DNA from: Thermoplasmata archaeon
GTDB lineage: Archaea; Thermoplasmatota; Thermoplasmata; RBG-16-68-12
NCBI GenBank assembly: GCA_035637195.1
Contig: DASPXQ010000061.1
Location: 1 to 35,724, forward strand
DNA length: 35,724 bases
Direction: 5' to 3'
Under the pieces are notes generated by a model. It did no database searches. It had not been told where the DNA came from and saw only the letters and a program-made list of their open reading frames with translations. This document shows positions 1 through 35,724 of this stretch, in pieces. The position numbers were made by a program, and so were the translations under genes. Each line of letters starts with the position of its first letter. The first letter of the stretch is position 1.

Positions 1-33
1 CCGGTGCCCCCTGTGACGAACGCACGCATTGGC

Positions 34-1140
34 TCAGCCTTTCCGCAGGACGACCGTCAGGACGTCGGAGTCTTTCAGGGGGTGCTCCAGGCCGACCTTC
101 TGACCGGGGAACTGCGCGGACGGCCCCCAGACGTTCGCGTAGCGGAACCGACGCCGCCAGTCGCGGTGGATCGCGTCGCACACCATGCCGACATCGGAGC
201 CGGCCTTGACGATGAGCGGGTCCGCGAGGTCCGCCTCCTTGCCTTGCGGCTTCAGGAACACCCGCATGAACCGGAGGGTCTCGTAGATCTCGTCCTTGAG
301 GCGCGTGAGCCCGACCCCTTTCTCCGCGGAGATCGGCACGAGCTTCCAATCCGGGAGCTTCGATTGTAGCTGCTTGACGTAGTCCGAGGAGACGAGGTCG
401 ATCTTGTTCACGACGACGAACGCCGTCACATAGATCCGGTTTCCCGCCAGGACGTCGATCAGCTGGTCCTCCGTGATGTCCTGCCGGATGACGACCGTGC
501 CGTTCAGGTATCCCCACTCCCTGCAGATGTCCGCGACCATCTCCTCGTCGAGCTTCGTCAGCCGCAGGGTCGGGTTGATCGTGAGGCCGCCGCGCCGGCC
601 CCTCGTAAGCGTGACGTCCGCGGGCTTTTCGTTGAGCCGGATCCCCGCGAGCCGCAGCTCGTCCACCAGGACGTCCACGTGCGTCTCGAAGACGTCGATC
701 ATCAGCAGGATGAGGTCGCACCCGCGCGCGACCGACAGGACCTCCTTCCCGCGACCGCGGCCCTTCGAGGCGCCGCGGATCAACCCGGGCATGTCGAGGA
801 CCTGGATCTTCGCGCCGCGGTGCTCCAGCAGGCCCGGGATCACGTCGAGCGTGGTGAAGTCGTACGCCGCGACGGCGCTCGTCGCGTCCGTGATCTGATT
901 GAGCAGCGTCGACTTGCCGACGGACGGGAAGCCGACCAGGCCGAGCGTCGCGTTTCCACTCTTCTTGACCGCGTAGCTCGGGCCGCCGCCTCCGGACTTG
1001 AGCCGCCGCGTCTCCTGTTCGTCCTTGAGGCGCGCGACCTTCGCCTTCAGCTTCCCGATGTGATGCTGCGTCGCCTTGTTGTACGGCGTCCGCTGGATCT
1101 CGTCCTCGATCGACTGGATCTGTTCCTCCAGGGTCGCCAT
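34..1140 (-). CDS. DRG-type (Obg-like) GTPase with C-terminal TGS domain
   Basis: 368-aa ORF. N-terminal helical TPYNKATQHHIGKLKAKVARLK, G1 GFPSVGKST, G3 DMPGL, G4 NKID, and a TGS-like C-terminus ending DSDVLTVV. Confidence 0.9.
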   Translation of the reverse strand: MATLEEQIQSIEDEIQRTPYNKATQHHIGKLKAKVARLKDEQETRRLKSGGGGPSYAVKKSGNATLGLVGFPSVGKSTLLNQITDATSAVAAYDFTTLDVIPGLLEHRGAKIQVLDMPGLIRGASKGRGRGKEVLSVARGCDLILLMIDVFETHVDVLVDELRLAGIRLNEKPADVTLTRGRRGGLTINPTLRLTKLDEEMVADICREWGYLNGTVVIRQDITEDQLIDVLAGNRIYVTAFVVVNKIDLVSSDYVKQLQSKLPDWKLVPISAEKGVGLTRLKDEIYETLRFMRVFLKPQGKEADLADPLIVKAGSDVGMVCDAIHRDWRRRFRYANVWGPSAQFPGQKVGLEHPLKDSDVLTVVLRKG

Positions 1141-1170
1141 GCTACGCGGAAGCCAGCGAAACTCCCCGTG

Positions 1171-1175
1171 ATAAA
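1171..1175 (-). promoter_or_regulatory. TATA-like box upstream of the DRG gene
   Basis: The minus strand reads AAAGCTTTAT. The A/T pentamer is centred about 33 nt upstream of the ATG at 1140, in otherwise GC-rich DNA. Confidence 0.35.
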
Positions 1176-1179
1176 GCTT

Positions 1180-1563
1180 TCAACGTGCCCGCCGTGGCGG
1201 CTCCTCGAGTCCGATTTCGTTCCCTTCCGGATCGCGGAACGTGGTGATCCGGCCGAACGACTCCTCTCGGATCGGATTGGTTGCCACGCCGCGGCGCGAG
1301 AGCTCCGCGACGGCCGCGTCGATGTCGTCCACAAGGAACTCGATGTGCCAATTGTCGCCGGAGGAATGCGCCTCCCGCTCCGAATGCAAGGCAATCGAGG
1401 CGCCCCGACCCTGCAGACTTGCAAAATGAGGGTTCTCATAGGTGATCGCGAGGCCGAGGACATCGTGGTAGAAGGACCGCATCGCGCGGAAGTCCCGCGT
1501 CCACAGGAACACGGTCTCGAGCTTCGCATCCGTCAGCGGACCGGCCGAACGCTTCCGCGCCAT
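1180..1563 (-). CDS. VOC (glyoxalase/bleomycin-resistance/dioxygenase) family protein
   Basis: 127-aa ORF. Typical VOC layout: FLWTRDFRAMRSFYHDVLGL, HIEFLVDDIDAAVAEL, FRDPEGNEIGL. Confidence 0.75.
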   Translation of the reverse strand: MARKRSAGPLTDAKLETVFLWTRDFRAMRSFYHDVLGLAITYENPHFASLQGRGASIALHSEREAHSSGDNWHIEFLVDDIDAAVAELSRRGVATNPIREESFGRITTFRDPEGNEIGLEEPPRRAR

Positions 1564-1615
1564 CGTCGTTCCCGTTCCGCGGATGGACCCCGGGAGATAA
1601 GAGGCTTCCAGCAGG

Positions 1616-2413
1616 CTACCAAGCGGTCCGGACTCCCTCCGGCTGCAGCCCCTTCACAGCGAACAACACCATGCGCCTTGAGCGGGGCGCATACTGCGAC
1701 AGATCGAGGCCGCCGAGCACACGGTGGACGTACAGGCCTGCGCTCTCGAACATCTCCCGGAGCTCCGGGAACGTGTACGCGCGGACGGAGCCTTGGTGTT
1801 CGCGCGTGCCGGCGTGGTCGATCACGACCTGCCGCGTCTCATACCGGTCCAAGAGGACATCGAACGAGTCTTCTTGGAGGATCACGCTCCCGTCCGGACG
1901 GACCCGCCACGACTGGTCCGGCAGCACCGTTGCGAGCGCGTCCCGGTTGAAGCGCTCCATCACGAACTTGCCGCGGGGCCGCAGCGCCCTCGATACGCCG
2001 ACGAGGACCTTTCGATCTTCCTCTGTGCTGTCGAAATATCCGAACGACGTGAACATGTTGATCGCCGCGTCGAACTCGCCTCGGTACGGGAGCTCGCGCA
2101 TGTCCCCGCGGACGAACTTCGCCTTCACGGACGCCTTGCGGGCCTCGGCCCGCGCTGCCCTCAGGAGCGTCTCCGAGAGATCGTACCCGAGGACGTCGTA
2201 GCCGCGCGACGCGAGTTCGATCGAGTGGCGGCCCGCGCCGCAAGCGAGGTCCAGGATCCGGCCGCCCTTGCGAAGATGCAGGATCTTCTCGAGGGCGTCG
2301 ACCTCCTGCGGGGTCGTCGTGTGCTCGTACTGCTTCAGGTAGTCCGGACCGAAGAACGACTCGAACCACGGCTTCGGGTCGCGCCCGATGGACCTCCCCC
2401 GCGGGCAGGCCAT
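1616..2413 (-). CDS. Class I SAM-dependent methyltransferase
   Basis: 265-aa ORF. Motif I ILDLACGAGRH, post-I acidic GYDLS, later AAINMFTSFGY. Substrate unknown. Confidence 0.8.
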   Translation of the reverse strand: MACPRGRSIGRDPKPWFESFFGPDYLKQYEHTTTPQEVDALEKILHLRKGGRILDLACGAGRHSIELASRGYDVLGYDLSETLLRAARAEARKASVKAKFVRGDMRELPYRGEFDAAINMFTSFGYFDSTEEDRKVLVGVSRALRPRGKFVMERFNRDALATVLPDQSWRVRPDGSVILQEDSFDVLLDRYETRQVVIDHAGTREHQGSVRAYTFPELREMFESAGLYVHRVLGGLDLSQYAPRSRRMVLFAVKGLQPEGVRTAW

Positions 2414-2441
2414 CGGCCTGGGCGGCCAAGAACCTTCCGAG

Positions 2442-3386
2442 CTACTTCGGCACGACCCGAGTGCCCGCCTTTCCGTCGACCGAGGGCCCGAGGTGCTCGA
2501 GGTCCGTGATGACGACCCTCTCCCCGCCTCCCTGGAGGAACTCGATCGCCGCCTCGACCTTCGGGCCCATGCTCCCGGTAGGGAACTGGCCCGCGGCCAG
2601 GTGCTTCTTCGCTTCGGCGATCGTCATGCGGTCGAGGGACTGCTGCGTCGGCTTGCCGAAATTCAGCGCGACCTGAGGCACGTCTGTCGCGATCACGAGA
2701 TGCTTCCATCCCAGCCCCCGCGCGAGGACCGCGGCCGCGAGGTCCTTGTCGATTACCGCCTCGACGCCGACGAGACGACCGCCCCTCCGGACGACGGGAA
2801 TGCCGCCTCCACCCGCGGCGATCACGACGCGGCCGTCGCCGTTCCCGACGAGCCGCGCGATGATGTCCTTCTCGATGACGCCCAGGGGATGCGGCGACGG
2901 CACCACGCGCCGCCACCCGCCCCGCTGGTCGAACACCATCTTCCAGCCCTTCGCACGCTTCACGATGATCTCGTCCTCGCGCGCGTAGTACGGGCCGATC
3001 GGCTTCGTTGGATTCGCGAACGCAGGGTCGTCGGCGTCCACGAGGACCTGCGTGATGACGCACGCGACGTCGCGTTCGATGCCCCGGTCCGCGAACTCGT
3101 TCCGCAGCGACTGCGCGAGGAGGTACCCGATCTGCGCCTGGCTCTCCGCGCCGCAGACGTCGAGCGGCATCGCCGGAACGAGATGACGCGTCTCCTCGTT
3201 CTGCACGAGGATGTTGCCGACCTGGGGCCCGTTGCCGTGCGTGACGACCAGGTCGTACCCCGCCTGGACGAGCTCCGCGAGACGCGCCGACGTCCGCTCA
3301 ATGCGCCGGCGCTGGCTCGCCGCATCCGCGGCTTCGCCCGCCGGGAGGAGCGCGTTCCCACCAATCGCCACGACAATCTGCTTCAT
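2442..3386 (-). CDS. arcC: Carbamate kinase
   Basis: MKQIVVAIGGNALL start, HGNGPQVG motif, C-terminal GGGGIPV. I chose the internal ATG at 3386 (MKQ) over the ORF-track start at 3455 because family members begin at this motif. Confidence 0.85.
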   Translation of the reverse strand: MKQIVVAIGGNALLPAGEAADAASQRRRIERTSARLAELVQAGYDLVVTHGNGPQVGNILVQNEETRHLVPAMPLDVCGAESQAQIGYLLAQSLRNEFADRGIERDVACVITQVLVDADDPAFANPTKPIGPYYAREDEIIVKRAKGWKMVFDQRGGWRRVVPSPHPLGVIEKDIIARLVGNGDGRVVIAAGGGGIPVVRRGGRLVGVEAVIDKDLAAAVLARGLGWKHLVIATDVPQVALNFGKPTQQSLDRMTIAEAKKHLAAGQFPTGSMGPKVEAAIEFLQGGGERVVITDLEHLGPSVDGKAGTRVVPK

Positions 3387-3412
3387 GTCCGCCTCCGGGC
3401 GGAAGGCCCGCA

Positions 3413-3419
3413 CTATTTT
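3413..3419 (-). promoter_or_regulatory. TATA-like box for arcC
   Basis: The minus strand reads AAAATAG, centred about 30 nt upstream of the ATG at 3386. Confidence 0.4.
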
Positions 3420-3535
3420 GCCGAGTCTATAAGAACGTTCGGCCGCCGATACCAACTCGAGGAGGCCGCCGATTCACAGTACGGCTGAACCTCGTCGAGC
3501 GGTTCCGCCCAGCGACATCGCGGAGGAACCGTCAG

Positions 3536-3540
3536 TATAA
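3536..3540 (+). promoter_or_regulatory. TATA-like box for the 3569 operon
   Basis: TATAA sits 29-33 nt upstream of the ATG at 3569. Confidence 0.4.
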
Positions 3541-3568
3541 GTCGTCCCGTCCGCATGCGGGCCTTCCC

Positions 3569-4075
3569 ATGGCCCAGGACGATCTCCGGGAGGAGATCCG
3601 GGAGTTGCGCGCCCAGATCGAGGCGCTCCGCGCCGCCCTCTCCGACGTGGCGCGGCCGTACACCGAGCTCATGGCCTACGTGGATCGCCTCCAGGACGTC
3701 TCCCGCGGCTACTTCCGGATCCTCGACCTGTACGCGAAGTACGGCAAGGTCTCCCCCGACCTCGTGATCCCGGGCCTCAAGGACGACATCTCGCGGCACA
3801 TCGTCGCGGTCCTCTTCGACCGCCCGGACCGGAACATCTCCCAGATCACGGAAGCGGTCAAGGGGAAACGGGGGACCGCCTCCCGCCGCATCGTGCGGCA
3901 GCGTCTCGAGGATCTACAGCGCGAAAGCATCGTCGTGGCCACGCCGGGCTCCCGGGTCCGGACCTTCCGCGTCTCCGACGAAGTGGCCGAGAAGTGGTCA
4001 CAAGTGCTCGGCGTGCCCAAGTACCGGGACCGGGCTGGTGGTGGGCAAGAACAGGAAGGTGAACGGAATGGCTGA
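3569..4075 (+). CDS. Coiled-coil plus winged-helix (wHTH) DNA-binding protein, function unknown
   Basis: 168 aa. N-terminal heptad-like EEIRELRAQIEALRAAL. C-terminal wHTH-like ISRHIVAVLFDRPDRNISQITEAV...VRQRLEDLQRESIVV. Confidence 0.6.
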   Translation: MAQDDLREEIRELRAQIEALRAALSDVARPYTELMAYVDRLQDVSRGYFRILDLYAKYGKVSPDLVIPGLKDDISRHIVAVLFDRPDRNISQITEAVKGKRGTASRRIVRQRLEDLQRESIVVATPGSRVRTFRVSDEVAEKWSQVLGVPKYRDRAGGGQEQEGERNG

Positions 4076-4352
4076 GGAGAGACACCGAGTGAGGCCGGAA
4101 GAGATGAAGGAGATGTTCGAGGTCGCGTCGGAGAAGATCCCGGCGCTGTTGAACAGCCTCACGGACTCCATCTACGGAAAGGACGCATCGGCGAAATTCG
4201 GGGCCGCGGTCGCGGACTTCTACAGCACCCTGAAGAAGAGCGGCATGACGGAGGAGCAGGCGTTCAAGCTCACGGAGCAGTACATGTCGTCGCTGAACCT
4301 GGGCGGGATCATCGCGAAGGCCGTCGGGAAGCGCCACCAGGACGAAGAGTGA
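4068..4352 (+). CDS. Small alpha-helical protein, unknown function
   Basis: The ATG at 4068 (MAEERH) overlaps the upstream stop (4073-4075) by 8 nt. About 94 aa, no TM segment. The start could instead be 4038. Confidence 0.5.
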   Translation: MAEERHRVRPEEMKEMFEVASEKIPALLNSLTDSIYGKDASAKFGAAVADFYSTLKKSGMTEEQAFKLTEQYMSSLNLGGIIAKAVGKRHQDEE

Positions 4353-4576
4353 TGGCGGACACCGGCGACCGCTTCCCCATCGTACTCATGGCGGCGTTGC
4401 CCGGGCTGACGATCCGGTTCGGGCTGACGTTCCTCCGGTTCCAGTCTCGAAGGAGGCGGGGCGTGCGACGGTTCCGCGAGATGCTCGAGGCCGGAGGTAT
4501 GCCCCCGCGGGAGGCCGCGCTCCTGGCGCAGTCGTACCACGAGGCGGGCTCCCTGCGCGAGATGCTCCGACGTTAG
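4349..4576 (+). CDS. Small membrane protein, unknown function
   Basis: 75 aa. The GTG start overlaps the upstream TGA. One hydrophobic segment (PIVLMAALPGLTIRFGLTFL), then an Arg-rich helical tail. Confidence 0.45.
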   Translation: MMADTGDRFPIVLMAALPGLTIRFGLTFLRFQSRRRRGVRRFREMLEAGGMPPREAALLAQSYHEAGSLREMLRR

Positions 4577-4583
4577 GCGCAAC

Positions 4584-4590
4584 TATTTAT
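4584..4590 (+). promoter_or_regulatory. TATA-like box for the 4616 gene
   Basis: TATTTAT is centred 29 nt upstream of the GTG start at 4616. Confidence 0.4.
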
Positions 4591-4615
4591 CGAGACGGCC
4601 GCATCGCGCGGTTCC

Positions 4616-5617
4616 GTGACCTCCCAGGAGGCCCTGGCACGCATCTTGGCGAAGGTCCGTGCCTTCCGCGCGACCCCGTGGTTCCGCGTCCTCTACGTAC
4701 TGGTCCTCGGCGGCCTCGTCGCGGAACTGTACCTGCTCACGGCGAGCTCGTTGGCGTGCCTGATCCTGTTCCTCATGCCCTTCACCGTGTTCCTTGTCCC
4801 GTACTATTTCGGCGAGCGACGGATGCGGCACTTCGCGCTGAACGCGCTGCCCATCTTCGTGATCGCGACGCTCCTCGCCGGGGGCATGGCGACGCAGGCG
4901 CTCCTCGCGCAGAACGAGCCCGTCGAACTGAGCAGCGCGGCCGTCCCGTTCTCGGCCCCGACGATGGCCCTCGCGAACGGCACCGTCGCGCCGTACCACG
5001 CCGACCCGAACCGGGACTTCACGTTCCGCGTGAGGCTCATCACGACCCTTAACGATTCGTACCTGAATTACAACGTCTCCCTGAATCTCACCGTAATCGA
5101 TGGCGTCTCCGGGACCCAGCCCGCGTTCTCGATGACGTACAGTCCGGGAACGAACAGTTCGACGAACCCCCGCAACGGCACGTGGTACGAGGCGACCCTG
5201 CCGCTCGGCGGATCGATCTACGGCTACGCGTTCACCGTGACGGACAAGCGCGGGAACTGGACCTACACGCCGTCCGACTTCGGGCCCATCACGGCGTCCG
5301 GCGCGGCGTTCTACGGATTCTTCACGTACTATACGGGAATCTCGATGACGTTCCCCGCGCTCTTCTACTTCGTCATCCTGTTCATGTGGTGGTACACGAT
5401 CCGGATGCGGGAAAACCGGGCGCGGATGCTCGGCGCGGAGCCGCGGATCCCGAAGGAGAAGCCCTCGCCGAAACCCGACGACAAGCCTGCGGACAGGCCC
5501 GAGGATCCCGGCGGCAAGGCGTCGAAGGCCGCCGCGTTCACGTGCACGAACTGCGGCGCCGACGTGGGCGAGGACGACAAGAAGTGCCCCAAGTGCGGGG
5601 CGGTTTTCGAGGAGTGA
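4616..5617 (+). CDS. Polytopic membrane protein with sequon-rich ectodomain and C-terminal zinc ribbon
   Basis: 333 aa. N-terminal TM helices, then a roughly 150-aa loop with many N-x-S/T sequons (NGT, NDS, NVS, NLT, NSS, NGT, NWT). Two more TM helices, a Pro/Lys-rich linker and CTNCG...CPKCG. Confidence 0.6.
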   Translation: MTSQEALARILAKVRAFRATPWFRVLYVLVLGGLVAELYLLTASSLACLILFLMPFTVFLVPYYFGERRMRHFALNALPIFVIATLLAGGMATQALLAQNEPVELSSAAVPFSAPTMALANGTVAPYHADPNRDFTFRVRLITTLNDSYLNYNVSLNLTVIDGVSGTQPAFSMTYSPGTNSSTNPRNGTWYEATLPLGGSIYGYAFTVTDKRGNWTYTPSDFGPITASGAAFYGFFTYYTGISMTFPALFYFVILFMWWYTIRMRENRARMLGAEPRIPKEKPSPKPDDKPADRPEDPGGKASKAAAFTCTNCGADVGEDDKKCPKCGAVFEE

Positions 5618-5790
5618 ACGCATCCGCCATCGTGCACTTTCGCTCACCCCCTCCCGGCAGGTTGATAGCCCCGCCCTCCATAGAATCGGCCGCGCACGTT
5701 CTCTTAGGAAACCTTAAATGGCAGCCCCAAACATGCGGGACCCCGGGATGGGAACGCCCCGCGTTCTCGTGAACCGTTCCGGGTGATTGC

Positions 5791-7782
5791 ATGCCCTCGA
5801 CCTCGATCGCCGAGGAGCTCGCGAAGAAACAGCGCGAGATCAGCGTCTCCGAGTTCTTCGAGCGGAACAAGCAAATCCTCGGCTACGATTCGCCGACGAA
5901 AGCCCTGCTCACCGTCGTGAAGGAGGCTTGGGAGAACGGCGCGGACGCTTGTGAGGAGGCCGAAATCCTCCCGGAGATACTCGTCGAGGTCACGAAGCTC
6001 GACAAGGAGGAGTTTTCCGTCGCGGTCGAAGACAATGGCCCGGGGATTGTGAAGAAGCAGGTCCCGAACGTCTTCGGACGTCTTCTCTATGGTTCCCGCT
6101 TCCACGCGCGACGGCAAACGCGAGGCCAGATGGGACTTGGGATTTCCGGGGCGGTCATGTACGGGCAGCTGACGACCGGGAAGCCGACGAAAGTCCGATC
6201 GAAGACGGCGGAAGACGATGTCGCCTACGAGATTGAACTCATCCTCGACACGAAGAAGAACCGGCCAAATACGATTTCGGAGGACTTCGTCATCTGGGAG
6301 AAAGCCCACGGCACGCGGGTAGAAATCCCGCTCAAAGGGCGATACGTCGCGGGCAAGCAGTCCATCCCGGAGTATCTCAAGGCGTCCGCTATCGTGAATC
6401 CTCACGTACGGATCGTCTACAAGGGGCCCGACGGCGAGACGACCACCTACGAACGAGCGACGGAGGATCTCCCTCCCGTCACGAAGGAGATCGCGCCGCA
6501 CCCGCACGGCATTGAACTCGGCGCCCTCATGGCGATGATGAAGGAGACGAAGTCATACAAGCTCGGCGCGTTCCTCGAGGAGGAATTCGTCCGGGTGTCC
6601 TCTCGAGTCGCCAAGGAAATCTGCGAGGCGGCCGGAATCGATCCGGACACCAAGCCGAAATCGCTGACCCTCGAGAAGGCGAACGCCCTCCATGATGCCA
6701 TGCAATCCGCGAAGCTGATGGCCCCGCCGACGGACTGCCTCAGTCCGATCGGAGAGCGACTGATCAAGCGCGGTCTCAAGAATGTCCTCGGCAACCTCCG
6801 GCCCGAGTTCTACGCCCCGCCGCTGACTCGGGATCCCGCTGTCTACGCTGGAAACCCGTTCCAGACCGAAGTCGGGATCGTCTTCGGTGGCGACCTGCCT
6901 CCGGACCAGCCGACGGAAGTCCTTCGGTTCGCGAATCGGGTCCCGCTGCTGTATCAGGCGGGAGGCTGCGCGCTAACCCAGGCCGTCGCGAACGTTGACT
7001 GGCGGCGATACGGACTCGAACAACGCGGCGGCCAGGGGGTCCCCTTCGGTCCCGCCATCATCTTGGTCCATCTTTGTTCAACCAAGGTTCCCTTTTCGTC
7101 CGAGGCCAAAGAGGCGGTCGCGACCATCGACGAAATCATGACGGAGCTCGATCTCGCGCTGAAGGAATGCGGACGACGCCTCAAGACGCACCTCACAAAG
7201 AAGGCGCATCGCGCGAAGACAAAGGAGAAGTTCGAGATCGTCCAGCTGATCCTGCCTCGGATCGCGGAGAAGTCCGCGAAGATCGTGAACAAGAAAGTCC
7301 CCGTCCTCGACGCGACGATCACGAAGATCATGGGCGTCGTCTGGGTCGACGAGCAGATCGCGTACGACAACAAGCGGAAGCGGCACACGGTCACGCTCAA
7401 CGTGCACAACTTCACCTCGGCGGGAAAGAAGCTGAACCTGCATCTCCTCCTGCCGCGTGGCCTCGAGGCAAAGGACATCGACCCGAAGCCGACCGAGGTC
7501 CGCGAGGACGGCAAGCTCACCTGGGAGCTCAAGCGAATCGACAGCGTGACGAAGTCGACGCTGACGTTCGCCCTCGAAGGGCTCGATGAGGCGGAGTACG
7601 ACGAATCCGAGGTCTACGTGAGCGGAATCAACCCCGGCCTCGTGATCGGCGCGGAGCCGCTGCCCGGAGACTGGGAACTGAACTATGCGGAATTCGAAGA
7701 GGAGGAAGGCCCCACTTCGGAACCAGAGGAAGAGGGCGAGATCGACTACGATGAGACGGAGGAGGCGCTCGACGATGAGTAA
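5791..7782 (+). CDS. top6B: DNA topoisomerase VI subunit B
   Basis: 663 aa. SVSEFFERNKQILGY and the Bergerat-fold motif EAWENGADA, followed by transducer-like sequence. Directly followed by top6A. Acidic C-terminal tail. Confidence 0.93.
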   Translation: MPSTSIAEELAKKQREISVSEFFERNKQILGYDSPTKALLTVVKEAWENGADACEEAEILPEILVEVTKLDKEEFSVAVEDNGPGIVKKQVPNVFGRLLYGSRFHARRQTRGQMGLGISGAVMYGQLTTGKPTKVRSKTAEDDVAYEIELILDTKKNRPNTISEDFVIWEKAHGTRVEIPLKGRYVAGKQSIPEYLKASAIVNPHVRIVYKGPDGETTTYERATEDLPPVTKEIAPHPHGIELGALMAMMKETKSYKLGAFLEEEFVRVSSRVAKEICEAAGIDPDTKPKSLTLEKANALHDAMQSAKLMAPPTDCLSPIGERLIKRGLKNVLGNLRPEFYAPPLTRDPAVYAGNPFQTEVGIVFGGDLPPDQPTEVLRFANRVPLLYQAGGCALTQAVANVDWRRYGLEQRGGQGVPFGPAIILVHLCSTKVPFSSEAKEAVATIDEIMTELDLALKECGRRLKTHLTKKAHRAKTKEKFEIVQLILPRIAEKSAKIVNKKVPVLDATITKIMGVVWVDEQIAYDNKRKRHTVTLNVHNFTSAGKKLNLHLLLPRGLEAKDIDPKPTEVREDGKLTWELKRIDSVTKSTLTFALEGLDEAEYDESEVYVSGINPGLVIGAEPLPGDWELNYAEFEEEEGPTSEPEEEGEIDYDETEEALDDE

Positions 7783-8884
7783 GAAGAAAGCCGCCGCGCC
7801 CGAGTCGAACAAGGCCGTGGACGCCTTGTACAAGATCGCGGAAGAGATCTACGAGGAACTCAACGTCGGCCAGATTCCGAAGATGAAGATCCCGCTGCGC
7901 ACGAAGGCGAACATCCGATTCGATCCGAAGCACTCCGTGTGGAAGTACGGCAGTCTGATGGGCGTGCGGAGCGCGAAGAAGCTGAAAGGGGCGCTCATGC
8001 TCCTCCGGACAATGCACGTCCTCGAGTTCATTCGCGACATGATCCGCGACAACAAGTCGTCGACACTCCGGGAGATGTACTACATCTCCGAAGGCTGGGA
8101 CATCGCAAAGTTCCATGCGCAGGACGAATCGAACCTGCTGGCGGAAGACCTCGAGGTGATCACCCAGCTCCTGCGAGAAGACTTCAAGCTCCGGCCCGAA
8201 GAGAGCGGGGCGAGCGTGATCGGGAACCTGACCCTCGAGGAGATCACGCGAAATGGAGCACGTAAACGGATCAACTGCCGGGACGACGTGGGCGATGCGG
8301 GCTACACGATCCCCTACAACGTGGAGAAGGAGAAGGTCAAGTTCATCGAGGCGGACGCGAAGTTCGTCCTCGCGATCGAGACCGGCGGCATGTTCGATCG
8401 GCTCGTCGAGAACGGTTTCGACGACGACGCGAAGTGCGTCCTCGTGCACCTGAAAGGGCAACCGTCTCGCAGCACGCGACGATTGCTGAAGCGCTTGAAT
8501 GAGGAAATGAAGCTCCAGGTAGCGACCTTCACCGACTCCGATCCGTGGTCGTTCAGGATTCACGCCGCCGTCGCCTACGGAGCCATCAAGACGGCTCACA
8601 TCTCGGAGTACCTGGCGACCCCCACGGCGGAGTTCGTCGGAATTACTCCAAGCGACATCCTGAACTACGAACTCCCAACCGACGCCCTGACGCCTCGCGA
8701 CATCGGCGCCCTGAACGCGGAGATGTCCGATCCGCGCTTCAACGATGAATTCTGGCGAAACGAAATTCAGACGATGCTCCAGATCAACAAGAAGGCGGAA
8801 CAGCAGGCGCTCGCGAAGTACGGACTCGACTACGTGACGGATACGTATCTTCCGGAGAAACTCGGCCCCCTCGGGCTGATGTAG
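7775..8884 (+). CDS. top6A: DNA topoisomerase VI subunit A (Spo11 family)
   Basis: The ATG at 7775 (MSKKKAAAP) overlaps the top6B stop by 8 nt. Catalytic-Tyr context STLREMYYISE, Toprim acidic motif FTDSDPW. Confidence 0.93.
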   Translation: MSKKKAAAPESNKAVDALYKIAEEIYEELNVGQIPKMKIPLRTKANIRFDPKHSVWKYGSLMGVRSAKKLKGALMLLRTMHVLEFIRDMIRDNKSSTLREMYYISEGWDIAKFHAQDESNLLAEDLEVITQLLREDFKLRPEESGASVIGNLTLEEITRNGARKRINCRDDVGDAGYTIPYNVEKEKVKFIEADAKFVLAIETGGMFDRLVENGFDDDAKCVLVHLKGQPSRSTRRLLKRLNEEMKLQVATFTDSDPWSFRIHAAVAYGAIKTAHISEYLATPTAEFVGITPSDILNYELPTDALTPRDIGALNAEMSDPRFNDEFWRNEIQTMLQINKKAEQQALAKYGLDYVTDTYLPEKLGPLGLM

Positions 8885-8908
8885 TTCTCGGGCCGTCGAT
8901 CGCCCCGC

Positions 8909-11011
8909 TCACGGCGCTTCGCGGAACACCGACCCAAGGCTTCCGTCGACCCAGAGCGAACGCGGGCGGCCGTCTCCGTTCGATACGACATCGAACCGCC
9001 AAATCGGGAGAAGCACGAGTTCCGGCTCGACCGCCGACGGCTTCACGCCGAGCGTCGTGCGGACAATCTCCTGCGCCCGCGACGGGCCGACCTGCGCGAT
9101 CCGGATCGAGTCGTCGATTCGGGCCGAGGGGATGCGCTCCAGGAGGGATTTCGGCGCGAGCGGCTCGAGCTTCACCGCGTCCTTGCGGGGGATCTCCTCG
9201 AACGTGATGCGGCCGTACACCCCGTGGCCCAGCTCCCCCGTCGCCGCGTTCACATAGAACTGACGGACCACGCGGCCCCCTTTGCGGCCGAGCGGGACCT
9301 CCGCCTCCACCCGCCACAGCGGGAGGTAGTAGAACGCCTTGCGGGCCACCTGCTCCCGCGGGCTGAGCAACCGCCGGCGGGCGTGGTCCCGGACGACCTT
9401 CGTCGCGCGGACGAGCGGGAACCGCAGCGGGAACATCGCGACTTGCGCGGGCGCGCCCCGGCGGGGATCGAACCCGACCGTCGGGTCCCAGTACACCTCG
9501 CGTCCGTCGAGGCGCTCCGCCGTGAGGAGCCGATGCTCGACGAGCTTCCGCAGGAGGATCGGGAGGAACTTCTCGTCGGCCACGACACGCGTCGCGATCT
9601 CCGATTGCCCGTACAGCCCCGGCGCGTCCTCGAAGACCTTCAGCACGCGGAGGCCGATTCCCTCCTCCACGGCGGTGGGTACCGTCGCCTTCGCGTCCCG
9701 GGCGGCCGCCGCCGCCATCCGCCGCCGACGCGCGATCCGGTCCTCGGCCATCGGCTCGGCAGGGGAAAGAGTCCCGGTCGCTTGAATCTCCCGGAACTTC
9801 TCCTCCGGCACGACCTCGTGGCGGGTCGCGAGGCCGCGCACCCGCAGGCGTTGCGCGGACGTCAGGTGGTCCGGCGACAGGAGGATGAACTCGCCCGCGC
9901 GCAACGATGGGATCGCCGCGAGGATCCCTTCCGGCGGCCCGTTGACGGACGCGATCACGTGCCGCACCCGGTCGAGGTCCTGCCTCGCCATGAGCCGACC
10001 GAGCGCCCAGGTGCTCGCCTGCCCGAGCGCCTTGTAGTCCAGGTCCGTGACGTTCTGCGTCGCGACGATCACGCCGACGCCGTACTTGCGCGCCTGCCGG
10101 AACAGGAGGGAGAGGAACTTCTTCGCCGGCGGGTTCCGCGGATGCGGCGGACAGAGGCCCGCGACCTCGTCGATGTAGACGACGAGCCGCAAATCACCGA
10201 GGGGCTTGGCGGTCATCCAGGCGACGACGTCTTTGCACAACGTTGCGACCACCAGCTCCCGCTCCCGTGGGTTGCGCAGGCCGCCGGTGTACACGACGCT
10301 CACGGGCACGCGGTCTCCCGGCGCGGGACGGACCATCGACTCGACGTCGAGCGCCGGTCCGGCGGTGAACAGGAGGCCTTTCGCCCCGACGGTCATCGAC
10401 TGCGCACGGCGGACGAGGGAGGCGCGCTCTTGCTTCGTCTGAAGGGCCGTGGCGTCCGGCGGCGCTTCGGCTTCGAGGATCTTCACCAGACCCGCGATGT
10501 CCCGCGGCCACCGGCCCCCTTTGAGGCAGGATTGAAGCGTAAGAAAGAGCACATCCTTCGCGCGGCCGCCCGTCTCGCCGGAGGGATCGTAGCCCATCGC
10601 GGCGGCGAGGCTCTCCGCGAGCGCGTCGAGCGCGACGACGAGGTCCTCGGGCGCCGCGGCGACGGGAGGCGACTTGAGCGGATTCAGCCCGACCGGGGTG
10701 CCGCGCGTCGAGCCCGGCGTGAGGATCGACACGGCGGCCCGGGACCAGTACTCCTCGACGACCTCCGGGTCCGCCGGGTGCTCCTTCGCCGACGCGTCCG
10801 TGTGCGCGAGCGCGAGGGACGCGAGATCTCCTTGCGGGTCGACCGCGATCACGGGGACGCCCGCGCGGACCGCTTCTTCGATGAACGCCTTCGCGAGGAC
10901 CGTCTTGCCGGCGCCGGTCGCACCCAAGATGACGACATGGCGCAGGAGCGCGTCCTCCGGCAGCTCGACGGGCGTCTTCGCCTCCGGATCAGTTCCAAGC
11001 TGGAGCGACAT
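8909..11011 (-). CDS. HerA/FtsK-superfamily P-loop ATPase (DUF87/DUF853-like core) with about 250-aa C-terminal extension
   Basis: 700 aa. Walker A GATGAGKT followed by GVPVIAVDPQGDL, Walker B LVVYIDEV, then VIVATQNVTDLD. The extension (aa ~445-700) looks like a wHTH plus two repeats of a helix-beta-beta module. Confidence 0.75.
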   Translation of the reverse strand: MSLQLGTDPEAKTPVELPEDALLRHVVILGATGAGKTVLAKAFIEEAVRAGVPVIAVDPQGDLASLALAHTDASAKEHPADPEVVEEYWSRAAVSILTPGSTRGTPVGLNPLKSPPVAAAPEDLVVALDALAESLAAAMGYDPSGETGGRAKDVLFLTLQSCLKGGRWPRDIAGLVKILEAEAPPDATALQTKQERASLVRRAQSMTVGAKGLLFTAGPALDVESMVRPAPGDRVPVSVVYTGGLRNPRERELVVATLCKDVVAWMTAKPLGDLRLVVYIDEVAGLCPPHPRNPPAKKFLSLLFRQARKYGVGVIVATQNVTDLDYKALGQASTWALGRLMARQDLDRVRHVIASVNGPPEGILAAIPSLRAGEFILLSPDHLTSAQRLRVRGLATRHEVVPEEKFREIQATGTLSPAEPMAEDRIARRRRMAAAAARDAKATVPTAVEEGIGLRVLKVFEDAPGLYGQSEIATRVVADEKFLPILLRKLVEHRLLTAERLDGREVYWDPTVGFDPRRGAPAQVAMFPLRFPLVRATKVVRDHARRRLLSPREQVARKAFYYLPLWRVEAEVPLGRKGGRVVRQFYVNAATGELGHGVYGRITFEEIPRKDAVKLEPLAPKSLLERIPSARIDDSIRIAQVGPSRAQEIVRTTLGVKPSAVEPELVLLPIWRFDVVSNGDGRPRSLWVDGSLGSVFREAP

Positions 11012-11086
11012 GGCATTCCTTCGGTGGGCGGTTGAGCGTTAACTGACGGGCGACATATACCTTTGGCGGGGCTTCCCAAAGCGGCC

Positions 11087-11365
11087 TCAGGTCAGCGGAG
11101 AAAAGAGACAACGACATCTTCCGCTTTCGACGCCGGACGGGGACTTCGCCACGGTCCCGGCGACGCTCTCCGAGACTTTCGACTGCCCGAGGTCCTCGCC
11201 GTACAACGTGGCGTCCGTCAGGGGCGCGAACGTCCCGGCGTCGAAGTCAGCCCGGACCTTCGAGTCGAGGAAGATCGACCTCGGCACGACGATCGTGTTC
11301 ACGCCGACGACGAACGGCCCGTACGCCGACGTAAGGTCGAACCGAAAGTCCGACGAACCACCCAT
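11087..11365 (-). pseudogene. Orphan fragment homologous to an internal segment of the 12070-13950 gene
   Basis: The 92-aa ORF contains FDLTSAYGPFVVGVNTIVVPRSIFLDSKVRADF...LYGEDLGQSKVSESV. The large protein has FDVTSAYGPFVVGVNTIVVPRSIFLDSKLKADL...LYGEDLSQASVSESV. Flanking residues are unrelated. Confidence 0.6.
11258..11329. repeat. 72-nt perfect direct repeat, copy 1 (core of the duplicated gene segment)
   Basis: cttcgagtcgaggaagatcgacctcggcacgacgatcgtgttcacgccgacgacgaacggcccgtacgccga is identical to 13351-13422. Confidence 0.9.
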
Positions 11366-11420
11366 GCCGTCGGCGTCCGTGTCCGCAGCCTCGGAGTCAG
11401 GCCAATGCTCCCCGTCTCCG

Positions 11421-12065
11421 CTAGCTGTAGACAGCGTCGAATCGGTCCTTGGGAATCATGATGTCTTCGCCCCTTGCAGCCCGCGCTCGGTTCTCCGGCG
11501 TCTCGATTTCGACCCGCATGATTGCGAGTATCTTCGCGTATCGTCGGACCTCCTTCTCACCGACGTATAGCAAGAGGTCTAGGGCATTCAGTTGGAACGT
11601 AAGGCCATCCCTTAGTGTGACGTTGTAGGCGGGCACGAACCCCTTCCTCTCAGCCGCGGGGGTCATGGAGACTATGTCCTTGTAGGGAAGGAACCAGTCT
11701 TCCTTCGAGAGGCACTGTTTGGGCTTGAAAGGTGGGTAGAAACCGTCCGCAGAGATTGCCACTCGATTGACGGCTAGGATCGTCCTCCGGGTGTGGAACC
11801 AAGCCCCGAGCGCCATGACCGCGACAACCGGGGCCACACTAGCGTAGTATCTGAGCGGGTCGGCCGTGACGATTTCGCCACCTTTGAGGAACGGAGCCAG
11901 AGCGATCGGAGCGATCACAAGGAAGAAGACGACTCCAAACCACAGGACGCCCCACTGAATCTTTCGTTCCAGGCGCCTGCGGCGCACTCGTTTGGGGGCG
12001 ATTTCAATTAGGGCTATTCCCGACCGCGGGGCCAGAGAGTCAGGGCTTGTTGCGAGGGATGACAC
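11421..12065 (-). CDS. Two-TM membrane protein with a possible bacterial-PH-like C-terminal domain
   Basis: 214 aa. Basic stretch KRVRRRRLERK, two hydrophobic helices, then a beta-rich ~110-aa domain. The start lies 4 nt after the stop of the upstream large gene. The fold assignment is a guess. Confidence 0.5.
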   Translation of the reverse strand: MSSLATSPDSLAPRSGIALIEIAPKRVRRRRLERKIQWGVLWFGVVFFLVIAPIALAPFLKGGEIVTADPLRYYASVAPVVAVMALGAWFHTRRTILAVNRVAISADGFYPPFKPKQCLSKEDWFLPYKDIVSMTPAAERKGFVPAYNVTLRDGLTFQLNALDLLLYVGEKEVRRYAKILAIMRVEIETPENRARAARGEDIMIPKDRFDAVYS

Positions 12066-12069
12066 CGAC

Positions 12070-13950
12070 TCAGCCTTCTGACAGCGCGTTGTTCAACTTT
12101 CCGATATCGGAAACCAAGTCTGTTGCTGTGGTAGCGATGCCGATGGCATTCATCGCGACGGTCACCGGATAGAGGAACGGGTACCATCCCCGGACCAGAT
12201 TTGCGCCCCGCCCTGAAATCTTGATCATGTCCTTCAGCCCAGACAAGGCGAGGTAGAGGGCTATGACATCCGCCACGACCAGTAGTGTCAGACCGAAAAC
12301 AGTTTCCCCCAAGGTTGCTCTAATCACTGCCGAGACTCCCAGAATCATCAGCCCGAGGATCGAATCCTTGAGCGCCGTTTCGACGCCTTGGATCGGCTTC
12401 AATGGCCTCTGCGCCAGCTCGTATGCGAACAGGAACTGCGCCACGGTGAACGTCGCCCCGGTGACCTCGTTAAACCTGGGCGGTAGCAGGTTCTCGATGA
12501 CTGCAGACCCGAGCCACGCGTTGATCGCCGCCACGACGAGCATCCCGATAATCAGGCCTGCGATGGCTCCGATGACGATCCCCGCGACGTTCGCGAGACC
12601 GAGAGTCATCGCGTTCGTAGTCTTCTCGGCGACGCTGAAGGCGACGATGATCGCAAAGATTGCCAGGGCGAAGGCAGAGAAGAATGTGAGTTGGATCAAG
12701 CCGCGGACGAAGTCGTCCGCAGAAAGGCTCCGGATCGACATGACCAGGGCCGCGACCTCGTTCGCCCAAGCGAGGTAGGCATCCACGATGGGTTTCGTCA
12801 GCGGGACCACGATTGAGTTCCAGATGGCCATGATCGCCTGGACGAGGCCGTCGACGAACTGGTTGAACACCTCCCCCGCCTTCTGCGCGACCGCCACGAC
12901 CTTCTCCCAGATCGCCCCGAGCGCCCTCATCCCCCAGTCGACGATCGCCTCCGCCAGGTTGACGAGGAACGTGCCGAGGGCGACGAGGCCGTCGTAGAAC
13001 ATCTGGCCGAGCTGCACGAGGACGTTCACGAAGCCCGGCATGCCGGCCGGCGCCGCGCCCGTCGCGCCGTTCGTCACCTTCGCCCACGGCAGGATCCGCA
13101 CGACGTCGTACGGCAGGTTGACCAAGAGGACGTACGACGTGACGTCGACGTAGCTGTAGACCTGGACGTTCGTCGCGTTCTGTAGCAACCGGCTCAGGAC
13201 GTTGTACGCGTTCGCGCCGGAGAGGGACAGCGCAATGACGTTCATCACGCTCTCCGAGACGCTCGCCTGGCTCAGGTCCTCGCCGTACAGCGGCGCGTCC
13301 GCGAGGGGCCATTGCCGCGACGCATCCCCCGAGACGAGGTCCGCCTTCAGCTTCGAGTCGAGGAAGATCGACCTCGGCACGACGATCGTGTTCACGCCGA
13401 CGACGAACGGCCCGTACGCCGAGGTGACGTCGAACGTGAACACGTAGTACCGATCCTGTCCAACGAGCCGGCTCTGGCCATTCGCCAGGGTGATCGTCGT
13501 GTTCCCGTCCGTGACGAACAGCGTCTTCGCCTTCGGCAGGGCGACCGTCCAGACGTCGAACGTCATCCAGGAGTACCCGTTGTACAGCGTGCACGACGAG
13601 ACGCCCGAATTGAGCGTGCACGAGGGCGAGCCGGAGTTGAGCGTGTAGGTTATTGATCCGTCAACGAGGACGTCGTCCCATAGCAATCCGTCGACGGACC
13701 ATCCGGTCCCCCGCACGGAGGCCGACGCGACATCGTCCGGGACGTCCGCGTAGTACGTCAGGTCGAAGACCGCCGTGGAGGCGATGTTGGACCCGCACGG
13801 GAAGGAGAAGTAGACGTCCTCCGTTGCCCACCGGTGCTCCGTGACCCACGTGTACGCGTCGTTCACGCGGATGACCCCCGCGAGTTCCGGCGTGTCGCGG
13901 TCAGAACATTCCCGGGCACGAATTCGCCATGGTCGGAACGTCACCCGCAT
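12070..13950 (-). CDS. Large membrane protein: beta-rich N-terminal region, Ala/Val-rich helical middle, about 6 C-terminal TM helices; unknown function
   Basis: The track ORF (to 14019) runs through the tRNA, so I trimmed it to the first ATG after the tRNA (13950, MRVTF). No signal peptide is visible. The true start is uncertain. Confidence 0.55.
   Translation of the reverse strand: MRVTFRPWRIRARECSDRDTPELAGVIRVNDAYTWVTEHRWATEDVYFSFPCGSNIASTAVFDLTYYADVPDDVASASVRGTGWSVDGLLWDDVLVDGSITYTLNSGSPSCTLNSGVSSCTLYNGYSWMTFDVWTVALPKAKTLFVTDGNTTITLANGQSRLVGQDRYYVFTFDVTSAYGPFVVGVNTIVVPRSIFLDSKLKADLVSGDASRQWPLADAPLYGEDLSQASVSESVMNVIALSLSGANAYNVLSRLLQNATNVQVYSYVDVTSYVLLVNLPYDVVRILPWAKVTNGATGAAPAGMPGFVNVLVQLGQMFYDGLVALGTFLVNLAEAIVDWGMRALGAIWEKVVAVAQKAGEVFNQFVDGLVQAIMAIWNSIVVPLTKPIVDAYLAWANEVAALVMSIRSLSADDFVRGLIQLTFFSAFALAIFAIIVAFSVAEKTTNAMTLGLANVAGIVIGAIAGLIIGMLVVAAINAWLGSAVIENLLPPRFNEVTGATFTVAQFLFAYELAQRPLKPIQGVETALKDSILGLMILGVSAVIRATLGETVFGLTLLVVADVIALYLALSGLKDMIKISGRGANLVRGWYPFLYPVTVAMNAIGIATTATDLVSDIGKLNNALSEG
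13351..13422. repeat. 72-nt perfect direct repeat, copy 2
   Basis: Identical to 11258-11329. Weaker similarity extends to about 13250-13443 versus 11165-11350, with an indel. Confidence 0.9.
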
Positions 13951-13961
13951 CCAGAGGCCGA

Positions 13962-14035
13962 CGCCCCTGCTGGGATTCGAACCCAGGTCTGAAGCTCCGC
14001 AGGCTTCTAGCCTGTCCAAACTAGCCGACAGGGGC
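13962..14035 (-). tRNA. tRNA-Arg (anticodon GCG)
   Basis: Folded by hand. Acceptor GCCCCTG/CAGGGGC. D stem GGCT/GGCT (two G-U pairs) with a GG-containing loop. Anticodon stem GAAGC/GCTTC with loop CTGCGGA. T arm CTGGG-TTCGAAT-CCCAG. Discriminator G. No encoded CCA. Confidence 0.88.
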
Positions 14036-14060
14036 GCAGCGGCGCCAAACGGCCCGGGCC

Positions 14061-14066
14061 TATTTG
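14061..14066 (-). promoter_or_regulatory. TATA-like box for tRNA-Arg
   Basis: The minus strand reads CAAATA, centred about 28 nt upstream of the tRNA 5' end. Confidence 0.45.
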
Positions 14067-14087
14067 ATGATGCTGATTGCGCTCCGC

Positions 14088-14717
14088 CTAGGCCTTGAGC
14101 ACTTCAATCGTCCGGAGGAAGATCTCCTCGATTAGCCCGCTCGCATAGACCTCGCGCAGCAGGCCGCGGTCCCGGTAGTACTTAATCAGCGGCGCCGTCT
14201 GCTTCTCGTGCGTCTCAATCCGCTTGCGCACGACGTCCTCCTTGTCGTCCGCACGGATGATGAGGGTCGTGCCGCACTTGTCGCAGATGCCGGGCTTCTT
14301 CGGCGGGTTCATCAGGATGTGGTAGACCGTGTCGTCCTTCGGGCACACGCGCCGGCCCGTGTTCCGCTTGATCAGGTCCTCCGGCTCGAGGAAGAGGCTC
14401 ACGACCGCGTCGAGCTTCGTGAGTTTGGAGAGCGCCTCCGCCTGCGCGATGTTCCGCGGGAAGCCGTCGAGGATGAAGCCCTTCTTGGCGTCCGGCTCCT
14501 TGAGCCGACGTTCCGTCATCGCGATCACGAGGTCGTCCGGCACGAGCCGCCCGGAGTCCATGTACGCCTTCGCCTTCTCCCCGAGAGGCGTATTGTCGAC
14601 GACGTTCCGCCGCAGGATGTCTCCGGTCGAGATCCGCGGCACACCGAGGTACGCGGAGAGCTTCTCGGCCTGGGTGCCCTTACCCGCGCCCGGGGGGCCG
14701 AGGAGGACGAGACGCAT
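14088..14717 (-). CDS. adk: Adenylate kinase (long-lid, bacterial type)
   Basis: MRLVLLGPPGAGKGTQ P-loop. Lid with CPKD...CDKC (Cys-Asp-Cys-Cys metal-site pattern). Confidence 0.92.
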   Translation of the reverse strand: MRLVLLGPPGAGKGTQAEKLSAYLGVPRISTGDILRRNVVDNTPLGEKAKAYMDSGRLVPDDLVIAMTERRLKEPDAKKGFILDGFPRNIAQAEALSKLTKLDAVVSLFLEPEDLIKRNTGRRVCPKDDTVYHILMNPPKKPGICDKCGTTLIIRADDKEDVVRKRIETHEKQTAPLIKYYRDRGLLREVYASGLIEEIFLRTIEVLKA

Positions 14718-14812
14718 AGCCCATGCAGAACGAGTCGGCGGTCAAAAGACTTTGGACGCCACGAGGCGGTCTACCGGACCCGGCCGCTGGAGCAGCTTCG
14801 GGTCCCGAAGAC

Positions 14813-14834
14813 CATACCTCTACTTAGAGGTATG
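14813..14834. other. A/T-rich perfect palindrome / hairpin (9-bp stem, 4-nt loop)
   Basis: CATACCTCT-ACTT-AGAGGTATG. It lies between the MFS stop (14895) and the adk start (14717). Confidence 0.5.
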
Positions 14835-14894
14835 ACGCCCTCCACGGATCGCATGAGAGAGCCTTTGCGGAGGTGTCCGACCGGCTCGTCCGTC

Positions 14895-16112
14895 TCACGT
14901 CGTCGGCTCGACGTCTCGGAAAGCCGCGTAGAACCATCCGATCGCGACGATGTAGAACGCGGTCGCGATGAAGATCGGGAGATCGAGATGGCCCGACGCC
15001 ATGAGGACGCCACCCGCGACCGTGCTCACGCTGTTCGGGATCCGCCAGACGAGGGAGTTCAGGGCGCTCGCGAAGCTCCGCTGGTCCGGCTCCACGATCC
15101 CCATGACGAACGAGTCGGCGAGGGGGATCGACATGTTCATCAGCGACGCGCGGACGACGTAGATCGCGCCGGCGGATACGGGGCTCGGAGCGAACGCCAG
15201 GGCGAGCATGAACGCCGTCGAGATGCCCTGGGTCGCCGCGATCGCCGGCACGCGTCCCCACCGCTTCGCAAGGCGAGAGCTCGCCACGGCGGCAAATCCG
15301 ATCGTCAGGCTCGCGATGCCGAGCACGGGACCGCTGAACGAGTCCGGCACCGCGAACTTCAGGAAGAGCCACGTCGGGATGAGGGGGATGATGAATCCGG
15401 CCCCGAGCCCGATGAGGCCGTTGTATCCGGAGAACCGCGCGAGGAGCCGCAAGTCCCGCCCGCGGAAGAACCGCTGCCGGCTCGGCGGCGCGTCCCGGTA
15501 TCCCCGAAACAGGAAAAACAGCGCGATCGGCGAGACGACGGCCCCTGCGGCGAGGATGAGGAACGTGGCGACATGGACCGTCCGCGAGTCCACGCCGGTC
15601 GCCGCCTCGAGGGGCGGCAGGAATAACGGAATCGTGTAACCCGCTCCGGTCGCCAGCGCGCTCACGATGAAGGAGAGGGCGAAGGCGGGATCGCGGTTCT
15701 CGGGGACCGTCTGGTCCGCGATCAGCGCGTTCCATGTCGAGCTGAAGGCCCCGTCGACGAGGCCGGCGAGGAAGGAGGCGACCAGGAGGATCCGCACGTC
15801 CAACGTCAGGGCGAACGTCGCGATGATCGGCGGGAACACGACGAGCGCGACGAGCAAGACACGCATCTTGCCCTTCCGGTCCGCGAGGATGCTGAGCGGG
15901 ATCGAGCCGAGGATCAACGCGCCCCCGTTGACGCCGAGCAGCAGGCCGATCGTCCCCGAGTCGAAGCCGAGCTCCGGGAGGTACGCCGGGACCCACACGA
16001 GGAAGAATCCGTACGCGATGGCGGACGGCGCGAGGAGGACGATGAACCACACGACCCGGCGAGGCACCGGCACGCGCGTCCGCGGGGTGTCCGGCGAAAC
16101 GGTCGACGCCAT
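14895..16112 (-). CDS. MFS transporter
   Basis: 405 aa, about 12 hydrophobic helices. MFS motif-A-like LADRKGKMRVLL between TM2 and TM3. Confidence 0.8.
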   Translation of the reverse strand: MASTVSPDTPRTRVPVPRRVVWFIVLLAPSAIAYGFFLVWVPAYLPELGFDSGTIGLLLGVNGGALILGSIPLSILADRKGKMRVLLVALVVFPPIIATFALTLDVRILLVASFLAGLVDGAFSSTWNALIADQTVPENRDPAFALSFIVSALATGAGYTIPLFLPPLEAATGVDSRTVHVATFLILAAGAVVSPIALFFLFRGYRDAPPSRQRFFRGRDLRLLARFSGYNGLIGLGAGFIIPLIPTWLFLKFAVPDSFSGPVLGIASLTIGFAAVASSRLAKRWGRVPAIAATQGISTAFMLALAFAPSPVSAGAIYVVRASLMNMSIPLADSFVMGIVEPDQRSFASALNSLVWRIPNSVSTVAGGVLMASGHLDLPIFIATAFYIVAIGWFYAAFRDVEPTT

Positions 16113-16139
16113 GGGCCGTCCGGGCGAACGGCGACCCGG

Positions 16140-16146
16140 TTATCTA
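16140..16146 (-). promoter_or_regulatory. TATA-like box for the MFS gene
   Basis: The minus strand reads TAGATAA, centred about 31 nt upstream of the ATG at 16112. Confidence 0.4.
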
Positions 16147-16239
16147 GCCTCTGGTGAGGTCGGCGAACGGGATTTGCCGCGCGATTCCGAAGTTCCATAA
16201 CGGACGAACGTCTTCGCGATTGCTCGGGAGAGAGACCCA

Positions 16240-16863
16240 ATGCGGATCGGGATCATCGGGGCGGGGCACATCGGCGGGACGGCTGCGAAGCTGTTCGCCC
16301 AGGCGGGACACGACGTGGCGGTATCGAATTCGCGGGACCCGGCGTCCTTGGATCCCCTGGTCTCGTCCATCGGGCCGAGGGCGAAGGCCACGACGCCTGC
16401 GGATGCCGCGACGTTCGGAGACGTGATCCTCCTGGCAATCCCATGGAGGAAGATGGACCAGCTCCATCCCGCGGACCGGTTCGCCGGGAAGGTCGTCATC
16501 GACGCGATGAATCCGTACTCGGCGGCGGGCCGCGTCATCGACCTCGGGGAGAGCACGTCGAGCGAGGAGGTAGCGAAGCGACTCCCGGGCGCTCGCCTCG
16601 TCAAGGCCTTCAACACAATGGGTTGGAAGACCTTGGAGACCGGCGGACGGCCGTCGTCGAAGGGCCGGCTCGCCGTCTTCGTCGCGGGCGACGATGCAGC
16701 CGCCAAAACGACGGTCGCGAAACTCATCGAGGAGATCGGGTTCGCGGCGGTCGATACGGGTTCGCTCCGCGACGGCGGGCGACGCCAGCAACCCGGCTCA
16801 CCGATCTACGGGAGGCCGATGACCGCGTCCGAAGGCTCGGAAATCCTCCGCCGCCGACCATGA
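16240..16863 (+). CDS. NADPH-dependent F420 reductase-like NAD(P)-binding oxidoreductase
   Basis: MRIGIIGAGHIGGTAA Rossmann start. AIPW and VKAFNT motifs typical of the F420_oxidored/NpdG family. Confidence 0.75.
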   Translation: MRIGIIGAGHIGGTAAKLFAQAGHDVAVSNSRDPASLDPLVSSIGPRAKATTPADAATFGDVILLAIPWRKMDQLHPADRFAGKVVIDAMNPYSAAGRVIDLGESTSSEEVAKRLPGARLVKAFNTMGWKTLETGGRPSSKGRLAVFVAGDDAAAKTTVAKLIEEIGFAAVDTGSLRDGGRRQQPGSPIYGRPMTASEGSEILRRRP

Positions 16864-17501
16864 CCGCGGCGCCTCCACGGTCGGCCTTCACCCGGCGAGA
16901 GAGGCGGATCATCGACGCCGCGCCCTCCCCCGAGAAGGTGCAACGCTGGCTCGAGTCGCTGCCATACAATCACGAGAGACGGGGCGAGACGCTGCGCACG
17001 TTCCGGGGCGTCGTGCGGGCGAACCAGGTGCACTGTCTCGAGGCGGCGCTATGCGCCGCGACGATCCTCGAACAACACGGATTCCCGCCGATTGTCGTCG
17101 ATCTCGAATCCCAGGACGATCTCGATCACGTCGTCTTCCTGTTCCGACGAGGCGGGAAGTACGGGACCGTCGCAAGGTCGCGGGACCCGGGCCTCCACGG
17201 CCGCAAGGCGCTCTATCAATCCGTCCGCGACCTCGTCTATTCGTACGTCGACCCGTTCGTCGACCTCACAGGCCGCGTCAACGGTTATGGAGTCCTCGAT
17301 CTCCGGACCCTCCGCGCGGACTGGCGGCTCTCTTCGCGGAACGTGTGGGCCGTCGAGCAGACGCTGATCCGGATGCCCCACCGGCGGCTCCACACCTCGG
17401 ACGAGCGGTACCGGTGGTGGCACGAGCGCTACAAGCGGTACAAGGCGCGCCATCCCGACGGCCGACCGAAGTTCTACCCGACTCGCCACCGGTGGCTCTA
17501 G
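16860..17501 (+). CDS. Conserved hypothetical protein; possible transglutaminase-like Cys-His-Asp fold
   Basis: The ATG at 16860 overlaps the upstream TGA (ATGA). 213 aa. Candidate nucleophile context NQVHCLEAALCAA, and later DLDHVVFLF. The fold call is weak. Confidence 0.5.
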   Translation: MTAAPPRSAFTRRERRIIDAAPSPEKVQRWLESLPYNHERRGETLRTFRGVVRANQVHCLEAALCAATILEQHGFPPIVVDLESQDDLDHVVFLFRRGGKYGTVARSRDPGLHGRKALYQSVRDLVYSYVDPFVDLTGRVNGYGVLDLRTLRADWRLSSRNVWAVEQTLIRMPHRRLHTSDERYRWWHERYKRYKARHPDGRPKFYPTRHRWL

Positions 17502-17535
17502 TCCGAAGGCGCACTATCGCGCCGTCCTGAAAGAC

Positions 17536-18720
17536 GTGGGGCGAAGGGATTATCCGACGTCGGCTCCATCGGTCTCGCCCCCCCAGAGGGAGCACATCTT
17601 GAAAGCGGAGCATACAGGCGTTCGATCGGCGATCGAGGACAGGACGAACACGTCGCGGTGGGCACGGGGACCGGAGGAACCCACGCCGTTCGAGAGGATC
17701 CTGAACTCGCTCCGTCTCCCGTACGTCCTCGCCGCCCTTGTGTTCGCGAACCTCCTCGCGGCCCCGGGGTTCTTGGTCGTCGAGTTCGCCCGAACGGGCA
17801 GCTGGGATGCGGCGGCTCGGATTGTCGTCGCGAATGGCGGCGACGTCACATGGGAATGGGTGGTGAGCGCCGGGCTGTTCGTCCTCGTCAATTTCCTCGT
17901 GTTCCTAGGAATTCGCGGGATGCGGACATGGCTCGTCTCGGCGAAGGATGAACTCGTCGGTCTGTGCCCAGACGGGGAGCCGGCCTATCGTCACGCCTTC
18001 GGATTCACGTCGGCAATCTGGCCGATCGTCATCTCCGTAGGGCTCGAATTGGTTTCGGGGTTCGGCCTCGCCTTCAGCGACAGCGGCAGGCGCGAAGGCC
18101 TGTTCCTCATTCCTTTGGAAATCCTCCGGTTCCTCCTGACGCTCGGGATCCTCAATTTCGTCTGGATGTACGCGACGGGACTCCTCGGGCTGTACGAACT
18201 CGGGAAGCGGCCGCTCCGGCTGAAGTCGTACCGGGAGGATTCGTTGCTGGGCACTCGGCTTATCGGGCAGCTTTCCCTTCGCTTCGCGTTCTCGTACTAC
18301 GCGGTCCTGCTGATTGTCCTCGTCGGGAATTCATTCGGGGGCGACTTGAGCACCGCGTTGACGGTCGCCGTTTTCGCGGCCATCGGCATCCCGATGTTCT
18401 TCCTCCCGCTGACCAGCATCCGCCGCAAGATGGCGGAGGTGAAGCAACGCGAGGTCTCCGCCATCAGAACCCGCTTCGCCCAAGCGGCGGCCGACCCACA
18501 CGATGGCGAGCCGCACTCGGAGGGCGAGCCGCTCGCGCGCGTCGAGGAGCGCCTGCGGGAACTCACGACCTTGCAAGTCCTCGAGATGGAGATCCGCGAG
18601 ACGGCGAACATCCGCACCTGGCCGTACGACTCGCGGATGCTCGGGCAGTTGACGATCATCGTCCTGTCCGTGACCGCCGCGATGATCACCCGCCTGCTCA
18701 TCAACACGCTTGGGCTCTAG
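17536..18720 (+). CDS. Polytopic integral membrane protein, unknown function
   Basis: 394-aa ORF with multiple hydrophobic helices and a helical cytoplasmic insert (AEVKQREVSAIRTRF...LRELTTLQVLE). The GTG start is uncertain. Confidence 0.55.
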   Translation: MGRRDYPTSAPSVSPPQREHILKAEHTGVRSAIEDRTNTSRWARGPEEPTPFERILNSLRLPYVLAALVFANLLAAPGFLVVEFARTGSWDAAARIVVANGGDVTWEWVVSAGLFVLVNFLVFLGIRGMRTWLVSAKDELVGLCPDGEPAYRHAFGFTSAIWPIVISVGLELVSGFGLAFSDSGRREGLFLIPLEILRFLLTLGILNFVWMYATGLLGLYELGKRPLRLKSYREDSLLGTRLIGQLSLRFAFSYYAVLLIVLVGNSFGGDLSTALTVAVFAAIGIPMFFLPLTSIRRKMAEVKQREVSAIRTRFAQAAADPHDGEPHSEGEPLARVEERLRELTTLQVLEMEIRETANIRTWPYDSRMLGQLTIIVLSVTAAMITRLLINTLGL

Positions 18721-18798
18721 CGATCCCCTCCCGGGTCCGGTCCGGCTCGCGTCCGCCGAGGGCGTCGCGGGGAGTTCATTATCTCGTAAGCTATCCTG

Positions 18799-19161
18799 GT
18801 GAGCGGGGGAACCCGCGTGTTGTGGATTCAGTTTGGGAACGTGAAGGAAGGCCGAATGAAGGATTTCCAGGCGTGGACGAAGAAGAACGAGAACCTTTTC
18901 GCGAAGCATGCGCCACCCGGCTGGGCGTACCGAGGCACCTTCGGGACGGTGCTCGGGTTCGGCCGATTCGACAGCGCGCTGATCATGGAGTGCGGCAAGT
19001 ACGGCGACTTCGACAACCTCCGGGAACACAAGGACGAGACCTGGAACCGTTTGGGGCAGGAAGCGTCCGAGTTCTTCCTCCCGGGACAGAACGAGGCGAT
19101 TCTCCTGCGCGAAATCGGCGACGTCAAGGTCATGGAGCCGAAGAAGGCGAAGAAAGCCTAG
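18799..19161 (+). CDS. Small soluble protein, possibly ferredoxin-like alpha+beta barrel
   Basis: 120-aa ORF with a Lys-rich C-terminal tail. The start could instead be the ATG at 18856. Confidence 0.45.
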   Translation: MSGGTRVLWIQFGNVKEGRMKDFQAWTKKNENLFAKHAPPGWAYRGTFGTVLGFGRFDSALIMECGKYGDFDNLREHKDETWNRLGQEASEFFLPGQNEAILLREIGDVKVMEPKKAKKA

Positions 19162-19212
19162 GCAAGAGCGCTCCGGATCGACATCCGAATTTTCGGGAAG
19201 GACACGGCAGTC

Positions 19213-22200
19213 TCACGCCGCGCGATCCTCCGAGCCGAAGCGCACGAACGGAAGGTTCCCGCGGGTCACCAAGCGGTCCAGTTCGAGCGGGATTCCCTCG
19301 AGCTTCGACATGTCGAGGACGTCCCCGAACGCCCCGGGATATCGGCTCTCGAACTTCCGGACGAGGGCGCGCATCCTCGATGTCAGGGACCCGGGGGTCC
19401 GGCCGCGGTACACGACGGCGAGGTAGACCCGGGCTCCGCGGACGATCGACACGCGCTTCTCTCCGAGCTCGAGTCCCTCGAGGTGCCGCTCCTTCTCGTC
19501 AGAGAAGCTGCGGCGGGCGAAGTCCATGATCGTCGTCAACATGCCGGTCAGCAGGTCCGTGTCGAGCGACCCATCCCCGCGGCGCGACACGCTGCTCACG
19601 AGCAGGCCCGTGTTCGTCACGAGGAACGCCCACTCGAGTTGCCTGCGGCGGTAGGCGAGGAACCCGCCGAGTGCGCCGCCGGCAAGAGGCAGCGGAAGCC
19701 AGTAGAGCCAACCGGGGATGATCTCCTGGACGACGCCCGCCGGCAGGACCACGCGCACGTGGATCGTCGTCGTGCCCGTCAGGTTGCCGTCGCTCACGAC
19801 GACGTCGATGGACTCGTCCGCGTCCGCCGCATATGTGAGGAGGAGCCCTTGGCCGAGAATGAGGGCGTTCGGGCTGTTCGTAGACACGAGCACGAGGTCC
19901 GACACCTTCGTGTCCGGATCCTCCAGGTACGACACGAGCGAGAGGTACGTCGTCGTGACGTTCAGGAAGACGTCGGGTACCGCGCGGAAGGCGGGCGGAC
20001 GGTCCACGTGGAGGACCGTGATCCGGACCGTATCTTCCTGGAGCGCGCCCTGTGGGTCCGTGGCGCGGAAGGTGACCGTCTCGGTCCCCCACCATCCGGC
20101 CGCGCTCGTGAGGTCGACGCTCCCGTTCGCCTGGATTGTCACGCCAATCCTCGAATTCCCGACGGTCCAGAAGAGCAGGTTGCCATCCGGGTCCGCGAAA
20201 TAGTCGGAGAGGCGGTACGCCGCGCGGCGGGTCGTCCCCTCGTCGAAGGAGGCGTCCGGCATCTTCGCTACCACGATCGGAGGCCAGTCTGATCCCACCG
20301 CGACGAGGACCGTGCGGTCCACCGTGAACGCGCCATCGCTCACGGACAGGATGAGGCGCTGGACGGTGCCGTTCATGACCCATGGGTACGTCAGCGTGAG
20401 GAGGTGGCCCGACACGAAGGCGTGCGTTGGGTCCGAGGTGCTGACGACCAGGTCCGACGAAGGGTTGTCCGGGTCGCTGAGGTACGGGTCCAGGTTGAAG
20501 GAGAAGGGCGTGTCGAACCGCACGCGCAAGTCCGGGACCGCACCCCACACGGGCGGCGCGTCGACGTGCAGGACCGTCACCCGGACGGTGTCCTCCGCGA
20601 TCGCCCCGGTCGGGTCCGTCGCACGGAACGTCACGTCCTCCTCGCCCCACCACCCACTGGGCGCTTGGATGTCCACGCTGAGGTTCGCGCGGATCGCGAC
20701 AATCAAGTGCGTGTAGCCGGTCGAGTAGAACAACGAGTCTTGGTCCGGATCCGAGAAGTAGTCGGACAAGTTGAACACGCCGCGGACCAGCGCGCCCTCC
20801 TGCAACGTCACGTCGGGCAGCGACCTCCGAAGGGCGGGCGGGTGGTCCGTCGTCACCTTGACCACGACGACCCGCGTGACCCCGAACGTCCCGTCGCTCA
20901 GGGTCAGGTTCACGAACGCCCACCGCCCAAGGTACGCCTCCGGATACCGGAAGGTGACGTTCGTCCCGGATGTGGACACGTGGGCCGGGTCATCGCTCGT
21001 CAGCGTGAGCGACGCGGCCGGCGTGTCGGGATCGCTCATGTAGGGACCCTCGTCGAACACGTACGTGTCGTTCGCCGGTACGTAGAGCGGGGACGGCGGG
21101 CCGAATGTCGGCGGACTATCCACCTGGGTGACGTTGATCCATGCGGTCTGGCGGTCGAAGCCTCCTTCGGGATCCGTGAGCCAGTAGGTTACCAAGGCAT
21201 CGCCCCAACGGCCGCTCTGAGGCGAGATCGTCACGGTGAGCTCGCCCGGGATGTTTGCCCCGCCAATCGCGACGACGGCCGGGTCGAACCCGGTGACATT
21301 CCACCGCAGCCGCGAAGCCGGCGTGTCGGGGTCCGAGGCGTAGGCGCTGAGGTCCAGCGCCGCAGGACCCGCGTTCTCCGGGAGTAAGAGGTTCGGGATC
21401 CGACCGGCGATCCGCGGCGGCTCGCGCCCGCCACCCGCGGACGAGAAGGTGTAGGAGACCGTGAGGATCGGCCGGTGCACGGTGTCGGGGGAGTCGGAGC
21501 TGAGGAACCCATGGAGGACCCCCGTGATCTCGCTCGCCTCGAGGAAGAACACGCCGTCGTTCGGAGCGAGGCCCGCGACCCAGTCTTGGACGAGGTTCGT
21601 GATGTTCCAGGACACCCAACCAGGGCTCGCCACAGCGCTGGTCGACGTGAGCCCGAAGTCGCCTCCGGATGTGGCCCACGGCGTCGTGCCGTCACGGTAG
21701 TTCCAGGACACGCCCGCGGCCGGGGAGACCCGAAGGATGCCGAGGCTCGCGTCGAGCATCGGTGCGCCGCTCCCGGACGTCCCGTCGAGGAACCGCTGCG
21801 TGTGGTTGACGTTGTATCCCCAGGTACGCCAGTCGTGGTCCAGCCCGCCCGTCCCGTAGGCGGCCATGCCGCCCGCCGTGGGCACGAGGATCTCGAGGGT
21901 CCCGTTGCCCGTGAGGTCGGCCACAGCGGGACTCGTCATCGGGAACTGATACGTGCTTCGAAGATTCAGGTTCGGCGGGGAAATCGTCCAGCCGTTGGCG
22001 AGGAAGCCCGTGGCGGTGAGCACGTCGACCGCCGAGCCCTCGATGAACGCGATTTGTCGCGTGCCGCTCCGATCGAAGTCCGCGACAACGGGCGTGCCCG
22101 CCTGGGTCGTCCCGGCGTTGTAACTCCAGAAGGTGGACCCGTCGGACCCGCGCAGGTTGTACACGGTCCCGGACGTGACCCCCACGAGGATCTCCGGGAG

Positions 22201-23670
22201 GCCGTCGCCGTTCACGTCCGCCATGCTCTGGCCGCCTTGTCGGTACGTCGGGAGGGATCGGTACCATACCGTCGTGCCGTTCGAGGCCCAGAGCGCGAAC
22301 TCGATGCCGTTGTTGCTGACGTCCCCCGTGACGACCTCCGAGAAGCCGTCGCCGTTCACGTCGCCGTAGGCGACGCTCCCCTCAAGGAACGAGCCGCCGG
22401 GCGCGTTCGCGGCCCACAGCTCGGTGCCGTCGAGGGCGAACGCGTGCATCTTCTTGTCGTCGCCGTCCACGAGGATCTCCGGCACGCCGCCCCCGTCGAT
22501 GTCCGCGACCGTCGGCGTGTACGCTGCCACGGGAACCGTGTACGAGGGAAGGGACGCCCCGGTGCGGCCGTCAATCGCGGCGAGGTTCCTCGCGTTGCTT
22601 CCGACGAGGGCGTCCAGGACGCCGTCGCCGTTCACGTCGACGAGGGCCGGAGTCGTGAAGAGGACGGCCCCGCTGTTGTACGTCCAGACGATCGCACCCG
22701 TGCTGTTGAGCCGGACCACGCTCGGCGCGTTCGTCGACACGACGACGCTGAGTTGGCCGCTGCGGTCCACGTCCGCGACCTGGGGGGTGAAGGGGACGCT
22801 CTGGCCGGCGGAGACGAGTGTCCGCCACTTCAGATTCCCGGCCTCGTCGAGGCAATACAGGTATCCGTCCGTCCCGCCGAACACGATGTCCAGCCGGCCG
22901 TCGTTGTCCAGGTCCGCGATCGTCGCGCCGGAAGCGCCGCCCCCGGTGGGGCCGTATGTCCAGAGCGGACCCGCACTCCAAGTGCCCGTCCGGTACGAGG
23001 GCACGGACGTCCCGTTCGTGCTGTACACGATGTCGTACGTCTTCGAGGCGTACGCGCGGACCGTCGCACCGAAGAACACATGCGCGGACGAGATCTGGCC
23101 GCCACTGTACGCGTAGCGATACACCTGGGAAGGCACCTCACCGCCTGCCTCGTACACCCGGAGGTCCCGCGCGGGATCCGCGATCGAGTTCGACTGGAAC
23201 GGGACGACGACCTCGACCGGCTCCAACGTGCGGTTCACGCCCGCCGTCTCGCGGATCGTGACCGGCTGGACGGTCCACGAGTGACCCCCATCGCCTTCCG
23301 CCCACGACGCGGACGCGGGGATGACCCGAACTTCGCCGCCCGCGCCTTGCACCTCGTACATGCCGAGGGTGGCGTTCACGATCGTCGCATTCGACGGGAG
23401 GCTCGCCAGGTCGAACCTCAGGAGACTTCGAGCGAGGTAGCCGCTCGTCGCGTTCGGACCGACCCACAGCGCCGCGCCATCGCCGTAATTCCAGAGCGGT
23501 GTCCCGCTCTGGACGAACGAGTCCGTGCCGCTCGCGCCGGGCTGAAACACCACGACCTGGAGGCCCCGCGTGCTCGGGGCCGACCGACCGGACGCGGCGC
23601 CGGAGAGGAGGGATGCGATGACCATCGCGACAAGCAGGACGACAACGCTTCGAGCGGACGAGATGGCCAT
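19213..23670 (-). CDS. Giant single-pass surface protein: signal/anchor, DNRLRE-like, DUF2341-like, FG-GAP/VCBS-type beta-propeller, second DNRLRE-like, six Ig-like domains, TM, cytoplasmic alpha/beta domain
   Basis: 1485 aa. N-terminal hydrophobic VVVLLVAMVIASLL. SLLRFDLASLPSNATIVNATL (DNRLRE-like). Repeated DxDxDG-type motifs (DLDNDGRLD, VDVNGDGVLD, DIDGGGVPE, GDVNGDGFSE, ADVNGDGLPE, ADLTGNGTLE). Six ~90-100-aa repeats. TM WLYWLPLPLAGGALGGFLAY followed by RRR. Then a 146-aa tail. Confidence 0.8.
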   Translation of the reverse strand: MAISSARSVVVLLVAMVIASLLSGAASGRSAPSTRGLQVVVFQPGASGTDSFVQSGTPLWNYGDGAALWVGPNATSGYLARSLLRFDLASLPSNATIVNATLGMYEVQGAGGEVRVIPASASWAEGDGGHSWTVQPVTIRETAGVNRTLEPVEVVVPFQSNSIADPARDLRVYEAGGEVPSQVYRYAYSGGQISSAHVFFGATVRAYASKTYDIVYSTNGTSVPSYRTGTWSAGPLWTYGPTGGGASGATIADLDNDGRLDIVFGGTDGYLYCLDEAGNLKWRTLVSAGQSVPFTPQVADVDRSGQLSVVVSTNAPSVVRLNSTGAIVWTYNSGAVLFTTPALVDVNGDGVLDALVGSNARNLAAIDGRTGASLPSYTVPVAAYTPTVADIDGGGVPEILVDGDDKKMHAFALDGTELWAANAPGGSFLEGSVAYGDVNGDGFSEVVTGDVSNNGIEFALWASNGTTVWYRSLPTYRQGGQSMADVNGDGLPEILVGVTSGTVYNLRGSDGSTFWSYNAGTTQAGTPVVADFDRSGTRQIAFIEGSAVDVLTATGFLANGWTISPPNLNLRSTYQFPMTSPAVADLTGNGTLEILVPTAGGMAAYGTGGLDHDWRTWGYNVNHTQRFLDGTSGSGAPMLDASLGILRVSPAAGVSWNYRDGTTPWATSGGDFGLTSTSAVASPGWVSWNITNLVQDWVAGLAPNDGVFFLEASEITGVLHGFLSSDSPDTVHRPILTVSYTFSSAGGGREPPRIAGRIPNLLLPENAGPAALDLSAYASDPDTPASRLRWNVTGFDPAVVAIGGANIPGELTVTISPQSGRWGDALVTYWLTDPEGGFDRQTAWINVTQVDSPPTFGPPSPLYVPANDTYVFDEGPYMSDPDTPAASLTLTSDDPAHVSTSGTNVTFRYPEAYLGRWAFVNLTLSDGTFGVTRVVVVKVTTDHPPALRRSLPDVTLQEGALVRGVFNLSDYFSDPDQDSLFYSTGYTHLIVAIRANLSVDIQAPSGWWGEEDVTFRATDPTGAIAEDTVRVTVLHVDAPPVWGAVPDLRVRFDTPFSFNLDPYLSDPDNPSSDLVVSTSDPTHAFVSGHLLTLTYPWVMNGTVQRLILSVSDGAFTVDRTVLVAVGSDWPPIVVAKMPDASFDEGTTRRAAYRLSDYFADPDGNLLFWTVGNSRIGVTIQANGSVDLTSAAGWWGTETVTFRATDPQGALQEDTVRITVLHVDRPPAFRAVPDVFLNVTTTYLSLVSYLEDPDTKVSDLVLVSTNSPNALILGQGLLLTYAADADESIDVVVSDGNLTGTTTIHVRVVLPAGVVQEIIPGWLYWLPLPLAGGALGGFLAYRRRQLEWAFLVTNTGLLVSSVSRRGDGSLDTDLLTGMLTTIMDFARRSFSDEKERHLEGLELGEKRVSIVRGARVYLAVVYRGRTPGSLTSRMRALVRKFESRYPGAFGDVLDMSKLEGIPLELDRLVTRGNLPFVRFGSEDRAA
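19741..21420 (-). repeat. Intragenic tandem domain array (aa 751-1310): three A-B di-domain units
   Basis: Type-A units end in VTFRATDP.G...EDTVR.TVLHVD. Type-B units carry Y(L/M)SDPD...L.L... Each unit begins with PP. Confidence 0.7.
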
Positions 23671-23875
23671 CGCTGGTCCCGTATCGCGGCGGTTCCCGGA
23701 CGCCCAGATAAACCGGACGCCGCCGTTATCGGGGTTGATTGCCGGGGGGTCGCGGCCGGCGCACCGCCGTTCGGCACGTCCCTAACAGTTTCCTTGGAGT
23801 TTTGTCGGATGCGTGCGATGCCGTGGCATGCCCGACCGGGAAGGGCGGGAGGTCCGGAGTCTCCGGCCCGCCTCG

Positions 23876-24265
23876 ATGCTGAGCGGAACTGCATTGCGAT
23901 CGACGAGAGCCGGATTCGCGGCCGTGTTCCTCGTGTCGCTCGTGTTCGCGACGTTCGGCTCTTGGTTCAATCTTTTCCTGGCGTACCTGCTGATGCTCGG
24001 ATCGATGACCATGGCGCTCGTTGGACTCTGGCGGGCGGATCGCGCGGCCCACGAGGCGGCGCGAAACCCGGCGATGACGAACGGAATCTATGCGAGATCC
24101 GGCGCCGCTCTATCGGTCGTGGCGTTGCTCCTCTCCGCGTACTACACCGGCCTCCTCGTCGTCGTCGTGTTCCTCTGGCCCGTCACCTTACTTGGGCTCT
24201 TGATGGTGTACGCCATCCATCGCGCACGTCTCGATGCCGACGAGGGACCGGGGGCACGCGCATGA
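23876..24265 (+). CDS. Small 4-TM membrane protein
   Basis: I chose the ATG at 23876 (MLSGTALRST); the track start is the GTG at 23813. Four hydrophobic helices. The stop overlaps the next start (ATGA at 24262-24265). Confidence 0.5.
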   Translation: MLSGTALRSTRAGFAAVFLVSLVFATFGSWFNLFLAYLLMLGSMTMALVGLWRADRAAHEAARNPAMTNGIYARSGAALSVVALLLSAYYTGLLVVVVFLWPVTLLGLLMVYAIHRARLDADEGPGARA

Positions 24266-26433
24266 ACGCCGTGCGCCTCGCCTTCGGCGTTAGCATCATC
24301 GTCGTCTTCCTGAACGTGCCAGGTCCCGCGGCGGCGTTCTGCGTGATCGTCGAGCCGCCGACGCCGCTGCCCACGCAGGTCAACGGGACGCAGGTGGAGA
24401 TCCAGCTGACGGAGGGGTTCGCGCGGGTCGTCATCATCAAGGAATTCTACAACCCGAGCGACGAGTTCAAGCAGGGACAGATCGCGTTCCCCCTCGAGAA
24501 AGGCCACGAGCTCATCACAGACCTCCGGCTCAAGATCGGGAACGTCGTGTACAACTCGTCGGCGCAGAACCGGTCCGACGCCTTGACCGCGTTCCTCGAC
24601 GCGATCGCGAAAGGCCAGGACGCCGCGCTCGTCCAGTACGATCCGGCAAGGGACCTCTACTGGATCGCGGTGACGATCCCGCCGAAAGGGGCCCGGACAA
24701 CCGTCACGACGCTCGAAATGCCGCTCACGAAGGCGGACGGCTTCTACGAATACGGGTATCGCCTCTCGATCGACGCGCGGGACAGCGTGTCGTACCTCCG
24801 GGTGCACGTCCGCATCGAGACCGTCGCCCCGCTCGGCGAGGTGCTCCTGCCGGGCCACGCGGACCTCCCCGTTGTCCGAAGCGGGTTGCACCGTGCGGAC
24901 GCGTACATCAATGCGACCCAGGGCGCTGGCACGGGCGACCTTCCGATCCGCTTCCGGGCCGCCGGCGCGTCCCTTGGCCAGTTCGCCGAGCCGACGGGAG
25001 ATCGGTACGTCCGATTCTCCTTGGACGCCTCGGACCCCGCGTTCGCGTCGTCCGTCCAGCCAAAGCCGCGCGCGCTCCTCTTCCTGCTCGACGCGTCGGG
25101 AAGCATGGGGACCAATGACCGCTGGAGGCTCACCAAGGAGACGGTGCGACAGATCGCCGCCGACCTGGGCCCCGGGGAGTCGTACGCGCTCGCGGTGTTC
25201 CAGGGAGCGACCGTCACGCCCTTCGCCGCGTCCCTTCAGGCCTGGTCGTCCGCGTCCGAAGCGAACCTCCTGGGCTTCCTCGACTCCTTCCGGCCGCACG
25301 GGAGCACCAGCCTCGCGGCGCCGCTCGCGCAGGCGGCCCGGTGGGCGGCCGACGCCCGCCGCCTGGGCCAGCAGCCGATCCTGGTGCTCGTCTCCGACGG
25401 ACGGCCGACGCGCGCGCCGGTGGACCCCGAGCTGGAGACCGCCTACGCCCGCGTCTCGTACGACGCCGACATGCCCGTCTTCGCGGTGGCGGTCCAACCG
25501 AGCGACCACGCCGACGAGGACCTCCTCCACAACCTCTCCCACTACCATCGCGGGGAGCTGGTCACACTCCACGCCGACGTCTCGAACGCCGTGGCCGAAC
25601 TCCTCGGCTCGATCCAAGTTCCCGTCCTGGAAGGCGTCCGCCCGGAGATCCCGGATGCGGTCAACGTGACGATCGCGAGCGCGAATCCCCAGACGATCTG
25701 GCAAGGCGGCGAGGCGTTCGTCATCGCGAAGATGCGGGGGACCGAAGCCGATCCGATCGACCTCCGCATGGCGTGGTCGGACCGAGATGGGGTCGGGCAC
25801 ACCCTGGACGTCCAAGCCGCGGGTCCGGACGTCGCCTCGCAGTCGCTCCTGAAGCGGCAGTGGGTGCTGACACGCATCCATGCGCTGCTCGAAGCTGCGC
25901 ACGCCCGGGCGGATCCCGCGGGCATCGCCGAGGTGACGGCGCTCGCGACCGAGAACCGCGTCGCCACGCCGTACACGTCCCTGCTCGTCCTGCTGCCGCA
26001 GGAGACCCAGGGCGGGGAGCGATCGACCTCCGACTCATTCGCCGCGTCCCCGATTTTCGGCGGTCCCGCGGGCTTCGCCTCCAGCCCCGGATCGGGCGGG
26101 TCCCGCAGCTTCCTCCCGCCGCTCGTCGCCGAAGCCCAGAGAGCGGACGCGATGAGACGGGATCTCGCGAACCCACTCGTCATCGAGGACGAAGTCGATC
26201 GGTTCGTCGCCGTCGGGTCCCCCGAATATTCGAAGCTCGACCTGTCGGGAGCCATCTCGCGATACGAGGGCACCTACCTCCGCATCGTCGAGGTGGGCGG
26301 CGAACTCGTCGGCGTGACGAGTTGGCCTCCCGGTACATCGCAGCTCGTCGCGAACGGCCTCGGCTTCGCTGGCGTGATCCTGTCGATCATCGCCCTCGCG
26401 CGCTTGCCTCGCCGCAGGCATCAGTCCCACTGA
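24262..26433 (+). CDS. VIT-domain plus von Willebrand factor A (VWA) domain surface protein with C-terminal TM anchor
   Basis: Only the 3' 723 codons of the 1652-aa track ORF are used. Signal-like MNAVRLAFGVSIIVVFL. VIT-like segment (ARVVIIKEFYNPS...IAFPLEKGHELITDLRLKIG). VWA MIDAS motif LLDASGSMG, later LVSDGRPT. C-terminal GLGFAGVILSIIALARLPRRR resembles a tripartite sorting signal. Confidence 0.8.
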   Translation: MNAVRLAFGVSIIVVFLNVPGPAAAFCVIVEPPTPLPTQVNGTQVEIQLTEGFARVVIIKEFYNPSDEFKQGQIAFPLEKGHELITDLRLKIGNVVYNSSAQNRSDALTAFLDAIAKGQDAALVQYDPARDLYWIAVTIPPKGARTTVTTLEMPLTKADGFYEYGYRLSIDARDSVSYLRVHVRIETVAPLGEVLLPGHADLPVVRSGLHRADAYINATQGAGTGDLPIRFRAAGASLGQFAEPTGDRYVRFSLDASDPAFASSVQPKPRALLFLLDASGSMGTNDRWRLTKETVRQIAADLGPGESYALAVFQGATVTPFAASLQAWSSASEANLLGFLDSFRPHGSTSLAAPLAQAARWAADARRLGQQPILVLVSDGRPTRAPVDPELETAYARVSYDADMPVFAVAVQPSDHADEDLLHNLSHYHRGELVTLHADVSNAVAELLGSIQVPVLEGVRPEIPDAVNVTIASANPQTIWQGGEAFVIAKMRGTEADPIDLRMAWSDRDGVGHTLDVQAAGPDVASQSLLKRQWVLTRIHALLEAAHARADPAGIAEVTALATENRVATPYTSLLVLLPQETQGGERSTSDSFAASPIFGGPAGFASSPGSGGSRSFLPPLVAEAQRADAMRRDLANPLVIEDEVDRFVAVGSPEYSKLDLSGAISRYEGTYLRIVEVGGELVGVTSWPPGTSQLVANGLGFAGVILSIIALARLPRRRHQSH

Positions 26434-26614
26434 CCAAAGTCGTCGGGCGAGGACGGTCAAGTTCCGAGCAGCGTGGCCGGGTAAGGGGGGAGTGCTTGCA
26501 TTCAGTCGAAGCGGCCCGGCTTCAACTCCGCTCAAGATGCGAAACCCGAGGAGACGCTCTACCTCGCCAATCTCCGGTTGGCGGCGATCGCGTGGGTCCC
26601 GCGCACCGAGTCCC

Positions 26615-27076
26615 TCACCACGACGTCCACGTCACGGGCTGATCCGGGACGAGGGTTCGCTCCCAACTGGGCGCTCCGCTGGGAAAGACCTTCACGGTGA
26701 AGGCCACCGTCGACCTCTGACCGGTAACCGTCGTGGTCTCCGAGAACGTCTGCGTCTCCCCGGGGCCAAGCACGACCTCCGTGTGGGCGAAGGCGTCGAA
26801 GAGCGTCCCGTTGACGGGATCGTAGGCCCATAGGGTGAACAGTGCGAAGTGCGCCGCCGAACGTCCCACGTTGTGCAGGACCAAACGGGCGTGGACCACC
26901 GTCGTGTCGTTCCCCGGGGCGCCGGGACCCAGATTGACGTCGGTCACAGAGATTTCGACGGATCCCCGTTGCAGCACGAAAACCGCTGCCACCGCGACGC
27001 TCAAGACCACGGCTGCCGAGAGCGCAACGGCGAGGAGGGTTCGGGATCTTCGTGGATTCATCGCTGGATGAAGCAT
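26615..27076 (-). CDS. N-terminally anchored beta-sandwich protein (CARDB-/LEA2-like)
   Basis: Start taken at the ATG at 27076 (MLHPAMNPRR). TM LLAVALSAAVVLSVAVAAVFVL, then about 115 aa of beta-rich sequence (VVHARLVLHNVGRSAAHF...GPGETQTF). Confidence 0.5.
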   Translation of the reverse strand: MLHPAMNPRRSRTLLAVALSAAVVLSVAVAAVFVLQRGSVEISVTDVNLGPGAPGNDTTVVHARLVLHNVGRSAAHFALFTLWAYDPVNGTLFDAFAHTEVVLGPGETQTFSETTTVTGQRSTVAFTVKVFPSGAPSWERTLVPDQPVTWTSW

Positions 27077-27193
27077 ATTCAGTCGGGATTTCAAGGTTAT
27101 GTTTTCGTCCGGCTCGGGACCGCATTCGGACCGCTGCGTATGGGCAGATTCCGGACGAGGGCCGCTCACCTGCGAAGATGCGGCGCAACCCGC

Positions 27194-28111
27194 CTAAAAT
27201 CCGATCCCGAGGAGGCGCTCGACCTCGCCGATCGGATTGAGGATCGTCGTGTTCGAACTGCCCGCGAAAAGCAAGCCGATCGCACGATTGTCGGCGTCCA
27301 CGATCAGGGAGCCGCTGTCGCCGCCCTGGGAGAGGGCCGAGGCCACGAGCTGGTCGCGGAATCGCGCGGTTCGGGTGAGGCCGTAGAACACGCGGATGGT
27401 CGCGGCGACCGCGGTGATTTGCCCCTGCGTGAGGCCGGTCGTCCGGCCGCTCTTCTTGACCGGCATCCCGATCGTCCCGGACACCGTCCCGGAGACGGTC
27501 CCGATCTCCAGGATCTCGTCGGAGACGTCCGCATCGCTCAGCGGCTTCCCCAAGGCGGCGTCCACGACGTTCCGAACAGGCCGCGCGATGCCGAAGAGGC
27601 TCAGGAGCCAGTCCAAAAAGCCGTCGAAGACAATCGGGACGAAGGCGTCGAGGGTCGCGATCCGATCCCGGTCCGTCCCGCCGTCGTACGGTCCCGGCTG
27701 CAAGATCGGGTCCCCGATCGATGCGGCGTTCTCCTTCGCGAGGACGTGGTTGTTGCTCAGGATCATGCGGGCATCGGCACGTCGCGCGACGACGCCGAGG
27801 GTCCCTGCCGTGATCCGATAGTGGCCGATGCTGACGCCGCCGGGGGCGGGCCGCCACCGGTCCGTCCTCGCCTGGAGCGCCTGGATGCGACCCGTCTCGA
27901 CGACGTCCGTCTTCATCGCTTCGATCGTCTCCGGAATGAGATCGTTCGGCCGGAGCTGCGACCTCGGGACCTTTCGCTCCACGAAAACGACGACGCACGG
28001 CTCGTCCGTCCGACGGCCGCCGACGACCTTATTGGCGATGCCCACGCCGACAACGTTCCGCTTCCGAAACAGCCGCGTCTCATGAATCCGCGGGACGCTC
28101 TGCCAGGCCAT
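27194..28111 (-). CDS. Chymotrypsin-fold (S1) serine protease without signal peptide, with about 90-aa N-terminal domain
   Basis: 305 aa. His context ILSNNHVLA, Ser context SQGGDSGSLIV. The N-terminal NVVGVGIANKVVGGRRTDEPCVVVFVERKVP module precedes the protease fold. No N-terminal hydrophobic segment. Confidence 0.75.
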   Translation of the reverse strand: MAWQSVPRIHETRLFRKRNVVGVGIANKVVGGRRTDEPCVVVFVERKVPRSQLRPNDLIPETIEAMKTDVVETGRIQALQARTDRWRPAPGGVSIGHYRITAGTLGVVARRADARMILSNNHVLAKENAASIGDPILQPGPYDGGTDRDRIATLDAFVPIVFDGFLDWLLSLFGIARPVRNVVDAALGKPLSDADVSDEILEIGTVSGTVSGTIGMPVKKSGRTTGLTQGQITAVAATIRVFYGLTRTARFRDQLVASALSQGGDSGSLIVDADNRAIGLLFAGSSNTTILNPIGEVERLLGIGF

Positions 28112-28135
28112 GCCCCGATCGGATGGCGCTCATCG

Positions 28136-28141
28136 TTATAA
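28136..28141 (-). promoter_or_regulatory. TATA-like box (TTATAA) for the protease gene
   Basis: Centred about 27 nt upstream of the ATG at 28111. Palindromic, in the divergent intergenic region shared with amt. Confidence 0.45.
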
Positions 28142-28256
28142 GAGGATTCGTCGAAACCGTGCCAGCGTTCTCCCGCTCCGCGTCCCGGCGCGGCTTCTTT
28201 CGAGCCACAGGAGAAGCGTTATAGTCGATGTCGGTTTCCCTCCCAATTCCGTTTCG

Positions 28257-29540
28257 GTGGAGCGCGGGGCGTTGGCGCTGGACTCCGGGGACATCGCGTG
28301 GGTCATCGCCGCCACCGCCCTCGTCATGATCATGACGCCCGCGCTGGGCTTCTTCTACGGCGGACTCGTCCGGCGGAAGAACCTCGTCTCGACGATCGCA
28401 CAGTGCTTCGCCATCTTCGCCCTCGTCAGCCTGGTGTGGGCCCTCTGGGGCTACACGCTCGCCCTGGGGCCGTCCTACAACGGCTTCATCGGTGACCTAT
28501 CGAATTTCGGGCTGAACAATGTGGGAGCCGCCCCCAACCCCGGCTACTCGTCGACGATTCCGGAACTCCTGTACTTCGCCTTTCAGCTGAAGTTCGCCGC
28601 GATCACGCCCGCCCTCATCATCGGCGCGTTCGCGGAGCGGATCCGGTTCAAGGCCCTCCTGATCTACATCGTCCTCTGGACGACGTTCATCTACGTGCCG
28701 ATCGCGCACTGGAATTGGGGCATCGGCGGATTCCTGAAGTCCCTCGGCGTGATCGACTTCGCGGGCGGCCTCGTCGTCCACACGGCCGCCGGCGTGTCCG
28801 CGGTCGCGGCTGCGCTCGTGATCGGGCGGCGCGAGGGGGTCGACCGCCTCGACAGCCGGCCGAACAACATCCCGTACGTGATCCTCGGCGCCTCCGTCTT
28901 GTGGTTCGGATGGTTCGGCTTCAACGCCGGGAGCGCGCTCGCGGCGGATGCGCTGGCCGTCAACGCACTTGTCGTGACGAACCTGGCGGCCGCGGGCGCG
29001 GCGGTGAGCTGGATGCTCACGGACTGGGTGCGGAAAGGGAAGCCGTCCGCCGTCGGGATGGCGGTCGGCGCCGTCTGCGGGCTCGTCGCGATCACCCCGG
29101 CCTCGGGGTACGTCGGCCCGATGCCGTCGATCATCATCGGGTTGGTCGCGGGGGTCCTCTGCAACTACGTCGGCAGCTGGAGGGCGCGGACGACCCTGGA
29201 CGATTCCCTCGATGTCTTCGCGTGCCATGGGGCCGGTGGGATCTGGGGGACGATGGCCACCGGTCTCTTCGCATCGTCTCTAATCAATCCGACCGGCCCG
29301 AATGGCCTGTTCTTCGGGAACCCTGGCCAGCTCGGCATCCAGGCACTGGCCTGCGTCCTCGTGGCGGCCTTCGCGTTCGCCGGGTCGTACGTCCTCTTGC
29401 GCATCATCAATATCTTCACGCCAGTGCGAGTCAGCCCGGCCGAGGAACACGCGGGCCTCGACACCTCGGAGTTCGGCGAGGAAGCCTACGCGACCGAGCG
29501 CGACGAACCGAACCCGACCCAATCAGGATTGGCCTTCTGA
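28257..29540 (+). CDS. amt: Ammonium transporter (Amt family)
   Basis: MTPALGFFYGGLVRRKN, DFAGGLVVHTAAG and DVFACHGAGGIWG (twin-His). The track start at 28110 would overlap the divergent protease start, so I used the in-frame GTG at 28257. The start is uncertain. Confidence 0.9.
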   Translation: MERGALALDSGDIAWVIAATALVMIMTPALGFFYGGLVRRKNLVSTIAQCFAIFALVSLVWALWGYTLALGPSYNGFIGDLSNFGLNNVGAAPNPGYSSTIPELLYFAFQLKFAAITPALIIGAFAERIRFKALLIYIVLWTTFIYVPIAHWNWGIGGFLKSLGVIDFAGGLVVHTAAGVSAVAAALVIGRREGVDRLDSRPNNIPYVILGASVLWFGWFGFNAGSALAADALAVNALVVTNLAAAGAAVSWMLTDWVRKGKPSAVGMAVGAVCGLVAITPASGYVGPMPSIIIGLVAGVLCNYVGSWRARTTLDDSLDVFACHGAGGIWGTMATGLFASSLINPTGPNGLFFGNPGQLGIQALACVLVAAFAFAGSYVLLRIINIFTPVRVSPAEEHAGLDTSEFGEEAYATERDEPNPTQSGLAF

Positions 29541-29571
29541 CGCGTCCTTGACGGCCGCGTTGCGTGTAACG

Positions 29572-29663
29572 AGTACAACTTCGGCTTGGCCTGCGGCTCG
29601 TTCCAGTACGGCCTCGTCGTGACGTACCTGAGCTTCGCCTCGAAGCGGTCGTTCAGGAACTCC
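29572..29663 (-). pseudogene. Orphan copy of the last 30 codons of the Lhr-type helicase gene (stop codon lost)
   Basis: Gap-free alignment to 34209-34300 with 83/92 identical nt. Encodes EFLNDRFEAKLRYVTTRPYWNEPQAKPKLY. The position of the helicase TAG reads TCG here. Confidence 0.8.
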
Positions 29664-30389
29664 CTTTCCGGAGGAACTCCGGCGCGAAGCCCACCGACAT
29701 GGGCGTCGGCGAATCCAAACGGCTCGCATGGCCGTCGCAGCTGATCAATACGGACAGGCGCCGTCGTTTCCGGTACCAACTGTGAATCTCCAGACCGTCG
29801 ACGTATACAACGAAGCACTTCTCCACCGGAGAGCCGATGTTGATGTACTTCGCTTGGACGCTCTGGCTCTGCCCGAACTCGACGCCAGATGAACCGTCAG
29901 CGATACGCCGATGGCCGAGACGCTGAACTCAACGTCAACCGTTACGGTGACCGTGAGCGTATACGTGTATGTGTTATTGTGATACGCAGCGACGTGCACA
30001 AACGGATACGCCCCGTTAGCCACCGCTCTTGACTCTCCCTGATCCCTCGTCAGCTGTTCAGTTGTGGACTCCGAGGAATAGAGGGCGGACTTGTAGGACT
30101 GGACGTACACCATCTGCTTCCCGGCCGAGTCGACGATCTTATACGCCGTGCCCGTCGGCCAGTAGTCGCGCCATGGAGCCGTCCCCGATGAACTGTAGCC
30201 CGTTTCGATCGTGATGTCAGTCCCAATCGAGCCCGCGAAATTGACCCCCAGAAATCCCGCTTGGAAGCCCGCGTCGACTTTCGCGTCGACGCTCACTTTG
30301 GAGCCGGGCGCAAAGGCGCCGACACTGTCTGCCCCCGGGCCAAGACCCCCGAAACAGATGCGGGCTTTCCTGCCGGTCCGTTGTCGCAA
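29653..30389 (-). pseudogene. Beta-rich protein gene with probable frameshift near 29885-29925; amphipathic Ser/Thr hairpin reminiscent of aerolysin/ETX-MTX2 pore formers
   Basis: The track ORF is 29745-30389 (TTG start). Its last ~45 aa are Arg/Ser-rich junk with GC3 about 57%. An alternative frame reads DGSSGVEFGQSQSVQAKYINIGSPVEKCFVVYVDGLEIHSWY with GC3 about 75% and stops at 29653. Confidence 0.45.
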
Positions 30390-30404
30390 GGCGACGTCTC
30401 GACG

Positions 30405-30415
30405 CCCCCCCCCCC
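30405..30415. repeat. C11 (G11 on the minus strand) homopolymer
   Basis: An uninterrupted run of 11 C, 16 nt upstream of the TTG start at 30389. Confidence 0.9.
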
Positions 30416-31030
30416 GGCCTCGACTTCGTCGAAACGGATATCGGTCGAAGGAAATGCTTACGTCTCAGTTCACCGGGTCGGCGTCCTGCTCGACGAGGAT
30501 CTCGGACCGGTCCCTCCACCCGGACGACGGAGAAGCAACCCGGCTCCTTCATCGGTGAAGCATAGGCGCGCCGATTGGTGCGGGATTGCGCCAAGAACGT
30601 TCCTGAACCGGCGCCGTCACACATGCAAGTCAGAGTCTGGCAAGGCGTGAAATAGGGCTTGGCGCGGAGGTTTCCCCGATTTCATTCTCTCCCTGAACGA
30701 TCGCCCAACTCGGGGTATCCGTCGCTGGCGCGGGAGCGGACCCCTAGTCCTCGCCGTCTTCGAGCTCCGGCGAGGAAGACCAGCAGGAGGATGAGCCCGA
30801 GGCCATGCATCGTATTCGCGACAACACTCATTGTCCACGCGGTATTTGCAAGTTGCTCGTTTCTCCCTCTCGCCGCATCCGCCAACGACACCAAGGACTA
30901 GGCGCTCAACGAGAGTCCGGCGCCAATCAGTGCCGCGGGGATGGCATACCTTGCACGGCAGGGAGATCTGAAAGGTTCGGGTCCTCTCCCCGCCTCGACC
31001 GATGCGACCTGCACCTACGGTCCCCTGCCG

Positions 31031-32356
31031 TTAGCGTTGCGCGATTGTCATGGAGACCATGTCCGAATTCATCCAGGTCCTATCCAAGGCAAAAGTAGCC
31101 CCCGAAGCCACGGTGATGTGGGTTACGAAGAGCTTGGCCATCATGTGGTATGTGGTGCCCAGTGGGCAGAGGTACACGGGGTTGTGGACGACGAACCGAC
31201 CTCGGTCCGACCACCCCTCGACATGATCGGGTTGGAAGAACCACCAGCCCCACGTATCGACTTTGTGCACCACGGTCTCTCCCGCCGCGACCACGGAGAA
31301 CGGATAGTCGCGAATCAGTTCGTGGCGATAGTGGATGTCGAGCACGATGTGGGTGAACGCGTACGGTGCCAAGGGGTCGTGCCCCACTCCGTAGTACAGG
31401 ATGAACCCGTCATCCACAACTGTGGTGAACGACTGAAAGTTCGCGCACTCGGGGAGGGCGAATTGGGGGCTGCTCATCAATCCAGCGGTCTGGACATCCG
31501 CCCGCCCGAAGGGCGAACCCGCGATGGTAAGCAGGTCCGAAACTGTGTTGCCCGTCCCCGGGTTGGCCGAAATGCCGTACACATAGACGTTGGCCATCCC
31601 GATTGTGCGTTGATAAACAACTCCCGCGGCTCCATCAGGATACGGGGCGGTGTAGTAGCGCCCCCAGTCCTGGGCGGGGTCCGGATCCGGGGGAGGGGTG
31701 TCAGGTGCCGGGGGCGTGAGTGGGGAAGGCCAGGACTGTAGGGAACTCATTCCGAGTAATGACAGGGTCATGTAATCGACGTAGCCTCCGCCGGTCTTCG
31801 TGACGTTCGAGAGCAGAAGTAGTGTTGAAAGGTTGTCGTAGTAGCTCCGGAACGAGTAGTTCGTCACTGAATAGTCGACCTGGATCGCCTCGTACGTCGA
31901 ACCCCGGAACTCCCAGTTCGGGAGGATCGCGGTGACGGTGGAGGACACACCACCTAAGGCGACCGTCGCCCCGACGGCCACATTCGTGTTGACCCAGAGC
32001 CAAGAGTAGTTTCCGGGGAACGTCAAGGATTCCCTACTTACCGAATCGTAGCGCCGCTGGACCCAATCGGACCCGTCTCCCGTCGCAAACTTCTCCTCTA
32101 TGATAAAATGCGTCGCGTTGTTCACGAGTACGGTCATGTTGTACCAGCCGGACGAGACGGTCGTACCGTTCGAAGTCACGTTGGTCCCGCGCCATTCGTA
32201 GACTATCGAATTGCCCGGCTGCATCCACTCTCCAGACACACTAGCCGTACGAGTCGAGCCCACTAGTGATAACACCCCAAGTGAGAAGACTATCGCCCAC
32301 GCGAGGGCCTTTAGAGATACAAACCGTTGCCCACGGGAGCGCCGGTCCCGGAGCAT
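31031..32356 (-). CDS. Secreted/anchored protein with sequon-rich N-domain, Pro-rich linker and C-terminal globular domain; unknown function
   Basis: Start taken at the ATG at 32356 (MLRDRRSRGQRFVSLKALAWAIVFSLGVLSLV). Many N-x-S/T sites. Linker PSPLTPPAPDTPPPDPDP. No family recognised. Confidence 0.55.
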   Translation of the reverse strand: MLRDRRSRGQRFVSLKALAWAIVFSLGVLSLVGSTRTASVSGEWMQPGNSIVYEWRGTNVTSNGTTVSSGWYNMTVLVNNATHFIIEEKFATGDGSDWVQRRYDSVSRESLTFPGNYSWLWVNTNVAVGATVALGGVSSTVTAILPNWEFRGSTYEAIQVDYSVTNYSFRSYYDNLSTLLLLSNVTKTGGGYVDYMTLSLLGMSSLQSWPSPLTPPAPDTPPPDPDPAQDWGRYYTAPYPDGAAGVVYQRTIGMANVYVYGISANPGTGNTVSDLLTIAGSPFGRADVQTAGLMSSPQFALPECANFQSFTTVVDDGFILYYGVGHDPLAPYAFTHIVLDIHYRHELIRDYPFSVVAAGETVVHKVDTWGWWFFQPDHVEGWSDRGRFVVHNPVYLCPLGTTYHMMAKLFVTHITVASGATFALDRTWMNSDMVSMTIAQR

Positions 32357-32574
32357 CGCCCACCTCCACTCTCGCTCGCCCACGCCTTGCGCCGTCTGGA
32401 TTCTCATGGTTCCACACTCGCCTCACCATCCGATGACGGCCATATGGGCTTGAGCGAAATTGGACCAGGGGAGCGGTGAAATTTCGACAGGAATCCGCGA
32501 TGACTCCCGACGAGCCGTTGCCGAGCGATGCAGGCGAAGTGCGGACTGGGCCGCCGCTGGTAGAACCTGCGGTT

Positions 32575-32635
32575 TGGTAACGAGGTGGTAACAGAATGGT
32601 GGCGAGTTGAACAGAGGGCGGTTCGACGTGGTAAC
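32575..32635 (+). promoter_or_regulatory. Three direct TGGTAAC heptamers in the divergent intergenic region (candidate operator)
   Basis: Copies at 32575-32581, 32586-32592 and 32629-32635, with spacings of 11 and 43 nt. CTAAATA at 32641-32647 lies just upstream of the regulator gene. Confidence 0.35.
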
Positions 32636-32661
32636 CCCGCCTAAATACACAGAGGCCGCTC

Positions 32662-33057
32662 ATGGCGCCCGTGACCCGGACAGCCGTGCACCAACCCGAG
32701 AGTGGCTATCCAGGCACGCCGTACGTCCCGAACGAGGATCGCTGTCTCGAGCTCCTGCGGTTTTTGATCCTCGGCACGCGTGGCGGCCAGAACCGAGCGC
32801 GGATTCTCGCGCTGCTCTTGGACCGACCCCGCCACGCAAACGAACTTGCGCGTGAACTCGACGTGAACTACGGGACCGTCACCCGGCACCTCCGGTGTCT
32901 GATGGAGGCCGGACTCGTCTTACCGCTCACGCCGGGGCGGTACGCGCAGGCATATGCGGTCGCCCCCGTCCTCCGGAAACACGTTGCCGTATTCGAAGAA
33001 CTCCAGTCGGCTCTGCAGGTGTCGCGATTTGGCGCGCTGCCTAAGACCACTCCATGA
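32662..33057 (+). CDS. ArsR/SmtB-like wHTH transcriptional regulator
   Basis: 131 aa. RARILALLLDRPRHANELARELDVNYGTVTRHLRCLMEAGLV. The start could be a few codons downstream. Confidence 0.7.
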   Translation: MAPVTRTAVHQPESGYPGTPYVPNEDRCLELLRFLILGTRGGQNRARILALLLDRPRHANELARELDVNYGTVTRHLRCLMEAGLVLPLTPGRYAQAYAVAPVLRKHVAVFEELQSALQVSRFGALPKTTP

Positions 33058-33931
33058 CGTACTCGCAATGATCGTCTCCCCGGCGAACGCAGCGTGTCTT
33101 CGTTACGGTTCCTGAGAGCTTGCGGCTGCGCAAGATGCCCTCGTACGCGCCGTGGAAACCGGCGCAGAACGCGGGGGTCGGGAGCCACTCATAGTGAAGG
33201 AAGCCGGCGCGGTGCTTCCCGGTCCTGACCTCGAGGCGCCCGTAGTTCCACTCCTTGCTATACACGACGGGGGCTCGCTCGACCAGCACCTCCATCGGGA
33301 CAAGCCTGGAAATCTCGGCTCGGACGGTCGAGATCGCGGGAACGACCTTCGCGCTGACGGACCGGATGAACTGAAAGCTGCCATCGCCGAACCGGGCCTC
33401 TAGGAGTTCGAGGAGTTCGTTGTAGGCGTCCACGGAGAGCCAATCGTCTGCCCCGAGGTCGTCGGGGCTGACACCCCACCCGCGGAGTACGTCTCGGACG
33501 GCGGATGCTCCGAATTCGCGGGACACATGCCGGACGACCAGGAGGGCGAATTGTGCCCGGATCTTGGGAACGAAACCGAGGAGCGTAGCGCTCTTGGCCA
33601 CCGGGTTGTATCGGCGGCTCGCATCCCGGAAGTAGGTGTCGAGGGAGAGTCCCGGCTGGGTAATTGCGTAGAGACGCCCCCGCGCCCGAGCTTCGGGCGT
33701 GAGGCACTCGACGAGGTCCCGGCCGCTCAACTCTCGGAGAGCCCGGCTCACATGCCCGATGCGCAGGGACGTGTCCTCCGCGATCTGACTCGGCAAACGA
33801 GGCCTCGCTGCGAGCGAGCGTAGGACCTTCTCGCGATACCGGCTCGACGCCACGAAACTGAAATCCCGCCACAGCCGGTTCCGAGAGCCCGCCTCACCGC
33901 CGACTAGGGCGCGACCTCGCCTCCGTTTCAT
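33041..33931 (-). CDS. wHTH plus V4R/H-NOX-like ligand-binding domain regulator
   Basis: N-terminal REKVLRSLAARPRLPSQIAEDTSLRIGHVSRALRELSGRDLVE. C-terminal PAFCAGFHGAYEGILRS...VTKTRCVRRGDDHCEYVMEW matches the V4R Cys pattern. The start is ambiguous (33931, 34018 or 34093). The 3' end overlaps the ArsR gene by 17 nt. Confidence 0.65.
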   Translation of the reverse strand: MKRRRGRALVGGEAGSRNRLWRDFSFVASSRYREKVLRSLAARPRLPSQIAEDTSLRIGHVSRALRELSGRDLVECLTPEARARGRLYAITQPGLSLDTYFRDASRRYNPVAKSATLLGFVPKIRAQFALLVVRHVSREFGASAVRDVLRGWGVSPDDLGADDWLSVDAYNELLELLEARFGDGSFQFIRSVSAKVVPAISTVRAEISRLVPMEVLVERAPVVYSKEWNYGRLEVRTGKHRAGFLHYEWLPTPAFCAGFHGAYEGILRSRKLSGTVTKTRCVRRGDDHCEYVMEWS

Positions 33932-34206
33932 CCTCGGCAAATCCACCGGTCGCGTCTTGAGGTTTGCGCGGGTCGGGCGTCTGGATGTCCCGGGACCGCC
34001 TCGGTATTCATCCCCCATGACATGCAAGCCGCACGAGCGCCCGCGCTGAGGTCCGTCGCCCGAGAACCGAAGTTCCCATCCCGACCTGCGCATCGCGGCC
34101 CGGGCTACAAATAGCCGCTGTCAAGGCTCGATCCCACACGGGCCGCGCTCCGCGAGCGAGACTCATCCTTCCTACTCAACGCCGCACGCCGTCATTCGCT
34201 CCTTTC

Positions 34207-35724
34207 CTAGTACAACTTCGGCTTCGCCTGCGGCTCGTTCCAATAGGGCCGCGTCGTGACGTACTTCAGCTTTGCCTCGAACAGGTCGTTCAGGAACTCC
34301 GTCTCTGTGTCCTGCATCCTCGCGAGAATCTTGCTGGCGGTCGTCGGGCCGACGCCATAGACAGAGTTCGCGTACACGGCCCGCTTCCCGTAGACGGCCA
34401 CGAGGTCCGCGATCTGCTTCGACCGGGTGAGGAGCTTCCGTTCCTCGTCCGTGAGGTCGAGCTTCCTCGTCCGCTTCGCATAGGCGTCTCGCACCGTCCA
34501 CGCGGCCCATCCGAGGACCGTCAGAAGTCGCGACTTGCATTTCGCACATTCCGGATGGTCGGGCATCGCGCCGATCCGGACCTCCTCGTGGAAGTGCCCG
34601 CACTCGAAACAAAGGAGGTGAACCGGCTCCGAGGACAGGTGGAGGCGCATCCGGTCCAGGATCTCCCCCCGCTCCGCTTCAGGCGAGAAGAGCTCCGGCG
34701 CCTCGACGTACCGCCGGAGGATCGGATACGCGAGGGTCGTCGGCGTCTCCTCGGATCGGCGGACGACGACCTCGATTTGACCAGCACGAATCTTCTGCAC
34801 GATCTCGCGCACGCGCGCGAAGTCCGCGTGGAGCAGGAGCGCCTCTCGCACCGCCTCGTCGTAAATCGGCGTGTTCGCGAAGCGGACCTCGAACGACCGC
34901 AGGTCGCCCTCGCCGACCGTGAGCCCGCGGCGGATCGCGCCGAATCGCTCCGCAATCGCCTTCATGTAATACCCGAGGGGCAGGTGGTCCTCGAGCAGCG
35001 CCTTCAAGCCACCCTCCAGGGTCTCGTCGTCGATCCTCAACAGGTCGTTCACGAGGCCCTCGACGTCGAGTTCGCGGGTGTCCGCCACGAGCTCGTACAG
35101 GATCCGGTACGGGTCCGTCCACCAGAACCGGACGAGGTGCTTGCGGGCGAGCAGTTCCTCGATCAGGTCGCCCAGGGTGACGTTGACGACCTCGCCGAAC
35201 GACGAATGGACGATCAGGAAGCGGTCGAACGCCTCGACGAGAATCCGGTCGTCCGTCGGCACGGGCGCGCCGGACTTGCGATGGTTCGCGTGCTCCTCGA
35301 CGAGCCGCTTGGCGCCCGTCTTGTTGATCGGCCATGCCGTCTCGAAGTGCTCGACCGTCTTCGAGACGCCGTATCGTTCCAGTCGCGTGTCGATCTCCTT
35401 CCTGATGCGCCCGACGCGCTGCGCGAGGCCGAACGGCACCGGGAGCATCTCGCCGTCCCAGCCGGGGATCATCGCGTTCGGATCCGACACCGGGGTGACG
35501 TAGACCATGCCGTCCTTCCCAATCCGCTCGATCTTCCAGGGCCGCCCGCGGACGATGAAGTGCAGGCCCTCGCGGGCCTTGATCATCATGAACTCCTCGC
35601 CGAGGATGCCCACCTGCCGCTGCGACGTCAGGTCGAGGACCGGGTAGCGGCGCTCGTCGCGGATCGTCGAGAGGTTCTCGAAGTAGTAGCGGCGGCCTTT
35701 CGGGGTCACGCGGATCCTCTCGCC
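34207..35724 (-). CDS. lhr: Lhr-type (large helicase-related) ATP-dependent helicase, C-terminal half; 5' end lies outside the window
   Basis: The reading frame is open to the window edge. DEAD-associated-type region, Cys4 ribbon CFECG...CAKCK, terminal HhH-like VYGVGPTTASKILARM. Confidence 0.75.
   Translation of the reverse strand, partial: GERIRVTPKGRRYYFENLSTIRDERRYPVLDLTSQRQVGILGEEFMMIKAREGLHFIVRGRPWKIERIGKDGMVYVTPVSDPNAMIPGWDGEMLPVPFGLAQRVGRIRKEIDTRLERYGVSKTVEHFETAWPINKTGAKRLVEEHANHRKSGAPVPTDDRILVEAFDRFLIVHSSFGEVVNVTLGDLIEELLARKHLVRFWWTDPYRILYELVADTRELDVEGLVNDLLRIDDETLEGGLKALLEDHLPLGYYMKAIAERFGAIRRGLTVGEGDLRSFEVRFANTPIYDEAVREALLLHADFARVREIVQKIRAGQIEVVVRRSEETPTTLAYPILRRYVEAPELFSPEAERGEILDRMRLHLSSEPVHLLCFECGHFHEEVRIGAMPDHPECAKCKSRLLTVLGWAAWTVRDAYAKRTRKLDLTDEERKLLTRSKQIADLVAVYGKRAVYANSVYGVGPTTASKILARMQDTETEFLNDLFEAKLKYVTTRPYWNEPQAKPKLY
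34209..34300. repeat. Direct repeat partner of 29572-29663 (functional 3' end of the helicase gene)
   Basis: See the alignment. It is in frame with the helicase ORF and terminates with TAG at 34207-34209. Confidence 0.85.

Follow-up and report, generated by a model that had tools for sequence, protein, structure and literature searches.

What places a block of foreign-looking genes between two genes that are direct neighbours in related genomes? In a soil archaeon, a 4.6-kb insert of this kind separates lhr, the gene for an Lhr-type helicase, from the ammonium transporter gene amt, which is the resident lhr neighbour in alleles that carry no insert (empty-site alleles). The locus lies in a 35,724-nt stretch of DNA, hereafter the window (Table 1). 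An initial annotation of the window described a discrete integrating element whose mobility genes had been lost or act in trans, with a non-classical mechanism as its fallback. We compared the window with about 130 related soil Thermoplasmata loci and counted orphan copies of the lhr end over about 110 lhr loci.

Table 1. Features of the lhr–amt interval in the window
Feature	Coordinates	Strand	Basis
amt, ammonium transporter, convergent with lhr	28272–29540	+	Pfam Ammonium_transp, E = 1.5e-118
Native Ser codon TCG, ex-stop and 26-nt spacer to the amt stop	29541–29571	-	Colinear with empty-site alleles and the L061 orphan
Orphan copy, displaced native lhr 3' end, decaying (L to R, K to R)	29572–29668	-	
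Distal cargo end and putative illegitimate junction with lhr codon -30	29664–29744	-	Read from sequence; lhr similarity ends here
Cargo ORF 4, 214 codons, beta-rich, start position uncertain	29745–30389	-	GC3 0.69
Stretch of ~640 nt with no convincing gene; holds the C11 run at 30405–30415	30390–31030	.	
Cargo gene 3, 441-aa protein, family unassigned	31031–32356	-	Translation
Cargo gene 2, ArsR-type HTH regulator, 131 aa	32662–33057	+	Pfam HTH_5, E = 7e-13
Cargo gene 1, 296-aa winged-helix regulator, HVO_A0261_N-like	33041–33931	-	Weak Pfam match
Functional repeat copy, last ~30 lhr codons	34209–34305	-	Ends TAC|TAG
lhr 3' part, 505 codons, Lhr-type helicase; runs past the window end	34207–35724	-	Pfam DEAD_assoc, WH_Lhr

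Two lhr ends around a foreign-looking block

The insert is bracketed by two copies of the end of lhr. One is the in-frame end of the gene itself, as first annotated, with the TAG stop at 34207–34209 and Pfam domains that identify an Lhr-type helicase. The encoded protein is 82–94% identical in amino acid sequence to Lhr of soil Thermoplasmata metagenome-assembled genomes, and the L131 contig carries a complete 942-aa Lhr with DEAD, Helicase_C, WHD_Lhr and DEAD_assoc domains. The other copy is an orphan beside amt. Positions 29572–29663 align with 34209–34300 without gaps and are identical at 83 of 92 nt (window self-BLAST, E = 1.8e-29); a repeat search lengthened the pair to 97 nt at 89% identity (29572–29668 against 34209–34305). 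In the lhr frame the orphan reads EFLNDRFEAKLRYVTTRPYWNEPQAKPKLY and the functional copy EFLNDLFEAKLKYVTTRPYWNEPQAKPKLY. The two peptides differ at 2 of 30 residues (L/R and K/R), and six of the nine substitutions are synonymous. These values reproduce the initial annotation, including its observation that the copies differ mainly at synonymous sites. The repeat forms no significant fold (z = -0.7 and +0.2 against shuffled sequence).

Several features identify the orphan as the native end of lhr. It runs ...TAC TCG TTA and then into the native spacer, with the Ser codon TCG at 29570–29572 overlapping the repeat by 1 nt, and with an ex-stop at 29567–29569 (TTA in the window versus TGA in relatives) 26 nt from the amt stop. 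Empty-site alleles and the L061 orphan share the pattern ...TA[CT] TCG TGA cgtgc..ggccgt.aag... The orphan and the sequence that follows it are colinear with the empty-site alleles, and the orphan is the native lhr end. It comes closest, with 4 differences in 92, to the native ends beside amt in L061, L053 and L104. The TCG had been noted earlier as standing at the stop position; the triplet is indeed present, but it encodes Ser, is shared with empty-site relatives and immediately precedes the true stop codon. The functional copy, by comparison, acquires its TAG at the cargo junction, with the AG coming from the cargo side.

Empty-site alleles occur in L111, L058, L057 and L052, where lhr ends ...TAT TCG TGA, 26–30 nt from the amt stop. 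In L111 lhr continues directly into window positions 29670–27035, as it does in the other three, and both copies in the window can be aligned with the one lhr end of the empty site. These alleles thus correspond to precise loss of the insert plus one repeat, and bear out the prediction that removing the segment would leave lhr and amt convergent about 30 nt apart. Such a site is equally expected under homologous recombination and under site-specific integration. Among the relatives compared, no empty allele exceeded ~91% nucleotide identity to the window, and searches for a circular or linear intermediate of the insert found none.

The cargo is compositionally foreign. Its tetranucleotide distance is 0.29, against 0.10–0.20 in the rest of the window, and its GC3 is 0.69–0.79, against 0.88–0.91 for lhr and amt. 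Composition therefore favours the cargo, not the amt side, as the presumptive newcomer, a point that structure alone does not decide. The exact product of cargo gene 1 (P0001) is present on six contigs, and homologues with 56–61% identity lie elsewhere in other genomes, partnered with an ArsR gene and not adjoining lhr. This regulator had been assigned a V4R domain; Pfam detects none and returns only the weak winged-helix match. The cargo gene 3 protein has an N-terminal hydrophobic anchor, numerous N-x-S/T sequons and a Pro-rich linker, and is on these grounds probably a secreted or surface glycoprotein. It matched nothing in Pfam and PDB-sequence searches, and is also called as 441 aa in L132, L133, L140 and L141. 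Cargo ORF 4 likewise had no match in Pfam and PDB searches. The supposed frameshift in this beta-rich gene gives way to a homopolymer polymorphism at 30405–30415 between near-identical strains (G10 in L131 and L133, G11 in the window and L132), apparently in an untranslated leader. At the distal cargo end lie a palindrome, CCGGAGGAACTCCGG (29668–29682), and a 9-mer, AGGAACTCC, that occurs at 29655–29663 and again at 29672–29680. No terminal inverted repeats were detected in the insert, and an Rfam search of it gave no match.

Could the structure be a local tandem duplication that has since diverged, or an assembly chimera built on the 92-nt repeat? Tandem duplication can produce direct repeats of a gene end, and repeats are places where a metagenome assembler can fuse strains. 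Yet the stop codon is exactly where similarity ends, the sequence past the orphan bears no relation to the cargo, and the cargo departs in composition from its flanks. Moreover, at least six independently assembled contigs (L131, L132, L133, L134, L140 and L141), obtained from different samples with different pipelines, show the same lhr–cargo–orphan structure. We consider this origin very improbable.

The near-identical strains also show that the two copies exchange sequence. The functional copy in L131, L140 and L141 shows three clustered differences, AGGCCGTAC (as in the orphan) versus CGGCCCTAT, between strains that are 99.3–99.9% identical, a cluster that is a gene-conversion tract between copies. 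The orphan of L010 has been homogenised, over its right part, with the functional copy that L010 itself carries. Together, the tract and the L010 homogenisation show that lhr-end copies interact by homologous recombination.

Recurrence downstream of lhr

The arrangement is not confined to the window. Orphan lhr ends are present in ~35 of the ~110 lhr loci, and the ~130 loci contain at least 13 independent junctions (junction families). The right boundary is always the last Tyr codon, where coding conservation between alleles stops. The left boundaries, measured from the lhr end, lie at ~75, 78, 84, 92, ~118–125, ~145–160, ~175–180, ~190 and at least 217–223 nt, so the duplicated stretch ranges from ~75 to at least 223 nt, with at least nine different left ends. 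Blocks are stacked into arrays in L016, L088/L122, L112 and L131, and within arrays the most decayed orphan copies lie farthest from lhr. Cargo over the loci includes a toxin-antitoxin pair, surface proteins, an ABC transporter, Ro60 and amt itself. The interval downstream of lhr is thus a hypervariable hotspot in soil Thermoplasmata. Four or five junctions bunch at a distance of 145–180 nt from the stop; this hint of a favoured breakpoint counts against the reading that we prefer below.

Complete small gene cassettes, arrayed one after another and all ending in the same sequence, raise the prospect of a dedicated cassette system, integron-like but lacking a recognisable integrase, in which the lhr end is a portable recombination site. 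The toxin-antitoxin cassette, whose junction is the same although its place in the array differs, and the strong preference for the lhr end over the amt end would both suit such a system. However, the divergence of the toxin-antitoxin cassette tracks that of lhr, as under vertical descent; neither side of the array has a conserved gene next to it; the repeat does not resemble attC; and cassette ends are undefined, with a variable left boundary and, in L086, a far end inside amt. A system of this sort is doubtful. Just as doubtful is its strongest form, in which the last ~75–230 nt of lhr would be a dedicated portable attachment sequence and cassettes would be captured, stacked and reshuffled by an unrecognised recombinase elsewhere or by an lhr-linked activity. 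If true, the system would be an integron-like platform lacking both an integron-type integrase and attC. The toxin-antitoxin cassette itself appears to be old and mostly vertically inherited, which implies that truly independent events are fewer than loci.

Source of the inserts and the search for a recombinase

The incoming block is another lineage's version of the locus in L086, L105/L012 and L088. Positions 1–1609 of L086 are colinear with 612–2223 of L067 through lhr, the up193 gene and then 104 nt of the amt 3' end, where the cargo end abuts the lhr orphan with a 4-nt microhomology, TGAA, at the junction; L012 shares this TGAA junction inside amt. The L086 cargo is thus one unbroken stretch of a different allele, and its far end is arbitrary. 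Several other cargos are found elsewhere as plain lhr-downstream neighbours. An FG-GAP/fn3 gene that is cargo elsewhere lies directly 3' of lhr in L068, an ABC transporter that is cargo elsewhere does so in L017, and the giant FG-GAP gene of L016_c2 begins ~200 nt past lhr in L095, with the first ~190 nt unmatched. No donor genome with lhr followed by the window's own cargo was found among the relatives compared.

The search for mobility genes covered the cassettes (at least 13 families), more than 100 loci including as much as 10 kb of their flanks, the downstream tails and the region upstream of lhr. Pfam found no integrase, transposase, Cas1 or Rep in the cassettes, the 35.7-kb window or the scanned flanks; the earlier statement that the cargo holds no integrase, transposase or replication gene thus stands. 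Scanning 2617 ORFs with a crude tyrosine-recombinase motif yielded four candidates, none of which Pfam confirmed. Nor was any viral or plasmid contig with an lhr end found.

These scans bear on a possible origin from site-specific elements targeting the lhr 3' end, of which the inserts would be relics or satellites, with the recombinase deleted or supplied in trans. Much of the locus would fit: the boundary falls precisely at the coding end, the stop is supplied by incoming DNA, the most decayed copies in tandem arrays lie farthest from lhr, the cargo is foreign in composition, a toxin-antitoxin module is among the cassettes, lhr orphans far outnumber amt orphans, and the last ~75 nt, common to all copies, could hold a core site. 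In Thaumarchaeota, integrated mobile elements occupy the 3'-distal part of protein-coding genes and likewise supply the stop (PMC6563490). But thaumarchaeal att sites mostly do not exceed 25 bp (one is 13 bp) and crenarchaeal ones span 29–69 bp (PMC6563490), against repeats of 75 to at least 223 nt with at least nine left ends here, and the repeat has neither an inverted-repeat core nor a significant fold. The empty recombinase scans, the want of a viral or plasmid carrier and the L086 cargo, colinear with another allele up to a point inside amt, also speak against such elements. We regard this origin as unlikely, though less so than a cassette system; a recombinase encoded outside the scanned regions could still act in trans.

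The variable breakpoints, the recombinase scans and the L086 cargo ending in amt argue that the insert is not a self-mobile element. We favour, as the probable account, one homologous crossover in lhr combined with one illegitimate join (homology-facilitated illegitimate or Campbell-type recombination). DNA from another lineage would have brought an lhr end together with that lineage's downstream genes, paired with the resident lhr and undergone a single homologous crossover within the last ~90 nt of lhr. At its other end, the incoming DNA would have been joined illegitimately to the resident lhr at codon -30. The outcome would be no different if a circularised fragment had entered by a single Campbell-type crossover, or if two chromosome copies had undergone an unequal exchange. 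Either way, lhr would retain a working end, now TAC-TAG, and the resident end, with its Ser-stop and amt spacer, would be shifted 4.6 kb downstream and then decay. Repeated rounds would stack blocks into arrays, and leftover copies would become substrates for gene conversion, deletion and allele replacement. That host homologous recombination acted here, together with an illegitimate join, we infer from the end products only. The searches that found no donor for the window's cargo, no closer empty allele and no intermediate count against this account. The bias in orphans, with at least 13 junctions at the lhr end against one at the amt 3' end, fits one-sided anchoring at the edge of the variable region; it also fits an lhr-specific process.

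Crossover and illegitimate join preserve one part of the initial annotation, namely that incoming DNA with its own lhr 3' end displaced the resident one, as the colinearity of the orphan with the native spacer and amt suggests. The discrete element gives way in the face of at least 13 variable junctions, scans that found no recombinase and a cargo that resembles a chunk of an allele. On the same evidence, the fallback of a non-classical mechanism is the better reading.

Comparison with known systems

The lhr arrays resemble several known systems in part. As in integrons, promoter-poor small cassettes form arrays with a recurring separator, and new units are apparently added beside a fixed site. 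Unlike integrons, they have no IntI beside the array and no attI/attC hairpin (the repeat folds no better than shuffled sequence), and the separator is a coding gene end of variable length. The inserts do not look like casposons, transposons or IS elements: there is no Cas1 or transposase in the scanned regions, no terminal inverted repeat was detected, and the duplication is variable, from 75 to at least 223 nt.

Cis-mobilisable elements (CIMEs) accrete beside ICEs, for example at the fda 3' end in Streptococcus thermophilus. With these and with thaumarchaeal elements the lhr inserts share insertion at the very end of a conserved gene, restoration of that gene with a stop from incoming DNA, flanking direct repeats, tandem arrays and units without their own integrase. 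Those systems, however, have short att cores at fixed positions and an integrase in at least some units, whereas at lhr only the right boundary of the repeat is constant and Pfam scans of units and flanks found a recombinase in no member at the site.

Single-crossover 'pop-in' integration is routine in euryarchaeal genetics. Its Campbell-type product is a direct duplication around the inserted DNA, which is unstable to pop-out and whose copies undergo gene conversion. The lhr insert is likewise flanked by a direct duplication of the homologous segment. Unlike laboratory pop-in, it would be a natural event involving a circle formed from a random genomic fragment, and no circular intermediate was observed.

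Sequential or C-terminal displacement arrays are found at bacterial polymorphic-toxin loci: the T6SS effector-immunity arrays of Vibrio cholerae, Rhs C-terminal tips and orphan cdiA-CT/cdiI modules. Homology-facilitated illegitimate recombination has been put forward as their origin (PMC5361080 and references therein), a proposal for T6SS, Rhs and CDI orphan arrays that follows the same logic as ours for lhr. In these arrays, as at lhr, incoming DNA adds new downstream content to a conserved upstream anchor, the old 3' part is moved downstream and survives there as an orphan, arrays grow by repeated events that leave older units farther away, and no recombinase appears to take part, one junction being illegitimate. 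At lhr the conserved anchor is on one side only, and the other junction falls at arbitrary positions with little or no homology (at varying positions in lhr, and in amt in L086/L012). There are differences: the lhr arrays belong to an archaeon; they are anchored in a housekeeping repair helicase that keeps its own C-terminus unchanged; the cargo is arbitrary (regulators, surface proteins, transporters, toxin-antitoxin, amt) and does not consist of toxin-immunity pairs; and the recipient's own segment is duplicated, not replaced. By this analogy, the lhr arrays may be regarded as an archaeal counterpart of bacterial "sequential displacement" arrays.

Functional and displaced ends of lhr

The window carries two copies of the 3' end of the Lhr-type repair-helicase gene lhr, a pairing first noticed in the initial annotation and borne out by pairwise alignment and by BLAST of the window against itself (E = 1.8e-29). 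The copies are identical at 83/92 nt without gaps, six of the nine substitutions are synonymous, and the peptides in the lhr frame differ only by L/R and K/R; a repeat search lengthens the stretch to 97 nt, at 89% identity. The 34.2-kb copy, hereafter the functional copy, is the in-frame end of a gene that runs off the window (Pfam DEAD_assoc, WH_Lhr) and is convergent with the ammonium-transporter gene amt. It ends TAC|TAG, with the first cargo bases completing the stop. The 29.6-kb copy is an orphan, and searching the window with an nhmmer profile built from 94 lhr ends turned up no other. The cargo between the copies has the tail ...CCGGAAAGG. The 9-mer pair and palindrome at the cargo/orphan junction might form a terminator-like hairpin behind the last cargo ORF, or else mark a templated insertion made during joining.

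Genes 82–94% identical to the lhr C-terminus occur in soil Thermoplasmata MAGs. Scans with the last 60 lhr residues added genome loci and 80 metagenome loci, giving a comparison set of about 130 related loci in all. Four of these (L111, L058, L057, L052) are empty sites, in which lhr and amt are convergent without an insert and lhr passes straight into the sequence that follows the window orphan. Each of the two window copies aligns with their one lhr end, and similarity runs on through amt at ~90% nucleotide identity. The empty-site alleles end ...AAATTGTAT TCG TGA cgtgc..ggccgt.aag.., 26–30 nt from the amt stop, and the window orphan reads ...AAGTTGTAC TCG TTA cacgc..ggccgtcaagg. Because the orphan is colinear with these alleles, its TCG is a Ser codon of the native gene, whose TGA has mutated to TTA. 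The TCG previously placed at the stop position is thus present, but the stop position is the next codon. Judged by this colinearity, orphan plus spacer is the resident lhr end, as the proposal of a displaced 3' end had it.

A fresh example of such displacement, to judge from its sequence, is L061, where the two copies differ by one mismatch over ~150 nt; AGgggcgcc... (cargo) follows the functional copy and CGTGAcgtgcg... (native) follows the orphan. The window orphan differs at 4/92 positions from native ends of the L061 type, and the functional copy at 5/92 from the closest match to it. A distance tree of these copies had too few sites and was dropped, so colinearity with empty sites settled which copy is native. 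An empty allele was also sought in the population of the window itself, where exact-protein lookups gave only insert-bearing contigs.

Repeat copies also exchange sequence. Three strains 99.3–99.9% identical to the window (L131, L140, L141) carry the whole insert, and their functional copy reads AGGCCGTAC, like the orphan, where the window has CGGCCCTAT; by this comparison it holds a three-site conversion tract. The L010 orphan has been homogenised with its own functional copy over its right 110 nt, while its left part is diverged. Gene conversion between ~90-nt repeats is informative on recombination in this lineage. L131 further departs from the window within the amt 5' end, a switch that is a recombination breakpoint between near-clonal strains, and has an extra partial lhr orphan past amt.

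Coordinates of features in the window and in related loci (L-numbers)
Locus	Feature	Position (strand)	Remark
Window	HerA/TrwB-like ATPase	8909-11038	near tRNA-Arg and low-GC stretch
Window	189-nt repeat	11163-11342; 13247-13435	82% identity, ~2 kb apart; first 85 nt 97% identical
Window	lowest-GC stretch	11500-12500	GC 0.57; adjoins tRNA-Arg region
Window	membrane-protein ORF	12070-14103 (minus)	677 codons, stop-to-stop; source of 189-nt piece
Window	tRNA-Arg(GCG)	13960-14036 (minus)	inside membrane-protein ORF
Window	amt	28272-29540 (+)	
Window	lhr orphan	29572-29663	
Window	cargo/orphan junction	29655-29682	9-mer AGGAACTCC twice, starts 17 nt apart; second inside perfect palindrome CCGGAGGAACTCCGG
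Window	insert	29664-34208	period 4637 nt
Window	C11 run	30405-30415	
Window	29-codon ORF	30760-30835 (minus)	small hydrophobic peptide (MSVVANTMHGLGLILLLVFLAGARRRRGLG); in 640-nt "non-coding" stretch
Window	functional lhr end	34209-34300	
L016	PIN + RHH/UPF0175 pair	760-1626	also L125, L091, L112, L010, L056, L104
L021	116-165-nt repeat, three copies	4185-4302; 6995-7163; 8296-8460	85-88% identical; upstream of lhr
L083	tandem 166-nt duplication	2842-3173	99.4% identity
L086	block colinear with L067 612-2223	1-1609	
L086	lhr orphan	1606-1691	
L100	TROVE/Ro60-like protein	7532-9115	Pfam TROVE E = 2.7e-37; in 5.9-kb cassette
L131	divergence from window 28208 and below	10683-11469	99.7% identical over 7.5 kb, then unrelated sequence resembling L088/L122/L059
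L131	extra partial orphan	10703-10763	past amt
L141	77-nt deletion (window 33997-34073)	6095/6096	between lhr and regulator gene, strain otherwise 99.9% identical; next 317 nt, with functional repeat copy, just 97%

The insert and its cargo

Composition sets the insert apart, as a windowed GC and k-mer scan confirmed: its tetranucleotide distance (0.29) is the window's highest, against 0.10–0.20 elsewhere, its GC (0.62) is the lowest in that scan, and cargo GC3 is 0.69–0.79 vs 0.88–0.91 in lhr and amt. Composition favours the cargo side, rather than the amt side, as the last arrival; structure alone is indecisive.

From their sequences, the cargo genes look like regulators plus a secreted glycoprotein: a 296-aa winged-helix regulator, an ArsR regulator, a probable 441-aa secreted glycoprotein and a 214-codon ORF of no recognised family. 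No V4R domain was detected in the 296-aa protein, which had been annotated as wHTH-V4R, and a PDB sequence search with three cargo proteins gave nothing below E = 0.8. The supposed frameshifted gene is better described as a strain length difference in probable leader sequence. Among strains >99% identical, the homopolymer is G10 in L131 and L133 and G11 in the window and L132, which switches the ORF call between 282 and 214 codons, and the part upstream translates as Arg/Pro-rich, non-coding in look. What was taken for a broken gene may therefore be a leader tract, a promoter tract or an artefact of sequencing.

None of the other compared loci carries the window's cargo. Regulator homologues (56–61% identity) sit elsewhere in other genomes, not beside lhr, with an ArsR partner or with a giant surface protein and MoaC as neighbours. 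No donor allele was found; the sole 81% regulator homologue has no contig on record.

Recurrent orphans downstream of lhr

Orphan lhr ends occur in roughly one third of lhr loci. Aligning each orphan with its own functional copy mapped the junctions: the right boundary is always the last Tyr codon, and the left boundary differs among junction families, with at least 13 distinct junctions. As a gauge of any special DNA-level constraint on the lhr end, third-position diversity is 0.23–0.27 in the last 120 nt and 0.33–0.44 just upstream, but it is at least as low between -1140 and -900 nt.

Left boundaries of orphan lhr ends
Length (nt)	Loci
~75	L016 second orphan
78	L088/L122 first orphan
84	L100; L086/L012
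92	window
~118-125	L022, L004/L079
~145-160	amt unit, L061 type, L069, L112 second orphan
~175-180	toxin-antitoxin unit
~190	L103
>=217-223	L071/L119, L105

Orphans stack into arrays. L016 runs lhr, toxin-antitoxin, orphan, giant FG-GAP gene, orphan, BNR, amt; L088/L122 runs lhr, ABC transporter, orphan, amt, orphan; L112 has two orphans ahead of amt. The amt gene is itself flanked on both sides by lhr copies in L051, L054/56, L059, L088/122 and L006/97.

Several cargos are ordinary lhr-downstream genes of other genomes. By Pfam, bracketed cargo includes a toxin-antitoxin pair (PIN + RHH/UPF0175), FG-GAP/fn3 and FG-GAP/Big_9 surface proteins, DUF3466, TPR, an ABC2 permease with ABC ATPase, TROVE/Ro60, pentapeptide repeats, AAA ATPase, GNAT, peptidase A4, HINT/fn3, BNR, amt, and wHTH and ArsR regulators. 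In L086, the block colinear with L067 (lhr, up193 gene, 104 nt of the amt 3' end) is followed by an lhr orphan, a different gene and a full amt, with only TGAA in common at the amt|lhr junction. On this sequence the stack is two alternative versions of the same interval, and since the cargo stops within amt, the far end of inserted DNA is arbitrary and can cut a gene. L012 has the same junction with a different gene on the left, so later allele replacement between conserved pieces also happens.

Six loci share a single junction for the toxin-antitoxin unit. The unit has mostly diverged as far as lhr (77.8 vs 77.9%, 88.2 vs 88.4%), so it is old and mainly vertical, with losses, and horizontal mobility of the cassette was rejected, a few exceptions aside. 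The pair is kept beside lhr across lineages only 78% identical, its promoter region is palindromic and AT-rich (...ATATCATATTACGTATACA...), and in L056 and L104 a deletion took its orphan and most of amt.

Proposed displacement without a recombinase

Pfam searches found no integrase, transposase, Cas1 or Rep domains in bracketed cargo. None turned up in other downstream genes either, nor in the remainder of the 35.7-kb window, nor in the region upstream of lhr, which holds a giant Big_7 protein and a rhodanese; the absence reported for the insert extends to these surroundings. Four candidates came out of a crude motif scan for tyrosine recombinases in 2617 ORFs, 0/4 with Pfam support. Viral contigs held no attP-like copy of the lhr end, and the insert has no terminal inverted repeats. 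An attC-like site was rejected, as the repeat folds no better than shuffled sequence. The sole Rfam match in the whole window is tRNA-Arg, with nothing in the insert. The tRNA-Arg/HerA region is a candidate for an old integration site, and no integrase was noticed there. The repeated membrane-protein fragment, which has decayed out of frame and lies immediately upstream of the gene for the HerA-like ATPase, makes a second orphan gene piece in the window and is not an lhr copy.

The footprint, as read from end products only, would follow from a single homologous crossover in lhr combined with one illegitimate join. A constant right boundary at the end of coding conservation with variable lhr breakpoints fits this scheme, as do arbitrary cargo far ends, ordinary genes, lack of a recombinase, and gene conversion. 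Three variants are conceivable: homology-facilitated illegitimate recombination, in which the join lies upstream of where the anchor ends; Campbell-type crossover with a circularised fragment; and unequal exchange between copies of the chromosome. All yield an identical product and are indistinguishable here. The main rival, a site-specific integrase that may act in trans, would suit the excess of lhr over amt orphans, which is large, and has precedent in archaeal elements that enter protein genes at the 3' end and bring a new stop codon with them (PMC6563490). The long, variable repeats speak against it, as does the L086 structure, and both equally leave the integrating element first proposed for the window unsupported.

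By its sequence organisation, the locus is probably a recombinase-free displacement array in Archaea, anchored on lhr, whose mechanism we infer from end products. The lhr-downstream hotspot is striking and its footprint usable: an orphan gene end is a readable mark for finding such events in metagenomes, and a caution that gene-end duplication around an island is not always an integrated element. If this reading is true, uncultivated soil archaea gain and stack genes beside a conserved gene without mobile-element machinery, and short one-sided homology and one illegitimate join suffice. Archaea and ordinary cargo would then join the range of a route that has so far been suggested chiefly at toxin loci of bacteria. 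Orphan arrays at T6SS, Rhs and CDI loci in bacteria have been explained along the same lines (PMC5361080) and are likewise displacement arrays formed by recombination without a recombinase. Unlike those toxin-locus arrays, the one described here is archaeal, is anchored on a housekeeping helicase and carries arbitrary cargo.
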